From Actinomycetota bacterium (GTDB lineage Bacteria; Actinomycetota; Aquicultoria; SURF-47): a stretch of DNA of 64,000 nucleotides. Positions within the stretch are counted from its first letter, which is position 1. Each line of letters begins with the position of its first letter. Location of the stretch: positions 16,585 through 80,584 of the forward strand of contig QZJE01000007.1 in assembly GCA_003599235.1 (NCBI GenBank), given 5' to 3'. The notes beneath the pieces were generated by a model. That model did not search any database. It was not told the origin of the DNA and saw only the letters and a program-made list of their open reading frames with translations. This document shows positions 1-64,000 of this stretch, in pieces. The position numbers were made by a program, and so were the translations under genes.

Positions 1-638
1 TTGGTGCCGGCCACATGAGTGCTAAGCAGTAAGTTATTTTCCCTAGCATACTCATTAACTGCTTTATATAAAGGTGGTGATACAGTGTATGTTGAGTAAG
101 GAGAGATGCCAATATTTAGCTTTGTTCCGCTAACTTTGCTCTGCCAGTCACCAACTCGCTTTTTGGTCTTAGACATAATTTTACTAACATCAGCAGGATT
201 TAAACCCGTAACCTCGGCAAAAATAAAACCTCGTAAACCATATTTTTTTGCAGAATTAAGACTATACCCCTCGGTGCTGGTATCAGCAATAGTAGTTATC
301 CCAGATTTTACCGCCTCCATAGCTCCGATATCAGCTGAGGCTTGCCAGTCTTCATCACTTAATTTCTTAGCTTTATTAGCTAACTGGATTTTCCAATAGG
401 AAAATGGGAGATCGTCGACAATTCCCCGGAAAACACTGAACTCAAGATGAGTATGGGCATCAATAAAACCCGGCATTATAGCAGCTAGACCGAAGTCTTT
501 TACCTCAGCTTCAGGATACTTATCAGTTAATGCCTCGAGTTTTCCGACATCACATATTTTATTTTCTTTAACTGCTACCGCCCCATCTTCGACAGGAGAG
601 CCGGTTACCGGCAGCACCCATTTAGCAGCATATATCAT
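1..638 (-). CDS. Metal-dependent amidohydrolase family protein (MtaD/SsnA/aminofutalosine-deaminase-like), N-terminal part; C-terminus lies beyond the window start
   Basis: Minus-strand translation from ATG at 638..636 reads MIYAAKWVLPVTGSPVEDGAVAVKENKICDVGK...MPGFIDAHTHLEFSVFRG. The N-terminal beta-sandwich and the metal-binding HxH motif are typical of amidohydrolases. Its start overlaps the stop of the next gene (TAATG). Confidence 0.6.
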   Translation of the reverse strand, partial: MIYAAKWVLPVTGSPVEDGAVAVKENKICDVGKLEALTDKYPEAEVKDFGLAAIMPGFIDAHTHLEFSVFRGIVDDLPFSYWKIQLANKAKKLSDEDWQASADIGAMEAVKSGITTIADTSTEGYSLNSAKKYGLRGFIFAEVTGLNPADVSKIMSKTKKRVGDWQSKVSGTKLNIGISPYSTYTVSPPLYKAVNEYARENNLLLSTHVAGT

Positions 639-1612
639 TACATATTCCTTTCAATTACTAAATTTGCCAATCGCGTTAGCTCATCCTTTATATTACCAGT
701 CTTTAATATATTTAATGAAGCAATAGCTTTGCCGATATAATCCTTAGCCTGGCTTCTACTTTTCTTAATTGCTTTTGTTTGCTTAACCAAGACGACCGCT
801 TCTAATATTTCTTCATCAGAATTATCACGATTTTGTACTGCATTGACTAGGACACTTTTTTCGCTCAGCTCATCAAGAGCTAAAAATATTGGCAGCGTCA
901 TCATACCATCTCTTATATCTGAAGCCACCGCTTTACCCATTGTTCTTTCGTCTCCAATAAAATCCAGTATGTCATCGAAAACCTGAAAAGCCAGGCCAAG
1001 ATTATGTCCATAATCGCCTAAAGCTTCGACTTCTGCTTCACCTAAATCTGCACAGTAGGCCCCGATAAGGCAAGCCGCCCGGAATAAACTAGCTGTTTTA
1101 AAAGCAATTTTTTTATAATACAAATCGATATTTTGCCTTGCATTATAAGCAGTGTTTCTTTGCAGTATCTCGCCTAAGCTTAATTTGAAAGCAGAAGCAG
1201 CTAAAATGCGGTTTAATTTAGGATTATTGCAGCGGCTTAATGTCAAAAAAGCAGAAGAAAAAATAAAATCGCCTGTTTTAAGAGCATAATCATACCCATA
1301 CTTGGCATAAACGGTAGGTTTTCCCCGTCTTGTTTTTGAATAGTCTAGAACATCATCGTGGATTAATGAAGCACTATGCAACAGCTCTAAGGAAGCAGCT
1401 GCCGGTATAAGCTGCTGCTCGTTTTGGTGATGGCCGCAAATAATAGTTAATGCCGGTCTTACTTTTTTGCCACCAGATGAAAGAGTATCCAGGCAACCTT
1501 GCTTAACCGTTTTGGAGTTAGACAGTATATTTTTTAGCTCATCATCTACTTTTACCATGAGCTTTTTAGTGTTTTTAGAAAGGGTTGATTTTGCAGAAGT
1601 ATTTAATGACAT
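638..1612 (-). CDS. Polyprenyl diphosphate synthase (trans-isoprenyl diphosphate synthase, IspB/HepT-like)
   Basis: 324 aa with both aspartate-rich motifs (LIHDDVLD first DDxxD, FQVFDDILD second DDxxD) and overall polyprenyl-synthetase architecture. Confidence 0.85.
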   Translation of the reverse strand: MSLNTSAKSTLSKNTKKLMVKVDDELKNILSNSKTVKQGCLDTLSSGGKKVRPALTIICGHHQNEQQLIPAAASLELLHSASLIHDDVLDYSKTRRGKPTVYAKYGYDYALKTGDFIFSSAFLTLSRCNNPKLNRILAASAFKLSLGEILQRNTAYNARQNIDLYYKKIAFKTASLFRAACLIGAYCADLGEAEVEALGDYGHNLGLAFQVFDDILDFIGDERTMGKAVASDIRDGMMTLPIFLALDELSEKSVLVNAVQNRDNSDEEILEAVVLVKQTKAIKKSRSQAKDYIGKAIASLNILKTGNIKDELTRLANLVIERNM

Positions 1613-2133
1613 AGCTTTCCTAACGCAACTGCGCTGTCGAGTAAATACTGATAACGCTTATGGCCGTCTTGACCATTTGCAATGCCTTCTTTAATAGCAT
1701 TTGCCAATATCCGCGTTGCTTCCACATCGTCTTGCTCACTTGATAAGCTAATTCCTTTGGCATAAGAATAATCCCCTAGTATAATAGCTAACCCGGGATC
1801 TTCTATGCTCGAAGTATGATACCTAAGAGCTAAGTTAAAAAACTCTAAGGCTAAACATAAGCTTTTTAGTTTAGAAAAATCATATTCTCTGTCAATAGCA
1901 GTACTGAGCAGTAGGCGTGAAAGAGCAAAATCCGGTTCAAGAAGCTCTTCATGGTAATTTTGTTTCAGCTCATCGCTTAACTTGTCGAACTCAGCCTTAA
2001 TAATTAGTAAATCAGACTCTGTATCTCTTGGATAATTCTGCGCAAACATGTGGACAATAATAGCACGTTCTTGCCTTTTTAGCTCAAGGAAGCTAAAATA
2101 TACTCTGGTCTGGGGACTAACATTTCTATGCAT
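1603..2133 (-). CDS. Degenerate polyprenyl-synthase-like protein lacking the DDxxD motifs (possible non-catalytic partner subunit)
   Basis: 176 aa. LAIILGDYSYAKG resembles the chain-length region of prenyl synthases (LAGDFLYSRA), but the position of the first DDxxD motif reads SSIEDPG. It overlaps the downstream synthase by 10 nt. The real start may be the internal Met (MFAQNY), which would leave room for the divergent leuA promoter. Confidence 0.4.
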   Translation of the reverse strand: MHRNVSPQTRVYFSFLELKRQERAIIVHMFAQNYPRDTESDLLIIKAEFDKLSDELKQNYHEELLEPDFALSRLLLSTAIDREYDFSKLKSLCLALEFFNLALRYHTSSIEDPGLAIILGDYSYAKGISLSSEQDDVEATRILANAIKEGIANGQDGHKRYQYLLDSAVALGKLCH

Positions 2134-2158
2134 TCCAAAAGCTAGGAGAAATTAATAA

Positions 2159-3328
2159 ATGACTTTGCAGAATTTTGATTTAAAAGCAAAAGGTAAACAA
2201 ATAAGTATTGACGATACGACTCTTAGAGACGGCGAACAGACTGCCGGTGTAGTTTTCGCTAACCGCGAAAAGATTAGAATAGCCAAACTGCTAGACGAAG
2301 TTGGCGTCGACCAAATCGAAGTCGGAATCCCTGCCATGCGCGGGGACGAAAAAGAAACTATCAAAAAGATAGCCAAGCTGGATTTAAATGCCAGCATACT
2401 CGCTTGGAATAGAACAGTGTTATCTGACATCCGCCATTCGCTTGACTGCGGAGTTAATGCCGTTGCCCTGTCAATTTCAGCGTCAGATATTCATATCGAC
2501 CATAAACTAAAAAAAAGCCGGTCATGGGTATTAGAGAGCATCAAGGAAAGCGTTAGTTTTGCAAAAAGTAAGAACCTTTATGTCTCTGTTAATGCAGAAG
2601 ACGCCTCCAGAGCCGACCTGGAGTTTTTGGTAAGATTTGCCAAAACTGCTAAAAAAGCCGGTGCCGACCGCTTACGCTTTTGCGATACCTTGGGAATATT
2701 AGACCCCTTTGAGACATTTAAAGTAATTAAAGCCTTGATTGAGGCTACCGGTATCGAAGTTGAAATGCATACTCATAACGATTTCGGGATGGCAACTGCA
2801 AACGCGCTAGCCGGAGCAAAAGCTGGTGCTACCTGGATAAATACTACGGTTAACGGACTTGGTGAGCGTGCCGGTAACGCTGCTTTAGAAGAAGTTGTTA
2901 TGGCTCTTAAGTTGCTAAGCAAAATTGATTTAGGTTTTAAAACCAAGATGTTTAGAGACTTATCCGAATACGTTGCTAACGCAAGCGCTAGAACAATTCC
3001 CGTTTGGAAAGCTATCGTCGGAACAAACGTCTTTGCTCACGAATCTGGTATTCATGCTGATGGGGTACTGAAAAATCCTTTAACCTATGAGTCTTTTTCC
3101 CCTGATGAAGTGGGACTGGAGAGACAATTGGTAATCGGAAAACACTCAGGCACTGCTTCCATCGTCTCAAAATTTAAGGAATTCGGCATAGAATTAGAAC
3201 AAGAAGATGCTCAAGCAGTTCTGGAAGAGGTCCGCTCACACGCCGTAGGTATGAAAAGAGCCTTATTTGATAAAGAGCTGATGTATATTTTTAAAGACTA
3301 TAATAAGTCAAAGAAGAAAAAGAAATAA
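2159..3328 (+). CDS. 2-isopropylmalate synthase / citramalate synthase / homocitrate synthase family protein (short form without the LeuA regulatory dimerisation domain)
   Basis: TTLRDGEQ motif, HTHNDFGMATANALAGAKAGA, and a TIM-barrel HMGL-like domain. At 389 aa it lacks the C-terminal regulatory domain. AGGAG RBS 8 nt upstream. It heads the leuC-leuD-leuB cluster. Confidence 0.8.
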   Translation: MTLQNFDLKAKGKQISIDDTTLRDGEQTAGVVFANREKIRIAKLLDEVGVDQIEVGIPAMRGDEKETIKKIAKLDLNASILAWNRTVLSDIRHSLDCGVNAVALSISASDIHIDHKLKKSRSWVLESIKESVSFAKSKNLYVSVNAEDASRADLEFLVRFAKTAKKAGADRLRFCDTLGILDPFETFKVIKALIEATGIEVEMHTHNDFGMATANALAGAKAGATWINTTVNGLGERAGNAALEEVVMALKLLSKIDLGFKTKMFRDLSEYVANASARTIPVWKAIVGTNVFAHESGIHADGVLKNPLTYESFSPDEVGLERQLVIGKHSGTASIVSKFKEFGIELEQEDAQAVLEEVRSHAVGMKRALFDKELMYIFKDYNKSKKKKK

Positions 3329-4581
3329 TGGGCAAAACGATAGCGGAAAAAATATTAAGCAAACATTCTAACAATGATGCTCATGCCGGCGATTTAGTAG
3401 TAGCAGACCTAGATTTCGTAATGGGCCAAGACGGCACATCCCCTTTGGCTATCAGGGCATTTGAAGAGATGGGTGCTACTGAGGTATTTAATAAAGAAAA
3501 GGTGGTCATGGTAATAGACCATAGCGCCCCTTCCCCGTTAGAGGGTGTTAGTGCCTTACACCATTTAATGCGCGAGTTCGCTAAAGATAAAGGCATTAAG
3601 CTATATGATATTGGCTGTGGAGTGTGCCACCAATTGGTTCCTGAGCAAGGACACGTAGCTCCCGGTAATTTAGTTGTAGGAGCCGATTCACATACATGCA
3701 GCTACGGCGCCATTAATGTTTTCTCTACCGGGGCCGGCTCAACTGATATAGCTGCCGCTATGGCTTCTGGCAAACTATGGTTTAAAGTCCCCGAGACTAT
3801 TAAGTATATTCTTAACAACAAACTAGCAAAAGGAGTTTACTCAAAAGACCTCATTTTATACCTAATCGGCAAAATAACCGCAGATGGCGCTACCTATAAA
3901 GCAGTTGAGTTTACCGGAGAGACTATCGGGAACTTAAGTATCGACGCCCGTTTTACTATTTCGAATATGGCAATTGAGATGGGAGCTAAAGCTGGGTTAA
4001 TGGAAGCTGACGACAAGACAATTGAGTGGGTAAAGAAAAGAAATAAAACAGCTTTTGAGCCGGTAAGTCCTGACAGTGATGCTAATTACTTAGAAGTAAT
4101 AGAGTGCGACTGCTCCAAAATAGAGCCTCAAATAGCCAAACCGCATACCGTTGATAACGTAAGTCCTATTAGTGAACTAGAAGGAACGCCTATTCACCAG
4201 GCTTTCATTGGAACATGCACCAATGGACGCCTAGAAGATTTTAAGATTGCCTCACAGATATTAGCAGGCAAGAAAATTAATTCGGACGTAAGATTTATTA
4301 TTGCTCCCGCTTCCAAAGATATTTTATTGGAAGCCACTAATATGGGATACATGCAGAAATTAATTGAGGCCGGAGCTGCTTTAGTTACCGCTGGTTGTGG
4401 CCCCTGTGTAGGAACTCATAACGGTGTTCCCTCAGATGGGGAGAATGTAATATCTACTGCTAACCGTAATTTTAAAGGAAGGATGGGGAACTCTAACGCC
4501 TCGATTTACTTAGGCTCTCCGGCTACGGTAGCAGCCTCTGCCCTGACTGGCAAAATCACTGATCCCCGTAATTATCTATAA
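3328..4581 (+). CDS. leuC: 3-isopropylmalate/(homo)aconitate dehydratase large subunit (aconitase family)
   Basis: 417 aa, aconitase-family large subunit of the archaeal/short type (Fe-S cysteine ligands in GTCTNGR and GCGPCVG). Its start overlaps the stop of the upstream synthase (TAATG). Confidence 0.85.
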   Translation: MGKTIAEKILSKHSNNDAHAGDLVVADLDFVMGQDGTSPLAIRAFEEMGATEVFNKEKVVMVIDHSAPSPLEGVSALHHLMREFAKDKGIKLYDIGCGVCHQLVPEQGHVAPGNLVVGADSHTCSYGAINVFSTGAGSTDIAAAMASGKLWFKVPETIKYILNNKLAKGVYSKDLILYLIGKITADGATYKAVEFTGETIGNLSIDARFTISNMAIEMGAKAGLMEADDKTIEWVKKRNKTAFEPVSPDSDANYLEVIECDCSKIEPQIAKPHTVDNVSPISELEGTPIHQAFIGTCTNGRLEDFKIASQILAGKKINSDVRFIIAPASKDILLEATNMGYMQKLIEAGAALVTAGCGPCVGTHNGVPSDGENVISTANRNFKGRMGNSNASIYLGSPATVAASALTGKITDPRNYL

Positions 4582-4728
4582 GTTGCCTCTGGGTCAAAAA
4601 TTCAACAAGTTGCCGTATATCTTTTCCAAGCCGCGGATTTTTCCCAGCGTGAAAAATACCGCTTAACTATTGTTTAATGCCTTCTACCCCCTACCACCTA
4701 CTCCCTACTCCCTGCTATACTATTCCAA

Positions 4729-5247
4729 ATGACAATTTCAAAAGAAGTTAGCAATTTAACAGGTTTTCCGAAACTTCCAAAACCACTAATAAAGCTATTT
4801 TTAAAAGCCCCTTGGCTGGTACCGGTAAGAATCCGCTGGAAAGTGGCCTCTAAGGGAATAGGTCTTTTGATGACAGCCGTAACCGGTAAAGATGATTCAT
4901 TATCTATGTCGTGTAAAGAACTTGGCCTCAGACAAGCTAAGGCACTTAAAGATAGCTTACAAGTTGGCAGTAGCCTTAAAGAAGTAATGCAAGTTATACG
5001 TTTAGCTAACCGCCTCTTTGGAACAAAACATACTTTTAAGATGATTAACCCTACTACTTCTAGAACCTTAGTAAAAAAATGCGCTTGGGCTGGTAGCGAT
5101 ACTTGGGGACAAAAAGCGTGCGCAACCCTGTCTGCTTATGAAATCGGCTTGGCTGAAGGATTAAATGACAAAGTTAAAATCAGATTTATCACTAAAATGG
5201 CTAAAGGGGACTCGGTTTGTCAAGCAGAGTACACCCTAAATCAATAG
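4729..5247 (+). CDS. Hypothetical protein inserted between leuC and leuD
   Basis: 172-aa ORF with coding-like composition and no recognisable motifs. It fills a 750-nt gap in an otherwise compact operon. Real status uncertain. Confidence 0.35.
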   Translation: MTISKEVSNLTGFPKLPKPLIKLFLKAPWLVPVRIRWKVASKGIGLLMTAVTGKDDSLSMSCKELGLRQAKALKDSLQVGSSLKEVMQVIRLANRLFGTKHTFKMINPTTSRTLVKKCAWAGSDTWGQKACATLSAYEIGLAEGLNDKVKIRFITKMAKGDSVCQAEYTLNQ

Positions 5248-5337
5248 ATTTATGCTACAATCGCTTTTGTTCTATAACCACAAAGTGCGGACAGACATCC
5301 AGCCAGATAAGGATGCCCTGTCCCTGATGGAGACCAT

Positions 5338-5838
5338 ATGAAATTAAAAGGTAGTGCTCATAAGTTCGCAGATAACGTAAACACCGACTACATTATTAGC
5401 GGCAAATATAAGTTTAAAACACTAGACATGAAAGAACTGGCTAAACATGTCATGGAAGATTTAGATCCGGACTTCTATAGCAAAATTAGCCCCGGTGATT
5501 TTATTGTCGCCGGTTCCAATTTCGGCTGTGGCTCATCACGTGAGCAAGCCCCATTGGCTATTAAGAATGCTAATATCAGCGCCGTATTAGCTAAATCTTT
5601 TGCTAGAATATTTTTTAGAAATGCTATTAATACTGGATTGGCGGTTGTTGAATGTGACACCGACAAGATAAACCCTAACGATAAACTAGAGGTTGACCTT
5701 TCTAAAGGCCTAATTAATAACCTCACACAAGGAATAACCATTGAAGCAAAACCCCTGCCTGGTGTAATGCTTAAAATATTAGGTGACGGAGGATTGGCTC
5801 CGCACTTTAAAAGATATGGAAGTTTTGGAGGAAAATGA
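5338..5838 (+). CDS. leuD: 3-isopropylmalate dehydratase small subunit (archaeal-type short LeuD)
   Basis: 166-aa aconitase swivel domain, matching the length of archaeal-type LeuD. Its stop overlaps the leuB start (ATGA). Confidence 0.8.
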
Positions 5839-6833
5839 AGCATAGAGTTACTCTAATCCCTGGAGACGGTATCGGACCAGAGCTATCAGCAGCTACCAAA
5901 TTAGTTGTAGAAGCTACGGGTGTGGATATAGTCTGGGATGAAGTAGCAGCCGGAGAGACAGTTATGGCTAAATATAACACTTCCCTTCCTGACTATGTGC
6001 TCGATTCGATAAAAGAAAATAAAGTAGCCATTAAAGGCCCAATCACCACCCCAATAGGCTCCGGATTTAGAAGTGTTAATGTTGCTTTGCGCAAAGAGCT
6101 TGGCTTGTATGCTTGTTTGCGACCCTCGGTTAGCATGGAGGGAGTTAAAAGCCGCTATCAAAATATAGACCTAGTAATAGTTAGAGAAAATACCGAAGAT
6201 CTTTATGCCGGTAATGAACGGATGATAGATGAAGATACCGCTGAAAGCATCAAGGTCATAACAAGAGGTGCTTCCAAAAAAATCGCCAAGTTCGCATTTG
6301 ACTATGCTAAAACAGAAGGGCGTAGAAAGGTAACCTCTGTCACAAAGGCAAATATTATGAAGTATACCGACGGACTGTTTTATGAGGCTTGCCGCGAAGT
6401 AGCTAAGGGTTATCCTACCATTGAATACGATGAGCACTTAATTGATGCCATGTGTATGCAGCTGGTTTTAAAGCCCGGAGACTACGACGTTATGGTTATG
6501 CCTAATTTATACGGCGATATTTTGTCAGATTTATGTGCCGGCTTAATTGGCGGACTTGGAGTTGCTCCAGGAGCCAATATTGGTGATGAATACGCAGTTT
6601 TTGAACCAGTGCATGGAAGTGCTCCTAAATATGCCGGTCTTAACAAAGCTAACCCCACCGCTATGATTTTATCAGCAGTGCTGATGCTAAAACACTTAGG
6701 CGAGAAAGAAGCCGCAGATAAGTTGCATAAAGCAACGGCTGATGTCATTGCTAAAGGCTCTACCGTTACCTACGACTTAGGCGGATCTTCCGGTACTAGT
6801 GAATTTGCAAAAGCAATTGCCGCTAAGATGTAG
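5835..6833 (+). CDS. leuB: 3-isopropylmalate dehydrogenase / isocitrate-homoisocitrate dehydrogenase family
   Basis: 332 aa with the [10 protein letters not shown] signature of beta-decarboxylating dehydrogenases. The short form is typical of archaeal-type LeuB. Confidence 0.8.
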
Positions 6834-7302
6834 GAAATCCTTTCTTTTCCCAATAGCCTTTTTTGTAATCTGCCACCAACTCAATGACGATTACCCACTT
6901 AACGCTTTTATAAGCATATTTCTCGCTAGCAACTAAACGCAAAGGGCCGCCATGCTCTTTTGCAACCGGCTCACTACCAAACTTATAAGCTAACATAACT
7001 CCATCTGATAAAGTTTCTTGGAGATTGAGGGGCTCCGCATAGCCACTAGGGGCTTGTATGATAATATAGCTGGGATTTTCTTTGATTTTTACCTTGGATA
7101 ATAACTCTTTTAGGGGTATTCCTGTCCAAGTTCCGGAAATCGTTTTTCCTTGCAGACAAACCACTTCGGTTTTTAGATTAGTACTTGGCATTTTTTCTAT
7201 ATCATTTATGGATAACTCAAGAGGTTTTTCTACACATCCAACTATCTTTAGCCGCCAATCTTTAGTATCAATATCCGGTATTTCTTCTACTTGATAAGAC
7301 AT
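6823..7302 (-). CDS. Small molybdopterin-binding oxidoreductase domain protein (sulfite-oxidase/YedY-like Oxidored_molyb domain)
   Basis: 159 aa. [24 protein letters not shown]...HGGPLRLV matches the Mo-cofactor-binding domain of sulfite oxidase/MsrP. It sits downstream of argH and its 3' end overlaps the leuB 3' end by 11 nt (convergent). Confidence 0.6.
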
Positions 7303-7345
7303 ACTAATCAGGTATCCTTAATCTTTGATTATGAAACCCTTGTAC

Positions 7346-8746
7346 TTATCCCTTATCCCTTAAAAGCAATGATGTTGCGAGGCTTATTTGCTTCTTAACC
7401 TGCTTAGGCGAGGTTCCTCCTAGACTGTTGCGGGCAGCAATGACATTTTTAATGGCAATGGCATCGAATAGTTTTTCATCAAAAACAGAGTTTATCTTTT
7501 TGAACTCACTTAATGGCAATTCATGCAAATAAAGACCCTTCTTAACGCATATTTTGACTGCTTGGCCAACAATGCCGTGAGCTTTGCGGAAAGGTATTTT
7601 CTTTCCCACCAGGTAATCAGCTAGATCAGTTGCGTTAGCAAAACTTTTTTGCACTGCTTCCAGCATAGAGGTCGTGTTAAGTTTGATTCCGGATAACATC
7701 TTTGTCATCACTTCCAAGCTAGCCGATATCGTATCTAAACTATCGAAAACGATTTTTTTATCTTCCTGAAGATCGCGATTATATGTAAGTGGTAACCCTT
7801 TTATTATGCCTGATAAAGCTTGATAATTAGCGGCTACTTTAGCACTTTTGCCCCGGATTAGCTCAGCTACATCCGGATTTTGTTTCTGCGGCATAATGCT
7901 GCTGCCGGTGGTAAATGCCTCATCTATTTTAATAAATCCAAACCCGGCAGAAGAAAAAATTACCATCTCTTCGCATAAGCGGCTTAGGTGCAGCATTATT
8001 AAATTAGCCGCATTTAGAAACACAACTAGGTAGTCCCTGTCAGCTACTGCGTCCATGCTGTTTTCTGATATATTTTTAAACCCAAGCTCTTTGGCTAAAA
8101 AATTACGGTCTATATCATATGTGGTTCCAGCCAAGGCTGCTGAGCCCAATATTAATATATCTGCGTGATTATATGCACAATTAAGCCTTTTTTTGTCGCG
8201 CTCTAGCATCCAGAAATAAGCCATTATGTAGTGCGAAAAAAGCACCGGCTGGGCAACTTGTAAGTGAGTATAACCAGGCATTACCACATCAATATTTTTT
8301 TCTGCCAAATTAACTATTGCTTGCTGCATACCTTTAATCAATTTTTTAAGACCGGTAATTTCTTCTTTTATATAGAGACGCATATCGGTTGCTACTTGGT
8401 CATTGCGGCTTCGTCCGGTATGCAGTTTTCCTGCCATAGAACCAATATGGCTTGTTAGGCCCCGCTCGATTGCGCTATGAATATCCTCATCGCTACCAAG
8501 AAACTTAAACGTACCGGCTTTAATTTTTTTGCCAATTTCTTTTAAGCCTTTGATTATTTCATTAGCCTCGGCTCTCTTAATTATTTTTTGGCCGGCTAGC
8601 ATTTTTCCGTAGGCGATTGAGCCGGCAATATCTTGCTTATAAAGCCTAATATCATCAGCTAACGACGAGCTGAATTGCTCAACTAATTTATCTGTTTTTT
8701 TATCAAACCGTCCCTGCCATAATTTCATTTGTTTTTCCTCGCCCAA
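7346..8746 (-). CDS. argH: Argininosuccinate lyase
   Basis: 466 aa with the fumarate-lyase signature GSSIMPQKQNPD. N-terminus is ArgH-like (WQGRFDKKTDKLVEQF). Confidence 0.9.
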   Translation of the reverse strand: MGEEKQMKLWQGRFDKKTDKLVEQFSSSLADDIRLYKQDIAGSIAYGKMLAGQKIIKRAEANEIIKGLKEIGKKIKAGTFKFLGSDEDIHSAIERGLTSHIGSMAGKLHTGRSRNDQVATDMRLYIKEEITGLKKLIKGMQQAIVNLAEKNIDVVMPGYTHLQVAQPVLFSHYIMAYFWMLERDKKRLNCAYNHADILILGSAALAGTTYDIDRNFLAKELGFKNISENSMDAVADRDYLVVFLNAANLIMLHLSRLCEEMVIFSSAGFGFIKIDEAFTTGSSIMPQKQNPDVAELIRGKSAKVAANYQALSGIIKGLPLTYNRDLQEDKKIVFDSLDTISASLEVMTKMLSGIKLNTTSMLEAVQKSFANATDLADYLVGKKIPFRKAHGIVGQAVKICVKKGLYLHELPLSEFKKINSVFDEKLFDAIAIKNVIAARNSLGGTSPKQVKKQISLATSLLLRDKG

Positions 8747-9915
8747 GTTTTAAACGACATCCCAAAAAGCTCAATGAACCCTTCGGCCTTTGCCTGGTCA
8801 AAGGTATCGCCTTCTTCATAAGTAGCCAGCCCTAAATCATATAACGAGTATTTAGAGCTCCGTCCTACCACAGTGGCATTTCCTTTGTACAGTTTTAGCC
8901 GAACTTCGCCTTCAACATTACATTGCGACTGAACAAAAAAAGCATCCATGGCCTCTTTTAGAGGCGAAAACCATTGACCATTATAGATAAGCTGGGCGTA
9001 TTTATGCTCTAAGCTTTGTTTAAAATGAAGCATTTCACGCTCTAATACTAGTGCTTCAAGCTCGCGGTGAGCAGCAATTAAAATAGTGGCTGCCGGAGCT
9101 TCATATATTTCCCTGGATTTAATTCCTACCAAGCGGTTTTCTACCTGGTCAATACGGCCAATTCCAAAACGGCCGCCGATTTCATTTAGGTTAGCTATAA
9201 GTTTATCAAAACTTAATTTATGCTCATCGATACTTATCGGAACCCCGCTCTTAAAACCAATATTTATATATAGATGCTTATCTGGTGCATCTTGCGGATC
9301 AACTGTCCAAGCATAAGCCGCTTTGGGAGGCTCAACCCAAGGGTCTTCTAAGATTCCGCACTCAGCACTGCGTCCCCATAAATTCTCATCAATGCTATAC
9401 GGACTTTTCTTTTTAGCCTCTACTTCAATACCTTTTTCTTTGGCATAATCTATGGCCTGGCTGCGGGTCATTTTGTGTTTACGAACTGGAGCTATAATTT
9501 TTATATCCGGAGCAATAGCAGCGGCAGCAAGCTCTATTCTTACTTGGTCGTTGCCTTTTCCGGTGCAGCCATGAGCAATATATTTTGCTTTGCTTTGTTT
9601 GGCTTTTTCCGCTAATGCCTTGCCAATTAAAGGCCTGGATAACGCCGTTGCCAGAGGATATTTCCCCTCATAAACAGCATTGGCAATCAACGAAGAAGCT
9701 ACATAGTTTTCAGCAAAATCTTTTTTAGCCTCTACTATTAGGCTTTCGACTGCCCCTGCTTTTAAAGCTTTCTCTGCTGCTTTTTTTAAGTTACCGGGTT
9801 GGCCGACATCGACTAAGAGAGCAATAACATCTACATTGTAATTCTCTTGCAGCCAATTGATGGCAATAGATGTATCCAGACCTCCAGAGTATGCTAAAAC
9901 CGCTTTATCCTTCAT
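8725..9915 (-). CDS. argG: Argininosuccinate synthase
   Basis: 396 aa with the N-terminal AYSGGLDTS PP-loop and ArgG C-terminal domain. Confidence 0.9.
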   Translation of the reverse strand: MKDKAVLAYSGGLDTSIAINWLQENYNVDVIALLVDVGQPGNLKKAAEKALKAGAVESLIVEAKKDFAENYVASSLIANAVYEGKYPLATALSRPLIGKALAEKAKQSKAKYIAHGCTGKGNDQVRIELAAAAIAPDIKIIAPVRKHKMTRSQAIDYAKEKGIEVEAKKKSPYSIDENLWGRSAECGILEDPWVEPPKAAYAWTVDPQDAPDKHLYINIGFKSGVPISIDEHKLSFDKLIANLNEIGGRFGIGRIDQVENRLVGIKSREIYEAPAATILIAAHRELEALVLEREMLHFKQSLEHKYAQLIYNGQWFSPLKEAMDAFFVQSQCNVEGEVRLKLYKGNATVVGRSSKYSLYDLGLATYEEGDTFDQAKAEGFIELFGMSFKTWARKNK

Positions 9916-10364
9916 TGTCTCTCCTTTAAGTTATCCAGCCTACCAGCTATTTCTTTAGGGTTAAGGCCTTCTTTTACTACCGCCAGTATTGTATCGTCTC
10001 CGGCTACCGTTCCAATGATCTGTGGCCATTTAACATTGTCTAAAGATAATCCAATTGCTTGAGCCGCTCCAGCTTGAGTCTTTATTACCACAATATTACC
10101 ACTGACTAAAATATCTCCAGCCATTGCCTTAAGCTGGTCTTTTAGCACCTTTTCCTTAGGCAATATATAACTTTGGTCGCTATCTTTTCCAAGCCCAAGC
10201 TCAGATACATCCCTGGAAACAGTTGCTTGAGTGACATCAAACCCTTCTTCTTTTAAAGAAATCACTAATTCTTCTTGAGTTTTTATTTTTTTCGATGATA
10301 TGAGCTCTGCTAAGAACTTAAGCCTTTTCTGTTTATTCATTGCCTTTCTCCAAGCAAGGTCCAA
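9912..10364 (-). CDS. argR: Arginine repressor ArgR/AhrC
   Basis: 150 aa with an N-terminal winged-helix (QEELVISLKEEGFDVTQATVSRDVSEL) and a C-terminal oligomerisation/arginine-binding domain. It is embedded in the arg operon. Confidence 0.8.
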   Translation of the reverse strand: MDLAWRKAMNKQKRLKFLAELISSKKIKTQEELVISLKEEGFDVTQATVSRDVSELGLGKDSDQSYILPKEKVLKDQLKAMAGDILVSGNIVVIKTQAGAAQAIGLSLDNVKWPQIIGTVAGDDTILAVVKEGLNPKEIAGRLDNLKERQ

Positions 10365-11254
10365 AGTAAGGCTTTTTGAGTATGAAGCCGGTTTTCAGCC
10401 TGATCCCAGACTACGCTTTGGGTGCTATCGATTATCTCAGAGGTGATTTCTTCTCCCCTGTGTGCAGGCAAGCAATGCATTATTAATGCATCATCTTTTG
10501 CCTTAGATATTAGTTCCTTATTAACCTGATATGGCTTAAATATTTTGATTCGTTTTTGGTGTTCTTCTTCTTGGCCCATTGATGCCCAAACATCAGTATA
10601 AATAACATCGGCATCGCTAACTGCCTTTAGGGGATCATCGGTGATAAAAGTTTTTGAATCATCACTTTTTAGTTTCATAGCTGTTTTAACAATTTCCTTG
10701 TTAGGCTCATATCCTATAGGGGTAGCAATGCTAATATCGGCCCCAGCTAAAGCAGATGCAATAATCAAAGAATGGCAAACATTGTTGCCATCACCAACAT
10801 AAGCTATTTTAATTCCCTGCAAGCGGTCTTTTTTCTCTAAGATTGTCATCATGTCAGCTAATGCCTGACATGGGTGATGATCATCTGTTAAAGCATTAAT
10901 AACCGGCACCTCTGCTACAGAGGCCATCTCTTCTAAATCAGAGTGAGCATAAGTACGAACCACGATAGCGCTAACATAGCGGGACAGAACATGGGCAGTA
11001 TCTTTAGTAGTTTCTCCCCTACCCAGCTGTAAATCAGTAGCATGTAAATATATGGGATTACCCCCCAGTTCATAGACACCTGCCTCAAAAGAAACCCTGG
11101 TGCGGGTAGATGATTTTTTAAAAATCAAAGCCACGCTTTTGCCGTATAAGCTGCCTTCTTCGGAATGCGGCTCTTTTTTTAAGCTAATAGCCTTAGCTAA
11201 GAGTTCAAAAAGTTCGTCTTTATTTAATTCTTCTAAAGTTAAAATATTTTTCAT
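10337..11254 (-). CDS. argF: Ornithine carbamoyltransferase
   Basis: 305 aa with the carbamoyl-phosphate-binding STRTR motif and HCLPA motif. Confidence 0.85.
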   Translation of the reverse strand: MKNILTLEELNKDELFELLAKAISLKKEPHSEEGSLYGKSVALIFKKSSTRTRVSFEAGVYELGGNPIYLHATDLQLGRGETTKDTAHVLSRYVSAIVVRTYAHSDLEEMASVAEVPVINALTDDHHPCQALADMMTILEKKDRLQGIKIAYVGDGNNVCHSLIIASALAGADISIATPIGYEPNKEIVKTAMKLKSDDSKTFITDDPLKAVSDADVIYTDVWASMGQEEEHQKRIKIFKPYQVNKELISKAKDDALIMHCLPAHRGEEITSEIIDSTQSVVWDQAENRLHTQKALLWTLLGERQ

Positions 11255-12426
11255 TTGAGTATCTCCAGTAAAGCATCGACAACCTTATCAATATCAGCTT
11301 GCTCGATTATTAGCGGTGGAAGCATTCGGATGATATTATCCCCAATATTATTAACTAGGATGCCTTCATCCATCATCTTCTTAACAATCTCTTTAGCTAT
11401 AGGTTTTTTAAGTTCTATTCCAACCATTAGTCCTTTGCCTCTGATGCTAACAGCATAACCCTCAAGCTCTACTAGACGTTTAAATAAATAGTCTCCGCTA
11501 ACAGCTGCCTTTTCGACAAGTTCTTTCTCTTGCATTACTTCAAGCGTAGCTAAGGCTGACATACAAACTACCGGCCCTCCCCCATAAGTCGTGCCATGAT
11601 CTCCATAACCAAGGTAAGCTGATATTTCTTCTTTAGCAATAAAAGCCCCAATGGGAAGGCCGTTTCCTAAGGCCTTGGCGACCGTTAAAATATCCGGTTC
11701 AATCAGTAAATGCTGGTAAGCAAACATTTTACCGGTGCGGCCAAAACCGGTTTGTATTTCATCTAATATCAAAAGTAAACCCTTGTCTTGGCATAACTCA
11801 TATACTGCAATTAAGTAATCATTATCACAAGGAATAACGCCGCCTTCTCCCTGGATAGGCTCAAGCATAATAGCACAAGTATTTTCATTAATAGCCTGCT
11901 TTAGGGCCTTAATGTCATTTAAGGGGACATGAACAAAACCTGGTGGTAAAGGCTCAAATGCTTTTTGTTTTTCTGGTTGGCCAGTTGCAGCCAGCATTTT
12001 AAGGGTACGGCCATGAAAAGAATTAAAAGCGGTAATAATCTCTGGTTTAGTTATCCCTAGTTTCTGCTTAGCATATTTGCGGGCTAGTTTAACCGCCCCT
12101 TCATTTGCCTCAGCTCCGCTATTGGCAAAAAAGCATTTGCCTTGCCCAAAGGAGATTTCTACCAGTTTTTTGGCTAAATCTACCTGGGGCTTTGTATAAT
12201 AGAGATTGCTTGTATGTATTAACTCACCTAATTGTTCGCAGGCTGCCTTAACTACCTTGGGATGACAATGCCCGATACTTGTAACCCCTAGCCCACAGAC
12301 AAAATCCAGGTACTTTTTGTCTTCTTTATCCCAAAGATATTTGCCCCGACCTCGTACAAACTCTACTGGCCACCGGCCATAAGTCTGGATATGAAATTGC
12401 TTCTCTTGCTCAATTATATTTGGCAT
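11251..12426 (-). CDS. argD: Acetylornithine aminotransferase (class III PLP aminotransferase)
   Basis: 391 aa, class III aminotransferase fold (DEIQTGFGRTG), in arg operon context. Confidence 0.85.
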   Translation of the reverse strand: MPNIIEQEKQFHIQTYGRWPVEFVRGRGKYLWDKEDKKYLDFVCGLGVTSIGHCHPKVVKAACEQLGELIHTSNLYYTKPQVDLAKKLVEISFGQGKCFFANSGAEANEGAVKLARKYAKQKLGITKPEIITAFNSFHGRTLKMLAATGQPEKQKAFEPLPPGFVHVPLNDIKALKQAINENTCAIMLEPIQGEGGVIPCDNDYLIAVYELCQDKGLLLILDEIQTGFGRTGKMFAYQHLLIEPDILTVAKALGNGLPIGAFIAKEEISAYLGYGDHGTTYGGGPVVCMSALATLEVMQEKELVEKAAVSGDYLFKRLVELEGYAVSIRGKGLMVGIELKKPIAKEIVKKMMDEGILVNNIGDNIIRMLPPLIIEQADIDKVVDALLEILK

Positions 12427-12439
12427 AAAACCCTAACCA

Positions 12440-13288
12440 CTAACCCCTAACCACCATGGTGCCAACTCCTTCATCAGTAAAAATCTCCAATAATAGTGCA
12501 TGTTGAATGGTTCCGTTTAATATGTGGCAACGATGAACGCCTGAATCTATGGCTTCTATGCAGCTAAGAAGCTTTGGCAGCATACCACCTTTGAGACGAC
12601 CGTCATCAATTAATTTCTGGCTTTGTTCTATGTTTAGAACAGATAACAAGCTATCTTTTTCGCCTATTTTGCCGTAGATCCCATCTACATCTGTTAGATA
12701 AATCAATTTTTCTGCCTTTATAGCTTCTGCAACCGAAGCTGCTACAGTATCAGCGTTAATGTTGTAAGAATTTCCATCTTGGCCTTGCCCCACCGAGGAG
12801 ATTACCGGTATTTTTCCTTCCTTAATAGTCTTATTAAGCTTTTCTACATCTACACTTTGAACATCGCCTACAAATCCCAAATCCTTGTCATATTGTTTTT
12901 TGTAAGCAACAATAACTTCTCCTGAATAAGCTTGGGCAACATCGCCATGTTTATTAATATTATCTGCTATTCTCTGGCATGCCTGGCCTAAAACTTTGGC
13001 TACTATATCCATTGTGGGCTTATCTGTTAGCCGCAAGCCGTCAACAAACTTAGGCTCAATACCTGCGTTTCGCATTGCCAAACTAATCTCAGGCCCGCCA
13101 CCGTGAACTACTACCGGGTTTAGCCCCACATAGTGCATCAAGGCCAGGTCGTTAACTATCGATTGTTTTAGTTTTTCTAAAACCATCGCTTTACCGCCAT
13201 ATTTGATAACAACCGTCTTGCCTTTATATTCCTTAATATAAGGCAAGGCTTGCATCAATATTTTGGCTTTAGCTATTGCGTTCTCCAT
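12440..13288 (-). CDS. argB: Acetylglutamate kinase
   Basis: 282 aa, amino-acid-kinase family (VIKYGGKAM, HGGGP). Confidence 0.9.
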   Translation of the reverse strand: MENAIAKAKILMQALPYIKEYKGKTVVIKYGGKAMVLEKLKQSIVNDLALMHYVGLNPVVVHGGGPEISLAMRNAGIEPKFVDGLRLTDKPTMDIVAKVLGQACQRIADNINKHGDVAQAYSGEVIVAYKKQYDKDLGFVGDVQSVDVEKLNKTIKEGKIPVISSVGQGQDGNSYNINADTVAASVAEAIKAEKLIYLTDVDGIYGKIGEKDSLLSVLNIEQSQKLIDDGRLKGGMLPKLLSCIEAIDSGVHRCHILNGTIQHALLLEIFTDEGVGTMVVRG

Positions 13289-13335
13289 ACTTTATGACTC
13301 CCTACTCACCACTCACTACTTACGACTTACGGTTT
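13289..13335 (-). repeat. Purine-rich tandem-heptamer leader element (minus-strand CCGTAAGTCGTAAGTAGTGAGTGGTGAGTAGGGAGTC) between argJ and argB; copy 1 of a near-identical pair
   Basis: A 32-nt core differs at only two C/T positions from the element at 48855..48893. It is built of GTRAGTNG repeats and ends in the argB RBS GGGAG. Confidence 0.55.
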
Positions 13336-14577
13336 TTATGTATGATACTCCGCATTTATTTTTACATAGTCATAGCTTAAATCGGCTGTCCAAACAGTTG
13401 TTTCGGCTTTTTTAAGCTTCAGGTCAATAGTCATTTTAAGCTCATCTCTTTTCATATACTCTTTCAGTTCTTTGCTTGCGAACTTAACCGGCAGCCCGTT
13501 TTTTACCAGCTCAATTTCGCCTAGGCTAAGACCTAATTTAAGAGGATCGATATCTACTCCACTGTAGCCAATTGCAGCTACAATGCGTCCCCAGTTAGCA
13601 TCCTGACCAAAGAACGCCGTTTTTATTAAAAGTGAATTAGCGATAGATTTAGCAATAGCCTTTGCATCTTCTTCGGTTTGAGCCCCTTTAACCTTGACGG
13701 TAATAAACTTAGTAGCTCCTTCGGCATCCTTTACAATTTTTTTAGCTAAGGCTGAACATACTTTTAAAACCGCCTTGTATACCAGCTCTTCATTCTTATC
13801 ATCAATACTGACTTTATGATTTCCGGCGGTACCGTTAGCTAATAAAACACACATGTCGTTGGTAGAGGTATCGCCGTCGACGGTAATCGAATTAAAAGTA
13901 AGATTGGCTGCCCTCTCTATCACCTTGCGCAGCAGCTTCCGATTAGCCCGCAGGTCGGTAACAATAAAAGCCAGCATAGTCGCCTGCCTGCCGGCAGGCA
14001 CGGCGGTAGGCATCTCTTGGGGAACATGCATATCGGGGGCAATCATGCCGCTGCCTTTAGCAATGCCGGATACCGTAATCAATTGGTTATCAATCTCAAA
14101 CTGAACCGAGGCTTCTTTTGGAACCGTGTCTGTAGTCATGATAGCCTCAGCCACTTCGTATCCCTTATTAACCCCTAAACTATGAACAGCTTCATTTATG
14201 GCTGGTTCAATTTTGGCAATCGGCAGTTTTTCCCCAATTATGCCGGTTGAAGCTACCATAACACTTTTTTCTTCGATTCCTAATTTTTTAGCAGTAACTG
14301 AGGCCATTTTATAGGCATCAGCCAGACCTTTTTTACCGGTAGCCGAGTTGGCGTTTCCGCTGTTAACGATAATAGCTTGAGGCATCGAAGCCATTTGATG
14401 CTCTATCGAAACCTTAATTGGGGCTGCTGCCATTTTGTTTGTTGTATAAACTGCAGCCGACTTGGCAGGCATCTCTGAGTAAATAAGGCCTAAGTCTTTG
14501 CCTTTACTCTTAATGCCGGACTCAACTCCGGCAAACTTAAATCCTTTTGGCGGTATAAAACGATCAAAGTACTCCAA
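13336..14577 (-). CDS. argJ: Bifunctional glutamate N-acetyltransferase / ornithine acetyltransferase
   Basis: 413 aa, ArgJ family with the autoproteolytic ATML site (ATMLAFIVTD). Apparent TTG start preceded by an AGGGAGG RBS. Confidence 0.85.
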   Translation of the reverse strand: MEYFDRFIPPKGFKFAGVESGIKSKGKDLGLIYSEMPAKSAAVYTTNKMAAAPIKVSIEHQMASMPQAIIVNSGNANSATGKKGLADAYKMASVTAKKLGIEEKSVMVASTGIIGEKLPIAKIEPAINEAVHSLGVNKGYEVAEAIMTTDTVPKEASVQFEIDNQLITVSGIAKGSGMIAPDMHVPQEMPTAVPAGRQATMLAFIVTDLRANRKLLRKVIERAANLTFNSITVDGDTSTNDMCVLLANGTAGNHKVSIDDKNEELVYKAVLKVCSALAKKIVKDAEGATKFITVKVKGAQTEEDAKAIAKSIANSLLIKTAFFGQDANWGRIVAAIGYSGVDIDPLKLGLSLGEIELVKNGLPVKFASKELKEYMKRDELKMTIDLKLKKAETTVWTADLSYDYVKINAEYHT

Positions 14578-14624
14578 TTTTTTCCTCCCTTATCCCTTAA
14601 CACTTATCCCTCATCCCTGAAGCA

Positions 14625-15593
14625 CTAAGGGTACACCCCTAGTGCTTCTAGTCCTTCCCATTCATTTAAACCAAACATAATGTTCATGTTCTGTATTGCC
14701 TGGCCGGCAGCCCCTTTAACCAGGTTATCTATAACACTCATAATAAAAACCTTGCCGCCTTTCTCATCTACCTCTAGACCAATATGGCAATAGTTAGAAC
14801 CTAAAACCGCTTTTAATTCAGGATATTGCTCATCCAAGATATTTACAAAATAGGCGTCCTGATAAAAACTTTTATAATGGTCAACTAATTCCTCTTTTGA
14901 ATAATCCTTGGCTAAGTCTGCCACAACAGTACTGTATATTCCCCGGCTTACTGGTATTAGGTGAGGAGTAAAAGTTAATTTGGTATCATCTTCTGAAAGC
15001 TTGCTTAATTCTTGCTCCATCTCTGCAATATGTTGATGAACGTTGCCAACTTTGTAAGCACTGACATTAGCTTGATACTTGGCAAAAGAATACTCAGCTG
15101 ATGCTCCGGCACCACTTAATCCGCTCAAAGAATTGACTACAATGTTGCCGGCCATCTGATATTTTAGAGCCGGCGCCAATGCCAATATTATACTAGTAGG
15201 GTAACACCCGGGGTTAGCAATTAAGCTAGCCTGCTCTATCTTGTCCTTATTTAACTCGCATAAACCATAAACCGCCTCATTATTATCTATTCGGTAATCT
15301 TGCGACAAATCGATTACTTTGAGGCCGCCCTCTAAAAGTTCAGGCACAAACTTCTTAGAAACTCCGTGAGGCAATGCCGTAAATACTACATCGCACTTAG
15401 CTTTGATTTTGGTTGCGTCATAGCCCTCAAAAATAATATCAGCAGCAATATTGGGATATAACTCCTGAATATGCTTATTTGCATAGCATTTTGAGGTAGC
15501 ACTAAGAACTTCTACTTGTTTATGGTGCTTAAGTAAGCGCACAATTTCCGCTCCGGAATATCCTGATGCACCCACCACTGCCGCTCTTATCAT
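14625..15593 (-). CDS. argC: N-acetyl-gamma-glutamyl-phosphate reductase
   Basis: ArgC family (GASGYSG NAD-binding motif, catalytic Cys region). The longest ORF starts at 15626. The start at 15593 (MIRAAVVGASGYSG) has a GGGAG RBS 5 nt upstream and places the ARG-box-like palindrome in the promoter rather than in coding sequence. Confidence 0.85.
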   Translation of the reverse strand: MIRAAVVGASGYSGAEIVRLLKHHKQVEVLSATSKCYANKHIQELYPNIAADIIFEGYDATKIKAKCDVVFTALPHGVSKKFVPELLEGGLKVIDLSQDYRIDNNEAVYGLCELNKDKIEQASLIANPGCYPTSIILALAPALKYQMAGNIVVNSLSGLSGAGASAEYSFAKYQANVSAYKVGNVHQHIAEMEQELSKLSEDDTKLTFTPHLIPVSRGIYSTVVADLAKDYSKEELVDHYKSFYQDAYFVNILDEQYPELKAVLGSNYCHIGLEVDEKGGKVFIMSVIDNLVKGAAGQAIQNMNIMFGLNEWEGLEALGVYP

Positions 15594-15609
15594 ATTAACT
15601 CCCGTTTTA

Positions 15610-15633
15610 TGTATAATTTTAAACAATTATACA
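15610..15633 (-). promoter_or_regulatory. ARG-box-like operator (9-bp inverted repeat TGTATAATT-N6-AATTATACA) overlapping a TATAAT -10-like hexamer upstream of argC
   Basis: Perfect 9/9 inverted repeat about 10 nt upstream of the argC RBS, in the AT-rich intergenic region after pheT. It resembles the AT-rich palindromic ArgR/AhrC boxes (TGAAT-N-ATTCA type). Confidence 0.45.
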
Positions 15634-15676
15634 CTATTATCAGATAAAGTAAAGAAAATATTAAATATTTTAAGAA

Positions 15677-18058
15677 TTAACGGATTTCAGCGCTTACTTC
15701 TTTTTCTAAAGCCTTTTTAACTTTCTTGTGCTGAAGCAGAGCTTCTTCCATTTTGAGAGTGCGCTCATAGTTTTGATAATATAGGCTAAAGGCTAAGCTT
15801 TTTTTATTATCAGGGATGCCTTTGCCTGTATATAGATCAAATAAGCGTACAGTTTTTAAAAGTTCTTGGCCGGCTTCTTTTATCGCCCGCATAATATCTT
15901 TGTTAGCGACTTCTTTATTTACTAAAATAGCAACATCTAAATCAATTCCCGGATACTTAGGCACTCCCACAAAGGCTACTTCTTGGCTGGAGCTTTTCAT
16001 TAAAGAAGCCATATCTACCTCAGCATAATAAACAGCTTTGCTCAGCTCGAAAACATCAAGCACTTTTTGGGTTAATTCTCCGATATGCCCTGCCTTATCA
16101 GAACCAACCACAATTGAGGCAGAGCGCCCCTGTTTATATATCTGGTAATCCTTCGGCGAAAAATCGTAACCCGATACCTTTAAATCGTCAAATATCAACT
16201 CTAAAATTCCTTTTAAATCATAGAAATCAAAAGATAGTTTGTCTTGATGCCATTCTTTGTCTTGCCAACTGCCGCCGATAATTATGCCTAGTTTACCTGG
16301 CTCTTTAGGAAGTTTGGAGTTAGGCAAAAAGACTTTTCCGAGCTCAAATAACTTAACGTTATCTTGGCCTCTGTTAACATTGAACATAAAAGTGCTAAGT
16401 AAACCCGGAAGAAGAGTTGTTCTTAGAACTCCGTGATCTTCGGATAAAGGATTAGCAATAGCCACTACGTCTTGGTCTACGGGCAGTTTGGCTATCAAAT
16501 CCTTGGACTGAAAACTATAGGTTATGGCTTCCATCAAACCAGTTGATACCAGCAATTGCTTTACTCTTGATTCAATCTTCTGCTCTCTTGTCAATTCGCC
16601 GTGCTTGCCGCTGGATTCTGGTAAAGTAGATTCAATATTGTTTAATCCGTATAGGCGGGCCACTTCTTCTATTAAATCTATTTCCCGCTCCAAGTCCGGC
16701 CGAAACGTTGGCACCTTAACATTAAGACTGCTTTTGTCTTTTGATATATTAAGGTCTAAGCTTTCTAGTATTTTTTCTATTTTGCTATTTTTTATATCAG
16801 TTCCCAGCACTTGATTAGTTTTATCAACGCTTAAATTAATAGTTACCGGATTTATTTTTTTAGGATAGATATCAACTGTTCCTTTAAGAACTTTTCCTCC
16901 AGCAATATCGGCCATTAATTGAGCTGCCCTGTCAGCAGCAATTGCGCACCCGTTAGGATCTATGCCGCGCTCAAAACGCATTGAAGACTCTGAAATAAGT
17001 CCTAAGTTTCTGGAAGTACGGCTGATATTTTTAGGATCAAAATAAGCTGATTCCAAAAGCACTATTTTTGTTTCAGTGCTTACCTCAGTTGTAGCCCCAC
17101 CCATTACCCCGGCTAAAGCAATTGGGCCAGAAGAATCGGTTATCAATAGATTGTTTTCATTTAAAGAACGCTCTATGTCGTCTAGGGTAGTAATTTTTTC
17201 ACCCTTATTAGCCCTGCGTACAACTATCTTGCCATCTTTAACCAGCTCATAATCAAAGGCATGCAGGGGCTGGCAGTACTCAAAGAGCACGTAGTTGGTA
17301 ATGTCAACAATGTTATTTATTGGCCTCACCCCAGCTGCAATTAAACGCCTTTTCATCCAATCAGGAGATTGACCTATTTTTACATCAGTAATCACTTTTG
17401 CAGCATACCTGGGACACAACTCTGGATTTTCTATCTTCACCGAAACAAGCTCACTAACCTCTTTACTCTCAACTCTATAGTCTATTTCCGGTATCTTATA
17501 AGGCCTTCCCAGAATGGCTCCAATTTCTCTAGCCATGCCTATCATCCCTAAACAATCCGGCCGGTTTGGGGTAATCTCTAACTCAATTACAACATCATCT
17601 AGCTGCATGGCTTTCGCTAAAGGCTGTCCTACTTTTAAATCCGCAGGCAGTATCATTAATCCGGATGCATCTTCGCCAATTTGCAATTCGGTTTTTGAAC
17701 AAAGCATACCGTTGGATTCTACTCCTCTCAAAGAAGCCTTCTTTATCTTAAAACCGCCAGGAAGAACAGCCCCTACTAAAGCTAAAGGAACTTTGTCACC
17801 TTCAGCCATATTTCTAGCTCCACAAACGATATCCAGTGTTTGTTTGCCTGTTGTTACCTCGCAAATAGTTAGCTTGTCAGCATTGGGATGGGGTTTAATT
17901 TTTAGTATCTGGCTGACGATTACTCTATCTAAACCCTTGGCTGGTTCATCGATACCTTCGACTGCTGTGCCTGTCAAATCAAGCTTATCAGCTAACTCTT
18001 CGGGAGATAAATCGTCTATCTTTACATATTCATTTAACCAATTTAGTGAAACTCTCAT
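15677..18058 (-). CDS. pheT: Phenylalanine--tRNA ligase beta subunit
   Basis: 793 aa with N-terminal tRNA-binding, B3/B4, B5 and C-terminal anticodon-binding domain order typical of PheT. Confidence 0.9.
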   Translation of the reverse strand: MRVSLNWLNEYVKIDDLSPEELADKLDLTGTAVEGIDEPAKGLDRVIVSQILKIKPHPNADKLTICEVTTGKQTLDIVCGARNMAEGDKVPLALVGAVLPGGFKIKKASLRGVESNGMLCSKTELQIGEDASGLMILPADLKVGQPLAKAMQLDDVVIELEITPNRPDCLGMIGMAREIGAILGRPYKIPEIDYRVESKEVSELVSVKIENPELCPRYAAKVITDVKIGQSPDWMKRRLIAAGVRPINNIVDITNYVLFEYCQPLHAFDYELVKDGKIVVRRANKGEKITTLDDIERSLNENNLLITDSSGPIALAGVMGGATTEVSTETKIVLLESAYFDPKNISRTSRNLGLISESSMRFERGIDPNGCAIAADRAAQLMADIAGGKVLKGTVDIYPKKINPVTINLSVDKTNQVLGTDIKNSKIEKILESLDLNISKDKSSLNVKVPTFRPDLEREIDLIEEVARLYGLNNIESTLPESSGKHGELTREQKIESRVKQLLVSTGLMEAITYSFQSKDLIAKLPVDQDVVAIANPLSEDHGVLRTTLLPGLLSTFMFNVNRGQDNVKLFELGKVFLPNSKLPKEPGKLGIIIGGSWQDKEWHQDKLSFDFYDLKGILELIFDDLKVSGYDFSPKDYQIYKQGRSASIVVGSDKAGHIGELTQKVLDVFELSKAVYYAEVDMASLMKSSSQEVAFVGVPKYPGIDLDVAILVNKEVANKDIMRAIKEAGQELLKTVRLFDLYTGKGIPDNKKSLAFSLYYQNYERTLKMEEALLQHKKVKKALEKEVSAEIR

Positions 18059-18118
18059 AGTAAAAATCCAATCAACGCCAAGTACCAGGGACTAAGGACT
18101 AAGTACCAAGTACCGTTT

Positions 18119-19159
18119 TTAGAATTGCTCCAAAAATCTCTGGTCGTTATCATAAAGCATCCTTATATCATCTAAGCCATATTTAAGCACTGCAACGCGT
18201 TCTACCCCCATACCAAAAGCAAAGCCGGTATACATATCAGAGTCTATCCCTCCATATTTTAAAACATTAGGGTCAACCATGCCGCAACCAAGTATTTCCA
18301 GCCAGCCGGTACCGCTACAGAGACGACAACCGCTGCCTTTGCATAGGCCGCAAGATACGTCTACCTCGGCACTAGGCTCAGTAAAAGGAAAATAATGCGG
18401 ACGCATTCTAATAGCCCTGTCTTCTCCAAATAGCTCTTTTACAAAAATTTCTAAGGTGCCCCGCAGGTCGCCAAAAGTTATTTTTTTATCAATAGCCAGT
18501 CCTTCTATCTGGTGAAACATGGGTACATGCGATGGATCAGCAACATCACGCCTGTAAGCTTTACCGGGAGCCAGTATATAAATAGGCGGTTTTTGTTTTT
18601 CCATTACCCGTATCTGTACAGGAGAGGTATGTGTTCTAAGAAGCACAGGCTCACCTTCCCTGTCAGGGTCGGTTAAACCTCTAATGTAGAAAGTGTCTTG
18701 TAAAGAACGAGCCGGATGGTCTTCAGGCGTGTTTAAGGCAGTGAAGTTGTAGAAATCAGTTTCTACCTCCGGACCTTCGGCTACCCTATATCCTAGCCCA
18801 AGAAATATCTGAATAGCTTCATCAATTATCTGGGTTACCAGGTGCTTTTTGCCATAATTTGGCTTTTTGCCTGGTAAACTCACATCTAATGCTTCTATTG
18901 CAGGCGGTTTAGCTTTAAGGCTTTTGAGCTTATCGTTGATAGCTGCTTCCAGCTTATTCTTTAACTCATTAGCCAGCTTACCCACAGCCGGACGCTCTTT
19001 AGGGTCTAGGTCACTTAAACCCCTTAATATCGAGGTAATCTCACCCTTACGGCCAAGATATTTTACCCTTATCTGCTCTATTTGTTCTTTATCAACTGCC
19101 TTATCCACAGCTTTTTCTGCTTGCCTATAGAGATTGTTTAATTTATCAACAGCCGGCAT
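18119..19159 (-). CDS. pheS: Phenylalanine--tRNA ligase alpha subunit
   Basis: 346 aa, class II aaRS core with PheS motifs (FPFTEPSAEVDV, GWLEILGCGMV). Confidence 0.9.
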   Translation of the reverse strand: MPAVDKLNNLYRQAEKAVDKAVDKEQIEQIRVKYLGRKGEITSILRGLSDLDPKERPAVGKLANELKNKLEAAINDKLKSLKAKPPAIEALDVSLPGKKPNYGKKHLVTQIIDEAIQIFLGLGYRVAEGPEVETDFYNFTALNTPEDHPARSLQDTFYIRGLTDPDREGEPVLLRTHTSPVQIRVMEKQKPPIYILAPGKAYRRDVADPSHVPMFHQIEGLAIDKKITFGDLRGTLEIFVKELFGEDRAIRMRPHYFPFTEPSAEVDVSCGLCKGSGCRLCSGTGWLEILGCGMVDPNVLKYGGIDSDMYTGFAFGMGVERVAVLKYGLDDIRMLYDNDQRFLEQF

Positions 19160-19242
19160 ATAACCTCGTTGTTCTAACTACTAGTTTTCTAAAAGAATAG
19201 CCGAACAAGCAGGTATTGTCTATTATTAAAGCGTTAGATAAT

Positions 19243-22200
19243 TTACAGAATAACTAATCTTGCTTTTGCAACTCTTAACTGCTTATTTCCAGCTCTGTCC
19301 GTAGCATACATAAAATATTCATAACTTCCTTTTCTTAATTTAGCTTTAGTCTTGATAATCCTTCTAACACCAATTTTTTGGCATCCAGTTTTTAACGTCT
19401 TGATTTGCTTTTTACCTTTCTTGATAATTATTTTCGTATAAAGTAATCCTCCGGTGAAAGCATCTCTTATCGTAGCCTTAAACTTAACAACCTTGCCTCT
19501 TCTTGCTCTTACATTGTATGCCTTAACCCTGGGCTTACTATTATCAACTACTACAAATAACTTTGTCACTTCTTCATCACCCATTGCATCCATGGCTTTA
19601 GCTGTAATAATATGCGGACCATTTCTTACTTTCCTTGTGTTCCAAATTATAGGATTTCTAAATCCAAAAGCCTTTTCATGGTTATCAAGAAATAACAAAA
19701 TGGTTTTGGGGACAAAGCCATCTAAACTTTCAATATTTATTTTAAAGCGGCCCCCAATATAGGAATTTGAAAGCCCTTTGAACTTTATTCTTGGTAATTT
19801 TTTAACATCCGTTTGCACCTCATTGCTATATGTACTTGCGTTACCAGCATTATCAACTGCCTTTACCCTAAAACTATAACTTTTCTTTTCCATCAGATCA
19901 GCAAATGTATAATTGTTCATATATATGGGCGTATTTACCTGCTGCCAATTGGTGTCGCCAATATTATATTCAAGTAAGTAATAGCTCATCCCAGATAAAC
20001 CTATCTGATCTTGTGATAATAACCAATTTAGATTAATAAAATAATCCCTAGTATGTTTAGGTATTTCTTGCAATAAAGGTGCACTTGGAGATGTCTTATC
20101 AATCTTTAATTCAATTTGTTTGTCTTGCTCTAGATTTCCAGCTTTATCTTGCGAACGATAAGCTAGGTTAGCAATTCCCTCTCGGTTGATACTAAATGCC
20201 GTATCGTAGACCTGCCAAGTAGCCCCGTTATCAAGGCTATACTCTGTCTTTTGTATTCCTAACCCATCAGCATTATCTTGAGCGCTTAAAGATACATTAA
20301 CATCTGAGGTATACCATCCATTATCTCCTTTGGCGCCTGAAATAATTATAGAAGTAACAGGAGAAGTTGTATCGGTAATCATAATCTTTGCCTCTAAGCT
20401 GCTCTCTAAATTACCTGTTTTGGCAACAACTTTAATGTTATGTAACCCCAATTTTTGTGACCCTAAATCATAACTAAATGATTGATATCCATTTACCGAA
20501 ACACCATTTGATATCACTTGGTTATTATCAATAATAACTTGAATATTTGCGCTAGATTGCTGGCTGGAAAAAACATCGTAGCTAAGCTTTACAGCATCGG
20601 CTGGGCAATATAACGGCTTGTCTGTTTTAATCGACGTTAGTGAAATACCTGTAATATCAAAATACTGGGTTCCACTATCCAAAACTACTCCGTTTTTGAC
20701 TATCCAATAACATAGTTTATGAATACCTAGTGTATTTGTATCCAGCTCTAAATCATAACTAAAGTCATTTTTGCCAGCGTTTAATTGCCTATTGGTATCC
20801 ATAACTTTTGTTTCTTTGCCGGTAGGATCATATATTGAAGCAATAAACTTGCCATCGAAAGCTGATTCACAATCAGCTTTGAAGTTTAGCTTTAACGTAT
20901 CTTGCGGATTATAAACACTCTTATCCAACGAAGAATCATTTATTGTTAAGTCGAGACTGTCGACATCAATGAAGATTTGCCCACTTTCACCATCTAAACT
21001 GTAATCGACGGGATAGGTTCCGCCCTTAAGTTCCTGCGGCAATTGGAAGTTAAAGGAAGTATCGCCAGAAATCGTCAGGTCTTTAATATAATTAGGTGCA
21101 TTAACTTTTAAAGTGCCTGGTTTGCTTGATTTTACTTCTATATTTACAGTGTCTCCAGGATTATAAACGCTTTTATCAGCAATCAAGCTTAAAGTATTGT
21201 TCTCTTGCCTTGCGTAAAGACTGTTTAGATATAATGCCCTGCCGGTACTTGCATATACTCCATAGGAGATTTTCTCCTCACCCTTATTAAGTGGAATATC
21301 TAAAGTAACTTGCTTGCTTCCATTAAGAATAAAGTTATCTGTTTTAGCTTCATTGTCACCGGATGATGCTTTCGCATAAACTTCAATTTCAGGCAACGTG
21401 CTTTCGTTAATAATGTCTAGCGTAATAAATGCATGGTCGCCTACCATATATACATCTTTATTAAGAGTAGCTTCTGTATTTATTTTGATACCCTTGATTT
21501 GGTAATCAATAGTTCTTTGCTCTTGACCTGCTAAATTATAAATTGCAGGATAACTTTTTTCCTCTAGATCGATAGGTGTGTTAAAAATAACCTGAATTTC
21601 TTTTTCTTCTCCAGGTTGAATATATTCGTACTTTTTATCGGTAAAAATACCGGTTGAATCGAAATCTAATTCTGCTTGAGCTTCGATGTTGCCAGTATTT
21701 TTAACCTTAAAATTAAAGGTAGCTTGTTCGCCAGTAGTAAAGCTAAGGTTTTGAGGCTCCTGGGTTATAGTAAAATGTGCAGGCTTAATTTCGACTGGGA
21801 TACTAGTGTTAGCTAAAACCGTACCATCAACTCCAATGGCTTCAACTAAAATATCATGCCTGCCCGGTGTTGCCGCCGCTGTTCGTAAGGCTGAATCGGT
21901 ATTTTTGCTTTCGCCGGCAGCAACTTCTACCTCGATTTCTGTAGAATCGAAAGTAGCGCCAGTCTTTAACTTCCCACAAAATGAACCAAATCCGCCATTT
22001 GTTAGCTTAGTAGTGAATGTGATTTTGCCATCTGGTGTTGGAGTTAGATTAAAACTCGTATTTAAACTAATATCGTTTTCTTTAAGCACCTTTACTGAGC
22101 TACTACCGGAAAATAGCGATGATTGATAGGCTAAATAATAAGTACCTGCATTTTGGGGACTAAACGTAACTGTACTATCATATACATTTCCTTTCGGAAC

Positions 22201-25200
22201 ATAAACGCTTTTGATTACAGATTCATTATTGAGACTAAAAGCAACGTCAAAAGAGCTGTCTATTAAGCCTGAGTTGGTAATACTAAAAGGTATCTCAATA
22301 ATTTTTCCTTGGCCATAGTACTCTTTTTGATTAAGTGCAATGTCGTCTTTTTCTCCAAAAGACACAGTTTTTGTTTGAGTTAAAGTAACATCTCCTGTTA
22401 GTTCTGCTTTAAACTCCGTATTCTTATTAATAGCAACCGAATAATCGACAATTTTTTGCTCGCCTGGCTGCAGAGTAATATTTTCTTGCTTTAGAATTCC
22501 ATTGTTATCTGAAAAAGCGAGGTCGCCACTAAACTCAATATCAGCAGCATTTTTAATAGTAGCGGTTAAGACAAAGGGGCTTATCCCGACCATCGAAGGA
22601 GCTTCAAAAGTTAACTCTGCTTTAGGCTGGATTATTTTTACCGACTCGTCGACAGTAGCATCAACAAACGTAGCTTTAAGATTAAAACTATCAGCTGCAG
22701 TAGTTGTGCAAGAAAAAGGCTTACTTTCGCCAGATGATAGATAAGAAATATTTTCTGTATAAATTACTTCCTGATTTTTATATATATTTAGCACTTTGTT
22801 TTCCAGTGGCAACTCTGCACTATTCTTTAATTGACCAGTAATAGTTATTGTTTCATTTGGCTTAAAGGCTTTTTTGTCAGCATTTAGAGATAACTCTGTT
22901 TTGCCTGGAAAGATATAGAAAGGATAGATACTCTTGGCAATTGTTTGACCGTTGCTGGATTTCAAAGTCTCTTGTAGATACAACTTACCTGTTGCGTCTA
23001 TTGAGCCTATTGCTTCACTGATATTTGATGTTTCATTAGGCGCTAGACTGATAGGCATTTGTTTTTGCCAGAATGTTTCTTTTGGTGATCCAGGATTAAA
23101 CAAATATACGCTAGAAGTCCCATTTTCATCTTCTTGCCAGACAACATTATTGCCCGAAACACTAGGAGAATATTGGTCTGAAGAGTCAGAAGTAACTCTG
23201 AACTCCGTTCTTGTTTCTAGATCATAACCGTAAACATCTTTATTTCCGTTTCGATTATCAGTCCAAGCAATCATATTCCCGTCTATAGTTGGTTCGGTTT
23301 GGTCGGAAGCATTACTGGTAATTCGCTGTTCTTTTTGAGTTGTAATACCGTATACATAAATATCCCAATTGCCATTTCTATTATCTTGATAAACGATTGT
23401 ATCCCCTGATATTGAAGGTAAAAGCTGCTCAAAGCTATCACTAGTTAAATTGCGCCTTGTGTTGGTAATAGTATTGAGTAAATAAATATCATCATTAAAA
23501 CTCCAAACAATATTGTTATTATCTATAGATGGAGAAAGGCCTAATCCAATCCCCCTCAACTCTCCTGTTAACATGTTGAATGTAGTAATTTCACCAAAAA
23601 AATCTGCCCAAACAACCGTATCTTCATAAATATCTGGATCTATACAAGGAGATTGGTAGGAATTACTTAGTTCCCTCATTTTATTGGTTATTAGGTCATA
23701 TGATATAATTTCAAGCCCGCCACCATTAGTTCCCCCTGACCAGACCATCATATCGCCCGATATTGCCAGTTTATTGTCACCTAAGAGTGGTTCCATACAG
23801 ATACCGGTATCTATTCTTCGTTTCTCTTTCATTTGCAAATCATAAACACACAAGCTATTAGATAAATCTGAAGACTCAGCCCAAATTGCCCTATTGTTGT
23901 CTACGACAGGCATTACTTGCTCTGAAACACTGGTTCCCATAGATGCATTGCTATTAACTTGGCTTGCTGTATTATCGTCAATGTCATACATGAAAATATC
24001 AGCATTGCCGTTTCTGTAGTCTTCCCATACTAGTATTTCGCCTTGTACATCTGGTGATATCTGCATCGCCCCTGAGGAATCTATTCTTTGGGTTGTTTTA
24101 GTCTCAATATCATAAACACATACTTTCCATCCATATGGCATATCCTCAGTTGAACAATCTGTCCAAACAACCTTATCATCCGACAAACAAGGAGTTGAGG
24201 GTTCATAAAATGATAAATGCTGTACTTCTGCAATCCTTTCTTCCGTTCCTGAAAGAAAGTCATACAAATACAAATAGTGCTTGTTATCTTCCGTTCTAAA
24301 CCACATAGCTTTATTATTTGTAATCGCTAATTTCTCATAGTTAGCATAACCACATGAGTAATCACTGCTTATTTGTGATGCAGATTTTGACTCTAAATCG
24401 TACATAACTACGCTGGGTTTTGAGGTTCGATTATCGACAAAAAGTAATCTATTTCCAGAGATAGCTGGTTTATTTTGGTTATTATAATAATCAGGCCATA
24501 ACACTTCCTCTGTTTTAGTAACTAAATCAAAAATGCATACTTTGTTTACAAAGCCCATGGATCTGATACCTACTACTCGATTACCTGAAATTACCGCATC
24601 GTTATAGCTGTAAGGCAGCTTGTATTGACCTTTATTAGCCAAATCATAGACATATATAGAATTGTTTTCATTCCACAAAATGTTATTTTCAAAGATCTGG
24701 ATATCTGAAATAAAATCACTGGTAGATGCAGCTACTTTACTTTCCTCTCTACTTCCAAAATCATACAAATAAATCTCATCCCTGCTACTGCGATTATCTA
24801 CCCAAACCACTTTGTTCTGCCATACTGCAGGGTCTCTTTGTTTTGCTAGTTGTGGGCCACAATCCAGTTTTGTTTTTGGGCCTGCCATTATTCCTAATCC
24901 GTCTTTGAATACTTGTAAGCTTAAAGATCCATTGTCAACTTGGTTGGAACCATTAATTATGTTGGTTAGACTGTTAGCTATTTGGCCATGTAAATAGGCA
25001 GTTTTATCTGTCCTAACAATCATCTCAGCATTTGCACCATCTATAAATATCTTTTCGTAAATCTTAGCTTTCTCGCCAGTAGAAAGATTAGTAAAATTTG
25101 CCTTTAAATAATAATCCCCTCTAACAACCTCTTGTGGAATACTAAAATTGATACTTTGCTCTTCTCCAGCTTTGACACTACTAGCTCCTGACTGGATGTT

Positions 25201-28200
25201 TAGGATATCTTGCCCAAAAGAACCATGTAAGTTTATTTCATATATATAGTCCGTATCAACACCGCCAGTATTTTCTAAATTCACCGTAACATCATCACCA
25301 GGATGGTAATTGCCATCCGATAAATCGGTTTGCAATAATGCGGCTGGGGTATATATTTTGCAATCAGTGCTCGTAAAACTAGTTCCTATCTGTAAAGAAA
25401 CACGAACATTGTGTTGTCCGGGTAGCAAATCCTCGCTTAGTTCCACAGGGATACTTAATGGAGTAACCGAATTTGATTTTGAGAACAACTGATATTGTTG
25501 TAAATAATTGTCATCGATTGCAAAAGATACTACGACATTCTCATAATCGAAACTACCGTCGTTAACTATATCTATGGGCCAATTAACAAAATCTCTTATC
25601 TTAAAGATATTCTTTTGCTGTTTGGAAAACACTCTTGCAGATGAAGAAATGGTACTCGAATAGAGGGGGCTGTTATCAATTGAGTAATTGAATTTGTAAT
25701 TGCCCAGTTCTACCTCTGGGAAATTAGGATAAAAATCAATAATTTTCGTCTCTCTACCTATAACAATTGGTTTACTCTCACTAAATAACTCAATATTCAA
25801 AGGGTTAATGACTGAGAGGTTTATTTCACCATCATAATAAGCACCCTCATTACCAAAAGTAATCTGTGTTGAATTGCGCCCTACGTGTAAACTTGGAATG
25901 TTTTGATTATTTACTTTTATGTCTGGTTTACAGAATATTTTTATTTTATTAATTGACTTGTTTTTTAAAGATCTATTAATTAGTATTTCAGTGTTAATTT
26001 GGTAATTTCCTGTTTTAGTTGATATATCTTTAAGAATTAATTCGTCCGAAGCAACATACAAATCATTGGCATTTAAAATAATTGGCCGAGTTATTGATTT
26101 AATAACCTTATTATCAGGATCAGTTATTTTCGTTAATAAATTGCATACCAAGCTGTAGCCGTAAGGGTTAGAAATTTGATTTGTCAAAGTCATGTTTTCG
26201 GATATATCGAAAGCATCTTTATTAGTCGTTTGCTTCATTTCTAAATCAGGGAAAAAAGAGAGGATTTCCTTGACACAAGTAGACGAGCAACTATCATCAA
26301 TAGACTTAGCCGAAAGACAAAACAACTCGTTACTAGCTATGTTAGTTGCTATGAAACCCACAACTGCACTTTGTTCTGCCTTAATGAGTACAGTATCCTC
26401 TAAATGATCAATCTGGGTGCCTGCATATCTTTTTAGATATTTTACATTTATCCATGTATCATGTTCGCTATTGTTGTAAACCGTTGCAGTAACTGGTACT
26501 GAGCAACCCTGAGGATAGAATTTATTAGGGTCGTTGATGCTAATACTTATTTTAGATGGGATATTGACTCCCTCTTGTGGTTCAATAGAGGAAAATCTTT
26601 TCCCTTCAGATTGGGGCTGTATTATCTCATCATTAACCCCATGTAATTCATAATCGATATAGTTAATTCCTAAATTATTAGATATTGGATTGCTCTCATA
26701 TTCAATACTTGTTGTTTCTCCAGCATCAAGATTTATATCAACAACCCTATTTGCTACTGGCTTTCTATCCCTATTAGTTAATATAAGCTTCACTTTTTTG
26801 GCCGAATACTTTGTTAAGTTTTTTATGTATTGTGAAACAGCTAGCGCTTCATTGGCTTTTACAACTTGAATGTTTTCATTTGGGTTCTTTGCCCAGGATA
26901 TTATGTCTTCAAATAATGTTCTTTCAGAGGATGATATTGAACGCATCCCGTAAGACCAATCTAGCATTGATGAAGTAACAATAATCATTCCCTTATTGTA
27001 TGGATAAGCGACAATATCAGGCATATTATTTGCAACTCTCATCGACAGTATTTCAGAGTTGCTGGGGCAGTTATATAAATAACCGTCAACCGGTAAATTT
27101 AAGACCGTGCTAGTTTGCCCCGAAAAAATTGGATGAATTTTTGATATTCTTGTTGAATCACCGTAACAGCTAATGTCTTCACGCCAGCCTGCTCCGCTAA
27201 TATTGCCAGGTAAAGCATTAAAATAGCGGCCGTATTGTTGGTCGAAGCAAATAATTGTCCCGCCTTCTTCTGCACATTTTTTGAGCTTTTCTTTAAATAC
27301 TTCGGAGGTATCTAGGCCTGTTAAACCTCCTGTTGGAATTATTAGGATTTGATTGCTCTTTGAGGAAGTAGGATCAAACTCTTCCGGAGTTACATCTATA
27401 TAGGGCTCGTTTATGTTATCTAAGAACTTTCTATCGGCAAAATAAAACCCCGTTTTCAGTAATTGGATATCGGGTGTTGCCTTCCAGTCGGCACTTATTT
27501 GTAAAGCATTGTTATTGATATCCCTGCTTAAATTACTAATTACCTTTTCTTGATTATCTAATTCTTCTTTACTGGCACCGCTTCCTTGAAGTACTTGATA
27601 TTTTTCTAGTTCATCAAGCATCCGCTTGGATTTAAGAAAGCTGTTAAGTGTACCTTTTTTAACAGCTAACCGTAAAAATTTATTCATCTCTTGTTTTAAT
27701 GATGTGAAGTCCGTGTTTACAATACTGGAACTAGAGTAGTTATCATCAGGATGATCATTTCCCGGATGGTCCAGAAGATGGTTAGAATAAACAAAATCCT
27801 CTATTAAACTCTTTACCGAGCCAATAGCCGCAGGCGCTAACTCATCTAAATACCATTTATTTACAGCTTCACCATCTTCCCCGCTTAAATCGTACGGATA
27901 TAAACCAAGTGGAAAATATTCAACCCAAGTTTGTCGGAAAGGAGATAATGTTAGATTAGTGAAGCTGTTGTGTAATTGAAAATCATAGTCCGCGGTGCGC
28001 CATAAGCTTCTGTCAAAAGTATAGTAAGCCATAGATCTAAGACTTAATGAACCACTTGGACGTGTTGAATTTTCCCAATGTGCTTTGAAGTAATCTTCTG
28101 TACTATCCCCACCGATAATAGAACCATGCGGTTTTGAATGAACATGAGATGGCGAGGCCATGTCTTCAAGTAAATGAGCAGCCCTACCTAATGAATAAAA

Positions 28201-28542
28201 TGCATTACTGACCATACCTTTACTGGCTAAATTATCAGCCTCATCCTTGTTAGTGTTAAACCTGCGGAGTGCCGTTAAATAAGTGTCTCCTAACCACCCT
28301 TGGCCAGTATAAGGATTATATCCATGATACATCCACCAAGCTGCCTGATCTTCATCAGAAGAACCATCAGCTAATTTTTGCTTGTTTGATCTTACAATCT
28401 CCGAGCTTACATAATCAGCAGCAATTGAAGTCATATTCTTGTGAATGCCAGGATCATGAGCTTTGACTTTGTTGGTCAAGATAATAGGCATAATTAAGAT
28501 GATTATTAATATTGCAAAAGCCTTTAAAATTATACTTTTCAT
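19243..28542 (-). CDS. Giant secreted/cell-surface multidomain protein (3099 aa)
   Basis: Single uninterrupted 9.3-kb ORF. Residues 1-25 form a signal peptide/TM. Residues ~28-270 (nt ~27732..28461) resemble Bacillus cereus Zn-dependent PC-PLC (AFYSLGRAAHLLEDMASPSHVHS against AFFYLGLSLHYLGDVNQPMHAAN). Residues ~390-560 are an unknown alpha/beta domain. Residues ~570-1230 and ~1850-2730 carry many CARDB/Ig-like beta-sandwich repeats. Residues ~1235-1815 (nt ~23100..24840) hold about 14 PD40 beta-propeller repeats (xVWxDxRNGNxDIYxYDL). Residues ~2735-2815 are a Big/OmpL47-type Ig-like domain (GWYTSDVNVSL...TEYSLDNGATWQ). Residues ~2818-2912 are an FN3 domain. The C-terminal ~90 residues form a lysine/arginine-rich tail. 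Confidence 0.8.
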   Translation of the reverse strand: MKSIILKAFAILIIILIMPIILTNKVKAHDPGIHKNMTSIAADYVSSEIVRSNKQKLADGSSDEDQAAWWMYHGYNPYTGQGWLGDTYLTALRRFNTNKDEADNLASKGMVSNAFYSLGRAAHLLEDMASPSHVHSKPHGSIIGGDSTEDYFKAHWENSTRPSGSLSLRSMAYYTFDRSLWRTADYDFQLHNSFTNLTLSPFRQTWVEYFPLGLYPYDLSGEDGEAVNKWYLDELAPAAIGSVKSLIEDFVYSNHLLDHPGNDHPDDNYSSSSIVNTDFTSLKQEMNKFLRLAVKKGTLNSFLKSKRMLDELEKYQVLQGSGASKEELDNQEKVISNLSRDINNNALQISADWKATPDIQLLKTGFYFADRKFLDNINEPYIDVTPEEFDPTSSKSNQILIIPTGGLTGLDTSEVFKEKLKKCAEEGGTIICFDQQYGRYFNALPGNISGAGWREDISCYGDSTRISKIHPIFSGQTSTVLNLPVDGYLYNCPSNSEILSMRVANNMPDIVAYPYNKGMIIVTSSMLDWSYGMRSISSSERTLFEDIISWAKNPNENIQVVKANEALAVSQYIKNLTKYSAKKVKLILTNRDRKPVANRVVDINLDAGETTSIEYESNPISNNLGINYIDYELHGVNDEIIQPQSEGKRFSSIEPQEGVNIPSKISISINDPNKFYPQGCSVPVTATVYNNSEHDTWINVKYLKRYAGTQIDHLEDTVLIKAEQSAVVGFIATNIASNELFCLSAKSIDDSCSSTCVKEILSFFPDLEMKQTTNKDAFDISENMTLTNQISNPYGYSLVCNLLTKITDPDNKVIKSITRPIILNANDLYVASDELILKDISTKTGNYQINTEILINRSLKNKSINKIKIFCKPDIKVNNQNIPSLHVGRNSTQITFGNEGAYYDGEINLSVINPLNIELFSESKPIVIGRETKIIDFYPNFPEVELGNYKFNYSIDNSPLYSSTISSSARVFSKQQKNIFKIRDFVNWPIDIVNDGSFDYENVVVSFAIDDNYLQQYQLFSKSNSVTPLSIPVELSEDLLPGQHNVRVSLQIGTSFTSTDCKIYTPAALLQTDLSDGNYHPGDDVTVNLENTGGVDTDYIYEINLHGSFGQDILNIQSGASSVKAGEEQSINFSIPQEVVRGDYYLKANFTNLSTGEKAKIYEKIFIDGANAEMIVRTDKTAYLHGQIANSLTNIINGSNQVDNGSLSLQVFKDGLGIMAGPKTKLDCGPQLAKQRDPAVWQNKVVWVDNRSSRDEIYLYDFGSREESKVAASTSDFISDIQIFENNILWNENNSIYVYDLANKGQYKLPYSYNDAVISGNRVVGIRSMGFVNKVCIFDLVTKTEEVLWPDYYNNQNKPAISGNRLLFVDNRTSKPSVVMYDLESKSASQISSDYSCGYANYEKLAITNNKAMWFRTEDNKHYLYLYDFLSGTEERIAEVQHLSFYEPSTPCLSDDKVVWTDCSTEDMPYGWKVCVYDIETKTTQRIDSSGAMQISPDVQGEILVWEDYRNGNADIFMYDIDDNTASQVNSNASMGTSVSEQVMPVVDNNRAIWAESSDLSNSLCVYDLQMKEKRRIDTGICMEPLLGDNKLAISGDMMVWSGGTNGGGLEIISYDLITNKMRELSNSYQSPCIDPDIYEDTVVWADFFGEITTFNMLTGELRGIGLGLSPSIDNNNIVWSFNDDIYLLNTITNTRRNLTSDSFEQLLPSISGDTIVYQDNRNGNWDIYVYGITTQKEQRITSNASDQTEPTIDGNMIAWTDNRNGNKDVYGYDLETRTEFRVTSDSSDQYSPSVSGNNVVWQEDENGTSSVYLFNPGSPKETFWQKQMPISLAPNETSNISEAIGSIDATGKLYLQETLKSSNGQTIAKSIYPFYIFPGKTELSLNADKKAFKPNETITITGQLKNSAELPLENKVLNIYKNQEVIYTENISYLSSGESKPFSCTTTAADSFNLKATFVDATVDESVKIIQPKAELTFEAPSMVGISPFVLTATIKNAADIEFSGDLAFSDNNGILKQENITLQPGEQKIVDYSVAINKNTEFKAELTGDVTLTQTKTVSFGEKDDIALNQKEYYGQGKIIEIPFSITNSGLIDSSFDVAFSLNNESVIKSVYVPKGNVYDSTVTFSPQNAGTYYLAYQSSLFSGSSSVKVLKENDISLNTSFNLTPTPDGKITFTTKLTNGGFGSFCGKLKTGATFDSTEIEVEVAAGESKNTDSALRTAAATPGRHDILVEAIGVDGTVLANTSIPVEIKPAHFTITQEPQNLSFTTGEQATFNFKVKNTGNIEAQAELDFDSTGIFTDKKYEYIQPGEEKEIQVIFNTPIDLEEKSYPAIYNLAGQEQRTIDYQIKGIKINTEATLNKDVYMVGDHAFITLDIINESTLPEIEVYAKASSGDNEAKTDNFILNGSKQVTLDIPLNKGEEKISYGVYASTGRALYLNSLYARQENNTLSLIADKSVYNPGDTVNIEVKSSKPGTLKVNAPNYIKDLTISGDTSFNFQLPQELKGGTYPVDYSLDGESGQIFIDVDSLDLTINDSSLDKSVYNPQDTLKLNFKADCESAFDGKFIASIYDPTGKETKVMDTNRQLNAGKNDFSYDLELDTNTLGIHKLCYWIVKNGVVLDSGTQYFDITGISLTSIKTDKPLYCPADAVKLSYDVFSSQQSSANIQVIIDNNQVISNGVSVNGYQSFSYDLGSQKLGLHNIKVVAKTGNLESSLEAKIMITDTTSPVTSIIISGAKGDNGWYTSDVNVSLSAQDNADGLGIQKTEYSLDNGATWQVYDTAFSINREGIANLAYRSQDKAGNLEQDKQIELKIDKTSPSAPLLQEIPKHTRDYFINLNWLLSQDQIGLSGMSYYLLEYNIGDTNWQQVNTPIYMNNYTFADLMEKKSYSFRVKAVDNAGNASTYSNEVQTDVKKLPRIKFKGLSNSYIGGRFKINIESLDGFVPKTILLFLDNHEKAFGFRNPIIWNTRKVRNGPHIITAKAMDAMGDEEVTKLFVVVDNSKPRVKAYNVRARRGKVVKFKATIRDAFTGGLLYTKIIIKKGKKQIKTLKTGCQKIGVRRIIKTKAKLRKGSYEYFMYATDRAGNKQLRVAKARLVIL

Positions 28543-28826
28543 TTATTTTTTCTTTTTTGAATTAGCAGTCCAAATACAGCACCAATTAATAAATAAATCG
28601 TTGTCCCCAATATAGGAATATAGAGTTGATAAAAAATCGGGTTTTCAAAGGCAGATGGGAAAAAAACTAGTCCAATGATAAATAATGGAAGATCGAACAC
28701 TATTGCAAACAATGCTGATAGATTGAACTCACCAGTCGTAAAATTAGTAAATAAAATAAGCGAAACAACAAGATGTGTTAGCCCAAATACAATTGCATAT
28801 TTTTGCCATAGTTTCAAACGTTTCAT
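28539..28826 (-). CDS. Small three-TM membrane protein translationally coupled to the giant protein
   Basis: 95 aa with three hydrophobic helices and a KRKNK tail. Its stop overlaps the ATG of the giant ORF (ATGA). Confidence 0.5.
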   Translation of the reverse strand: MKRLKLWQKYAIVFGLTHLVVSLILFTNFTTGEFNLSALFAIVFDLPLFIIGLVFFPSAFENPIFYQLYIPILGTTIYLLIGAVFGLLIQKRKNK

Positions 28827-28999
28827 GACTCTCCTGTCTCTTACCTAACTACCAACCGCTTGCAGTAATTATACCATCGCCATAGTAGGTTTTGCGATGA
28901 TTAATTTTGGTCAACTACCTATAGATTGATAATACTGCCAAATAGAGTTTGTAGTGAACCCTAAAAATTAGGGTATTTTTTGGTTAATAGTTGGGGTAT

Positions 29000-30460
29000 C
29001 TATGCCAGCTCGATAGCCTTTAGCAAGGCTTTGGCTTTGTTGATGGATTCTTTGTATTCGGCCTTGGGATCCGAATCATAAACTATCCCCGCGCCGGCTT
29101 GGATGTAGGCAGTGGAATCTTTAATCAATATAGTGCGAATAGCAATACAGGTATCTAAATCGCCTGAATAACTAAAATAGCCAATGGCTCCAGCATATGG
29201 TCCTCTTAGTGTTGGTTCCAGCTCATCTATTATTTCCATGGCCCTGATTTTAGGCGCTCCCGATACTGTGCCTGCCGGAAAAACGCTTCTTAGAGCATCA
29301 AAAGCATTCTTGTCCTTTTCAAGCTTGCCGACCACGTTACTAACCATATGCATAACATGGGAATACTTCTCGACAAACATAAAGTCGGTTACTTCAACAG
29401 TGCCTGGCTCTGATACTCTGCCTAAGTCATTTCTTCCTAAATCTACCAGCATCAGGTGCTCGGCTTTCTCTTTTTCATCATTTAGCAGCTCTATTTCAAA
29501 CTTCGCATCTTCTGCTGCGTCAATACCCCGCCTTCTGGTGCCGGCAATCGGACGTGTTACAACATCATAACCCTCAACCTTTACTAGAGGTTCAGGGGAT
29601 GAGCCTACTAATTTAAAACCATCGAACTTTAAGTAGTACATATATGGTGAGGGATTTAGGGTCCTAAGTACTCTGTACACATCAAAGGATGGAACCTCTA
29701 TCTTGGCTTCAAAGCGCTGCGAAAGAACCACTTGGATGATATCACCAGCTACAATATAGTCTTTGGCTTTTTCTACCATATCGATAAATTGCTGTTCAGA
29801 GAGGTTAGAGGAAATATTAACTTCTTTTTTATTGGAAAAATCTTTTATTTGAACAGAAGGGATGCTTCGGCTTAACTCACCGATTATTTTGTCTATTTTC
29901 TTAAGTGTCTGGTTGTATACTTCTTCTACGTCACCCTTAATGTGAGCATTAACCACCACTTTTATTTTGTGCTTTAGGTGATCGAAAACCAGAAGATTAT
30001 CGGTGAATACAAAGATAGTCTCCGGCACATCTAAGTCGGATTTGCCGCTTTTAGGAATATCCTCAAAATAACGGATATTATCATAGCCCAGATAACCAAC
30101 CGCTCCTCCTTGAAATGGCGGCAATCCCTCGATATGAGCCGGTTTGTAGGGAGATAAAAGCTCCTTTATGGTAACCAAAGGGTCAACTACATTATCAATA
30201 ACCTTATTAACCTGGCCTTTTACCTTAGCTTTTCTATTACCAATAGTTACCACCAGATAAGGATTATTGCCTAGAAAAGAATAACGGGCATACCTTTGAG
30301 CCCCCTCTACACTTTCTAATAAAAAGGAGTAATCGGATTCTCCTAATTTTAGAAAAGCAGATACCGGTGTTTCTAAATCTGCCACAATCTCCCGGTAGAC
30401 CGGTATTAGGTTATGTTCTTTGGCTAGCTTCTTAAAGTCCTTTAGTGTAGGTGAGTACAT
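29000..30460 (-). CDS. Chorismate-binding enzyme: anthranilate synthase component I (TrpE) or aminodeoxychorismate synthase (PabB) family
   Basis: 486 aa with PIAGTRRRG...LMLVDLGRNDLGRV...GAPKIRAMEIIDELE...GYFSYSGDLDTCIAIRT motifs typical of TrpE/PabB. No glutamine amidotransferase partner or other trp genes are adjacent. It lies at the 3' end of the his operon. Confidence 0.75.
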   Translation of the reverse strand: MYSPTLKDFKKLAKEHNLIPVYREIVADLETPVSAFLKLGESDYSFLLESVEGAQRYARYSFLGNNPYLVVTIGNRKAKVKGQVNKVIDNVVDPLVTIKELLSPYKPAHIEGLPPFQGGAVGYLGYDNIRYFEDIPKSGKSDLDVPETIFVFTDNLLVFDHLKHKIKVVVNAHIKGDVEEVYNQTLKKIDKIIGELSRSIPSVQIKDFSNKKEVNISSNLSEQQFIDMVEKAKDYIVAGDIIQVVLSQRFEAKIEVPSFDVYRVLRTLNPSPYMYYLKFDGFKLVGSSPEPLVKVEGYDVVTRPIAGTRRRGIDAAEDAKFEIELLNDEKEKAEHLMLVDLGRNDLGRVSEPGTVEVTDFMFVEKYSHVMHMVSNVVGKLEKDKNAFDALRSVFPAGTVSGAPKIRAMEIIDELEPTLRGPYAGAIGYFSYSGDLDTCIAIRTILIKDSTAYIQAGAGIVYDSDPKAEYKESINKAKALLKAIELA

Positions 30461-31104
30461 TATTTCCAGCGCCTTCGCAGTTCGTTTTCTACTTCATCGA
30501 AGCTGATATCTTTCTCTGCTAATAAAACCAGTAAGTGGTATAGCAGGTCAGCTACTTCCCAAATTACCTCTTTGTTTTCCTTAATCATAGCCGCTTCGAT
30601 GACCTCTTCTGATTCCTCATCAACTTTAGCCAATATCTTATCTAGGCCTTCTGCTAAAAGTTTGGCAGTATAAGATCCTTCCGGTTTATCCTTTTTGCGT
30701 TGCAGAATAACAGAATATAGCTGCTCAATTACACTGCCGTCGACAGCTGAAGTAAGCTCTGTAATTTCTTCAGAGCCAAGGACTCCTTTTTTTAGCTCCC
30801 GGTGAAAACAAGTTCTTTCTCCTGTATGGCAAGCTGGTCCTTTGGGCTTAGCCATAATTAACAATGTATCGTTATCGCAATCATACAAAATGTCTTTTAC
30901 CAACTGATAATTGCCAGAGGTCTCCCCTTTTAACCAGAGTTTCCCGCGACTTCTGCTAAAAAACCAAGCTTTGCCGCTCTCTAAGGTTTTTTCCAAGGCT
31001 TCTTTATTCATATAAGCCATCATCAGGACATCTTTAGTTTTATAATCCTGAACTATGGCCGGAATTAACCCATCTTTATCGAATTTTAGATTATTAATGC
31101 TCAT
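30460..31104 (-). CDS. hisI: Bifunctional phosphoribosyl-AMP cyclohydrolase / phosphoribosyl-ATP pyrophosphatase
   Basis: 214 aa. The N-terminal half is HisI (metal-binding CHTGERTCF region) and the C-terminal half is HisE (MazG-like). GGAG RBS upstream. Confidence 0.85.
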
Positions 31105-31114
31105 GTCAACTCCA

Positions 31115-31257
31115 AGTAATTGTTTGTGCTTTCAAAAACGTGTCGCAGGCCTAGCTAGCATGGTTTCCCGACTTGTCGGGAATAGCTGGCCGAGACTCGA
31201 GCAGCATTTTCTCGCCGGGAAAATGACTGCGTATTTTAGAAAGCACAAACAATTACT
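31115..31257 (-). ncRNA. GC-rich ~143-nt structured element between hisF and hisIE, closed by a perfect 19-bp inverted repeat (AGTAATTGTTTGTGCTTTC / GAAAGCACAAACAATTACT)
   Basis: The arms at 31115..31133 and 31239..31257 are exact reverse complements. The ~100-nt interior is ~60% GC (against ~38% around it) and has internal hairpins (TTCCCGAC-TTGT-GTCGGGAA, GCTGGCCGAG/CTCGAGCAGC). The right arm overlaps the hisF stop codon, and the left arm ends about 5 nt before the hisIE RBS. Confidence 0.4.
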
Positions 31258-32086
31258 ATAATCTAACTGCAATTCCCTTATCCCTCATTGCCTCTTTAAC
31301 CTGCCTAATCGATAGCTCTCCATAGTGAAACAAAGACGCTGCCAGTACCGCATCGGCATCTGATTCTTTTACTACTTCGCTAAAATGCTCTAGGGTTCCT
31401 GCTCCGCCGGATGCAATAACCGGCACATTAACCGCTCTAGTTACTTGCTTAGTTAATTCTAGCTCATAACCATCTTTAGTGCCGTCCCTATCCATGCTGG
31501 TTAGCAAAATCTCTCCGGCTCCAAAAGAAACTACCTTCTTTGCCCACTCAATGGCATCAAGACCCGTGGGTGTACGCCCACCGTTGATGTAGACCTGATA
31601 CCAGTCCTCGGGGTCCTGTCGCTGGGGAATCCCGCCGTGCTCAGCAAGCTTGCGACGCGGCGGGAGCCCTTCTTCGCGCCACCCCTCGGCCTTTGCATCT
31701 ATAGCCACCACAATGCACTGGCTACCAAACTTTCTGGCGCATTCTGTAATAATTGACGGGTCTTTAATGGCAGCTGTGTTGATGGCTACCTTATCACAGC
31801 CGGTTGCCAGCATCTTACGGACATCTTCAACTCCTCTTATTCCACCGCCTATTGTATATGGAATAAATACCTGTTCAGCTACCTTGCTAGCAACATCTAA
31901 CATGATATTGCGCTCCTCATGGGAGGCAGTAATGTCTAAAAAAACCAGCTCGTCAGCCCCTTCTTTGTCGTAGACAGAAGCAAGCTCTACCGGATCGCCG
32001 GCATCTCTGATATCAACAAAATTTATCCCTTTAACTACCCTGCCCTTATCAACATCAAGACAAGGAATAATACGCTTAGCTAGCAA
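31256..32086 (-). CDS. hisF: Imidazole glycerol phosphate synthase cyclase subunit
   Basis: 276 aa, (beta/alpha)8 HisF (IIPCLDV, ...SGGAG). It carries a ~20-aa GC-rich in-frame insertion ([30 protein letters not shown]) in the loop after AIDAK. Confidence 0.9.
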
Positions 32087-32801
32087 CTATTAATACATCT
32101 CCTAAATCTAGTTGTCCTTCATATAAAGCAGTCCCTATTATTGCCCCTTCTACTCCCAAGTACTCCAGCTTCCTAAGGTTTTTAATATCCTCAAGAGTAG
32201 TTATTCCTCCTGAAGCAATAATTGCCATATCTGTGACCTCTGTTACTTCTTGTAAAAGCGCAAGATTGGGACCCTTTTGCATGCCATCAGTTAAAATATC
32301 AGTTAGAACCAGCCTTTTTATCCCTTGGCTATTAAGTGACTTTACCAAATCAATTGTCTTTACCTCGGTTACACTTTGCCAGCCATCGACGGCAATTAAG
32401 CCGTTATTGCTATCAATGCTAGCAACAAGCTTTTCAGCACCAAAATACCTACGGACCTCTGATAATAAATCCCTGTTACGCACTATGCTAGTACCAAGAA
32501 TCACTCTTTGAACCCCTATTGAGAGGGCTTGCTCAATATATTTCATATTCCGCATTCCCCCGCCAAGCTGGATGGGAATATCTACAGCTTTAATAATATC
32601 TTCAGCTGAATCCAGATTAGCAGGCTTGCCATCCTTGGCCCCCTCTAAATCCACAACGTGCAGATATTTGGCGCCTTTAGACTGCCATTTAAGAGCCATT
32701 TTAACCGGATCCTCCCCATAGACCTTTTTCCGGTCATACTCCCCTTGTTTTAAGCGCACGCACTTGCCCTCTATTAAATCGATTGCCGGAAAGATAATCA
32801 T
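32076..32801 (-). CDS. hisA: ProFAR isomerase (1-(5-phosphoribosyl)-5-[(5-phosphoribosylamino)methylideneamino]imidazole-4-carboxamide isomerase)
   Basis: 241 aa, HisA TIM barrel (IIFPAIDL, ...ASGGI). Confidence 0.85.
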
Positions 32802-33400
32802 TTAATAATCTCCAAAAAATTACCAAGTATCTTAAGACCAATTTTTCCACTTTTTTCGGGATGGAACTGTACTCCATAAATATTTTCTTTACAAATAAAA
32901 GAGGTAAAATCTGTTCCATAGTCCGTCGTGGCTACAACAACATCTTCCTTTGAGGTTGCATGGTAGGAATGTACAAAGTATACGTTTGGATTACCGGCTA
33001 TGCCTTTAAGTAAAGGATTTTCTTGTTTGACATCAAGCTGGTTCCAGCCGATATGAGGCACCTTAACCTCATCTGGCAAACGGACAATCTCGCCTTTAAT
33101 TAGCCCCAAACCGGCATTTTCCCCACCTTCATAGCTTTTTTCAAACAATACCTGAAGTCCCAGACAAATGCCTAGATAGGGTTTTCCTTGTTCTATTAAA
33201 CCCGCAACTGCTTTATCAAGCCCAGTAGAGATTAACCTGTCCATGCAATCGGCAAAAGCCCCCACGCCAGGCAAAACCACGGCATCGCTATTTAAGATAT
33301 CACCTGGATTAGAGGTAACTTTAACCTGGGCCCCTAAATACTCAAAAGCCTTCTCCACACTTCTTAAGTTTCCCATTCCATAATCAACTATTGCTATCAA
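32798..33400 (-). CDS. hisH: Imidazole glycerol phosphate synthase glutamine amidotransferase subunit
   Basis: 200 aa, class I GATase with the catalytic Cys in GICLGLQ and a His/Glu pair near the C-terminus. Confidence 0.85.
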   Translation of the reverse strand: MIAIVDYGMGNLRSVEKAFEYLGAQVKVTSNPGDILNSDAVVLPGVGAFADCMDRLISTGLDKAVAGLIEQGKPYLGICLGLQVLFEKSYEGGENAGLGLIKGEIVRLPDEVKVPHIGWNQLDVKQENPLLKGIAGNPNVYFVHSYHATSKEDVVVATTDYGTDFTSFICKENIYGVQFHPEKSGKIGLKILGNFLEIIK

Positions 33401-33437
33401 TCAATTCACCCTTAATTGCGATACAGGCCAACCTCTG

Positions 33438-34031
33438 CTATCCATCCATGCTTCCTTTTGTCGAAGGCACTCCTTCTATTCTCTCATCAATTTGAGTAGC
33501 CATATCCATAGCCCGTGCCATTGCTTTAAAAATAGCCTCGATCATGTGATGAGTATCTTTGCCTGATAAGAGCCTGACATGCAAGGTCATGGCAGCATGA
33601 TTAACAAAAGCATGCAAAAACTCCGTAACTAATGAAGTATCAAACCCACCGATATTTTCTTTAGGAAGCGGCGCCTCGAATACAAGATGTGAACGGCCCG
33701 CTAAATCCAAGGCTACCATAGCCAAAGATTCATCCATTGGAAGCAAGCTATAACCATATCTCTTTATCTGCTTTTTTTCTCCTAGCGCCCGCCTGAAAGC
33801 TTGCCCTAAGCTGATGCCGACATCTTCTACCGTGTGGTGGCCTCCGACATCTAAGTCCCCTTTAGCTGAAATAGTTAAGTCGAACAATCCATGTTTAGCA
33901 AATAGCTCCAGCATGTGATTAAGAAATGGAATGCGTGTCTCTATCTTGTATTTAGCACTTCCGTCAATGTTTAATTCAACATTAATTTGCGTCTCCATGG
34001 TTTCTCTCTTAATTGTTGCTTGCCTTGCCAT
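33438..34031 (-). CDS. hisB: Imidazoleglycerol-phosphate dehydratase
   Basis: 197 aa with IGPD signature motifs (GHHTVEDVGISLGQAF, HHMIEAIFKAMARA). Confidence 0.85.
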   Translation of the reverse strand: MARQATIKRETMETQINVELNIDGSAKYKIETRIPFLNHMLELFAKHGLFDLTISAKGDLDVGGHHTVEDVGISLGQAFRRALGEKKQIKRYGYSLLPMDESLAMVALDLAGRSHLVFEAPLPKENIGGFDTSLVTEFLHAFVNHAAMTLHVRLLSGKDTHHMIEAIFKAMARAMDMATQIDERIEGVPSTKGSMDG

Positions 34032-34989
34032 TTTCTCCTCCTAAAAATGAAAGTATTTTATTAATGTCATCACTTACTATATCTGCTAATTGCAAAAAAC
34101 GTTCTGTGTCTTTATTTACCGCTGCCGAGATAAAGCTATTTTTACCTGTTTCTTTGTTGTAATTAGCTACCGTTTTAGCATCATCTACAGTGTCCCCGAT
34201 ATATACTCCTCTTGATAACCCCATTCTAGCACTTAGTTTAATTAGAGAATCAGGATGCGGTTTCACCATACTGTTGCCATCATCATAGACTATAAAGTCG
34301 TCATCTATTTGATTAATAATAGTTATTTTTTCTACAGCTATTTGCACTTCTTCTTTTGTGCGGCCGGTTAAAATGCCTACTTTGGGCCAAAAAGGACTCA
34401 GTAATTCCTTGTCTATCAATATTTCCTCTTTGTTAATCAAGCCTTTTTCTTTAATATATCTAGGGTCAAATCCATATAACCGGCGGCAATAATCAACTCC
34501 TCCAAAAAGCTCTTGGAATATTTGCTTGATTAGAGCTGTATTCCACAAAGATAGAACCTGCTGCTTGTCTTTTTTACTTAAGTTATCTAATAAGCTCTTT
34601 TTAGCTCCTTTAAGACCGCCTCCTGGCGCTAAACTTCTAACCCAGTCTTGCAAAAATGGCGCCTGCCTTCTTAGGATACCAACGTTCTTTTCATCAAACT
34701 TAAGAGTCTTAACCAGGTAAAATAAGCAAACGGCAAAAGTTAAATCCCAATCGTTATTAAAGCCTCCGGCATTTTTAAAAAGAGTAGTCTCTTGTGGCTC
34801 TATTAACTTAGCTTGGCCTTGATATTTTAGTATTTGGTGAAAGTAGTATTGAGTTGTCTGGCTGATGCACTGGCGAAACGATTCAGAGACTTCTAAAACT
34901 ACCCCGTCGATGTCTAAAACAAGACCGTCAACATCTATATTAAGCCCTTTTTTAATCCACACTCCGTTTTGTTGAATAAAATTGTTCAT
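34009..34989 (-). CDS. HAD-superfamily hydrolase with large cap domain (candidate histidinol-phosphate phosphatase)
   Basis: 326 aa with HAD motif I LVLDIDGVVLEV, motif II TGR, motif III K...HPD and motif IV GDTVDD. It is embedded between hisD and hisB with overlapping ends. Confidence 0.6.
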   Translation of the reverse strand: MNNFIQQNGVWIKKGLNIDVDGLVLDIDGVVLEVSESFRQCISQTTQYYFHQILKYQGQAKLIEPQETTLFKNAGGFNNDWDLTFAVCLFYLVKTLKFDEKNVGILRRQAPFLQDWVRSLAPGGGLKGAKKSLLDNLSKKDKQQVLSLWNTALIKQIFQELFGGVDYCRRLYGFDPRYIKEKGLINKEEILIDKELLSPFWPKVGILTGRTKEEVQIAVEKITIINQIDDDFIVYDDGNSMVKPHPDSLIKLSARMGLSRGVYIGDTVDDAKTVANYNKETGKNSFISAAVNKDTERFLQLADIVSDDINKILSFLGGENGKASNN

Positions 34990-34998
34990 GTTGCTCCA

Positions 34999-36303
34999 TC
35001 AAAATCGCCGAGGGGGTACTTCCTCTCTTACTGCAATTGATCTGCTATGAGCATCTAGGCCTTCTGCTTCTGCTATTGTTTTGGCGCTTTTAGCCATATC
35101 CATAAAACCTTCTTTAGATATCCACAAGAAGGAAGGCTTTTTTATAAAACACTCAACTGATAAAGCCGAGTAAAAACGAGCGGTGCCCATCGTCGGCAAC
35201 ACGTGATTAGGGCCGGCAATATAGTCGCCTAAAGCCTCTACGCTAAAGTCGCCAACAAAAATCGCCCCTGCATTTTGCACTTGATTAATATAGTTAGTAG
35301 CCTTCTCTACCATTATCTCTAAGTGCTCTGGGGCAATAATGTTAGCAACTTCCACCGCTTTATCGAGTCCATCAACTAAAAAGATGCGTCCTCGTTGTCT
35401 AATGGAATCGCTAGCGATCTTACTTCGCAATATCTGTTTTAGCTGGTCATCGAGTTCTTTTTTTACTTTTTCGGCAATGTCGTTTGAATCAGTTATTAGT
35501 ATAGCTGTAGCGTCTTGTGCATGTTCTGCTTGGGCCAGCATGTCAGAGGCAACATAGACCGGATTAGCCGATGAATCAGCAATGATTACTATCTCGCTAG
35601 GCCCAGCTATCATATCAATGTCAACTTGGCCTATAACCTCTTTCTTTGCTGCCGTTACATAGATATTCCCGGGGCCTACTATCTTATCTACCTTTTTTAT
35701 ACTCCTTGTGCCATAGGCCATAGCAGCTATGGCAGATGCCCCACCGATCTTGTAGATCTCCTTAATGCCGCAAACATCCGCTGCTACAAGGGTTTTAGGA
35801 TTTATCTGGCCTTCTAAATCCGGCGGTGAACAAAGAGCAATTTCTGCCACTTTTGCAACTATTGCAGGAATTGCCCCCATTAGAACCGATGACGGATAGC
35901 TAGCCTGGCCTCCGGGAGCATAAACCCCAGCTCTCTTAAGGGGGCGGATAAGCTGCCCTAATGTTGATCCCTTGTCCTTGATAAACCATTCTTTGGGTAA
36001 CTGATTTTCATGAAAGGCAAAAATCCGCCCGTAAGCATCTTTAATAGCAGCTATATAATCCAAACTGACTTTCTTTTTTGCATCTTTAATTTCTTCTTGG
36101 CTTACTCTTAGTTCATCTACACTAAACTCGTGCCCCTCTATTTCTTTGATAAGCCTAAGAATGGCCTCGTCACCATCGGCTTTTACTTCCTCAACTATTT
36201 TTTTGGCTACCTCTGTTTCAGAAGCGTCTTCAATGTTTATCCTGGTAAAATTAGCCAACACATCTTTTTCTTTAATTAGCCCCGATAAACGCACGGTTTT
36301 CAT
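34999..36303 (-). CDS. hisD: Histidinol dehydrogenase
   Basis: 434 aa, HisD family (Zn/NAD-binding motifs, AQAEHAQDA region). Confidence 0.9.
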   Translation of the reverse strand: MKTVRLSGLIKEKDVLANFTRINIEDASETEVAKKIVEEVKADGDEAILRLIKEIEGHEFSVDELRVSQEEIKDAKKKVSLDYIAAIKDAYGRIFAFHENQLPKEWFIKDKGSTLGQLIRPLKRAGVYAPGGQASYPSSVLMGAIPAIVAKVAEIALCSPPDLEGQINPKTLVAADVCGIKEIYKIGGASAIAAMAYGTRSIKKVDKIVGPGNIYVTAAKKEVIGQVDIDMIAGPSEIVIIADSSANPVYVASDMLAQAEHAQDATAILITDSNDIAEKVKKELDDQLKQILRSKIASDSIRQRGRIFLVDGLDKAVEVANIIAPEHLEIMVEKATNYINQVQNAGAIFVGDFSVEALGDYIAGPNHVLPTMGTARFYSALSVECFIKKPSFLWISKEGFMDMAKSAKTIAEAEGLDAHSRSIAVREEVPPRRF

Positions 36304-36926
36304 ATTTTTAGCCTTTTAATAAACTTTTCAATTTCTTCTGCTTTTAGCTTGTTGCTGACATAATTAGCAATTAAACGGGCGCTGCATTCATATGACTTGT
36401 CAAGTACAACCAGATTATTCTCCTTTAGGGTTTTACCGGTGCTGCTTAAGTCATATATTTGGTCAGCCAAGCCCACTATGGGAGCAAGCTCTATTGAGCC
36501 TCTTAGCTTGATAATCTCAGCTTGTAATCCTTTTGCAGAAAAATACATAGAAGTAATACTTGGATATTTTGTAGCTACTCGATATTGACCCAATTGGTCG
36601 TAGCTTTTCTTTGTATTCTCAACTGATTTAGACAAGCCAGCTAATATAAATTGACACCAACCAAACCCCAAATCTGCTAATTCAAAAACCTCTCGGCTTT
36701 CTTCCATTAAGGCATCTTTGCCAGCTATCCCTAAGTCTGCTGCTCCGTATTCTACATAAGTGGCAACATCACTCGGGCGTGCTAGAATAAAACTTAATGT
36801 CCCACTCTTCAGGTAAAGACGGCGGCTTTCTTCTTCTAGAGCGCTAACATCAAACTCACTCTTTTTTAAAAGCTCTATGGTTGGTTTTAATAAAACACCT
36901 TTTGAGAGGGCAATTTTTAGGCTCAC
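36300..36926 (-). CDS. hisG: ATP phosphoribosyltransferase, short form
   Basis: 208 aa, HisG short form (needs HisZ). GAADLGIAGKD motif. Confidence 0.85.
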   Translation of the reverse strand: MSLKIALSKGVLLKPTIELLKKSEFDVSALEEESRRLYLKSGTLSFILARPSDVATYVEYGAADLGIAGKDALMEESREVFELADLGFGWCQFILAGLSKSVENTKKSYDQLGQYRVATKYPSITSMYFSAKGLQAEIIKLRGSIELAPIVGLADQIYDLSSTGKTLKENNLVVLDKSYECSARLIANYVSNKLKAEEIEKFIKRLKI

Positions 36927-37993
36927 TTTGCCCTCCTTAGTTTTAAAATGTCCTCGAGAAGCGCTTTGCTGGACATGCCAACCCTGACACTTGATTTGTC
37001 TTTGGTTGATATTTTTACTTTTTGCCCGGCTAGAGCAATATGGAGACGCTCAAGCCCGATAGCAAAACCAGCTGAAGGCATATCTACTCCAAAAGTCTTT
37101 AGTAAGCCATCATAGCGGCCTCCTCCGGCAATAGGCAGCCCCACCTGCGGAGAATATGCCTCAAAAACCACACCCGTGTAGTAATCGAAATCACGCACTA
37201 TTGATAAATCAAAAACCACATTTTCTAAATAACCATAAGATTGTATTAATGATTTTATTTTTATTAAGTTATTTAAAGCAGCCTGACTTTTTATGTTTCC
37301 TGCTAGCTCTTTGGCTTGTGTTAAGACATATTTTCCGTTAAGAGTGATTGCTTTTAACAAAGCATCTTTTGACTTTTTGGAAGCCTTCATTCTTTTAAGA
37401 AAAACCGATAAGCCGACCAAGTTTTTCCTGGCAATCAGTTTTCTTATCTCTTTGGCTACTTCTACATCTTTGGTTAATTGCTCAATTAATCCGTTAACAA
37501 AATCTATTTGACCAATGCCTACCCTAAAATCCCTAAGACCAACTTTTTTTAAAGTTTCGATCAAAATGATAATTGTTTCTGCATCACTAAAACCTGAACT
37601 GCTGCCAATTAATTCTATTCCAGCTTGTAAGAATTGGCGTTGCTGGCCCTGACGAGGCTTTTCTTGCCTAAAAACATCGGCGACATACGATAGGCGAATC
37701 GGTGTGGGCCCTTGAGAATATCTTTGAGCTACCAGGCGAGCAATCGGTGTTGTCATCTCCGGCCTAAGTGCTAACAATGCCCCATCGCTATCAAAAAACT
37801 TGAAAACCTCACCCGTTATAAAATCCCCTGTTTGGGCCGTCAGTAAGTCGTAGTATTCAAAGGCCGGAGTCTTGATACTTAAGTAACCCCATGACTTAAA
37901 AGCCTTTTTGGTTATCTCTTTAATTTTACTTAGCTCGCGTTCCTCCTTGGGCAATATATCTTTTAGCCCCGAGGGAACTGTTGGTTGCTTCAT
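36923..37993 (-). CDS. hisZ: ATP phosphoribosyltransferase regulatory subunit (HisS paralogue)
   Basis: 356-aa class II aaRS-like core without the anticodon-binding domain. It overlaps hisG, consistent with the short-form HisG arrangement. Confidence 0.7.
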   Translation of the reverse strand: MKQPTVPSGLKDILPKEERELSKIKEITKKAFKSWGYLSIKTPAFEYYDLLTAQTGDFITGEVFKFFDSDGALLALRPEMTTPIARLVAQRYSQGPTPIRLSYVADVFRQEKPRQGQQRQFLQAGIELIGSSSGFSDAETIIILIETLKKVGLRDFRVGIGQIDFVNGLIEQLTKDVEVAKEIRKLIARKNLVGLSVFLKRMKASKKSKDALLKAITLNGKYVLTQAKELAGNIKSQAALNNLIKIKSLIQSYGYLENVVFDLSIVRDFDYYTGVVFEAYSPQVGLPIAGGGRYDGLLKTFGVDMPSAGFAIGLERLHIALAGQKVKISTKDKSSVRVGMSSKALLEDILKLRRAK

Positions 37994-38009
37994 TTGGTCT
38001 CCATGTACG

Positions 38010-38027
38010 GGCGTATTGCAATACGCC
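38010..38027 (-). promoter_or_regulatory. Perfect 18-bp palindrome GGCGTATTGCAATACGCC immediately upstream of the hisZ RBS (candidate operator or translational-control hairpin of the his operon)
   Basis: Exact palindrome 16 nt upstream of the hisZ ATG and 7 nt upstream of the GGAGACC RBS. It sits in the only sizeable intergenic region (107 nt) before the his operon. Confidence 0.35.
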
Positions 38028-38100
38028 TCTTCTGTTACTTAACATATCGGCATAATTACTTTAATACTTTAATTCATTAAACTACTAAAGCATACGGATG

Positions 38101-40923
38101 TCAAGATTTTTTTCGCTTAATTACAAATAACACGCTGCTTGCGATTACAAAAAACAAAGTCATTATGCTGATAAAGAACCCTACCCTAAATGATACCGGC
38201 TCGTAGCTAAAGATTACTGTATGTTTCCCTTTGTTTAACGGAACAGCTCTAAAGGCATAATTAGCCCTAAATATTTCTGCTTTTTTGCCGTCAACATAGA
38301 CGTTCCAACCAGGATAGTAGGTATCTGATAACAATAGCAATCCCTTTTTAGGAGTGCTTACTTTTATCTTTATCTCCTGTGGCTTGTATTTCTTAATTTG
38401 GGTGAGAGCTTTACCTTCGTAATTTTTTATTGCCCCGAAGTATTTTGGCTCCTTTTCGATGATGGGAGTTTGATAATCAAAATTGCTCTTTAATTCCTCG
38501 AGTATTTTGCCGCCGATAGATATCACCTTATAATTAAAAGCCATATAAGCACGGGGCATAACTTTTGTGTTCTGATAAACTGACAAATCTTTTTCATAGT
38601 AAACTAACTTATATCGGTCGGTTGGCTTTAAATATCTTGGCATCAATGCATAGCTGCCTTTTTTCTTATATCCGTTTTCATAACGGCTGCCGCCTTCAAT
38701 AAAAGGATCGCTATTGTAATAAGCAGCTACTTTGCGGCTCTTAGTTGCCGTAGGTGTCTCAAAAGTAAACAGATAAGTTTTACCCTTCGAGTTCTTGATG
38801 GGCTCAAAAAGGTATATGGCGTAAGTATTATCTCTGAATCGGTCGGTATCAGCTTTTGCAGACCTTATCTCTACCCATTGCCCCTTCTGCTTTTCATATA
38901 AATGATACTTAATTGGAATATTTACAACATTGCCAAAGGTGCCCACCAGATAATCGATTTCTGCTAAATCATTCTCGGTTGCTACAAAACTCTGCCCGTA
39001 AACATTCCTGCGCTTAATATCCTGAAAGCGGTCGGCTTTAATGATAACCGGCTGAGTAATATTGATATCAGAGGTATTGATAACATACTTTACATTTAAA
39101 AAATCCATTAATTTTGAGTTAATCATATTGGGCATAATAAAATTGGGCAGCTGCGGGGGTACGTTAAAGTCGGTAATTGTGGTTGCAAAATCAGCATAGC
39201 GCTTAATTAGCAAGGCATCCCTGCCCCTAACATCATAAAAACCGTATACCATGGGAATATTTGGAGACATCACATTAGATAGGGGTAGTACTCTAAAAAG
39301 CGACTTGTCCTTCTTAATATAATTGGTAATAGTAGTCGGCGGATAAACATAGTCTTTTTTAATATAGGAATTAAGATTTACTCCAAATAAAAATAAGTCT
39401 GCTACCAAAAAAACTAAAAAAGCGTTTTTAAGCCACTCTTTTGGTATCTTCATAAGATAACGCAATGTAAGCAGTATTGTTGCCAGGATAACTAACATAA
39501 ACTGAAAGCGATAAATTGATAGCACTGCTCTTAGGTTTTGTAAGGTCAAAGCGAACTTTATGAAAAGAGCTATGGCCCCTACATTGATTAAGCCAATTCC
39601 GGCTGCCATTCTAAGATTTGTTTTCTCCTCTAAAAATAACTGGTCGAAACCAACGGCAGCTAAATAAGCAAATGCAAAAGTCAAAGTATAAACAAAGCGC
39701 TGAGGAGGCTGGGTTGCAAAAATCGGTATCTTATATAATATTTTTCCAATCGCTAAGCTAAATATCAACAACAATGAATATAGGGAAACAATTACAAAAG
39801 CTAGGTGCTCTTTAAGTAACTTTCTGGTACTTACTGCTAAAAACACCAGGTAGGGAGTAAGCAACCCCATATAAGTCGACATTTCAATAAAATTATAACG
39901 ATACAGCCCAGTCCAAAAACCATCCTTTAAGTTTCCAAAAAGAAACGGAAATATCATCAAAACAACTGATGTTAGCGGCAATCCGTTGCTAGTGTAGCCA
40001 GAAGCCGTTCTGGCTTCATATTGGTAAGTAAGCTTCATAAACTCTACTCCCGGCACCAAGAAGATAGCAGCTAAAAGCAAACTAACAAACACTGCCAGAA
40101 TAAATAAAAAAAATTTCTTTAGTACTTCCTGCCCTCTAACCTGGTAGAGTCTCGCCAGGCAGTAAATACCTAATAGAAGAAAGCTCTGAACTGTGCTTCC
40201 CGGGTGGCCGGCAAATATTAAAAAAGCAAGAGCTAGACTTAAACCCATACAATCAAGATAATTGCCGTTTCTTATGATGCGCTCGCCAAAAAGTAAAATC
40301 AGCGGAAGCCAAATAGCCACGCTGGTGTGAGGCCAATTCAACCAGTTGATAAAAAAGGCAGAAAAGATGTAGACGCAAGCCCCAAAAACAGAGGCTTTAT
40401 GGCTAAGCCGGTACTGCTTTAAAAACAGATACATAAAAACACCGGCTAAAAACAACTTAAAAAAAGCTACAATATTAAGAGCTAGCGCAGGAGAAGTTAC
40501 ATAGAAAAATATGTTTATCGGATCCAGCACTCCTGATTGCCAGTTAGCAAAAAGCGGTGCTCCGCATAAAATATATGGGTTCCATAAAGGGAAAAAACCG
40601 CCGGAGAATGCCACTTTCATAAAATAATGCCAGGGGAAAAAAGCGGTTACCGGATCTCCTAATAAGCGGTTATGGATGGGCAATATTTTGCTTAAAATTG
40701 CCGGGTTAGTATATGACCATGGAGGCCATTGGTAAATTATGTCGCCCGGGAAAAAGGAATACCCTAAGAAAATACGGTACAAAAACAAGCAGACGACAAC
40801 TAAAATAAAGATAAACCCGAACTTGTTCTTTAATAAGAAATTTTGAAGTTTGCTAGATACGATTTTTAACAAACCTTGCCCCGCGTCTAACTGTTTCTTT
40901 AAAACCGTAACTGCTGTATACAT
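38101..40923 (-). CDS. YfhO-family-like polytopic membrane protein (putative GT-C-type glycosyltransferase for cell-wall glycopolymer modification)
   Basis: 940 aa with an N-terminal ~550 aa of many TM helices and conserved YfhO-like residues (FFPGDIIYQWPPW, PLWNPYILCGAPLFANWQSG), a C-terminal extracytoplasmic domain and a final TM helix. Confidence 0.6.
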   Translation of the reverse strand: MYTAVTVLKKQLDAGQGLLKIVSSKLQNFLLKNKFGFIFILVVVCLFLYRIFLGYSFFPGDIIYQWPPWSYTNPAILSKILPIHNRLLGDPVTAFFPWHYFMKVAFSGGFFPLWNPYILCGAPLFANWQSGVLDPINIFFYVTSPALALNIVAFFKLFLAGVFMYLFLKQYRLSHKASVFGACVYIFSAFFINWLNWPHTSVAIWLPLILLFGERIIRNGNYLDCMGLSLALAFLIFAGHPGSTVQSFLLLGIYCLARLYQVRGQEVLKKFFLFILAVFVSLLLAAIFLVPGVEFMKLTYQYEARTASGYTSNGLPLTSVVLMIFPFLFGNLKDGFWTGLYRYNFIEMSTYMGLLTPYLVFLAVSTRKLLKEHLAFVIVSLYSLLLIFSLAIGKILYKIPIFATQPPQRFVYTLTFAFAYLAAVGFDQLFLEEKTNLRMAAGIGLINVGAIALFIKFALTLQNLRAVLSIYRFQFMLVILATILLTLRYLMKIPKEWLKNAFLVFLVADLFLFGVNLNSYIKKDYVYPPTTITNYIKKDKSLFRVLPLSNVMSPNIPMVYGFYDVRGRDALLIKRYADFATTITDFNVPPQLPNFIMPNMINSKLMDFLNVKYVINTSDINITQPVIIKADRFQDIKRRNVYGQSFVATENDLAEIDYLVGTFGNVVNIPIKYHLYEKQKGQWVEIRSAKADTDRFRDNTYAIYLFEPIKNSKGKTYLFTFETPTATKSRKVAAYYNSDPFIEGGSRYENGYKKKGSYALMPRYLKPTDRYKLVYYEKDLSVYQNTKVMPRAYMAFNYKVISIGGKILEELKSNFDYQTPIIEKEPKYFGAIKNYEGKALTQIKKYKPQEIKIKVSTPKKGLLLLSDTYYPGWNVYVDGKKAEIFRANYAFRAVPLNKGKHTVIFSYEPVSFRVGFFISIMTLFFVIASSVLFVIKRKKS

Positions 40924-43345
40924 CCCTTAATTTTCTGATGTAATGGCGCTTTGATGAATTAGTAACTGCAGCCATAGGAGCCGGATTATATGATGCCAGT
41001 AACTTTGGAGAATACTGGCCGAACTTGTCAGGAGCAATCATAGGATTGGCACAAAACGGAATTAGCGGAGCAACCGCTTTCTCCCAACTATATTCACAAG
41101 CAACTTCTATTAAGTTATCCTTGCACTTCTGATATAACTTCTGATCTTCAAGCAAAGTAATAATAGCTTCAGCAATGGAGCTCGGATCATCTTCTTTAAC
41201 TGTTATGCCAAGAGTTTTTTGCTCGATTAAATCCGATATTGCGTCCCCCTGAGTTGAGATTACCGGCAAGTTAGCCCAGATGTAATCCAGAATGCGGGTT
41301 CTAAAAGAAAACCTGGTTTCTATATGGTTAAAGTGAGTGCTAATACCAATATCGGCATCAAGTAAAAAGTTAGCTCTGTCTGCATATTCTACCCAGCCAA
41401 AGTTAAAAAATACTGTTTGATCGTATAAACCAAGCTCTTTGGCAAGCTCAACAGCCCTTAAACACATCTCCATCTCTGGCACATTGGGATTTGGGTGTTT
41501 TACCCCCATAAAATATAACTTAATATCAGTTCTTTTAGAGCCGATTAACTCCATAGCTTTTATTAAAGACAACGGATCGAACCAGTTATAAACTCCGCCA
41601 CCCCATAAAATAACCTTGTCACTCATACCGATACCCGGAACAGTACCTTTGATAGCTTTTCTGGTCTGGGTGGGCTCAGCTGAGGGAATACCGAATGGAA
41701 CCACATCAATTAATGATTTTAAACTAACATCGCTATCATACGTCTGAGGGTTTATCCGGCCCAGGGCACTTAAGTTTCCAATCCAGAAATCTTTTTGTTT
41801 CTCTGAGGCACAAACAAAGAAATCGCCCCGCTCTAACTGGAAGCGGTGAGCTCTTAGCGCTAAATCACATTCAGTAAAGCGGCGGTCGATATCAAGCTGT
41901 TTATGCTGCTCTAAAAGAGATAAAACAAAAGGGTCATAAATATCGACAACCAGGGGTTTATCTATATCAATAAGATACGGACTAGCTGCTAAAGTCATCC
42001 CCTGGCAGATAATCACGTCGTGTTCTTCAGCCATTTCCTTAACATCTTTAGCCCATTGATATTGCTTTACGGTAAACATCGGATGCTGCATGGGATCCTC
42101 ATTGGGCACGGCCAGTGTTACTTCAAAATCTTTGCTTAGCACGTTAGCAATCTCAAAACACCTGATGCCTGGCCCGGCCATTTTCTCTGCCACTACCTCG
42201 TTTGTAAGTATCATAACCTTGGTAGCCTTTGGCTTTAAAAAGATGTCATATATACCCAGGGCATGCTGGATATCTATCTGGGCGTTTTGATATTCCTCTC
42301 CTTGAAAAATAGAGAAAAATATCTCGCCGAACAATTTAAAAAGTGAAGTATCGGAGCGCTTCCTTAAAGCTTGGACTTTCTTTCTTTTTTCTTTAAGGCC
42401 AGGCAGTTGGCGGATAAAATCCTCCACCGCTAGAATATAGCTTACCCCTAGTTTAGGAACATCGGTTTTCTCCCCTGTGGCTTCAGAGCCTATACGGTAA
42501 TCATCAACTTTTTCTTTTAAGCACAGAGCTGCCCTTTTATTTAATAGCAAAAGAACCGCCGGCAAAACTTTTTCTAGTACTTGGTCGCTATAGTTTTTGT
42601 AGATGGTAGCTAATGCATTGCGCTCATATAATAACTGCAATTTTTCCTGGCCAATTTTGCTTGAGGTTCCATGGTGACGGTGGTAAGCAACTGATGTCGG
42701 CACAAAAAGCACCTTGTACCCGGCCAGCCAAAGACGCCAGCCAAAATCCACATCTTCGTAGAAGGCAAAATAGTCTTCGTCGAAACCGCCAACTTTTAGA
42801 AAAACATCCCTGTTAACCAGCATTGAGCCGCCGTTTACAAAAAGCATGTAACGGGGTTCGTTATACTCGTTTTTTCTAAGCGGTTTTTCGAAATCAATTT
42901 GGAACCCGCGCCCTTCAAAGTTCATCATCCCTAAAACAAAGTCTATCTTCTTGCCCTCCCAATCAAGAACTTTAGAGCCGGTGCACGCTAATTCGCTATC
43001 ACTTATCAAAGGTTTAGCTAGTTCTGTTAGCCAATCTTTTTCTACTTTCATATCGTTATTAAGCAAGGCGATATGGCTACCGGTTGCTACTTTGGCTCCC
43101 TGATTGACAGCCGGGGCAAACCCTTTGTTTTCTTTGTTAGAAACTACCTTTACTTCCGGGAAGTCTTTGGCCAGTAACTCAACTGAGCCGTCTGTGCTGT
43201 CGTTATCGACTACCACAACCTCTACTTTTTCCTTAGGGTAATCGAGCTCCTTTAAAGAATTAAGGCAGGTGGGAAGATGCTTAATGCCGTTATAATTAAC
43301 CAAAATAATGCTAACCTTAGGAAGATTTAACATAAGTTTAGCCAT
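40853..43345 (-). CDS. Bifunctional glycosyltransferase, N-terminal GT2 and C-terminal GT4 (candidate glycan polymerase)
   Basis: 830 aa. GT2 signature VSIILVNYNGIKHL...VVVVDNDSTDGS at the N-terminus and a C-terminal GT-B retaining-type (GT4) domain. Confidence 0.75.
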   Translation of the reverse strand: MAKLMLNLPKVSIILVNYNGIKHLPTCLNSLKELDYPKEKVEVVVVDNDSTDGSVELLAKDFPEVKVVSNKENKGFAPAVNQGAKVATGSHIALLNNDMKVEKDWLTELAKPLISDSELACTGSKVLDWEGKKIDFVLGMMNFEGRGFQIDFEKPLRKNEYNEPRYMLFVNGGSMLVNRDVFLKVGGFDEDYFAFYEDVDFGWRLWLAGYKVLFVPTSVAYHRHHGTSSKIGQEKLQLLYERNALATIYKNYSDQVLEKVLPAVLLLLNKRAALCLKEKVDDYRIGSEATGEKTDVPKLGVSYILAVEDFIRQLPGLKEKRKKVQALRKRSDTSLFKLFGEIFFSIFQGEEYQNAQIDIQHALGIYDIFLKPKATKVMILTNEVVAEKMAGPGIRCFEIANVLSKDFEVTLAVPNEDPMQHPMFTVKQYQWAKDVKEMAEEHDVIICQGMTLAASPYLIDIDKPLVVDIYDPFVLSLLEQHKQLDIDRRFTECDLALRAHRFQLERGDFFVCASEKQKDFWIGNLSALGRINPQTYDSDVSLKSLIDVVPFGIPSAEPTQTRKAIKGTVPGIGMSDKVILWGGGVYNWFDPLSLIKAMELIGSKRTDIKLYFMGVKHPNPNVPEMEMCLRAVELAKELGLYDQTVFFNFGWVEYADRANFLLDADIGISTHFNHIETRFSFRTRILDYIWANLPVISTQGDAISDLIEQKTLGITVKEDDPSSIAEAIITLLEDQKLYQKCKDNLIEVACEYSWEKAVAPLIPFCANPMIAPDKFGQYSPKLLASYNPAPMAAVTNSSKRHYIRKLRDVYSSYGFKETVRRGARFVKNRI

Positions 43346-44387
43346 TGTTTTTCCTCCCCATACCTTTTACTTTTGAATAGACTTTGTAAGGAGTAGCGTT
43401 TTGGATTTTAGCCATCCATTCCTCGAGGTTGCGAATATGCTGCTCTTTGTCACGGATAATAGCCTCTAAGTTGGTTATATGAACATCTTTTTCTTTAAGC
43501 ATTATATGTACTCTTTCTAATTCGCCTACCATGGCTTCCATTTTTTCCTGATGTTTTAGGTTAAGCAAAGACAGCAACATGGAAAAATCGTTAAAAAAGT
43601 TTTTGTTTTCAGCTGAGCTTAAATTATCAAACTTTTTTTGCACAGCATCCAGAGGATCCTTTTTCTTTGAAGCCACAATTACCGTCCGGTAACTGGGATT
43701 TCTATGATCGCTTTCGTAATAATTTTGGTTGTAGAACCTGTCTAATAATTGATGTAATTTTTCCGAATCATTTAAAGACTGTACATACATTTTAGCCACC
43801 TGCATAGGAAGCCAATTATATAAATAGCCGCTGGGAATAGTTATCTTAGAAAAGCCACTGTCAGAAAAATATGAGACAACTTCGTTTAATTGGGGCAAAC
43901 CATTATCTAAGTGTTCTTTAAGAATTTGGAACTCTGATTTAAAAGTGCTTAAGAAGAACTGATATGTGATTTCTTCGGCTAGACGGTTATTTTCACTAAA
44001 GTAAGGAGCGATTAAAATAACGTAATTCTTACTTACTCTTGCCAGCTCAGAAAGAAATGCGTCTCTTTTAGAAGCCTCAACATGCTCTAGGGTGTCTAAG
44101 CTGCATACTAAATCGAAGGAGTTATCATCAAAGCTAAGTTTAGCCCCATCTCCCTTCACATAATTTACACTAGTCCGCTCTTTAGGAAGGTCGCTTTTAT
44201 TGTAAACATCTAAAACAGTAATATTGTTATGACTTAAGAAATCGGTGATTACTCCCGGAAAACCGCCTACATCTAATATCTTTAGTTTTTGGCCGTCTTT
44301 TAAAGCGCTAACAATCTCGGCTACATCACGGTAGCGCTGATACATATCAAACGGTAGATTAAGTAAGTCTGTCATTTTATGCTCCAA
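43338..44387 (-). CDS. Class I SAM-dependent methyltransferase with C-terminal coiled coil (WbdD-like chain-terminating/ruler protein candidate)
   Basis: 349 aa with methyltransferase motif I ILDVGGFPG and post-I acidic residue, then a ~100-aa heptad-rich C-terminus (LEAIIRDKEQHIRNLEEWMAKIQ). Overlaps both neighbours. Confidence 0.7.
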   Translation of the reverse strand: MEHKMTDLLNLPFDMYQRYRDVAEIVSALKDGQKLKILDVGGFPGVITDFLSHNNITVLDVYNKSDLPKERTSVNYVKGDGAKLSFDDNSFDLVCSLDTLEHVEASKRDAFLSELARVSKNYVILIAPYFSENNRLAEEITYQFFLSTFKSEFQILKEHLDNGLPQLNEVVSYFSDSGFSKITIPSGYLYNWLPMQVAKMYVQSLNDSEKLHQLLDRFYNQNYYESDHRNPSYRTVIVASKKKDPLDAVQKKFDNLSSAENKNFFNDFSMLLSLLNLKHQEKMEAMVGELERVHIMLKEKDVHITNLEAIIRDKEQHIRNLEEWMAKIQNATPYKVYSKVKGMGRKNNG

Positions 44388-45616
44388 CTTGCCGGTATAT
44401 GAACTATACCGAACCCTTCCTTAATAACCCCTGATTCTATCTCAAAAAAATACATTTCATCATGATGGTCATAAGGGTGCAAACAGCTATGGTCGTATAT
44501 GGCAGCTGAAAAAAGATAGCCTCCTTTTAATAAAGGCAAGGATTTTACCGTGTAATCAACGTAGCCTTCGCCTTTTATTTTATCTATCTTGATATCAGCT
44601 ACTTTTGTATTAGGCCCGGTTATGTGAGCTCCGTCTTGTCTGTGAATAGCTACCCCAAAAACAGGTTTATCAATTTCCTGGTGACACTTATAATAGATTC
44701 TAGCCCTCAAGCTATCGGTTGTCTTAAACCGGCTTTTTTTCTTGCCATCCTGGTCAAAGAACTCAACCCCGGTGATTTCTGCTTCTTTTGAGCCCCACCT
44801 GCGGCCATATTTGCCGATTTTCTCCGCTTTGTGCTCTGCGCTTTCCTCTTCCTGCTTATTAATACTGTCAAGGTAAGCGTCTACTACCTTAGCAGCTTTA
44901 CCAAGCTCTTGAGGCTTACCATTATCCAACCACAGAATCCTGTCACAAAGGTTTCTCATCTCCTCAAGGGCATGTGAAACAATTATAATGGTTTTGTTAG
45001 ACTTTTTGAACTCGAGTATCTTCTGATTACAGCGATGCTGGAAATGCTCATCGCCAACCGCTAATACTTCGTCAATTACCAGTATGTCTGGGTCCACATT
45101 AATAGCCACCGCAAAACCAAGGCGGATAAACATCCCCGATGAATAATGCTTTACCGGAGTATCGATAAACTTTTCCAGCTCAGCAAACTCTACTATTTCA
45201 TCAAACATCATATCGATTTGCTTTCTTTTCATCCCCAAGATAGATCCGTTAAGATAAACATTTTCCCGGCCGGTAAGCTCTGGGTGAAAACCAGCTCCCA
45301 ACTCCAGCAAACCCGATATTTTTCCCATAGTTTGTATTGAGCCGCTGGTCGGAGTATAGACCTTGGTTAAAATCTTAAGCAAAGTGCTTTTCCCGGAGCC
45401 GTTTTCGCCTATGATGCCGAAAGATTCCCCTTCGTTAACATCAAATGAAACATTTTTTAGGGCCCAAAACTCTTCAAAACTGCGCTTTTTTTGACGGCGC
45501 AAAGCAGCTTCCTTAAAGCTCCTGCTTCTGTCGCGATATAAACGAAAGCTTTTCGATACGTCTTTTACTTGAGCTGCTAACCCCTTTTCGGAGGCAGAAT
45601 TCTTGGTTACAAACAT
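44372..45616 (-). CDS. wzt: Polysaccharide ABC exporter ATP-binding protein with C-terminal carbohydrate-binding domain (Wzt/TagH type)
   Basis: 414 aa with Walker A GENGSGKST, ABC signature and Walker B, plus a ~150-aa C-terminal beta-sandwich extension typical of Wzt. Confidence 0.8.
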   Translation of the reverse strand: MFVTKNSASEKGLAAQVKDVSKSFRLYRDRSRSFKEAALRRQKKRSFEEFWALKNVSFDVNEGESFGIIGENGSGKSTLLKILTKVYTPTSGSIQTMGKISGLLELGAGFHPELTGRENVYLNGSILGMKRKQIDMMFDEIVEFAELEKFIDTPVKHYSSGMFIRLGFAVAINVDPDILVIDEVLAVGDEHFQHRCNQKILEFKKSNKTIIIVSHALEEMRNLCDRILWLDNGKPQELGKAAKVVDAYLDSINKQEEESAEHKAEKIGKYGRRWGSKEAEITGVEFFDQDGKKKSRFKTTDSLRARIYYKCHQEIDKPVFGVAIHRQDGAHITGPNTKVADIKIDKIKGEGYVDYTVKSLPLLKGGYLFSAAIYDHSCLHPYDHHDEMYFFEIESGVIKEGFGIVHIPASWSIK

Positions 45617-46459
45617 CTATATTTCACCTGCAATCTTTTCTTCTTGTTTTTTAAAGAAAGCATAACTGATAAGGAAAAACACTGCAGAGAAAATGCCAGT
45701 ATAGGCTAGTAATTTTAGGCTAGGAATCTCAACAAAATATAGTACTCGTTGATAAATCAAAATAATCGAAGCCATAGGATTAAGCTTATAGACAAAGGGC
45801 ACCCAGCTTAAGTTGTAATGAGTAGCAGCTGTAGATAATTGCTCTACCTTAATAAATGGATAAATAATAGGGCAAGCCCAAAACCAAATCATAAGCATTA
45901 TGTTGAGCAAGTGCTTTGTATCTCTAAAAAAAACATTGGAATAAGAGGCCAGTAAAGACATCCCTAAGATAAAAAAGCTTTCGATAATTATTATTAGAAT
46001 TAAAACCGGTATCATCGGATAAAAATAGAAACCAAATATGGTTAAGAAAACAAAAAGGACGGATAGCTCAATGCCAAAAGTAACCAAATTAGCTAATACT
46101 GAGGCAAAAGGAATAATTTCGCGGGGAAAATATATCTTTTTAACTAATCCCCCGGAGTCTACCAGCGAGCCTACTGACATCACCAGGGAATTAGAAAAAT
46201 AATTCCAGGCCAACAAACCGCTTATTAAAAAAACAGCAAAACTGGTTTTGCCATGATAACCGGGGTATGAAAGCAGCGCATTGTCCATCCCCATCACCTT
46301 TCCGGCGATAATTGAATAAACAGCAACTAAGACCAGGGGGTTAGCAAAAGACCACAGAAAGCCAAAAACACTGCGTTTATACTTAACCTTAAGTTCCCTG
46401 CTTATTAAATTAAATAAAAGCTCTCTATGTTCTATTAATTGTTTGAAATTGCTAATCAA
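45617..46459 (-). CDS. wzm: ABC-2 type polysaccharide exporter permease
   Basis: 280 aa, 6-TM ABC-2 permease, immediately upstream of wzt. Confidence 0.75.
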   Translation of the reverse strand: MISNFKQLIEHRELLFNLISRELKVKYKRSVFGFLWSFANPLVLVAVYSIIAGKVMGMDNALLSYPGYHGKTSFAVFLISGLLAWNYFSNSLVMSVGSLVDSGGLVKKIYFPREIIPFASVLANLVTFGIELSVLFVFLTIFGFYFYPMIPVLILIIIIESFFILGMSLLASYSNVFFRDTKHLLNIMLMIWFWACPIIYPFIKVEQLSTAATHYNLSWVPFVYKLNPMASIILIYQRVLYFVEIPSLKLLAYTGIFSAVFFLISYAFFKKQEEKIAGEI

Positions 46460-46517
46460 TATCCACCATCAAAGTTTTGGATTAAATAAGATACATTACG
46501 GTAGTATTTTACCATAG

Positions 46518-46537
46518 ATAGTTAAAAGGGCAGGCAT
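46518..46537 (-). terminator. Rho-independent terminator hairpin after rfbD (GGGCAGG-loop-CCTGCCC followed by a T-tract on the minus strand), part of a set of mutually exclusive GC hairpins
   Basis: Minus-strand RNA reads GGGCAGGUUGAUGCCUGCCC then UUUUAAC. Upstream are the overlapping alternative hairpins CCCCTACAGTAGGGG (46535..46549) and GGGCGAGA..TCTCGCCC (46547..46566). A -10-like TAAAAT follows before wzm. Confidence 0.5.
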
Positions 46538-46582
46538 CAACCTGCCCCTACAGTAGGGGCGAGATACTTCTCGCCCTAAACT

Positions 46583-47431
46583 TTATTCTCCAGCCAGGTA
46601 TTCAGCCAGTGCTTCCTGCCAAGGCCTTAATAGCTTAAAGCCTCGAAGTTCTAGCGAGTAATTTTTTAGCACCGAATAAGCCGGACGGGGTGCCGGGCGG
46701 GGAAAATCGTCAGTAGTACAAGGCTCAACATGGGTAGTGATGCCTTTTTGCTTAAATATTTCTTTGGTAAAGCTGTACCAGGAACAACTTTCTTGATTAG
46801 TAACATGATACAAACCAAACTGGCCAGATTTAACGATTTCAATACACTTTGAGGCTAAATCCTTAGAGTATGTAGGAGAGCCAATTTGGTCATCAACTAC
46901 CTTTAAACTCGGCTTTTCTTGGCCTAGGGCAATCATAGTTCTTACAAAGTTCTTGCCTTGGCCGTAAACCCAGGCTGTTCTTACAATATAGTAGCGGGTA
47001 AGCAAGCTTTGAATATAGCGCTCTCCTGCCAGCTTCGAACGCCCGTAGATACTTTGGGGGGCCGGATCGTCAAACTCTGAGTAAGGCTCGATGGCTTGCC
47101 CGTCAAAAACATAATCCGTACTTACGTATAAGCAAGGGATGTTTTGTGCTTGGCAAGCCAAAGCGATATTTTGAGTGCCCACTGCATTTACCTTGTAGGC
47201 AAGATCGGGGTTTTGTTGACATCCGTCTACGTCAGTATAAGCTGCCGGATGAAGAACAATATCTGGTTTGGCTTCATCAAAGGCCTGATTAACTGCCCTT
47301 AAGTCTGTGATATCTAAGATATGCGAAGCAGCAGTTCCTTCTAAATCACAAGCATAAACTTCATCTTCTTTAAGAAGTTCTAAAAACTCCAATCCAAGCT
47401 GGCCAGCACTTCCGGTAACTAAGATCCTCAT
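46583..47431 (-). CDS. rfbD: dTDP-4-dehydrorhamnose reductase
   Basis: 282 aa, RmlD family (MRILVTGSAGQLG Rossmann motif; YxxxK). Confidence 0.85.
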   Translation of the reverse strand: MRILVTGSAGQLGLEFLELLKEDEVYACDLEGTAASHILDITDLRAVNQAFDEAKPDIVLHPAAYTDVDGCQQNPDLAYKVNAVGTQNIALACQAQNIPCLYVSTDYVFDGQAIEPYSEFDDPAPQSIYGRSKLAGERYIQSLLTRYYIVRTAWVYGQGKNFVRTMIALGQEKPSLKVVDDQIGSPTYSKDLASKCIEIVKSGQFGLYHVTNQESCSWYSFTKEIFKQKGITTHVEPCTTDDFPRPAPRPAYSVLKNYSLELRGFKLLRPWQEALAEYLAGE

Positions 47432-48387
47432 TTTTTAAGCGGTCTCCACCACCACTCGTTTTCTAAGTACCATTTAACTGTTTCTTCTAAAGCTTGTTTA
47501 AAGTTTCTTTTAGGCTGCCAGCCAAGCTCTTTAATCTTATCCACTGCTATTGAATAACGAAAATCATGGCCCAGCCTGTCATCTACATAAGTTATCAAAC
47601 TTTCCGGCTTACCCATTATCCCTAGAATTTCCTTGGTAATCTCCATGTTGGGAGTTTCGTTCCCCGCACCCAAGTTGTAAATCTCGCCTTCCTTACCTTT
47701 ATGTAATACTACATCTAACCCACGGCAGTTATCCTCGACATAAAGCCAATCGCGCATATTCTCTCCGCTGCCATACACCGGCAAGGGTTTATCCTCCATT
47801 GCATTAGTTACAAAAAGAGGAATTAATTTTTCCGGATACTGATAAGGGCCAAAATTGTTAGAGCTCCTGGTGATTATTACCGGATATTTATAGGTAATAA
47901 AGTAAGACATCGCTAGCAAATCGCCGCCGGCTTTACTTGACGAATAAGGGCTGCTGGGAGTTAAGCAATCAGTTTCCTTAAAAGAGCCTTCTTTTATAGA
48001 GCCATAAACCTCATCAGTTGATATTTGAATAAAACGAGGCACTTTAGCAGCTTTTGCAATATTTAGCAGATTATTTACCCCTAATACATTAGTTCTGACA
48101 AACTCATCAGGATGAGTAATTGAGCGGTCTACGTGGGACTCAGCTGCAAAGCTAACGACGGCATCTATGCTGCCGTCGATTATCTCGGATACTAGCTTAG
48201 CGTCGCAGATATCTCCTTTAATAAAAGAGTAGTTAGAGTTGTCTTCTAAGCCTTTTAGGTTATCTATATTGCCAGCATAAGTCAGCTTATCAAGGTTAAT
48301 AATTTTATAATCAGGGTGCTGTTTTAGCATTAGTCGAACAAAATTACTACCTATAAAACCAGCTCCACCAGTAACTAAGATTTTCAT
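47428..48387 (-). CDS. rfbB: dTDP-glucose 4,6-dehydratase
   Basis: 319 aa, SDR extended family (MKILVTGGAGFIGSNF; YSSSKAGGD catalytic motif). Confidence 0.9.
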   Translation of the reverse strand: MKILVTGGAGFIGSNFVRLMLKQHPDYKIINLDKLTYAGNIDNLKGLEDNSNYSFIKGDICDAKLVSEIIDGSIDAVVSFAAESHVDRSITHPDEFVRTNVLGVNNLLNIAKAAKVPRFIQISTDEVYGSIKEGSFKETDCLTPSSPYSSSKAGGDLLAMSYFITYKYPVIITRSSNNFGPYQYPEKLIPLFVTNAMEDKPLPVYGSGENMRDWLYVEDNCRGLDVVLHKGKEGEIYNLGAGNETPNMEITKEILGIMGKPESLITYVDDRLGHDFRYSIAVDKIKELGWQPKRNFKQALEETVKWYLENEWWWRPLKK

Positions 48388-48854
48388 CTATTTTCTATGC
48401 TCCAATTAAAGCCGATTTCGTCATCATCCCATTCTATACGCTTTTCATCAGGATTTTTGGGATCGTATGATTCGGTGGTAAGGTAGGTAATAACTACCGG
48501 TTGACAGCCAAGTACTTGATAACCGTGGGCTACTCCAGCCGGTATCAGCACAGTCGAGGGATTATCCTCACCCATCAAAAAAGACTCGGTTACCCCTTTG
48601 GTCTTTGAATTAGAGCGGATATCATGTAAAACCACTCTAGCGTTGCCGCTTGGAAAAAACCATATATCATCTTGTTTTTCATGATAATGAAAAGCTTTTA
48701 TTACGCCGGGATTAGTTTTAGATGCCGATAACTGGCCGAATCTTTTAACAATATCTTCATCATCACGAACAATTTCTTCAAAAAACCCCCGCTCATCATG
48801 ATGCCTAGTCAGCTTTTTATATTTGACTCCTCGAATTTTTGTGTCTTTGAACAT
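48384..48854 (-). CDS. rfbC: dTDP-4-dehydrorhamnose 3,5-epimerase (RmlC-like cupin, short form)
   Basis: 156-aa cupin with RmlC-like His/Tyr residues (FHYHEKQDDIWF, AHGYQVL). It is flanked by rfbB and rfbA. Confidence 0.65.
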   Translation of the reverse strand: MFKDTKIRGVKYKKLTRHHDERGFFEEIVRDDEDIVKRFGQLSASKTNPGVIKAFHYHEKQDDIWFFPSGNARVVLHDIRSNSKTKGVTESFLMGEDNPSTVLIPAGVAHGYQVLGCQPVVITYLTTESYDPKNPDEKRIEWDDDEIGFNWSIENR

Positions 48855-48893
48855 TTCTTCTCCTACTTACCACTTACTACTTACGACTTACGC
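48855..48893 (-). repeat. Purine-rich tandem-heptamer leader element (minus-strand GCGTAAGTCGTAAGTAGTAAGTGGTAAGTAGGAGAAG) between rfbA and rfbC; copy 2
   Basis: Shares CGTAAGTCGTAAGTAGTRAGTGGTRAGTAGG with the argJ/argB junction element. It lies directly between the rfbA stop and the rfbC start. Confidence 0.55.
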
Positions 48894-49955
48894 TTAAATT
48901 CCTACCTTACTATTGTCGCCTACCATCAACCGATAGGCTTTAGGTTTTTTGTTGCTTTTTACCACCTCAACGTTCTTGCCTATCAGGCTATCACTTAGTC
49001 GGTTGATAGATTTAACCGCACTGCCCTCAAGAACAATGCTATGCTCAATCTCGCTGTCGATTACCTGGCAATCATAATATATCGAGGTAAAGGGACCTAT
49101 GTATGAATGCTCTATTACCGTGTTTTTGCCGATAACCGCCGGGCCTCTGATAGTGCTATTAATTACCCTTGCTCCTTCATCTATAAAAACCTTGCCTACT
49201 ATCTTTGATTTATTATCCACTTGGCCCAAACAACCTTCTTTAAGGTCTTCTAGAATCATCCTGTTAGCCTCTAGCATATCTTCTAGCTTGCCGGTATCTT
49301 TCCACCATCCTTGGATAATATGAGGCTCAACCGTTAACCCTTTATCAATCATATACTGGATAGCATCAGTTATCTCTAACTCATCGCGCCAGGAAGGCTT
49401 AATAGCATTTACAGCCTCAAAAATATTCTTATCAAACATATAAACACCGACTAAGGCTAGGTTAGAAACAGGGGTTTTGGGCTTTTCGACAAGTTTTTTA
49501 ACAGTATTATCGCCGTTTAGCTCCGCCACGCCGAACCTTTTGGGGTCTTCTACTTCGGCTAATAAAATCTGAGCATTAGGTTTATTGCTTTTAAACTCAT
49601 CTACAAGGGTTTTAATACCATCCTTTATCAAATTATCGCCTAAAAACATAACAAACTCTTCGTTGCCTAACTCTTTTTGGGCAATTTTAACCGCATGAGC
49701 CAGCCCCAAAGGCCTTTCTTGATAAACATAAGAGACACTTACACCAAATTGTTCCCCGTTGCCGATAGCTTCTTTTATTTCATCTTGGGTATCGCCAACT
49801 ATTATGATAACTTCTTTTATTCCAGCCTCAGCGATAGAATGCAGGCAATAGTAAAGCACCGGCTTGTTGGCTACCGGAACTAACTGTTTTGCACTGGTGT
49901 GAGTTATCGGCCGCAAGCGAGTTCCTTCCCCGCCTGCTAAAATAAGGGCTTTCAT
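48894..49955 (-). CDS. rfbA: Glucose-1-phosphate thymidylyltransferase, long form with C-terminal left-handed beta-helix
   Basis: 353 aa. The N-terminal nucleotidyltransferase has GGxGTRL (MKALILAGGEGTRLRP) and the C-terminus has hexapeptide repeats, the archaeal/Gram-positive long RmlA type. Confidence 0.85.
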   Translation of the reverse strand: MKALILAGGEGTRLRPITHTSAKQLVPVANKPVLYYCLHSIAEAGIKEVIIIVGDTQDEIKEAIGNGEQFGVSVSYVYQERPLGLAHAVKIAQKELGNEEFVMFLGDNLIKDGIKTLVDEFKSNKPNAQILLAEVEDPKRFGVAELNGDNTVKKLVEKPKTPVSNLALVGVYMFDKNIFEAVNAIKPSWRDELEITDAIQYMIDKGLTVEPHIIQGWWKDTGKLEDMLEANRMILEDLKEGCLGQVDNKSKIVGKVFIDEGARVINSTIRGPAVIGKNTVIEHSYIGPFTSIYYDCQVIDSEIEHSIVLEGSAVKSINRLSDSLIGKNVEVVKSNKKPKAYRLMVGDNSKVGI

Positions 49956-51151
49956 TTTCCGGTCACTACTATAACATCTGTATATTGGGAAGGAAAGATT
50001 GATTGGCTTTTTTTGATACGCTTTGTCCCTAACATTGCAGCTATTACTTTTGCTTTTTCTAATTTGGCATTAGTTTGATAATAAACAACCGTGCTGCCCT
50101 TATTGAGATTATCAGCATTTTCTACCCTAAGCACTTGAAAACCCATACCGGCTATTTTTGGTTTTAACTTAGTAGCTTGACCTGCAATACCGCTGCCATT
50201 TTGGATAATTACCGTTGTGTCCTCGTTATCAGTGCTAACAGGCAGTCCTTTCTCAATACATTCAAGCATATACTCAATTCTTTCTTCGTCGGGAAGAAGA
50301 TAATATCCCCGCCAAGACCAATCATCAGTTCCGGGCAGCGTAACCATTTGCACCTTGGCTTTATCCACTGCCTGCATCGCTCTGGCCAGCCCTAAGAGTT
50401 GCATTCCGGACAAATCAGTTTCTGAGTTCTCGGCAAAAATACTTACTAGGTAAGGAATCCTGGGGATGGTACTCCAGCTAGTCATTTTAGACATTAACGC
50501 TTTCATAAAATTGTGCTGTCGTTTTATTCTTCCGGGATCCCCGGTTAGTTTTTTATCCATTCTAAACCGAACATAATTTAGGGCAGTTACCCCGTCTAGC
50601 ACATGATAGCCAGCCGGAATATTCATACGATACGTTTTTGTATTGTTAACTAGCGGTTCGCCAATGTTGATAGGCAGCCCACCCATTGCATCAATTACCT
50701 TAATAAACCCCTGGAACCGGATAATAGCATAGTGGTGGATTTTCCAGCCTAGAAAATCGCTTACAGTCTTAATAGTAAGATCCGGGCCGCCATAGACCAT
50801 AGCTGCATTTATTTTGTCATGACCGTGTCCTTCAATCTCCACTTTCATATCCCTGGGGATAGATATCATTACCGCCTGATTTTTCTTAGGATTGAGGTGA
50901 ATTAATATCATGGTGTCGGTGCGAGTGTATTTTGGTTGGTCCTTGGTATCTTGGTTGATATCTTGGCCCATTAGCAGGATGTTTACGGGTTCATCACCAA
51001 TTGCTTCCTCTAATGAAACAATATTTTTCCCCCGTTGAAACTTTGATTCAATAAACTTAAGGTAAACATAGCCGCCAGTGGAAACCAAAATGGTTGCCAT
51101 CAGCATAAAAGAAAGTATTTTTTGTTTTAGAGATACTCTTGAAATATGCAT
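49952..51151 (-). CDS. LytR-CpsA-Psr (LCP) family cell-wall glycopolymer ligase
   Basis: 399 aa with an N-terminal TM anchor and an LCP domain (ILLMGQD...RTDTMILIHLNP...ISIPRD). Confidence 0.8.
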   Translation of the reverse strand: MHISRVSLKQKILSFMLMATILVSTGGYVYLKFIESKFQRGKNIVSLEEAIGDEPVNILLMGQDINQDTKDQPKYTRTDTMILIHLNPKKNQAVMISIPRDMKVEIEGHGHDKINAAMVYGGPDLTIKTVSDFLGWKIHHYAIIRFQGFIKVIDAMGGLPINIGEPLVNNTKTYRMNIPAGYHVLDGVTALNYVRFRMDKKLTGDPGRIKRQHNFMKALMSKMTSWSTIPRIPYLVSIFAENSETDLSGMQLLGLARAMQAVDKAKVQMVTLPGTDDWSWRGYYLLPDEERIEYMLECIEKGLPVSTDNEDTTVIIQNGSGIAGQATKLKPKIAGMGFQVLRVENADNLNKGSTVVYYQTNAKLEKAKVIAAMLGTKRIKKSQSIFPSQYTDVIVVTGK

Positions 51152-51245
51152 AGCTACAACTTTACTATTAAACGGTTTTTAACCCAAAAAATCAATTATA
51201 CTCCTATAAAACAAGACAATTAATTTAATTTTTGGTAAAGTTTTT

Positions 51246-51815
51246 ATGGTTATGCAAAAAGCAATCATTAAAAGTCTAGAAGAAAGCGCTAACACAAAAA
51301 ACGCTTTAACAGAGTTTAGCGATGTAATTGAGTTAGCCGCTAAACTTGTTATCAAAACTTATCATAACAAAGGCAAGGTGCTGCTTCTGGGAAACGGTGG
51401 AAGTGCTGCCGATGCCCAGCATATTGCAGCAGAGTTCGTGGTCCGTTTTGCTAAAAGCCGTTTATCTTTACCGGCCATCGCTCTGTCATGTAACTCTTCA
51501 ATAATCACCGCCTGCAGCAATGATACTGAATTTAACGAAGTTTTCAGAAAACAGATAGAATCATTAGCCCAACACGGAGATTGCATAATCGCTATTACAA
51601 CTAGCGGGACTTCTCTAAACATAATAAACGCTGTTAAGGAAGCCAAGAAGAAGAGATGTTCGGTTATTAGCTTAATTGGTAAAAAACACTCACCTCTTTG
51701 CAGCCTTTCGGATGTTTGTATTGCTGTCCCATCTAGCAGTACGCCCCGCATCCAAGAAGCCCACATCACCATCGGCCACATCATTTGTCAACTGGTCGAA
51801 GAAACCTTGTTTTAG
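51246..51815 (+). CDS. gmhA: Phosphoheptose isomerase (sedoheptulose-7-phosphate isomerase, SIS domain)
   Basis: 189 aa with the SIS-domain motif LLLGNGGSAADAQHIAAEF. Confidence 0.8.
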   Translation: MVMQKAIIKSLEESANTKNALTEFSDVIELAAKLVIKTYHNKGKVLLLGNGGSAADAQHIAAEFVVRFAKSRLSLPAIALSCNSSIITACSNDTEFNEVFRKQIESLAQHGDCIIAITTSGTSLNIINAVKEAKKKRCSVISLIGKKHSPLCSLSDVCIAVPSSSTPRIQEAHITIGHIICQLVEETLF

Positions 51816-51822
51816 ACATCAG

Positions 51823-52422
51823 ATGTCAGACTTCAGTCGTCAGGAAACATCAAACAAACGTCATTGCGAGGAGGCCAATAGCCGACGTGGCAATCTCAGA
51901 CATAAGGCAGTCTTCCTAGACCGCGATAATACCATTATCGAAGACGAAGAAGGATATCTCTCTAATCCTAACAAAGTAAAACTGCTTCCAGGAGCAGCAG
52001 GCGCCATTAAGAAACTAAATGGAGCTGGGTTTAAGGTGATAATCGTAAGCAATCAGTCTGGTATTGGACGCGGATTAATTACAGAGGAACAACTTGGTCA
52101 AGTTAATCAAAAGATGCTCGAACTTTTAGCTGAAGAAGGTGCTAAGATAGATGCTATATACTATTGCCCTCACCATCCCGAAGCCGATATAGAGAAATAC
52201 CGAATGATATGTCCAGACAGAAAGCCAGCTCCCGGAATGCTCATTAAAGCCGCCGTAGAACATAATATCGACCTCAGTAAGAGCTATTGTGTTGGTGATA
52301 GTGAACGAGACATCCAAGCAGGCAAAAACGCCGGTTGCTCTACCTTAATGATTAGCGAGGAATTAGATCTAAAAAAAGCAGTAGAAATTATTTTGAATAA
52401 CTCTTTAGAATCTTATCGATAA
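51823..52422 (+). CDS. gmhB: D-glycero-D-manno-heptose 1,7-bisphosphate phosphatase (HAD, GmhB type)
   Basis: HAD motif I AVFLDRDNTII, then VSNQSGIGRG and CPHHPE (Zn-binding GmhB signature). The longest ORF starts at 51676 and overlaps gmhA in another frame. The ATG at 51823, just after the gmhA stop, is the likely start. Confidence 0.75.
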   Translation: MSDFSRQETSNKRHCEEANSRRGNLRHKAVFLDRDNTIIEDEEGYLSNPNKVKLLPGAAGAIKKLNGAGFKVIIVSNQSGIGRGLITEEQLGQVNQKMLELLAEEGAKIDAIYYCPHHPEADIEKYRMICPDRKPAPGMLIKAAVEHNIDLSKSYCVGDSERDIQAGKNAGCSTLMISEELDLKKAVEIILNNSLESYR

Positions 52423-53845
52423 TCTTCGAGCTTGAGTAGCCTTCGATAAAGGGCACTAAAGAGATCTCTCCGCCATAGGACTTAACTACTGAGGCTTCCG
52501 GTAAATCTTCCTCGTTATAATCGCCGCCTTTAACAAAGACATCGGGCTTAAGCAACTCAAGGATTGCTTCAGGCGTATCTTCGTCGAAGAAGGTAACGTA
52601 ATCTACAAAGTCCAATAAGGAAATTATCTCTGCTCTTTGCTCTTCGCTTATTATCGGCCGGCTATCCCCTTTTATTCTCTTGATAGAATCATCGGTATTT
52701 AGCCCCACTACAAAAACATTGCCTAGTTTAGCGGCGCTTTTTAGATAGGAGATGTGGCCTAAGTGAAGTATATCAAAGCAACCGCTGGTAAAAACAACTT
52801 TTTCGCCTTGAGCTTTTTGAGATTCCAGGATACTTATTAAATCATTAGCATCTTTTATCTTAGCATGTTCATGCTCGAACCTTCTTACGAGCTCTTTCTG
52901 GCTTACCGTAGCCGTGCCTAGCTTAGATACCTCAATAGCAGCCGCTTGGTTAGCAATAATGGAGGCCTCTTCATAACTTGCACCGGAGGCAACCGATAAG
53001 GCAATGGCCGCTACTACCGTGTCTCCGGCCCCGCTTACATCAAAAACTTCCTTAGCTTCCGTGGGATAATGCATCACTTTGCCAGTAGTATCAAACAAGG
53101 ACATTCCTTCATTTGCCCTGGTAATCAAAACACTGCACTGCATTTCTGAACACAGTTTCTGGCCCATGCCGATAATATCCTGGTCGGTGCTGCCGGCAAT
53201 ATTGGTCATTTTAGAAGCTTCCCTGTGATTGGGAGTAATCAAATCAATTCCCTTATAAAGTTCATGGTGCCTGCATTTGGTATCAGCAATTATTGTTTTA
53301 TTGATATCCTTAGCTATACTAATTAAGTTCTTTATTAGGCTAGAGGTAAGAGTGCCCTTATCATAATCAGAGAAAACCACTATATCTACATCAGTTGCCA
53401 GCATCTCAAAGCTTTTAACGATGGCTTTTTCCCGTTCTTCTTCTAATTCTTGGGTATTTTCGTAGTCAAGCCTGATAAGCTGCTGGTTATGGCTTAAAAC
53501 CCTGGTTTTGGTGATAGTAGGTTTGTGATGGTCAAAAACAATGCCAGAAAAACCGATTTTATTTTTCTCTAGAATAGATATCAGCTGCTTACCTGGCTCA
53601 TCCTGGCCTAGAGTGCCTACTAGCTCTGCTTGGCCTCCCATAGCTACTACATTGTTAGCCAGATTGGCTGCTCCGCCCGGTAGCATAGTTTCCTTATTTA
53701 CCTTAACTACCTGCACCGGAGCCTCAGGTGATATACGATCAACTTCTCCAAAGAGATACTTGTCGACCATTACATCGCCGACTATTAGTATCTTTTTCTT
53801 ATTGAAGTTCTTAATAATCCTTGTTAAAGCTTCCATTAGTAGCAT
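52388..53845 (-). CDS. hldE: Bifunctional D-beta-D-heptose 7-phosphate kinase / D-beta-D-heptose 1-phosphate adenylyltransferase
   Basis: 485 aa. The N-terminal half is ribokinase-like (PfkB) and the C-terminal ~150 aa is a cytidylyltransferase-like domain (FTSGCFDILHLGHISYLK). Its 3' end overlaps the gmhB 3' end by 35 nt. Confidence 0.85.
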   Translation of the reverse strand: MLLMEALTRIIKNFNKKKILIVGDVMVDKYLFGEVDRISPEAPVQVVKVNKETMLPGGAANLANNVVAMGGQAELVGTLGQDEPGKQLISILEKNKIGFSGIVFDHHKPTITKTRVLSHNQQLIRLDYENTQELEEEREKAIVKSFEMLATDVDIVVFSDYDKGTLTSSLIKNLISIAKDINKTIIADTKCRHHELYKGIDLITPNHREASKMTNIAGSTDQDIIGMGQKLCSEMQCSVLITRANEGMSLFDTTGKVMHYPTEAKEVFDVSGAGDTVVAAIALSVASGASYEEASIIANQAAAIEVSKLGTATVSQKELVRRFEHEHAKIKDANDLISILESQKAQGEKVVFTSGCFDILHLGHISYLKSAAKLGNVFVVGLNTDDSIKRIKGDSRPIISEEQRAEIISLLDFVDYVTFFDEDTPEAILELLKPDVFVKGGDYNEEDLPEASVVKSYGGEISLVPFIEGYSSSKIIDKILKSYSK

Positions 53846-53887
53846 TTTAACTTATTTTACTATTACCAGCTAGTCAGCTATAATCTA

Positions 53888-54697
53888 TTGCTTGGAGAAG
53901 TTATGATTGCAAAATTAATTGAAATATATAAACACCGGGAATTACTCGTAGTTTTTACAAAAAAAGAGCTAAAAGTTAAGTACAAAAACTCCGCTATGGG
54001 CGTGCTATGGTCTTTTATTAATCCCTTGATTATGGCAGTTGTCTATACACTGGTCTTTAGTAAGCTGTTTGGAGCAAGTAAAGAAATAAAAGACTACCCC
54101 ATATTTCTTTTATCGGCCTTATTGGCATGGAATTTCTTTACTGTATGTATAGCAACCTCCTCTAGCGCCATCATCGCAAACGCCAATCTTATCAAAAAAG
54201 TTCGATTCCCTAGAGAAATTATCCCTTTGTCAATTATACTAGCAGCTCTGGCAAACTATTTAATGGAAGTTGCTGTACTAATGGTTATCTTGTTAATAAT
54301 GGGTTACAATTTTATTCCATATCTTCCAATTTTTTTGTTAGTGCTCATACTGCAACTGATTGCCACTGCGGGTTTTGGTTTTATATTTTCAGCTTTAACT
54401 GTTTACTTTCGTGATATTGAGCAGTTAATTAATATTATTCTGCTCATCTGGTTTTTTGCTACTCCTATCGTATATGATATTAGCAAGGTAAATAAATTAT
54501 CGCCGATTTTTGCAACTGCTCTTAAAATTCTTAATCCTCTAGTATCTATAATGTTACTTTACAGGAGTTCGCTATATTACCTTTCATGGCCCTCATTGCA
54601 GCTAATCATTTATGGCCTTCTCGGATCTACTAGCATTTTTATTGCTGGCTATATTCTGTTTCAAAAACTTTCACCAAATTTTGCTAAAGAGGTTTAA
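53888..54697 (+). CDS. wzm: ABC-2 type polysaccharide exporter permease (second copy)
   Basis: 269 aa, 6-TM ABC-2 permease, paralogous to the gene at 45617..46459. GGAG RBS upstream. Confidence 0.75.
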   Translation: MLGEVMIAKLIEIYKHRELLVVFTKKELKVKYKNSAMGVLWSFINPLIMAVVYTLVFSKLFGASKEIKDYPIFLLSALLAWNFFTVCIATSSSAIIANANLIKKVRFPREIIPLSIILAALANYLMEVAVLMVILLIMGYNFIPYLPIFLLVLILQLIATAGFGFIFSALTVYFRDIEQLINIILLIWFFATPIVYDISKVNKLSPIFATALKILNPLVSIMLLYRSSLYYLSWPSLQLIIYGLLGSTSIFIAGYILFQKLSPNFAKEV

Positions 54698-55923
54698 TGA
54701 AAAAAAACCAATCATCAAAAATCGTCATTGAAATAAAAGACTTATGGGAAAGTTTCCGCATTTATCATCACAAAAGCATGACCTTAAAAGATACCTTCGT
54801 GCGCTTAAAAAAATCTGCATATGAGGAGTTTTGGGCCTTAAAGGGAGTGTCTTTCAAAGTATTTAAGGGTGAGACATTGGGCATCATCGGTGAGAATGGC
54901 TCTGGAAAAAGTACCCTTTTAAAGTGCATCTCAGGAATACTAGAGCCAAGCAAAGGCTGTATTAAGGTCAAGGGAAAGATTTCACCATTACTTGAACTAG
55001 GGGCCGGTTTTCATCCTGAACTTAGCGGGCGGGAAAATATCTTTATTAACGGGGCAATCCTGGGATTAACAAAAAAACAAATCCAAGAACGATATGACAA
55101 AATAGTTGCTTTTGCTGAGCTAGAAGACTTTATAGATACCCAAGTTAAGTTCTATTCATCCGGTATGTATATTAGGCTTGGTTTTGCAGTAGCAATTTTT
55201 GCTGACCCTGATATTTTAATGGTAGATGAAGTATTAGCTGTAGGTGATGAGAGTTTCAGAAAAAAATGTTTTGATAAGATTAAAGAGTTTCAAAAAATGA
55301 ATAAAACAATAATTATAGTGACTCATGATATGGGATCCGCTTATAGATTTTGTGACAGATTGGTGCTTCTTAGCAAAGGAAAGATAAATAAAGAAGGCAA
55401 ACCAAAAGAAATTGTAAGGAATTATGTAAATAGCGTTATTGAAGACGAAAAATTTAGCGAAAAGGGCTCCAAAGATATAGTGCTTACAAAGGTAGAATTA
55501 TTTGATGAAAATGAGACAAAACAAACCAACTTTTCTCCGGGTGACAACCTAGTTATTTCGATTACTTATAATGCAAAAACTGCAATCAAAAACCCAATTT
55601 TTGGTTTCGCTATATTCGACCAGCAAGGAAACCATTGTTTTGGAACCCACACTAAGTACAAGGGCCTTAATATCCCAGAAGTTAACGGTGTGGGCCTCAT
55701 ACGCTTTAAACTCGATTCATTGCCAATGTTAAACGGTAAATTTTACTTAACTGTAGCAGCTATCAACGAATCAAATGATATATATCATGAGTTAAAAAAT
55801 TGCCTATCTTTTGAAGTAACAAGCTCCAATGATGATGAGGGAACCTTATATATTCCTGTGGAGTGTGAAATTCAGTCACTTTCGAATAAATCGAATACCA
55901 AACAAGAAGTTGGAAAAAACTAA
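54697..55923 (+). CDS. wzt: Polysaccharide ABC exporter ATP-binding protein with C-terminal carbohydrate-binding domain (second copy)
   Basis: 408 aa with Walker A GENGSGKST and a ~150-aa C-terminal extension. Paralogous to the gene at 44372..45616. Confidence 0.8.
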   Translation: MKKNQSSKIVIEIKDLWESFRIYHHKSMTLKDTFVRLKKSAYEEFWALKGVSFKVFKGETLGIIGENGSGKSTLLKCISGILEPSKGCIKVKGKISPLLELGAGFHPELSGRENIFINGAILGLTKKQIQERYDKIVAFAELEDFIDTQVKFYSSGMYIRLGFAVAIFADPDILMVDEVLAVGDESFRKKCFDKIKEFQKMNKTIIIVTHDMGSAYRFCDRLVLLSKGKINKEGKPKEIVRNYVNSVIEDEKFSEKGSKDIVLTKVELFDENETKQTNFSPGDNLVISITYNAKTAIKNPIFGFAIFDQQGNHCFGTHTKYKGLNIPEVNGVGLIRFKLDSLPMLNGKFYLTVAAINESNDIYHELKNCLSFEVTSSNDDEGTLYIPVECEIQSLSNKSNTKQEVGKN

Positions 55924-57230
55924 TGAAAATTGTCTTTATTAATCCTTATATTTCAAACGATAAATCCTATCCTGATTATCCCCCTATAGGGATTCTATCA
56001 ATGTCTAGCTTGTTAAAAGAAGCTGGCTATAGCGTTTTCTTTTTAGATGCCCAATTCGAACAACTTAGTGTTGATCAGATTAGCGCTAAGATCAAAAAAA
56101 TAGTACCAGACCTAATCGGAATAACTATAAATGTTGTTCAAGCAAAATCAGCTCTAGTCTATATAAACGAATTAAAAAAAATCTTTCCCAGTATCCCGCT
56201 AGTTATAGGTGGTCCTTTTGTAACAGGTTTCGGTAAAGAAACATTTGATCATATAAAAGAAGCCGATTTTGCAGTTCAAGGCGAAGGTGAAGAAGCTATC
56301 GTTAACCTAGTAAACCATCTCGATGGAAGGTTCGCGTTGGAAGATATTGATAATCTGATATACAAAAATAATGGCCAAATAATTACTAATCCCTTAAAGC
56401 GAATCTTTGATATTAATGCCCTGCCTTTGCCTGATTATGATTTGATCAAAGACCATATAAATCTATATACCCCTCCTCATCCTTCAATTGCCCAACCATC
56501 TATGCATATAATGTGCTCAAGAGGTTGCCCGTTTAAATGCCAATTCTGCTCCTCTCCTACCATATGGGGCAGAAAAGTAATATATAGAAACGTAGAATCA
56601 GTAATAGAAGAAGTTGATTTATTAATTAGCAAATTCGGCGTCAAAGAGATATTTTTTCAAGACGACACCCTAAATGCCCGTAAAAAGTGGTTTTTTGAGC
56701 TTTGCCATCAGCTTATTGAAACCAAGCTAAATGAGAAAGCTTATTTTAAATGTCCTTTTAGAGTTAATAAAAAAATCTTAAGCAGAGAACTTTTACAAAT
56801 AGCAAAAAAAGCGAACTTTTGGATGATTTTTTATGGAGTCGAGAATGGCAACCAGGCAATGCTTCAAAGTATGAACAAAGGAATAAAGATCAGAGATATT
56901 AAACGTGCTTTTGATTTAAGTAAGCAAGTCGGCATTAAAACTTTCGCTTCTTTTATGGTGGGCAACATAGGAGAAACAGAAGAAACATATAGAGATTCTA
57001 TCAATTTAATGAAAGAAATTAAATCTGATTATGGAGGTTTCGCTTTCGCAATTCCTTTTCCGGGTAGCGAATTATATAATGTTGCATTATCAAAGCGTCA
57101 TATAGAGATCAATGATTTTGTCTCTGAATTTACAACTGATAGATGCATAGTTCGAACTGATAAGCTAGATAGTAAAAGAATCCAAGAGTTAACAATGCAA
57201 GCAAACCAGTTAATGGTAGATAAAAATTAA
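55923..57230 (+). CDS. Cobalamin(B12)-binding radical SAM protein (class B radical SAM; probable C-methyltransferase or related sugar-modifying enzyme)
   Basis: 435 aa with an N-terminal B12-binding Rossmann-like domain, then the radical SAM CxxxCxxC motif (CSRGCPFKCQFC). Confidence 0.8.
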   Translation: MKIVFINPYISNDKSYPDYPPIGILSMSSLLKEAGYSVFFLDAQFEQLSVDQISAKIKKIVPDLIGITINVVQAKSALVYINELKKIFPSIPLVIGGPFVTGFGKETFDHIKEADFAVQGEGEEAIVNLVNHLDGRFALEDIDNLIYKNNGQIITNPLKRIFDINALPLPDYDLIKDHINLYTPPHPSIAQPSMHIMCSRGCPFKCQFCSSPTIWGRKVIYRNVESVIEEVDLLISKFGVKEIFFQDDTLNARKKWFFELCHQLIETKLNEKAYFKCPFRVNKKILSRELLQIAKKANFWMIFYGVENGNQAMLQSMNKGIKIRDIKRAFDLSKQVGIKTFASFMVGNIGETEETYRDSINLMKEIKSDYGGFAFAIPFPGSELYNVALSKRHIEINDFVSEFTTDRCIVRTDKLDSKRIQELTMQANQLMVDKN

Positions 57231-57241
57231 ATCACTTAAAA

Positions 57242-58411
57242 ATGATAGTTTATTATGAGGATAAACAAAATGATATAGAGCAAATCGCCGATGATCTTTT
57301 TTTAGTCTCTGATAAATCCTTCGAGAGATTACAAAACATTTACTCCACTTTTATGCGATTAGACTACCCATCAGCTTACATTTTGGATGGTAGTAAACAT
57401 CCAAAAAATATTCTAAAAAGATTACTGAGAAAACTTTCACATTGGTACATAAAGAGATTGGAAGATTTTGGAAGACAACATTTATCTATTGAAAAAAAAT
57501 TATTCACTAATTTGTTTGATGAAATTAATCAAATCAGGCAGCAAAGCCAAAGGAGTGAACAATTAGCAAATGCTAATGGAGAATTTTTAAAGCAATTTAA
57601 TAAAGGAATGTACATCGAAAGAATAAACAGAATTGAGAGATCCTTAAAAGATAAACACAGCAATAACTTCCCAACAAAACAACAGAGAAAAAACAAAGAA
57701 TTACCAGAAGAATTAAAAGTAGCTAATAGTATGGATTATTATATGTTTGAGAATAATTTCAGAGGATCCGAAGAAGTTATTAAAAATCGTCAGAATCAAT
57801 ATCTTAAATATTTTGTTAATAAAAGTAACGTTTTAGATATCGGTTGCGGACGAGGCGAATTTTTAGAACTCCTAACTAATCATAACGTTGAATGCTATGG
57901 AATAGATATTAATCCTGACATGGTATTAAAAGGCAGAGAAAAAGATCTAAAAATTATTCAAGAAGAAGCCCTAAGTCATTTACTTTCAGTAGAAGATGAA
58001 TCCCTGGGTGGCATTTTTTGCTCACAACTTATTGAACATCTAAGCCCCTCAGCGATTTCTAATCTTATCGAACTCAGTTGGAATAAACTAAAAAAGGATT
58101 CCTATTTTATCTGCGAGACAATAAATCCTTGTTGTGTAAGCGCTTTCATTAATTCCTTTATTATGGATCTCTCCCACGTAAAACCACTTCATCCAGCAAC
58201 CCTGAATTTCTTATTTGAGAGCAATCACTTCGAAGAAGTAAAAGTTACTTTTCTAACACCGCATGAGGAATCAGCAAAACTAAGCAAAATAAGCGTTCAA
58301 GGCCTCGACGAACAACATCTAAGAATTTCTGAATTACTAAACAGCAACACGGAAAAACTTAATCAATTGTTATTTGGCTATCAAGAGTATGCAGTAATCG
58401 CAAAAAAGTAG
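57242..58411 (+). CDS. Class I SAM-dependent methyltransferase with ~170-aa N-terminal extension
   Basis: 389 aa with methyltransferase motif I VLDIGCGRGEF in the C-terminal half. The N-terminal region is helical and charged. Confidence 0.7.
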   Translation: MIVYYEDKQNDIEQIADDLFLVSDKSFERLQNIYSTFMRLDYPSAYILDGSKHPKNILKRLLRKLSHWYIKRLEDFGRQHLSIEKKLFTNLFDEINQIRQQSQRSEQLANANGEFLKQFNKGMYIERINRIERSLKDKHSNNFPTKQQRKNKELPEELKVANSMDYYMFENNFRGSEEVIKNRQNQYLKYFVNKSNVLDIGCGRGEFLELLTNHNVECYGIDINPDMVLKGREKDLKIIQEEALSHLLSVEDESLGGIFCSQLIEHLSPSAISNLIELSWNKLKKDSYFICETINPCCVSAFINSFIMDLSHVKPLHPATLNFLFESNHFEEVKVTFLTPHEESAKLSKISVQGLDEQHLRISELLNSNTEKLNQLLFGYQEYAVIAKK

Positions 58412-58423
58412 TAAGGAAGTTAT

Positions 58424-60274
58424 GTGAAGGTACCTAAAAGTATAACTATAATAATGTTAACCTGGAATGGGCTTAAAAAAACTTACGAATGCTTAGAAAG
58501 CCTGGAGCCATCTATTATTATGGCAAAAAATTGCAAACTAATCGTTGTAGATAATGGCAGCACAGATGGAACTGTAGAGTTTTTAGAAAGTAAGCCCTAT
58601 GTAGAATTAATTAAAAATTCTTCTAATGTTGGATTTACAAAAGCAAACAATCAAGGAATTAAAAGAAGCGAGCCTGATTCCGATATCATTTTAATAAACA
58701 ATGATTTAATTTTCTTGGATAAGGATTGGATTAATAAACTTCAAGACCTAGCATATAAGGATAATAAAAATGGGATAGTCGGTTGCCGGCTAATAAGTTC
58801 TAATAATAAATTAATTCATTCAGGAACTTACATGCCCATAGAAACCCTGTGGGGACACCAAATTGGAAGCGGAGAAAAGAATATAAATCAGTATAACCAG
58901 TCCAAACCAGTACAAGGAGTCGTTTTTGCAGTAAGTTATATTAAACGAGCAGTTATTAACCAAGTTGGCCTTTTAGATGAAGATTATTTTGCTTACTTCG
59001 AGGATACCGATTATTGTTTTAAAGCAAAAAAGGCTGGTTTTAATACTTTAGTTCACGGAGACGTAACTGTCATTCACAATGAGAACTCATCAATAAAAGT
59101 TAACAACGTAAATTTCAGAAAGCTTTTCTTTCGCTCTAGAAAAACTTTCAAAAAGAAATGGGGTAGACATTTATATCAAGACCACAAAAACCCAATCACT
59201 TGGCGTTCTATATTAGGTTTTTCAACTGGTTACGCTGCATCTTCTGGAGAAATACTAAAAAATCTCTATCAGCGTAATACAGATGTCTCTTACAAATACG
59301 CTTACGGAAGAGGCACTCCTTTCCCATATAGGGAGCCTAGACATCTGGATGATCACATGTTAAACCTTATAGCAAAACGAAAATCGAACAGAAATGCACC
59401 ACAAGTAGTTTATGCTCAAGGCGATGTTTTTAATAAAAATAATGGCCCTTATAAAATTGGCTACTCGATGCTAGAAGTTAACGGGATACCAAGAACTTGG
59501 GTTAATCAAGCTAACAACATGGATGAAGTATGGGTCCCTTCAAATTTCAACAAACAAACATTTAGAAAAAGTGGGGTTGAAAAAGATATTCACATAATCC
59601 CCTTGGGAGTGAACCCTAACTACTTCAATCCATATATAACTACCTTTAATCGCTCCAATAAGTACACGTTCCTTTCAGTTTTCGAATGGGGAGAGAGAAA
59701 GGCCCCAGAAATATTATTAAAAGCCTTTACCGAAGAATTCAGCAAAAAAGAAAACGTTTTACTTCTATTAAAGGTAATTAATAATGATGGGTCTGTTAAT
59801 GTAAAAAAGCAAATTAGAGACATGAAACTAAACGAGAATAGCGCTCAGATAATACTTATGCTGAACCAAAAGATTCCTTATTACCAGCTGGGCTGCCTCT
59901 ACAGGATGGCTGATAGCTTTGTTCTACCAACTAGGGGTGAGGGCTGGGGAATGCCTATACTAGAAGCCATGGCTTGCGGATTGCCCACTATGGCAACCAA
60001 TTGGAGTGCTCATCTTGACTTTTTTAATAACAAAGTAGGTTATCCAATTAAGGTTAGTGAATTAATATCAGCAAAAGCGAAATGCCCTTATTATGATGGA
60101 TTTAAATGGGCAGAACCAGATATTAATGATCTAAAAGCTAAAATGCGTTACGTCTTTGAAAACAAAGAAGAGGCTAAAAAAATTGGTTTGAAAGCTTCTA
60201 GTGAAGCACTTAATAACTGGACCTGGGATAATACCGGTAGCAGAATTATTGAAAGATTAAAGGCTATTTCTTAA
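58424..60274 (+). CDS. Bifunctional glycosyltransferase, N-terminal GT2 and C-terminal GT4 (second copy of this architecture)
   Basis: 616 aa. GT2 region ITIIMLTWNG...VVDNGSTDGT, and a GT4 EX7E-type region PTRGEGWGMPILEAMACGLPTMA near the C-terminus. Confidence 0.75.
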   Translation: MKVPKSITIIMLTWNGLKKTYECLESLEPSIIMAKNCKLIVVDNGSTDGTVEFLESKPYVELIKNSSNVGFTKANNQGIKRSEPDSDIILINNDLIFLDKDWINKLQDLAYKDNKNGIVGCRLISSNNKLIHSGTYMPIETLWGHQIGSGEKNINQYNQSKPVQGVVFAVSYIKRAVINQVGLLDEDYFAYFEDTDYCFKAKKAGFNTLVHGDVTVIHNENSSIKVNNVNFRKLFFRSRKTFKKKWGRHLYQDHKNPITWRSILGFSTGYAASSGEILKNLYQRNTDVSYKYAYGRGTPFPYREPRHLDDHMLNLIAKRKSNRNAPQVVYAQGDVFNKNNGPYKIGYSMLEVNGIPRTWVNQANNMDEVWVPSNFNKQTFRKSGVEKDIHIIPLGVNPNYFNPYITTFNRSNKYTFLSVFEWGERKAPEILLKAFTEEFSKKENVLLLLKVINNDGSVNVKKQIRDMKLNENSAQIILMLNQKIPYYQLGCLYRMADSFVLPTRGEGWGMPILEAMACGLPTMATNWSAHLDFFNNKVGYPIKVSELISAKAKCPYYDGFKWAEPDINDLKAKMRYVFENKEEAKKIGLKASSEALNNWTWDNTGSRIIERLKAIS

Positions 60275-61232
60275 AGAAACCGGCTAATTTTTTTTGCTTG
60301 GGTTTTACAGCTGCTAGATATATATTATCCCCCCTGTTCTCTACTGTTTGGTCTAGACTAGTAAGTAATTCAAGTAGATATTTTTTTGTGTAAGGTAATT
60401 TATTTATACCGTTGTAGGCAACAGAATGCATATCTACTAAGTCATAATCAAAGCGATCGCGAGTTTCTAGCTTTTCTATTTCATAACCATACTTTGTTGC
60501 GAGTGTTCTTATTTCTTCCAATGTATACTCTCGGTTATGCCTCCCATGAACAACCTTATGAAACTTATCGAATATATTTTGGCCGATGAGCATTGAGCCA
60601 AGATTCGATAATCTAACAGCATTCGGTAACGTCAATATCAATCGCCCTCCCGGTTTTAATATTTTATAAACCTGATTAAAAACTTCAAAGGGGCTTAAAA
60701 CTAAATGTTCTAATACCTCACAACACAAGACCATGTCGAAACTATTTTGCTTGTATGGATAAGGGTTAGTTCTTTCTAAATTAAAAATATTAGAATTAAA
60801 TTTAATTGTTTCATCAAAATAATCATTTGTCATTTCCTGAGTAAGGCTACTAATTTTGGTTTCATAAATATTCTCATCAAAAAAATTAGCAAATTCTAGT
60901 TTGTGATCAAATAATTTCATCAATAAAATGGAGAAGAGATACGGGTTTGCCCCTAATTCCAAAATTCTATTTCTGCCGTTTAATGGTATGAAATCCATTG
61001 TGTGAAAAAATCTCGGCAGAGCATCATTGACATATTCTTCAGTATACGAAATATCCATCCCTGTTAACCTATAACCTTTTAAATAACGAGATACCTCAGG
61101 AGCACTTTTCCATAACATGCTTGTAAAATTCGTTCTATCAGCGTTTTGAGCAGCTCTCTTTAAAACTTTGATCTTTGCGTCAATCTCTTCTTGTTCTCTT
61201 TGCTTTTTTTTAAGCATTATCATTCCTATCAA
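60264..61232 (-). CDS. Class I SAM-dependent methyltransferase
   Basis: 322 aa (ILELGANPY motif I-like; VLCCEVLEHL; KILKPGGRLILTLPN). Its 3' end overlaps the GT2-GT4 gene 3' end by 11 nt. Confidence 0.65.
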   Translation of the reverse strand: MIGMIMLKKKQREQEEIDAKIKVLKRAAQNADRTNFTSMLWKSAPEVSRYLKGYRLTGMDISYTEEYVNDALPRFFHTMDFIPLNGRNRILELGANPYLFSILLMKLFDHKLEFANFFDENIYETKISSLTQEMTNDYFDETIKFNSNIFNLERTNPYPYKQNSFDMVLCCEVLEHLVLSPFEVFNQVYKILKPGGRLILTLPNAVRLSNLGSMLIGQNIFDKFHKVVHGRHNREYTLEEIRTLATKYGYEIEKLETRDRFDYDLVDMHSVAYNGINKLPYTKKYLLELLTSLDQTVENRGDNIYLAAVKPKQKKLAGFFKK

Positions 61233-61247
61233 GTATTTAAAGATTGT

Positions 61248-63050
61248 TTAGTTTTTTAATTTGCTTACCAATAGATAACCCTTGTTTTGCCAGAGAACCT
61301 TACCAGTTCTCCTGAAATATTGTAGATATTTCTTTGCTACCATATCTTTTCTTATTAAAAAAATAAATGATTTTTTTTCAAGTCTTAACTGTCTAGTTGA
61401 ATCAGCTACCGTTACTTTTCTAAAATCAGTTAGCATATAAAAAACCCAGCTCAACTTGGGTTCATCTTCTTGTAAAACAAATAAGCTGCTATTTGTTGGG
61501 ATAACCTTTGCAATATGTGATAACTCAATAATATTTTTATCCGGAGTAAATAGTTTGTCCTCTTCTAGAAGATATTTATTGGATAAAAACAGAGAGTATG
61601 AAGCTGCTATACTTAAGAAAATCAATATTCCAGCTGCAAGCGTAATTATCCTGGTGTTCTTTTTGTAGTAGAAATAGTGTAGGGCTCCAGCTAATCCAGC
61701 ACTAAATAAATATACGCTCAGAGCAATATGCTTATAGTAGCCATATGGAAAAGTAAGGCTAAAAATATAATAAGCCAAACCGATATAAAGTATGAATCCT
61801 GTTAATAAGATATAGCCTTTCGAGTAAATTAAAAAACCTACGATAAATAATATTGCTATCGAAAAAGATAGCCAAATTATTGCATTTTGAACTGGACTAT
61901 AGTTAGACGCTGTCATTCCGTGAGTATGAACACCAATACCTAAAGCCTCTGTTTGCGGTGTAAAATACCTGATATCACCAGCAATGGCTCTTGCTTGTGG
62001 CGTGTTAAACTCACCAATAGATTTTTTATACTTCACAAATTCGGCTACTCTTATTATTGAAGGAAAAGATGTTACGCCAATAACCAGAAAAACAATAAAC
62101 AATGTCATCAAAATTTCCCTGTAAGCACTCTTTCTTTCTCTAATAAGTTTAATGGCAATCCAAATCAGAGGAATACTAACAGCATAAAGGATCGATTCCG
62201 GATATATTGTTAATAAAGAAGCTACTATAATTGCAAAGCAGATGGCTGCTTTTATTGAGTAATCTTTAAGTAGAAATAGTCCAAAAATAATACCTAAAGA
62301 AACAAAAGGTAAAGCCATCAAATGAGAAATAAAGCCATTATAATTCCCATGAACTATTAAAACGTTGAGGCCAAAAAATAAGGCTGCCAGTGTAGATACG
62401 CGCGAACTAAAATTAAGTGCTATCGAGCTAAAAGCATATACTCCTGCAATAGCAAGCATATAAAAGAAAAGAGAGGTTGCCTGAAATGTCTTAAGAGAGT
62501 TCGAATTAAGAATACCGTTTAGCCCTGCCAAAAAAAACATTGGCCCTAGTCTTACTTTGCCAACTAATGCATTATTTAACAAAAAATAATTTGGTCTAGT
62601 GTTGACAAAGGGTACCTTGCTAGCTGAGTTATGATATGTCAAGTAGTCGCCTAAAGTAGAGGCAGTATGGGCATCAATACAATTTCCATATACACTTACA
62701 TACCCAGCCTTAATCATGGGAAGCAAAGCGATTAATAAAAGAACTATTGCAAGTAAATAAACACAACAATGTTTAACGCGAGGAAAATCATCCTCTTTTA
62801 TAATTAATAATATAAATGAAATAAAAGCAAAAATTGAATAAGGTATGATTAATCTTCCAGGAGTTATCCCAAAAAAATCAGCAAATTGAAAGACTATCGA
62901 TATCGTGGCTAATCCAAATATCGGAGAAAGTAGATAGAAATATTTCCTCAGTCTCTCAGGCAAAAAGAAATAGCTTATTAGAAAACCTGTAGGCAAAACA
63001 ATAAAAAAAGCACTTGCTATAACTTTTAATTCAAAAAATAGTACCTGCAT
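61248..63050 (-). CDS. Polytopic membrane protein, putative GT-C-fold glycosyltransferase partner of the GtrA/GtrB pair
   Basis: 600 aa with about 14 predicted TM helices and no soluble catalytic domain. It sits immediately downstream of the GtrA-like and GtrB-like genes. Confidence 0.5.
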   Translation of the reverse strand: MQVLFFELKVIASAFFIVLPTGFLISYFFLPERLRKYFYLLSPIFGLATISIVFQFADFFGITPGRLIIPYSIFAFISFILLIIKEDDFPRVKHCCVYLLAIVLLLIALLPMIKAGYVSVYGNCIDAHTASTLGDYLTYHNSASKVPFVNTRPNYFLLNNALVGKVRLGPMFFLAGLNGILNSNSLKTFQATSLFFYMLAIAGVYAFSSIALNFSSRVSTLAALFFGLNVLIVHGNYNGFISHLMALPFVSLGIIFGLFLLKDYSIKAAICFAIIVASLLTIYPESILYAVSIPLIWIAIKLIRERKSAYREILMTLFIVFLVIGVTSFPSIIRVAEFVKYKKSIGEFNTPQARAIAGDIRYFTPQTEALGIGVHTHGMTASNYSPVQNAIIWLSFSIAILFIVGFLIYSKGYILLTGFILYIGLAYYIFSLTFPYGYYKHIALSVYLFSAGLAGALHYFYYKKNTRIITLAAGILIFLSIAASYSLFLSNKYLLEEDKLFTPDKNIIELSHIAKVIPTNSSLFVLQEDEPKLSWVFYMLTDFRKVTVADSTRQLRLEKKSFIFLIRKDMVAKKYLQYFRRTGKVLWQNKGYLLVSKLKN

Positions 63051-63052
63051 AA

Positions 63053-63466
63053 TTATATATTAAGATTTTCTGGAGCGCTAAAGCTAAAATGCTTATGACC
63101 CGTGTAGCTAATGCAAACAGTAATAAGCACTATACCAGCTTGAGCAATAATGGGACTTAGTTTTAAAATTTCAACTGCAAACGGCAAAGTAACTGCATTA
63201 ATTGCGAAGGCCATTCCGTATACAACATAGAATTTAAGATATTCTTTTAGATAGTTTCCCTTAGTTTTGAACACAAAAATCTTGTAGCAAATATAGGCGT
63301 TTGTGATACCAATAATATAATTTACGACTAGGATTACTATATAATGAACAACCTTATGAAATGCAAAGTAAAAAAAACTGAAAACAGCAAAGCTGAAAAT
63401 AGTATTCCAGCCCCCAACAAAAAGATATTTGATTTTCTGCTCGTGATTTTTTATTAATTTCTTCAT
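63053..63466 (-). CDS. GtrA-family small membrane protein (polyprenol-phosphate-sugar flippase-like)
   Basis: 137 aa, four TM helices, GtrA-like N-terminal motif (YLFVGGWNTIFSFAVF). Overlaps the upstream GT2 gene. Confidence 0.6.
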   Translation of the reverse strand: MKKLIKNHEQKIKYLFVGGWNTIFSFAVFSFFYFAFHKVVHYIVILVVNYIIGITNAYICYKIFVFKTKGNYLKEYLKFYVVYGMAFAINAVTLPFAVEILKLSPIIAQAGIVLITVCISYTGHKHFSFSAPENLNI

Positions 63467-64000
63467 AAACCAACTGTTTTTTTGACAATGTAATTGGGAC
63501 GCTGTTTTACTTCTTCATATATGAGTCCAATATATTCGCTAACGATACCAAGCATTACAAAAAGGAAACCAAATAAGAGAAGAACAATCGTCATCAGGGT
63601 TCCATATCCAGGGAAAGGTACCCCGTAAAGTATGAATTGGATAACAATGAATATCAGGACTATAAAAGCCAAAATGGACAGGCTAATTCCAAAAAAGGTA
63701 ATCAATCTAAGAGGCAAAAGCGAATAAGCCAGCATTCCTTTGATTGCCAATTCCAACACCTTTAAAGTATGAGCCTTGGATTCACCGGCAAATCTAGGCG
63801 TACGCTCGAACTCAACTCCCGCTGATTTAAACCCCACCCAGTAAAACATCCCTCTTAGGAAACGATTACGTTCCTTCATTGCGTTAATAGTTTGATACAC
63901 TTTCTTATCTACCAGTCGGAAATCGCTTACATTTTTGGGAAAGGAGCCAGCTGTCATTTTATTTATCAGCCAGTAGAATATTTGGGAGTTCATCTTTCTT
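63463..64000 (-). CDS. Polyprenol-phosphate glycosyltransferase (GT2, GtrB/DPM-synthase-like), C-terminal part; N-terminus beyond the window end
   Basis: The C-terminal portion has the typical GtrB ending (conserved region FRLVDKKV, RFLRGM, then two C-terminal TM helices). The ORF is still open at position 64000. Confidence 0.6.
   Translation of the reverse strand, partial: RKMNSQIFYWLINKMTAGSFPKNVSDFRLVDKKVYQTINAMKERNRFLRGMFYWVGFKSAGVEFERTPRFAGESKAHTLKVLELAIKGMLAYSLLPLRLITFFGISLSILAFIVLIFIVIQFILYGVPFPGYGTLMTIVLLLFGFLFVMLGIVSEYIGLIYEEVKQRPNYIVKKTVGL

Follow-up and report, generated by a model that had tools for sequence, protein, structure and literature searches.

The 64-kb window, i.e. the whole stretch of DNA that was analysed, contains eight arrays of three to six degenerate heptamers, all eight at junctions within operons (arg, pheST, rml, gmhAB and leu), and it adds a new host lineage to an already known kind of repeat. 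Tandem heptanucleotides of this sort have a record that goes back to 1990 in cyanobacteria and to 2015 in giant sulfur bacteria. The host here is an uncultured bacterium of 39% G+C from a bin labelled Actinobacteria; ArgJ of the window has a 100% identical counterpart in a genome bin so labelled, its closest relatives come from similar bins, and cyanobacteria are absent from the best matches. That a distant, uncultured lineage shows this architecture as well speaks for a general process rather than a cyanobacterial peculiarity, and that process could be a slippage bias toward 7 nt combined with a reading-frame filter, or a selected role at cistron boundaries. We favor, at a probability of roughly 0.55, the reading that the arrays are simple repeats akin to the STRR and TAACTGA heptanucleotides: slippage created the arrays, reading-frame constraints filtered them, and their use as junction signals is incidental, in contrast to a signal dedicated to regulation. 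A putative dedicated signal for translational coupling or RNA stability is possible. The census covers this one window and about 68 kb from relatives, thus part of the genome only.

On the minus strand, array S1 (argH/molybdopterin-domain ORF, 7338..7362) has the units TAAGGGA, TAAGGGA, TAAGTAC and AAGG; S2 (argB/argD, 12427..12454) has GTGGTTA, GGGGTTA, GTGGTTA and GGGTTTT; S3 (argJ/argB, 13296..13330) has GTAAGTC, GTAAGTA, GTGAGTG, GTGAGTA and GGGAGTC; S4 (argC/argJ, 14584..14618) has AGGGATG, AGGGATA, AGTGTTA, AGGGATA and AGGGAGG; S5 (pheS/pheT, 18073..18114) has GGTACTT, GGTACTT, AGTCCTT, AGTCCCT, GGTACTT and GGCGTTG; and S6 (rmlA/rmlC, 48857..48891) has GTAAGTC, GTAAGTA, GTAAGTG, GTAAGTA and GGAGAAG. 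On the plus strand, S7 (leuC/ORF 4729-5247, 4684..4718) reads, along the mRNA, CTACCCC, CTACCAC, CTACTCC, CTACTCC and CTGCTAT, and S8 (gmhA/gmhB, 51816..51843) has ACATCAG, ATGTCAG, ACTTCAG and TCGTCAG. An earlier note on this DNA had listed five elements, all of which are present where it placed them; it had overlooked S3, S6 and S8. Pfam or alignment upholds the gene identities argC/J/B/D/H, the molybdopterin-domain ORF, pheS/T and leuC/D/B, and the note's order of pheT and pheS has to be reversed to pheS then pheT.

One feature unites all of the arrays, their 7-nt period. Units of six (GGTTAG) and nine (AGGGATAAG) nucleotides had been proposed, and the true unit is 7 nt at every array. Tandem Repeats Finder reports period 7 at seven sites in the window, with intervals at 4684-4713, 7345-7362 (S1, 100% matches), 12429-12454, 14586-14618 and 18078-18114, and it additionally assigns S6 a 14-nt period. 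When 12 of 14 matches are demanded across the whole window, lag 7 yields eight hits (seven distinct sites, as two hits overlap at 4690-4717) versus 0.35 expected; among lags 4-12, which give 0-3 runs close to expectation, lag 7 alone is enriched, and at 17 of 21 matches there are hits at lag 7 only. Six of the 17 same-direction spacers reach 12/14 at lag 7, versus 0.02 in 500 dinucleotide shuffles (maximum 1), and in these spacers the other lags stay at the chance level of the shuffles. Loci of other bacteria, 1.4 Mb in all, hold 0.46 lag-7 runs per 64 kb, and the array density of the window is ∼16 times that of this set; in this set too, once multiples of 3 are set aside, no lag is as frequent as 7, in line with what PMC4679880 reports from Mrazek et al. 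2007. The view that these spacers are not random sequence is thus supported by shuffle tests on the whole window and on the spacers. Short (25-42 nt), degenerate arrays might suggest chance low-complexity spacer or an assembly artefact, but this explanation is refuted by the shuffles, the lag-7 specificity and the rate in other bacteria, and its probability is negligible: the phenomenon recurs in independent assemblies from NCBI, ENA, JGI and Logan, two of which (loci L085 and L086) hold an identical array.

Where in the junction do the arrays lie? Seven of the eight begin 0-6 nt past the upstream stop codon or overlap it; for example, the first base of S8 directly follows the gmhA TAG, S5 begins 4 nt past the pheS stop, S3 5 nt past the argJ stop, and S4 6 nt past the argC stop, whose spacing to the TGA/TAA of the S4 units keeps the 7-nt register. 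A bias directly 5' of start codons had been claimed; the gap to the start codon ranges from 0 to 43 nt (S2 extends as far as the argD ATG, S3, S4 and S6 end 2-7 nt ahead of the start, and S1 and S5 14-35 nt ahead), and the bias is instead to the upstream stop. Stop-adjacent placement persists even in longer spacers (S1, S5, position 1715 of locus L083, positions 2840 and 19648 of L087, and L089), and in L089 the array adjoins the stop though the next ORF is >200 nt away. Overall, the arrays are restricted to within-operon junctions and non-conserved ORF ends.

Arrays are oriented according to the gene, irrespective of DNA strand. Where a window array is clearly skewed between G and C, the mRNA strand is the one rich in G, S7 excepted; of all arrays with |G-C| ≥5, the sense strand is G-rich in 14 and not in one, and L087 has two arrays, separated by 800 nt, that flip along with gene direction. 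S7, the reverse complement of the GGGAGTA type, is the sole exception in both orientation and position, lying 102 nt past the leuC stop and 10 nt ahead of the start of ORF 4729-5247; that it is inverted, being pyrimidine-rich on the strand of leuC and this ORF, had been recognized correctly. All three frames are stopped on the sense strand of 11/19 arrays versus the antisense strand of 6/19. S8 and two arrays of relatives have no sense-strand stop; S8, in its orientation, has no stop codon in any frame, and the only array that enters a coding start is in this stop-free orientation.

Judged from the sequence, the arrays can be shown to furnish working stop codons and ribosome-binding sites and, in one case, a start codon. 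The overlap of some arrays with stop codons, already pointed out, holds for argB and argH, whose arrays encode protein tail plus stop: S2 encodes the last ArgB residues VVRG and the stop TAG, and S1 encodes the ArgH tail LRDKG and the stop TAA, overlapping the last 4-5 codons of argH, a gene whose product has a 4-residue C-terminal extension compared with three relatives. In three cases, the Shine-Dalgarno sequence of the next gene is the last array unit, namely for argB (GGGAG in S3), argJ (GGGAGG in S4) and rmlC (S6). Unit 2 of S8 contains the only canonical in-frame start of gmhB (ATG 51823), and the GmhB profile match starts at protein residue 27. Array-coded ends take the place of variable protein ends in ArgB, ArgH and GmhB. 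For annotation, arrays of this kind account for unusual protein ends (C-terminal tails, N-terminal extensions) and for spacers that would not be expected in otherwise tightly packed operons.

The window holds the unit families AGGGATA/GGGGTTA/GGGAGTA, GTRAGTN, GGTACTT and NNNTCAG. A common kinship of the elements had been suggested, and it stands for the G-rich arrays, in which the consensus units AGGGATA, GGGGTTA, GTRAGTA and the reverse complement of CTACTCC are 0-2 mismatches from each other, but not for GGTACTT and NNNTCAG, which are unrelated to them. S6 equals S3 at 28/30 positions, with the variant units in identical order. Adjacent units are closer than non-adjacent ones (1.76 versus 2.32 mismatches, permutation p 0.03), which fits stepwise local duplication and growth in place.

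With one exception, the window arrays (7/8) fold no better or worse than z -1.2 to +1.2, and for S1, folding predicts pairing to the start region of the ORF that follows (z -3.3). Rfam covariance models gave no match at gathering score in the whole window, and no promoter-like or terminator-like site was found within the arrays. Two G-quadruplex-type motifs (four G3 tracts, loops ≤12 nt) occur in the window, one in S4, with one loop of 11 nt, and the other outside the arrays at 63,818-63,852; among relatives, only the arrays at L085 11212-11235 and L087 19868-19891 qualify. We rejected G-quadruplex-forming repeats as a class because S4 is the only window array of this type. Might S7 on the leu mRNA base-pair in trans with the purine-rich arg and rml arrays, coupling their expression? 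An 11-nt perfect complement does exist between ACTCCCTACTC in S7 and GAGTAGGGAGT in S3, and duplex energies run from -17 to -37 kcal/mol, but mononucleotide shuffles of S7 equal or beat its energies for every target, nothing comparable was seen in relatives, and S7 is the single such copy in the window. Once the pairing prediction proposed in the earlier note was run, z came to only -0.9 to -2.7 versus composition-matched shuffles, which makes the signal mostly an effect of C-rich against G-rich composition, and we hold such pairing to be very improbable.

Loci with 54-69% ArgJ identity bear heptamer arrays too, with other units and often at other junctions. The array habit is therefore shared by the lineage, as had been supposed, and the conservation looked for at orthologous junctions is absent in sequence among these relatives: such junctions are often plain gene overlaps, different arrays or GC-rich hairpins, and argC/argJ and argJ/argB have been re-occupied by different arrays across the clade. 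Relatives also have start codons closely preceded by NACTGAN arrays (L083 1715-1846, L087 19648-19885), and in places two of their arrays flank a hairpin as an inverted pair; the predicted fold of L083 1715-1846 pairs its two arrays (z -2.4), and the arrays of L090 have direct duplications of about 25 nt on their flanks. In the unrelated Gram-negative contig L089 (61% G+C), an array that overlaps a stop codon equals S3 at 33/35 positions; this cross-genome 28-mer match came from a collection of 241 million metagenome records. (GTRAGTN)4 occurs in 62 viral contigs, where far below one was expected.

How do these arrays compare with known repeats? Mazel et al. reportedly described, in 1990, the short tandemly repeated repetitive (STRR) heptanucleotides of cyanobacteria. 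STRRs are defined in heterocystous cyanobacteria, and their arrays are often longer. Like STRRs and the heptamer repeats of Nostoc, the arrays are tandem heptanucleotides that fall into several unit families within one genome and are scattered through non-coding DNA near gene ends or starts, and our 64-kb sample has both head-to-tail 7-nt units and multiple dispersed non-coding copies of several families; unlike STRRs, they occur in a non-cyanobacterial host bin, have 3-6 degenerate units and sit inside biosynthetic operons. In Nostoc PCC 7120, heptamer repeats lie near start codons (bioRxiv 10.1101/2022.06.06.494920). TAACTGA heptamer direct repeats are found in marine Beggiatoaceae, some Cyanobacteria and Bacteroidetes (MacGregor 2015, PMC4679880); in forward orientation they stop three frames, 13 sets overlap upstream stop codons, and reverse copies are tolerated at ORF edges (PMC4679880). 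Shared with these are tandem 7-nt units (two to six there) often broken by related 7-mers, a nearly always intergenic location, one preferred orientation relative to flanking genes and toward the downstream gene, three-frame stops, occasional overlap with upstream stops, reverse copies confined to ORF edges and no predicted RNA structure; NACTGAN arrays occur in relatives, and S8 corresponds to the reverse (TCAG) orientation. The differences are that one unit dominates there, with related heptamers rare, whereas at least four unit families coexist here and no TAACTGA array is present in the 64-kb window; that those repeats are described as start-anchored and as replacing the Shine-Dalgarno sequence, whereas ours are stop-anchored with a Shine-Dalgarno sequence usually present (replacement by an array end near the start holds for S2; S3, S4 and S6 contain one); and that the host phylum is another. 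For long simple repeats with 5-11-nt units, the summary in PMC4679880 gives heptanucleotides as the commonest class, a sporadic phylogenetic distribution including Actinobacteria, and polymerase slippage as the proposed origin (Mrazek, Guo and Shah 2007, via PMC4679880). Unlike that class of perfect arrays longer than statistically expected, the arrays here are short, imperfect and detected mainly by their common period and positions.

In the slippage reading that we prefer, arrays would originate in place and grow by slipped-strand duplication of 7-nt (sometimes 14-nt) units, a propensity that would be raised in this lineage, from a seed that was apparently a heptamer holding a stop codon or a stop-plus-Shine-Dalgarno module. 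Expansion would be nearly neutral, since an expanded array keeps both its first copy, which terminates the upstream ORF, and its last, which offers a ribosome-binding site. Selection would act as a filter only, confining arrays with sense-strand stops to the ORF end or beyond, and the stop-free orientation could extend into a dispensable ORF start. The outcome would be arrays that furnish stops (argB, argH), Shine-Dalgarno sequences (argJ, argB, rmlC) and a start codon (gmhB) and that serve as unstructured linkers of 13-60 nt, in other words co-opted junction parts and not a dedicated regulatory signal. For slippage we count the exclusive period of 7 with its ∼16-fold density, the closer likeness of adjacent units, the unconserved junctions in relatives, the array-coded protein ends, and unstructured arrays without Rfam, promoter or terminator match; units also differ from site to site and between relatives. 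For the reading-frame filter we count the 14:1 orientation, the L087 flip and the stop-free array at a coding start, and the TAACTGA repeats, which follow reading-frame logic too, offer a precedent by analogy. Against this reading, simple tolerance does not predict stop-adjacent arrays in longer spacers, independent slippage does not easily give the 30-mer common to S3 and S6 with its variants in the same order, the preference for 7 nt is left without explanation, and, as a weak point, near-identical assemblies do not differ in copy number.

Alternatively, the arrays may be selected cis-acting elements on the polycistronic mRNA that set translation of the next cistron, combining an all-frame stop with a platform rich in purines, free of structure and in part Shine-Dalgarno-like, on which terminating ribosomes would be held or to which a protein (S1 protein, a cold-shock protein or CsrA, for example) would bind. 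We regard this as possible but unlikely. The sense-strand orientation bias, the anchoring at the stop codon and the excess of three-frame stops on the sense strand are in its favor, but a pure tolerance filter also predicts most of these statistics; Shine-Dalgarno sequences are embedded in the last units of S3, S4 and S6, whereas GTAAGT, GGTACTT and TCAG units are not Shine-Dalgarno-like, and at least four unrelated families make a single binding partner unlikely. The habit is kept clade-wide, with argC/argJ and argJ/argB re-occupied, yet orthologous junctions are unconserved and many are without any array. The lack of structure, the predicted pairing of array S1 and a like proposal for the TAACTGA and Nostoc repeats add to the case, against which S8 and two arrays of relatives have no sense-strand stop. 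A footprint or cargo of a small mobile or templated insertion process targeting ORF 3' ends, comparable to very small dispersed repeats in Nostoc heptamer arrays or to miniature elements with heptamer-array ends, is improbable. It would accommodate the S3/S6 30-mer at two unrelated junctions 35 kb apart, the L089 match, again on a stop codon, the viral contigs, the inverted pairs around hairpins with the L083 pairing, and the duplications flanking the L090 arrays; the window arrays, however, have no target duplications, terminal inverted repeats or common flanks, the 64-kb window has no transposase, adjacent-unit similarity fits in-place growth, and convergence should yield a few 28-mer matches, provided that these metagenome records are as rich in GTRAGTN arrays as viral contigs are. 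Units of the form stop-N-stop recur: TAAGTAG and TGAGTAG occur here, in an unrelated Gram-negative contig and in the 62 viral contigs, TAACTGA of Beggiatoaceae is likewise of this form, and two such units close three reading frames within 14 nt. It is quite unlikely that stop-anchored arrays are a selected cross-phylum intercistronic element or the footprint of a process adding 7-nt repeats at ORF 3' ends; if they were, stop-N-stop arrays after a stop codon would be a universal backstop and ribosome hand-over platform between cistrons.

Phase-variation repeats form long arrays of perfect units whose copy number changes from strain to strain, and they lie in the promoter or the 5' coding part of surface or virulence genes. 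We rejected this identity for the arrays, whose units are degenerate, whose operons are housekeeping biosynthetic ones, and which no promoter-like site overlaps; nor are there indels or copy-number differences between near-identical assemblies (99.76% and 99.93% identity), one clear array being covered. REP/BIME elements are palindromes that form hairpins; they have GTAG as their conserved end and a transposase of their own. Like them, the arrays are small repeats in within-operon spacers directly past stop codons; a REP or miniature inverted-repeat identity was rejected on the grounds that these are direct repeats, that 7/8 lack significant folding, and that S3 and S6 have no common flanks. 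REP-like elements and heptamer arrays coexist in the clade: a REP-like pair lies at 46,520-46,575 of the window, L083 carries a REP-associated transposase-like ORF fragment, and GC-rich hairpins occur in arg spacers of relatives.

Eight arrays of degenerate tandem units, S1–S8, lie at gene junctions in the window. Read on the mRNA strand, their units are TAAGGGA, TAAGGGA, TAAGTAC for S1 (argH/molybdopterin-domain ORF); GTGGTTA, GGGGTTA, GTGGTTA, GGGTTTT for S2 (argB/argD); GTAAGTC, GTAAGTA, GTGAGTG, GTGAGTA, GGGAGTC for S3 (argJ/argB); AGGGATG, AGGGATA, AGTGTTA, AGGGATA, AGGGAGG for S4 (argC/argJ); GGTACTT, GGTACTT, AGTCCTT, AGTCCCT, GGTACTT, GGCGTTG for S5 (pheS/pheT); GTAAGTC, GTAAGTA, GTAAGTG, GTAAGTA, GGAGAAG for S6 (rmlA/rmlC); CTACCCC, CTACCAC, CTACTCC, CTACTCC, CTGCTAT for S7 (leuC/ORF 4729); and ACATCAG, ATGTCAG, ACTTCAG, TCGTCAG for S8 (gmhA/gmhB). 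All elements listed in an earlier note on this DNA were found in place, and the arrays at argJ/argB, rmlA/rmlC and gmhA/gmhB are additional to that list; the unit lengths proposed there had to be corrected, as Tandem Repeats Finder returns a period of 7 for every element.

This periodicity is highly specific. When the window is scanned at lags of 3–12, lag 7 alone scores at 17/21 matches; at 12/14 matches, lag 7 gives eight hits (seven distinct sites) versus 0.35 expected, with the other lags at about chance. Lag 7 also leads the lags not divisible by three in 1.4 Mb of loci from other bacteria, with a density there (0.46 per 64 kb) that is ∼16-fold below that of the window. The spacers also differ from shuffled controls, as the earlier note would have it: of 17 same-direction spacers, each extended by 20 nt into the end of the gene before it, six score 12/14 at lag 7, whereas 500 dinucleotide shuffles average 0.02 with one at most, and lags 4–6 and 8–11 give zero or one in the same spacers. 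The arrays fill short intra-operon junctions; the long spacers (83–173 nt) contain promoter-like or hairpin sequence and are array-free.

How are the arrays related to one another? S1 and S4 have the same consensus unit, those of S3 and S6 are one base apart, and the S2 unit and the reverse complement of the S7 unit lie one or two mismatches from the units of S1, S4, S3 and S6; the units of S5 and S8 are unrelated to the other arrays. Judged by their units, the eight arrays appear to be one family only in part. S3 and S6 additionally have a 30-mer in common (28/30 identical), with variant units in the same order and unrelated flanks. Adjacent units differ by 1.76 mismatches versus 2.32 for non-adjacent units (permutation p = 0.03), a greater likeness of neighbors that reads as the signature of stepwise local duplication.

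Relative to the upstream stop codon, seven of the eight arrays start 0–6 nt past it or overlap it; the gap from array to downstream start is 0–43 nt. The 7-nt register of S4, and likewise that of S8, takes in the stop codon. The signals of the flanking genes are often part of the repeat. For example, S1 supplies the stop of ArgH together with a 4-residue extension, and ArgB takes its VVRG tail and its stop from S2, immediately after the conserved ...FTDEGVGTM. The last and most divergent unit is the Shine–Dalgarno sequence of the next gene in S3 (GGGAG), S4 (GGGAGG) and S6 (AGGAG). The sole canonical in-frame start of gmhB is an ATG within unit 2 of S8, and because the GmhB profile starts at residue 27, the N-terminus encoded by S8 should be dispensable.

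Orientation is likewise biased. Across the window, the relatives and L089 (a metagenome contig from outside the clade), 11 of 19 arrays close all three frames when read in sense, versus six of 19 when read in antisense; S8, which extends into a coding start, is in the stop-free orientation. When the absolute difference between G and C is at least 5, arrays are G-rich on the sense strand in 14 cases, S7 being the sole exception. In the window the G-rich strands are all minus, as would fit an orientation fixed to the DNA strand by a replication effect, but in L087, a locus from a relative, two arrays 800 nt apart, each placed after the stop of a gene, reverse orientation as that gene does; array orientation therefore tracks the gene and not the DNA strand. 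The inverted S7 precedes an ORF at 4729–5247 (+), 172 residues long, that is inserted between leuC and leuD and lacks a Shine–Dalgarno sequence; searches of Pfam, NCBIfam and PDB gave no match for this ORF, and a minus-strand ORF that would account for the orientation of S7 was not found.

RNA folding at seven of the eight array sites is no better than that of shuffles (z −1.2 to +1.2), which rules out RNA structure as a general property of the arrays. The one array site with significant predicted structure is that of S1 (7303–7362, −), with a fold z of −3.3, where the array is predicted to pair with sequence around the start of the molybdopterin-domain ORF (GAUAAGG...AUGUCUUAUC). The arrays matched no Rfam family, and no promoters or terminators were found within them. 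G-quadruplexes were rejected as an array feature, as S4 is the one window array to qualify, joined by two arrays in relatives, and a HutP-like protein site (UAG-N4 ×3), which by eye suits only S2 and positions 3503–3529 of L083, a relative's locus, was dropped because the remaining units have no common triplet.

The relatives are loci from NCBI, ENA, JGI and Logan assemblies whose ArgJ is 54–69% identical to that of the window. The gene order argC-J-B-D-F-R-G-H is kept in them, and the junctions are fluid. At argC/argJ, for example, the window has an AGGGATA array, L081 an AGCAGAT array plus an inverted copy, L082 a GGTAGCT array, and L083, L085 and L087 an overlap or a 10-nt gap; at argJ/argB, the window has a GTRAGTN array, L085 an AGGGTAT/CGGGTTT array and L081 a GC-rich hairpin pair, and the genes overlap in L082 and L083. 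Elsewhere, a (GGGGTTA)3 array provides the stop codon of a peptidase U32 gene in L083, TCAG-type arrays immediately follow stops in L083 and L087, and NACTGAN arrays lie upstream of start codons. The habit of forming heptamer arrays is common to the whole clade, without sequence conservation. The repeats are real and statistically robust, but their reading as a lineage-specific signal is supported only in part: among the relatives, orthologous junctions are not conserved in sequence, an outcome that the earlier note itself named as refuting a specific signal. No indels and no copy-number polymorphism were seen in two near-identical assembly pairs (99.76% and 99.93%), a barely informative comparison covering one clear array.

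Other features of these loci deserve mention. In L083, a (CGATGAA)4 array at 3570–3601, 45 nt past the (GGGGTTA)3 array that closes the preceding U32 gene, runs across the start codon of a peptidase U32 gene and its first nine codons and presents ATG in all three frames. In a 132-nt spacer (L083 1715–1846), a TCAG-type heptamer array and, after it, an inverted CTGA-type array enclose two GC hairpins; predicted folding pairs one array with the other (z −2.4), and the layout resembles a miniature inverted-repeat element. REP-like GC-rich hairpins starting GTAGGG(G/C) occur in spacers (window 46,520–46,575, with one back-to-back pair; L081 2865–2982; L085 13315–13354; L083 13322–13399 and 5167–5904); in L083 there is also an ORF fragment resembling an IS200/REP-associated tyrosine transposase (...YCLMPNHLHVLV...), with inverted GTAGGGCGGGTTCCCCGAACACGCCG on either side.

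Repeats of this kind are known elsewhere, among them the cyanobacterial STRRs, reportedly those of Mazel et al. 1990. The window arrays have the same architecture and the same constraints as these known repeats, but occur in another host lineage; from the TAACTGA repeats of Beggiatoaceae they are also set apart by several unit families instead of one, by anchoring at the stop codon, and by usually presenting a Shine–Dalgarno sequence. The TAACTGA repeats comprise 2–6 tandem heptamers, often split by related 7-mers, nearly all intergenic and in a single preferred orientation, the forward direction having stops in three frames; 13 sets overlap upstream stop codons, reverse copies occur only at ORF edges, no structure is predicted, and the function is unknown according to that paper (MacGregor 2015, PMC4679880). 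As relayed there, Mrazek et al. 2007 found heptanucleotides to be the commonest class of 5–11 nt repeats in prokaryotes, Actinobacteria included, and proposed polymerase slippage as their origin. Nostoc heptamer repeats lie close to start codons (bioRxiv 10.1101/2022.06.06.494920). To this repeat type, familiar but so far unexplained, the window adds a new host lineage, and its arrays are instructive in their details. A TAACTGA-type repeat is also present in a Sedimenticolaceae bin (L005 20092–20112; ATACTGA, AAACTGA, AGACTGA, TAACTGA), from another gammaproteobacterial lineage of sulfur oxidisers.

A single metagenome scan with the 28-mer common to S3 and S6 as query found three contigs. L089 comes from an unrelated Gram-negative bacterium, given its 61% G+C, TonB-dependent receptor and LysR regulator, and has GTRAGTN arrays at 1415–1450 and 8413–8446; one matches S3 at 33/35 positions and closes a hydrolase ORF with its stop codon, and the TGA of the LysR gene falls in the 7-nt register of the other. 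The GC-rich contigs L090 and L091, with many tandem-repeat insertions, are probably eukaryotic. Their sequence (L090 1–1471, L091 1–1088; metagenome Ga0209302) is 56–65% GC, coding-like and repeatedly interrupted by (GGTTAG)n, (GGCTAG)n, (GGGTAG)n, (GGGTGC)n and (GTAAGTA)n, each insertion starting after ...CCTG/GT and several having ∼25-nt direct duplications of flanking sequence; these resemble eukaryotic introns composed of tandem repeats, with GT...AG ends, or eukaryotic insertion footprints. Additionally, (GTRAGTN)4 occurs in 62 viral contigs, with far below one expected. Among 55 non-redundant viral arrays, 71% in sense versus 31% in antisense and 18% of random windows lie at the end of an open frame of at least 100 codons (sense-only 24 versus antisense-only 2), an excess that GC-rich contigs exaggerate, since any long spurious frame is closed by an all-frame stop; contigs under 55% G+C give 13 versus 7 of 22. 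The placement of viral arrays at ORF ends is suggestive only. GTRAGTN arrays are a widespread type, and with such abundance the near-identity of L089 and S3 can be convergence.

What, then, are these arrays? We favor, at a probability of roughly 0.55, a reading of the observed periodicity, positions, orientation, supplied signals and absence of conservation in which the arrays are heptanucleotide repeats born of slippage that pass a filter of reading-frame tolerance and are recruited as parts of the junctions only incidentally. They would arise by slippage, perhaps seeded from a stop-plus-Shine–Dalgarno heptamer, would be near-neutral, and could come to serve as stop codon, linker, Shine–Dalgarno sequence or start codon. 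Slippage with such a filter leaves unexplained the choice of 7 nt, the hugging of stops even in long spacers, the 30-mer common to S3 and S6, and the inverted, start-proximal S7.

That the arrays are a selected translational element acting on the mRNA, with gene-tracking orientation on one side and unconserved junctions on the other, seems to us rather doubtful. Mobile or templated insertion, which the S3/S6 30-mer between unrelated flanks may bring to mind, is improbable; a search with the L083 transposase-like fragment found no REP-associated transposase in the window. The earlier note raised pairing in trans between the C-rich S7 and the G-rich arrays, a very remote prospect as the predicted pairing is mostly a composition effect, and with the counts at lag 7 set against the shuffles, chance or artefact is scarcely credible.

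As to the host, the window has a G+C content of 39%, its ArgJ is 100% identical to RJQ33000.1 (metagenome bin labelled Actinobacteria) with the next best ArgJ at 69%, and among species-representative genomes the top ArgB match is 49% identical. Pfam and alignments to relatives place on the minus strand pheS (18119–19159) with pheT downstream, the arg operon in the order argC, argJ, argB, argD, argF, argR, argG, argH, in which argR lies between argF and argG, and, after argH, the molybdopterin-domain ORF (6823–7302). Directly upstream of pheS is a 3,099-residue ORF (19243–28542, −) with only faint MG2 and Big_13 (Ig-like) matches, probably encoding a giant surface protein and followed by a 95-residue ORF without family; at gathering thresholds, no T-box or other Rfam family was found upstream of pheS (19160–19242) or elsewhere in the window. 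Between pheT and argC lies a promoter-like site (15,626–15,653, −), TTTACT-16-TATAAT, overlapped by an AT-rich motif 5′ of argC that is kept across loci: the window (15,600–15,655, −) reads ...GATAATAGTGTATAAT..., and the relatives ATATACGATAATAATGTATAAT (L082 ∼130–160, L083 8975–9000, L085 8925–8950, L087 8945–8970). In the window a palindrome, TGTATAATT-N6-AATTATACA, follows, and this motif and palindrome are a candidate ArgR operator.

Follow-up and report, generated by a model that had tools for sequence, protein, structure and literature searches.

Two intercistronic spacers of a low-GC, deep-branching Actinomycetota MAG, one between argJ and argB and the other between rmlA and the gene for an rmlC-like cupin, carry nearly the same sequence. 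We consider it probable that both spacers hold a copy of a single degenerate array, (N-GTRAGT) x 4-5, which belongs to the known class of intergenic period-7 repeats and acts at most as a stop-bearing, unstructured spacer with its last unit serving as ribosome binding site. A dedicated, sequence-specific regulatory leader was not supported by the analysis, which revealed neither a new regulatory RNA nor a joint regulon for arginine and rhamnose. The window referred to below is the whole stretch of 64,000 nucleotides that was analyzed.

Two matching arrays at unrelated junctions

The preliminary description of the window reported a near-identical, purine-rich sequence at two junctions of unrelated operons, and this was confirmed. 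In an anchored comparison without gaps the two sequences were identical in 29 of 31 bases, and both differences were G/A transitions. The strict 31-nt pattern matched only these two places in the window (Table 1), and none of 100 dinucleotide-preserving shuffles contained it. The term purine-rich is roughly right, with 24-25 purines among the 35 nucleotides of a copy and only two dC.

According to NCBIfam, the genes around the first array have the order pheS-pheT-argC-argJ-argB-argD-argF. The second array lies between the long form of rmlA and a cupin gene that scored 78 bits against the NCBIfam rmlC model, below the cut-off of 155.75 bits, and is referred to as rmlC-like. The distance between the two arrays is 35.5 kb. 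Their flanks were identical at 16 of 60 positions upstream and at 22 of 65 positions downstream, which is background. The likeness thus ends at the array edges, and a segmental duplication is excluded.

Both arrays are entirely non-coding, each being contained in the interval from a stop codon to the next start codon. Copy 1 starts 4 nt past the argJ stop codon, and the gap between its end and the argB ATG is 9 nt; this start codon agrees with the N-terminal alignment of ArgB with its homologues. Copy 2 starts 1 nt past the rmlA stop codon and leaves a gap of 3 nt to the ATG. Each copy is made of five head-to-tail 7-nt units, CGTAAGT CGTAAGT AGTRAGT GGTRAGT AGGRG.., and the identity at lag 7 (Table 1) compares with 0.53 or less at all other lags. 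Toward the start codon the units of copy 1 change in single-transition steps (GTAAGT, GTGAGT, GGGAGT).

Table 1. Positions of the heptamer arrays and associated features in the window.
Feature	Position	Strand	Units	Remarks
Stop-to-start spacer argJ/argB, full length	13289-13335	-		
Strict 31-nt match, copy 1	13301-13331	-		
Heptamer array copy 1, argJ/argB	13297..13331	-	CGTAAGT CGTAAGT AGTGAGT GGTGAGT AGGGAGT	Lag-7 identity 0.86; degenerate, missed by TRF
Copy 1 Shine-Dalgarno-like (SD) GGGAG	13298..13302	-		Last unit; 9 nt 5' of argB ATG (13288-13286)
Stop-to-start spacer rmlA/rmlC-like, full length	48855-48893	-		
Strict 31-nt match, copy 2	48862-48892	-		
Heptamer array copy 2, rmlA/rmlC-like	48858..48892	-	CGTAAGT CGTAAGT AGTAAGT GGTAAGT AGGAGAA	Lag-7 identity 0.90; TRF period 7/14 at 48863-48896
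Copy 2 SD AGGAG	48860-48864	-		Last unit; 5 nt 5' of ATG (48854-48852)
Heptamer array argC/argJ	14585..14619	-	CAGGGAT GAGGGAT AAGTGTT AAGGGAT AAGGGAG	TRF; lag-7 identity 0.76
Heptamer array argB/argD	12428..12455	-	GGTGGTT AGGGGTT AGTGGTT AGGGTTT	TRF
Heptamer array pheS/pheT	18080..18114	-	GGTACTT GGTACTT AGTCCTT AGTCCCT GGTACTT	TRF; lag-7 identity 0.86
Heptamer array, spacer	4684..4713	+	CTACCCC CTACCAC CTACTCC CTACTCC	TRF; lag-7 identity 0.86; 15 nt 5' of ORF 4729-5247 (+)

Heptamer arrays in the window, in relatives and in other genomes

Several short intercistronic spacers of this MAG consist almost wholly of heptamer arrays, each with a unit of its own. TRF found six arrays of period 7 with at least 2.5 copies in the window, compared to 0.48 expected in Markov shuffles (shuffle maximum 3), while the other repeat periods were near chance, so that in TRF and shuffles period 7 was the sole enriched length. 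Of 15 same-strand spacers, five reached a lag-7 identity of 0.75 or more, a level that none of 2000 random coding windows attained. At least five different heptamer units occur within the window, and neighbouring junctions of the arg cluster differ in their unit.

The last unit of the argC/argJ array merges into GGGAGG, the SD of argJ, where pairing with the anti-SD reaches its minimum of -11.7 kcal/mol. The argB/argD array covers the final argB codons and the TAG stop codon and ends 1 nt 5' of the argD ATG; it codes solely for the non-conserved ArgB tail VVRG, which follows the conserved GTM. In pheS/pheT, the array is followed by a degenerate unit, GGCGTTG. The array at 4684-4713 is of the GGAGTAG type in reverse complement and has the 11-mer GAGTAGGGAGT in common with the 3' end of copy 1. 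Its G-rich strand runs antisense to the genes on either side, and it holds neither sense-strand stop triplets nor RNA structure. By eye, about 9 of 12 arrays in this lineage were G-rich on the sense strand.

From the conservation of the two spacers the preliminary description had deduced a selected leader function. This was not borne out by the orthologous junctions in relatives, where the units differ or a spacer is missing altogether. ArgB from the window is RJQ32999.1 (100% identity), encoded on an 81-kb contig of a MAG labelled Actinobacteria/Actinomycetota bacterium, and the next nearest homologues have 55-68% identity, the named ones coming from Subteraquimicrobiales, Oleimmundimicrobium, Aquicultorales and Solincola. 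In the relative with 68% ArgB identity (L121), argJ/argB contains an array of the GGTGTTT/TAGTATT type followed by an inverted copy of the same, argC/argJ contains three units of CTAAAGC, and argB/argD contains units of the GGCTGGG type. The argJ/argB junction of L122 (58% ArgB identity) reads GGGTATA GGGTATG GGGTTTC GGGTTTC, and in L124 and L125 (both 57%) argC, argJ and argB overlap by 1 nt. The array sequence is therefore not conserved at ArgB identities of 57-68%, a comparison that covers distant relatives (the nearest at 68%) and leaves room for conservation over shorter times. Heptamer arrays recur at arg junctions in this lineage without their sequence being retained, which argues against a conserved, sequence-specific leader. 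The ancestral arg junction was likely tight, and arrays would have entered junctions at which the genes at first lay close together or overlapped.

We scanned sequence collections for four units, (GTRAGTN)3GTRAGT, a pattern that, by simple arithmetic, would turn up about 0.1 times by chance in 596 Gb. At least 120 loci matched in the genome collection, and the phyla among the matches listed included Bacteroidota, Cyanobacteria, Gemmatimonadota, Planctomycetota, Patescibacteria, Proteobacteria and others; the window's own genome was not among these matches. The complete scan of the viral collection gave 62 contigs. In 1.1 Mb of loci that had been picked for their GTRAGT array alone, the other tandem arrays numbered 111 for period 7, from 77 unit classes, and 14, 31 and 7 for periods 6, 8 and 9, respectively.

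GTRAGT is not a privileged motif in the viral collection, where shuffled heptamers of matched composition were similarly or more frequent: GARTGTN matched more than 120 loci, TTGRGAN 98, TGGRTAN 66 and GTGRTAN 23, compared to 62 for GTRAGTN. Since shuffled heptamers are equally common, GTRAGTN represents one unit family of a general heptamer-array phenomenon. The same observation weakens the proposal that the arrays bind a protein, on RNA or DNA, in a 7-nt register and place the two operons in a common regulon. The regular hexamer with one free position and the genome-specific array "dialects" would suit a binding site, and unspecified heptamer-binding proteins have been suggested for Nostoc and Beggiatoaceae. 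We nevertheless find a common binding protein very unlikely, as the units differ from one arg junction to the next, the sequence is not kept in relatives, and no candidate binder was identified. TRAP-type sites do not describe the arrays either; such sites have 9-11 GAG/UAG triplets at intervals of 2-3 nt, whereas here there are only about five, set in a 7-nt register with uneven gaps of 1 and 4 nt.

On crude ORF maps of the matches listed, co-directional genes enclosed 36 GTRAGT arrays in sense and 19 in antisense orientation, while a further 22 arrays were flanked by convergent and 13 by divergent genes. This presence in both orientations, and between genes that do not follow each other on one strand, is a further argument against a selected leader function. 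Many of the GTRAGT arrays in other genomes, among the matches listed, were paired with an inverted copy and form hairpins after genes.

RNA properties, translation and copying between loci

Both copies were found to be unstructured by RNA folding (z = +0.65 for copy 1 and +0.90 for copy 2), with no self-complementarity. Rfam 15 gave no match at the gathering threshold anywhere in the window, and promoter and terminator scans at the junctions gave matches at shuffle level only. Single-stranded, intercistronic arrays could in principle serve as RNA processing or stability sites at which an endonuclease cleaves between cistrons, and an effect on transcript stability has been proposed for the cyanobacterial STRRs (PMC2670836). 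However, with neither structure, conservation nor an Rfam family, and with a sequence that gives no pointer to a known cleavage motif, a processing site is scarcely credible.

The GTAAGT units pair with the anti-SD at -1.6 kcal/mol, which is background (coding mean -1.9 kcal/mol), compared with -7.8 kcal/mol for the last unit of copy 1 (GGGAG) and -7.3 kcal/mol for that of copy 2 (AGGAG). Copy 1 has an additional anti-SD site, GGUGA, which is the product of the two transitions. An anti-SD duplex scan of the pheS/pheT and 4684-4713 arrays revealed no SD-like affinity. A multi-SD standby site was therefore rejected for the two copies, and as a general explanation it is unsupported, because the GTAAGT units and two other arrays show background affinity. 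The absence of structure and of Rfam matches, together with an anti-SD affinity confined to the last unit, also fails to sustain the earlier suggestion of an RNA site or translation enhancer.

The sense strand contains 7-8 stop triplets per copy, distributed over all three frames, compared to 0-1 on the antisense strand (0 in copy 2). The first TAA of the array shares the reading frame of the preceding stop codon, at +9 nt in copy 1 and +6 nt in copy 2. An unstructured spacer with stops in all frames and a last unit that is the SD would separate the two cistrons and supply an open ribosome binding site. A selected intercistronic translation element, in which the stops form an "insulator" that catches ribosomes reading through or shifting frame in the upstream gene and the array an open platform for re-initiation or standby, would explain why both copies are sense-oriented within a stop-to-start interval, and translational roles have been proposed both for the STRRs between hupS and hupL (PMC2670836) and for the TAACTGA repeats (PMC4679880). 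Across genomes GTRAGT arrays are likewise polar, in that the G-rich strand tends to be the sense strand where an array overlaps or closely follows a stop codon: in 39 of 105 cases the stop codon of an ORF of 150 aa or more was 0-25 nt upstream of a sense array, whereas the mirror arrangement was found in 8 of 99. Stops inside the array were left out of this count, since they would be an artefact of its own TGA and TAA triplets. This polarity, like the prevalence of G-rich sense strands in the lineage, counts against the reading preferred below, as it could be a sign of function and not of passive filtering by the coding sequence.

We still regard such a selected element as unlikely. The stop polarity of other heptamer arrays is much weaker (35 of 105 compared to 37 of 178), and as a rule for all heptamer arrays it is unsupported. 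A passive account is sufficient, as a sense array that invades the end of a gene merely trims its tail, as seen in argB/argD, whereas an open antisense array would lengthen the protein. Close to start codons (within 25 nt) antisense arrays are as frequent as sense arrays, 10 compared to 9 among the matches listed. Relatives use overlapping genes or unrelated arrays at the same junctions, and neither the GTAAGT units nor the pheS/pheT and 4684-4713 arrays offer the anti-SD affinity that a standby platform would call for.

The variable seventh base has the order C, C, A, G, A in both copies. In unbiased samples most arrays have a single seventh base. Among 132 genome arrays (from the matches listed) and 68 viral arrays, three in each set had a run of three different seventh bases, and none had the order C, A, G. 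The presence of the rare order C, C, A, G, A twice within 36 kb implies that the two arrays are not independent expansions; one was copied from the other, or both from a common source. An identical 27-mer was shared by 6 of 16 pairs of arrays at different loci of the same genome, compared to 8.4% between genomes, among the matches listed. The degenerate seventh base can in this way be read as a barcode for the copying of whole arrays between unlinked loci. We found no published description of a degenerate seventh base or of its order being shared between loci.

A metagenome scan, which did not include the source contig, identified the ordered 27-mer GTRAGT-C-GTRAGT-A-GTRAGT-G-GTRAGT in 34 contigs; this is a raw count without the denominator of all arrays. 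The contigs range from 38 to 70% GC and have unrelated flanks, and their arrays often consist of exactly four units with sharp edges. One 160-kb contig carries the 27-mer at two loci (L131, L135), one metagenome has three occurrences, and L154 and L150 show an inverted copy in which the order of the seventh bases is retained. The recurrence in unrelated contigs is not predicted by pure in-situ slippage.

Two further explanations draw on this recurrence. One is a small mobile or templated insertion of the 31-35-nt array as a unit (REP/RAYT-like, or templated by a reverse transcriptase or an oligonucleotide). It would account for the seventh-base order being the same in two sharply bounded arrays that lie 35.5 kb from each other and have unrelated flanks, for the metagenome matches, two of them on one contig, and for the viral contigs, which bear GTRAGT arrays too. 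Yet no terminal inverted repeats, target-site duplication or palindrome were found at the two window copies, and no transposase or reverse transcriptase was linked to the arrays; the 34 metagenome matches, in turn, are a count and not a measured excess. The possibility that arrays are themselves the terminal inverted repeats of a mobile unit was rejected, because the inverted pairs found elsewhere share the array alone and enclose ordinary sequence. We give templated insertion a very slim chance. The preliminary description had offered a small repeated or mobile element as an option, and of this the repeated part stands, with several period-7 families in the window, while transposon-like features that would make it mobile were not seen. 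The other explanation combines the spread of arrays as complete cassettes of several units, through some novel way of copying, with their retention on the sense strand after stop codons, as insulators that deliver a ribosome binding site. It builds on the C, C, A, G, A order at two unlinked junctions and the C-A-G 27-mer in the 34 metagenome contigs, and we consider it unlikely.

The reading that we prefer, two copies of one degenerate heptamer array, assigns the origin and the turnover of the arrays to a slippage-type expansion of DNA. The array may have been copied from site to site by ectopic gene conversion or template switching, or both copies may derive from a common genomic family. Selection would chiefly act as a filter on the place and orientation in which an array is tolerated. 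In the mRNA the array might contribute an unstructured, C-poor spacer with TAA and TGA stops in three frames right after the upstream stop codon. The last unit would have become the SD of the downstream gene by single-transition drift (GTAAGT > GTGAGT > GGGAGT / AGGAG).

Comparison with known heptamer repeat systems

REP and BIME elements are short, multi-copy and intergenic like the GTRAGT arrays, which elsewhere often form a hairpin with an inverted copy. The two window copies differ from them in being non-palindromic, in having no inverted partner and in having no RAYT-like gene linked to them. With unrelated flanks and neither a palindrome nor a duplicated target, they do not represent a REP- or MITE-like element.

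[quoted passage not shown] The window arrays resemble STRRs in having head-to-tail 7-bp units, several families per genome and a location in non-coding spacers, including those within operons (PMC2670836; PMC4692102). They differ in that they are short (4-5 units), degenerate and hairpin-free, have the unit GTRAGTN and come from Actinomycetota and not from cyanobacteria. The classical STRR units, from the work of Mazel et al. in 1990, are reportedly CCCCAGT, TTGGTCA and CAACAGT. In the strict sense STRRs are repeats of heterocystous cyanobacteria, and arrays of GTRAGTN from an Actinomycetota MAG fall outside that definition.

The TAACTGA repeats of marine Beggiatoaceae occur in 2-6 copies, mostly in forward orientation and directly 5' of start codons (MacGregor, 2015; PMC4679880). 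They overlap the ribosome-binding region, give unstructured RNA, contain stops in all forward frames, make up a family specific to its genome and have no known mechanism of spreading; a translational role has been proposed for them, and the stops in all frames were viewed as a filter on the sites that are tolerated (PMC4679880). The two window copies share the forward orientation, the position directly 5' of the start codon, the overlap with the ribosome binding site and the number of 2-6 copies. They differ in the unit itself and in the SD: TAACTGA regions are mostly without one, whereas the last unit of the window copies is the SD. A further difference is that several units coexist within one gene cluster in the window. 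Given another unit and a canonical SD (GGGAG or AGGAG), the arrays are not of the TAACTGA type proper.

Arrays of GGGAATC in Xanthomonas and of GGGGAYT in Nostoc are intergenic, with some in inverted pairs and one inside an operon, between pecE and pecF (Rehm et al., 2015; PMC4692102). They are present at the same junctions in related species, among them xanthomonads, while their length and sequence vary (PMC4692102). For Nostoc heptamers near start codons a regulatory role has been suggested, without a mechanism. The AAGGGAT units of the argC/argJ array, which has four GGG tracts, are of this G-tract type. The argB and rmlC-like copies, with at most one GGG, differ in lacking the four G-tracts required for a G-quadruplex, and thus do not belong to the G-quadruplex type of heptamer, which has at least four tracts of three or more G.

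A 2025 tree-of-life survey of STRs does not mention heptamers, and we found no published description of the GTRAGTN unit family or of heptamer arrays in deep-branching, low-GC Actinomycetota. As far as the work is summarised in later papers, heptanucleotide repeats are the commonest long SSRs in most prokaryotic genomes, and slippage was suggested as their cause (Mrazek, 2007, via PMC4679880 and PMC4692102). Compared with that summary, period 7 is likewise dominant in the window and in the fetched loci, the location is again intergenic, and the window arrays add the degenerate seventh base and the order shared between loci. They lie inside well-understood operons (arg, phe and rml) of which relatives have versions with overlapping genes, so that an effect on translational coupling would be cleanly measurable. 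With 7-nt units, a location in spacers, an excess of period 7 and a fast turnover, the window arrays belong to the broad class of bacterial intergenic heptanucleotide tandem repeats, and they add a further case to an excess of such repeats in bacteria that has long been noticed and is mechanistically unexplained.

Array orientation and inverted partners

The orientation of the GTRAGT arrays (tandem 7-nt units, GTRAGTN) relative to neighboring genes was assessed on crude ORF maps for all fetched loci (L001-L221). Usually, the G-rich strand coincided with the sense strand of the 5'-flanking gene. On these crude maps, the stop codon of that gene was located no more than 25 nt from the array start in 39 of 105 cases and inside the array in a further 33, while the mirror arrangement was found in 8 of 99. 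Stop-codon polarity, likewise read from crude ORF maps, was far weaker for heptamer arrays that do not consist of GTRAGT units.

In other genomes the reverse complement of the GTRAGT array was often present 10-120 nt after the array, in some cases with the same order of seventh bases. Array and inverted partner together give long "register-locked" hairpins 3' of genes, which were found for 29 of 174 arrays with a two-unit criterion; L154, L150, L057, L161, L206, and L045 are examples among many loci. Copies 1 and 2 of the window, at the argJ/argB and the rmlA/rmlC-like junction, respectively, were both found without an inverted partner.

Heptamer arrays and gene junctions in the window

The heptamer array at the argB/argD junction overlaps the coding sequence of argB. 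Its units encode the last four residues of ArgB (VVRG) and the TAG stop codon, directly following GTM, the last conserved residues of the protein. The corresponding tails of ArgB homologues are 2-9 residues long and unrelated. No heptamer array was found in the AT-rich pheT/argC spacer. Of the promoter-like sequences on the gene strand in this region, the best match (TTTACT-16-TATAAT) falls in this spacer, which suggests that the arg cluster has a transcript start of its own there.

An ORF preceded by an aconitase-family large-subunit gene is located downstream of an antisense-oriented CTACYCC array, and had no Pfam match. A TATACT hexamer has its end 7 nt upstream of the ATG, so that the transcript of this ORF could be leaderless, with the CTACYCC array within the promoter region.

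Other features of the window

Positions of features in the window
Feature	Position	Strand	Size
Aconitase-family large-subunit gene	3328-4581
Region before the ORF	4582-4728
ORF downstream of CTACYCC array	4729-5247	+
argB/argD heptamer array	12428-12455	-
TTTACT-16-TATAAT	15626-15653	-
pheT/argC spacer	15627-15676		50 nt
Long ORF	19243-28542	-	3099 aa
hisIE	30460-31104
hisF/hisIE spacer	31105-31255	-	151 nt
hisF	31256-32086
Spacers with other features	37994-38100 and 46460-46582	-
Stretch without retained ORF	40924-43337		2.4 kb

The hisF/hisIE spacer was predicted to form a very stable fold (-64.7 kcal/mol, z = -7.2), with three hairpins enclosed by a 19-bp closing stem. It had no match in Rfam, even at E <= 1, and the stem sequence did not occur a second time in the window.

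The stretch without a retained ORF in the greedy ORF map reads like a family-2 glycosyltransferase; an artefact of the map or a frameshift could account for the missing ORF. Two further spacers carry features other than heptamer arrays. An 8-nt direct repeat, TTAAAGTA x2 (lag-8 identity 0.80), is accompanied by a hairpin, GGCGTATTGCAATACGCC. Another two hairpins, GGGCGAGAAGTATCTCGCCC and GGGGCAGGTTGATGCCTGCCC, are GC-rich and look like terminators.

The ordered C,A,G 27-mer in metagenomes

The ordered 27-mer GTGAGTCGTGAGTAGTGAGTGGTGAGT, with seventh bases C,A,G, was carried by 34 metagenome contigs (L126-L159) with a GC content of 38-70% and unrelated flanks. Many of these arrays had exactly four units. 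Contig ERZ777003 NODE-110 has two occurrences of the 27-mer (L131 and L135), and metagenome Ga0316188 has three. Matches of 29 nt to the window copies were seen in L131 for copy 1 and in both L147 and L148 for copy 2.

Follow-up and report, generated by a model that had tools for sequence, protein, structure and literature searches.

The product of the giant ORF at this locus is a modular protein of about 3,070 residues behind a Sec-type signal peptide, and we found that it belongs to a widespread family in which one long stalk carries exchangeable tip enzymes. The domain order is signal peptide, Zn-PLC-fold head, junction motif, linker, GATase1-like domain, array A and 14 blades, followed by array B, an OmpL47-type barrel, FN3 and a pair of Ig-like modules of which the second is strongly cationic. 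An architecture unique to this protein was rejected, since the protein is part of a large family whose heads are interchangeable. The window, that is the whole stretch of DNA analysed, is 64,000 nucleotides long and contains the following features.

28829..28835 (-): Shine-Dalgarno-like AGGAGAG before the small ORF, read from sequence
28539..28826 (-): 95-aa ORF (NCBI RJQ33005.1, hypothetical), three predicted TM segments, basic termini
28539..28542 (-): ATGA, TGA of the small ORF overlapping ATG of the giant ORF (ORF calls and sequence)
19243..28542 (-): giant ORF, uninterrupted, 3099 codons, ATG start
28459..28542 (-): signal peptide, aa 1-28 (MKS..., hydrophobic core, VKA/H), probable cleavage site by the AXA rule
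27769..28458 (-): Zn-phospholipase-C-fold head, aa 29-258; putative ligands H34, D65, H73, H123, D127, H133, E149; family-invariant H139
27727..27765 (-): family junction motif PGNDHPDDNYSSS, aa 260-272, consensus P-G-x-D-H-P-D-D-x-F-D-V-S
27478..27708 (-): helical linker or bundle, aa 279-355, conserved KKG
26863..27477 (-): GATase1-like domain (ThuA / GH42M / IFT52-GIFT-like), aa 356-560, invariant residues
24907..26862 (-): Ig-like array A, aa 561-1212, conserved scaffold block A
23077..24831 (-): 14 beta-propeller blades (TIGR04275 / PD40 / TolB-like), aa 1238-1822, variable mid-stalk insert
20392..23073 (-): Ig/MG-like array B, aa 1824-2717, conserved scaffold block B; weak CARDB, MG2 and A2M_BRD matches
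20101..20313 (-): OmpL47-type beta-barrel domain, aa 2744-2814, domain-model match
19810..20088 (-): fibronectin type III domain, aa ~2819-2911, supported by two analyses
19246..19800 (-): two C-terminal Ig-like (Big_13-like) modules, aa 2915-3099, second strongly cationic

The phospholipase C-type head

The original prediction had claimed a signal peptide and likened the N-terminal domain to B. cereus PC-PLC, and both claims held. The sole hydrophobic stretch of the giant protein is aa 1-28, ending in VKA/H. The single giant sequence lies under the Pfam detection level, with no match to PF00882 (Zn_dep_PLPC) and none in the PDB, whereas a profile of 15 family heads matches B. cereus PC-PLC (1ah7 and variants) and Listeria PlcB (8cqm) with E values from 1.4e-12 to 1.5e-11. 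The likeness to Zn-PLCs (1AH7, the clostridial alpha-toxin N-domain 1OLP, PlcB 8CQM; PF00882) is homology at the profile level.

Nine residues bind the metals of B. cereus PLC: W1, H14, D55, H69, H118, D122, H128, H142 and E146. The profile alignment spans PLC residues 17-151, in which D55, H69, H118, D122, H128 and E146 are aligned; PLC H14 would lie opposite the G-x-H histidine of the family (H34 here) when the register is extrapolated three residues N-terminal, just outside the printed alignment. Seven of the nine ligands are matched in this way (H34, by extrapolation, D65, H73, H123, D127, H133 and E149). The other two differ from known Zn-PLCs: the head has no N-terminal ligand of the Trp1 type and no His in register with H142. 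Six head residues are invariant in the family (H73, H123, D127, H133, H139 and E149), three of them in the HLLEDMASPSH stretch at aa 123-133, and H139, near the H142 position, may be a substitute ligand.

The head was assigned an all-alpha PLC fold, and it has in common with the Zn-PLCs the HxxxDxxxPxH and HFYNP/HFYDP signatures, as well as secretion through a signal peptide. An S1/P1 nuclease was rejected because the nucleases were not closest in fold or sequence. Through these comparisons the head is placed in the PLC branch of the Zn-dependent PLC / P1-nuclease superfamily, and its activity is a prediction. The known toxins are proteins of 25-45 kDa, whereas here the domain is the N-terminal tip of 3,099 residues, and the PLAT/C2-like C-domain of alpha-toxin is absent from the giant protein.

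A constant scaffold with exchangeable heads

The family comprises at least 857 clusters (50% identity) from many bacterial phyla and archaea, with 857 representatives at E <= 1e-3 and 227 at E <= 1e-30. The 44 genome loci include Nitrospirota, Thermodesulfobacteriota, Acidobacteriota, Elusimicrobia, WOR-3, Desantisbacteria, Chloroflexota and Clostridia, together with three archaeal groups. Common to the family are a PGxDHPDDxFDVS junction, a helical linker, a GATase1-like domain and two Ig/MG-like arrays. Among 75 representatives of at least 2,000 aa, two of which (P0012 and P0013) are C-terminus-only matches, the linker and GATase1-like domain were found in 73 and block B in 68. The constant scaffold is composed of the junction, the GATase1-like domain and the two Ig arrays; three parts can be exchanged as cassettes, namely the catalytic head at the N-terminus, the insert in mid-stalk and the C-terminus.

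The junction motif is present in 109 family members (core positions D 93%, P 96%, D 100%). It has a pLDDT below 50 in the predicted model, and no peptidase module was identified. The GATase1-like domain, into which fall residues 390-560, singled out earlier for structure prediction, has the GATase1 alpha/beta fold over aa 356-560 and showed no sequence-level match to solved structures. Its nearest counterparts are non-catalytic GATase1-like domains (the GH42 beta-galactosidase domain, ThuA-like proteins and IFT52 GIFT), and by alignment it reads ILIIPTGG at the place of the GATase oxyanion strand. It is non-canonical: by secondary-structure register the predicted nucleophile elbow reads F-D-Q-Q, with an invariant Q435 and no Cys, instead of G-x-C-x-G, and the invariant residues are particular to this domain (Q435, C459, D486, R502, N505 and D528); C459 lies about 25 residues past the elbow.

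The stalk agrees with most of what had been predicted. The roughly 14 PD40-type blades were recovered as 14 by a repeat profile, and TIGR04275 scored 243.7 bits (cut-off 85) with seven individually significant stretches. The Ig-like arrays and FN3 were matched, and the OmpL47-type domain model NF047446 gave 76.3 bits (cut-off 40); the basic tail is seen in the last 94 aa, with 28 K+R against 3 D+E. CARDB is present but weak in array B. So are MG2, at 36.4 bits (cut-off 32.8) without an individually significant stretch, and A2M_BRD, at 24.4 bits (cut-off 22.7). Tandem Ig-like, FN3 and OmpL47-type modules forming a long extracellular stalk are also found in giant Ig-repeat adhesins and Leptospira OmpL47. 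However, the present protein has a presumed enzymatic tip and no RTX/T1SS signal, and it falls far under the cut-off of the full-length OmpL47 equivalog NF047441 (48.6 vs 250 bits). A sortase-anchored surface protein was rejected, as there is neither an LPXTG-like motif in the protein nor a C-terminal hydrophobic segment, and a Pfam-type domain search of the giant protein gave no SLH or LysM match. The earlier view that the architecture falls outside the standard adhesin and S-layer families is supported.

At least 36 unrelated head clusters sit on the scaffold, including Exo_endo_phos (EEP), M23, Transglut_core, RHS, Amidase_6, Zn_dep_PLPC, thioredoxin, alpha/beta-hydrolases, M14 and ZU5+TIG; envelope degradation is not obvious for some of them, such as the thioredoxin and ZU5+TIG heads. 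The closest relative, P0019, shows 30% identity over 2,470 aa and has the same propeller, with an EEP head. Pairs with different heads reach 78% identity downstream of the junction, and the median identity after it is 40.6% for same-head pairs vs 38.7% for different-head pairs.

This arrangement resembles polymorphic toxins in its constant, long, repetitive scaffold with highly variable enzymatic domains, in a short conserved junction at the border that is similar to a 'pre-toxin' motif, and in a head type uncoupled from scaffold similarity. The head repertoire likewise covers the degradation of lipids, peptidoglycan and proteins and extends to RHS modules, and for at least one scaffold pair a difference in head goes together with a different gene beside the variable end. 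In canonical systems (CdiA, Rhs, MafB and others) the variable domain is C-terminal and followed by the cognate immunity gene, and their toxin domains include the PLC/P1-related Tox-HET-C (Zhang et al. 2012, PMC3482391). Here the variable domain is N-terminal, directly behind the signal peptide, the gene downstream is pheS and the one upstream encodes an orphan TM protein, so that the canonical layout was rejected. No recognisable immunity protein, orphan cassettes or T5/T6/T7 secretion markers were seen, and the PGxDHPDD junction, GATase1-like module and Ig/MG arrays lie outside the described scaffolds.

Possible function of the giant protein

The best explanation as a whole, to which we give an even chance, is a tethered stalk protein with a metal-dependent phosphodiesterase tip attacking envelopes. 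After export the protein would remain at or near the cell surface, probably tethered by its cationic C-terminal module on anionic wall polymers; we infer this retention from the charge of the sequence. The source organism is a MAG labelled Actinomycetota with a presumed cell-envelope type, and an LCP ligase in the genome is consistent with anionic wall polymers. The Ig arrays and propellers would form a stalk that serves both as a long spacer and for targeting. The tip is predicted to hydrolyse phospholipid head groups on other cells, vesicles or debris, another phosphodiester being the less likely substrate. The purpose might be antagonism, predation or nutrient release, and an envelope-attacking role is favoured since most family heads are envelope-degrading enzymes.

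Nutrient scavenging without cell-cell antagonism is about half as probable: the head would act on lipids or nucleic acids in the environment, freeing phosphate, diacylglycerol or nucleotides to supply the producer itself, with the stalk and propellers binding particulate substrate. The Zn-PLC / P1 nuclease fold of the head is used by secreted scavenging enzymes, M14 carboxypeptidase and alpha/beta-hydrolase heads suit polymer degradation, no immunity gene was recognised, and the family members found are all from environmental MAGs. However, such enzymes are normally small and abundant rather than single-copy stalked proteins of 3,000 aa, the RHS-toxin, M23 and Amidase_6 heads on the same scaffold suggest cell attack, and the rapid head exchange is typical of conflict systems.

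A structural adhesin or surface-layer component, in which an inactive PLC-like head only binds, is rather unlikely. Ig-like arrays, FN3, the OmpL47-type domain and propellers are typical adhesin parts, and two PLC ligands are out of register; but six of the seven aligned ligands, together with H139, are invariant or nearly so over 15 heads at 22-32% identity, which would be difficult to account for if the head neither catalysed a reaction nor bound metal, and other heads in the family score above Pfam cut-offs as genuine hydrolase domains. Very improbable is an alpha-2-macroglobulin-like trap for attacking proteases, proposed from the MG2 and A2M_BRD matches in block B and the same Pfam families in relatives: no thioester CxEQ was found anywhere in the protein and no TED, CUB or receptor-binding domain match, block B matched no solved A2M or complement structure in sequence, and neither propellers nor an enzymatic head at the N-terminus belong to the A2M type.

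The gene pair and its locus

Both ORFs are real. An artefact, with the giant ORF a chimera or decaying pseudogene and the 95-aa ORF a chance product, is the least probable reading of all: the source is a MAG contig, both proteins are singleton clusters and metagenome scans gave no close relative, but 3,099 codons stay open in DNA of 36% GC, the codon score is positive in the annotated frame only (also the top-scoring frame) for both ORFs, a strong SD precedes the small ORF, which encodes three TM segments, and aa 259-2730 are collinear with P0019, a protein of another assembly, which argues against an assembly chimera. The GC3 values of the two ORFs are 0.22 and 0.29, vs 0.37-0.39 for pheS and trpE, which supports their joint acquisition.

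Housekeeping flanks of pheST/arg and his genes had been described, and they are present, with pheS, pheT, argC and argJ downstream; directly upstream, however, is trpE, and then hisIE, hisF and hisA. The window also carries an LCP gene, Wzt transporters and a YfhO-like gene. The proposed tie to the glycan locus was not supported: that locus lies about 10 kb from the giant gene, past the his genes, and no evidence for a link between the two was found.

The 95-aa protein has hydrophobic segments at about aa 10-28, 36-57 and 66-90. The ORF coordinates agree with the reported ATGA overlap, and the sequence preceding the giant ATG is only AAAAAGAAAAAATAA, with no SD equivalent; translational coupling is plausible because of these two features. 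The idea of a conserved dedicated partner failed, as no relative of the small protein was found in 46 family loci, in its own 90% cluster or in a metagenome scan, and the relative closest in architecture lacks a small upstream ORF. It could be a spurious ORF or a very young gene. Upstream sequence could be read at about 28 family loci, and roughly 20 of these have a closely spaced gene there that encodes a TM or signal segment. The type of this gene varies from locus to locus and changes with the head in P0075/P0081, the one near-identical scaffold pair examined; no immunity-like gene was identifiable. The 95-aa protein, plausibly coupled in translation to the giant gene and probably acquired together with it, might be a lineage-specific accessory (anchor, export aid or self-protection factor).

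What is new is the placement of the giant protein in a widespread family of one long stalk with swapped tip enzymes, and this family of giant bacterial and archaeal proteins is apparently undescribed. In this organism the protein would be a phosphodiesterase displayed on the surface with a long reach, serving to attack cell envelopes or to scavenge lipid.

Gene pair in the window

The 3,099-aa secreted protein (RJQ33004.1, here the giant) and the 95-aa three-TM protein (RJQ33005.1) both carry the label 'hypothetical protein' in the deposited Actinomycetota MAG, and each forms a singleton 90% cluster. Their genes are arranged as follows:

19243-28542, minus strand: giant ORF, 3,099 codons without interruption
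28539-28826, minus strand: small ORF, 95 codons, its stop overlapping the giant start codon (ATGA)

The uninterrupted giant ORF and the overlapping small ORF, as claimed in the original prediction, were both read from the sequence, and for each the annotated frame was the sole frame scoring as coding. We found AGGAGAG five bases before the ATG of the small ORF; before the ATG of the giant the sequence is A-rich and lacks a Shine-Dalgarno element. Because of the ATGA overlap and the Shine-Dalgarno sequence found only at the small ORF, it is reasonable to infer that translation of the giant is coupled to that of the small ORF.

Upstream of the pair lie trpE, hisIE, hisF and hisA; pheS, pheT, argC and argJ lie downstream. 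Third-position GC of the two ORFs was 0.22 and 0.29, against 0.37 and 0.39 in the flanking pheS and trpE, which suggests that they arrived jointly through horizontal transfer. trpE and the small ORF are separated by 173 bp, in which lies a perfect 17-nt palindrome, ACCCTAAAAATTAGGGT (28958-28974), that may be a terminator or an operator. Promoter and terminator signals in the window were at background level overall, and neither tRNA nor Rfam elements were present in it.

Domain organization of the giant protein

The giant has one hydrophobic segment, N-terminal and ending VKA/H, with no further TM-like stretch, which agrees with the predicted signal peptide. The other domain calls were also largely right. 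Where about 14 PD40-type blades had been proposed, the repeat profile counted exactly 14 (aa 1238-1822), and the curated propeller repeat TIGR04275 scored 243.7 bits against a cut-off of 85. The OmpL47-type barrel at aa 2744-2814 scored 76.3 bits against a cut-off of 40, though the giant is not a full OmpL47 equivalent. Through the curated models we confirmed FN3, and MG2, A2M_BRD, CARDB and Big_13 gave weak matches. The poly-basic tail was found as described: 28 of the last 94 residues are Lys/Arg and 3 are Asp/Glu, in a mature protein that is acidic overall. A search of the giant for the LPXTG and CxEQ thioester motifs found neither; a sortase substrate was rejected on the former, and an alpha-2-macroglobulin-like thioester protein on the latter and on the lack of a TED.

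As single sequences, residues 1-271 and 272-580 of the giant had no match in PDB or, at E <= 10, in Pfam, and the folds of the head and of the GATase1-like domain were detected by family profile and structure model only. With aa 28-580 as query, relatives were found when all 1.84 billion representatives were searched; a metagenome scan for relatives of aa 29-600 found none. Eighteen of the 160 best relatives have an H-L-L-x-D-M-x-x-P-x-H head, the same as that of the giant. The head profile, built from a 15-sequence alignment, matched Bacillus cereus PC-PLC and Listeria PlcB with E values of 1.4e-12 to 1.5e-11. In the alignment PLC D55 is paired with the family ED, H69 (HFYDP) with HFYNP, H118, D122 and H128 with H123, D127 and H133 of the giant, and E146 with E149. 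Of the PLC metal ligands, Trp1 has no equivalent in the giant's head and no His is in register with H142; a family-invariant His, H139, lies six residues past H133. Because of the profile matches and the pairing of putative ligands, the proposed Zn-PLC-like head is borne out at the fold/superfamily level, and both fold and profile place it in the Zn-PLC fold family.

The head is followed by a Pro/Ser-rich linker and then a 13-residue motif, P-G-x-D-H-P-D-D-x-F-D-V-S (aa 260-272), which we call the junction. It was found in 109 family members, with the D, P and D positions conserved at 93-100%, and is unstructured in the structure model. A classic acid-labile Asp-Pro site was unsupported here, the conserved dipeptide being His-Pro or Asn-Pro. 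Next come a helical segment (aa 279-355) and the GATase1-like domain, in which F-D-Q-Q occupies the catalytic-Cys position by strand/helix register, and Q435, C459, D486, R502, N505 and D528 are invariant. The profile of this domain had no sequence-level match in PDB. It looks like a non-catalytic domain of the ThuA, GH42M or GIFT type, or else may have an unrecognised active site.

A constant scaffold with interchangeable heads

The giant belongs to a large family of bacterial and archaeal proteins in which a fixed scaffold carries swappable N-terminal enzymes; literature searches found no description of it. Local comparisons gave two conserved blocks common to relatives, aa 258-1212 and aa 1824-2717. 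Architecture was counted in 75 representatives that reach 2,000 aa or more; two of them, P0012 and P0013, match at the C-terminus only. The linker and GATase1-like region occurred in 73 of the 75, array B in 68 and array A in 52; parts of the giant's C-terminus were common to 10. The propeller insert was found, apart from the giant, in only one representative, and other members have a mid-stalk insert of CarboxypepD_reg and PPC domains or an NHL propeller.

The sequences preceding the junction fell into at least 36 unrelated clusters.

Head types found N-terminal of the junction
Zn-PLC-like: several clades, one above the Pfam PF00882 cut-off
Exo_endo_phos
Peptidase M23 and peptidase M14
Amidase_6
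Transglutaminase core
Alpha/beta-hydrolase: two types
Thioredoxin
ZU5+TIG
RHS repeats: end in DPLGL, then about 250 more residues
HExxH protein
Many without an identified domain

Five representatives (P0028, P0038, P0072, P0096 and P0113) have a full RHS-repeat module N-terminal of the PGxDxPDD junction; in these proteins the family scaffold thus has an Rhs-type toxin module attached at its N-terminus.

The nearest architectural relative, P0019 (3,102 aa), is 30% identical to the giant and collinear with it from the junction to aa 2730, propeller included; its head is an EEP domain, unlike the PLC-type head of the giant. The P0019 blades (aa 1288-1823) are almost identical to each other (AISGDKIVWxDxRNGNxDIYMYDLATETERQITTD), as if recently amplified or homogenised; in contrast, the 14 blades of the giant (23077-24831) are well diverged. 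The P0019 gene adjoins a HinfI-type restriction-modification pair and a 900-aa PHP + AAA/SMC-like protein (898-5995 of its locus, L047), a neighbourhood that looks like a defence island.

Members with unrelated heads are up to 78% identical just past the junction, and median post-junction identity was 40.6% for same-head pairs and 38.7% for different-head pairs. Post-junction identity being independent of the head, head type is, as judged by these comparisons, uncoupled from scaffold descent, as expected under cassette exchange at the junction.

The genome scan gave 44 family loci, all in MAGs. The bacterial loci belong to Nitrospirota, Thermodesulfobacteriota and other former Deltaproteobacteria, Acidobacteriota, Elusimicrobia, WOR-3, Desantisbacteria, Chloroflexota and Clostridia, and the archaeal loci to Methanobacteriota, Thermoplasmatota and Bathyarchaeia; one relative belongs to a named species, Paenibacillus ginsengarvi. 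In one locus (L002, 4001-15218) a 1,223-aa ORF with MG2, A2M_BRD and CARDB matches comes after the gene of P0005 (2,527 aa) and overlaps it; the two are probably one family gene split by a frameshift or assembly error.

Upstream genes and possible role

The small protein, with three hydrophobic segments and basic termini, had been proposed as a dedicated membrane partner, and it proved an orphan: phmmer (E <= 10) against all ORFs of 46 family loci found no relative, and neither its protein cluster nor the metagenome scan contained one. Upstream of P0019 is a 424-bp gap with no plausible ORF. The specific pair of small TM gene and giant is therefore not conserved. We found a same-strand TM/signal gene overlapping the giant start or within 35 nt of it at about 20 of the approximately 28 loci whose upstream sequence could be read, several with a 4-nt overlap like that of the window. 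The types differ. The first, a conserved 240-295-aa protein with a TM/lipoprotein signal, a CarboxypepD_reg-like part and a TPR-like C-terminus, occurs at 13-14 PLC-head loci of Nitrospirota and Desulfobacterota MAGs, and was detected neither at non-PLC-head loci nor in the window. The second is Yip1-like (168 aa), and the third has a Zn-ribbon and 3 TM segments; homology of the 95-aa ORF to either was rejected.

L001, L003, L004, L006-L010, L013, L015, L016, L020, L034, L044: 240-295-aa upstream protein
L048, 873-1379: Yip1-like 168-aa membrane protein, 4-nt overlap
L050, 1049-2548: 499-aa lipoprotein-like protein

P0075 and P0081 (L048 and L050) are 78% identical past the junction, yet their heads are unrelated and so are their upstream genes, which encode the Yip1-like membrane protein in one and the 499-aa lipoprotein-like protein in the other; this one pair suggests, and does not prove, that a head and its upstream gene can move as a unit.

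In working mode the closest known systems are the polymorphic toxin/effector systems (Zhang et al. 2012, PMC3482391). Unlike in those, the variable domain of the giant is N-terminal and there is no downstream immunity gene, and therefore the giant was not filed as a member.

Through Sec the giant would be exported, with the signal peptide cut after A28, and its cationic C-terminal Ig-like module would hold anionic wall polymers and retain it at the surface. Together with two propellers of presumably seven blades each, the Ig arrays would form a spacer and targeting stalk, and the head, a putative metal-dependent phosphodiesterase, would act on phospholipids of debris or of other cells. Since envelope-degrading heads preponderate across the family, we favour attack on envelopes rather than pure adhesion as its role; scavenging is also conceivable. 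The LCP ligase, Wzt transporters, YfhO-like protein and RmlD encoded in the window are consistent with a monoderm wall with secondary polymers. GC falls to 0.32-0.36 at 54-64 kb.

38101-60274: wall-glycopolymer locus, with YfhO-like protein, GT2, methyltransferase, two Wzt-type ABC ATPases, RmlD, LytR-CpsA-Psr ligase, PfkB+cytidylyltransferase, B12-radical SAM enzyme and GT2+GT1 fusion

Tentatively, and with considerable doubt, we might speculate that the family is an inverted polymorphic effector system of bacteria and archaea, with a swappable N-terminal warhead and an upstream gene cassette. A Sec-exported giant scaffold of GATase1-like domain and Ig/MG arrays would present the enzymatic warhead, which would be swapped by recombination at the PGxDHPDDxFDVS junction together with the immediate upstream gene, a head-specific membrane accessory or immunity factor. 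The junction may also be where the warhead is released or activated. The orphan 3-TM gene and the PLC head of the window would be one such cassette.

If true, this kind of system was previously unrecognised, and hundreds of 'hypothetical proteins' of 2,500-4,600 residues in uncultured bacteria and archaea would be built alike, on a long stalk that stays constant and an enzyme plugged in at the distal tip. This would give them a testable common logic of surface-displayed, exchangeable hydrolases aimed at cell envelopes, and polymorphic effectors as a concept would then also cover archaea and an N-terminal format that depends on Sec. It would mark out three points for study: the PGxDHPDD junction, the upstream genes linked to the heads, and the GATase1-like module, which looks non-catalytic. 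For the window, an unannotated 9.3-kb gene would become a candidate stalked phospholipase C with named putative catalytic residues.
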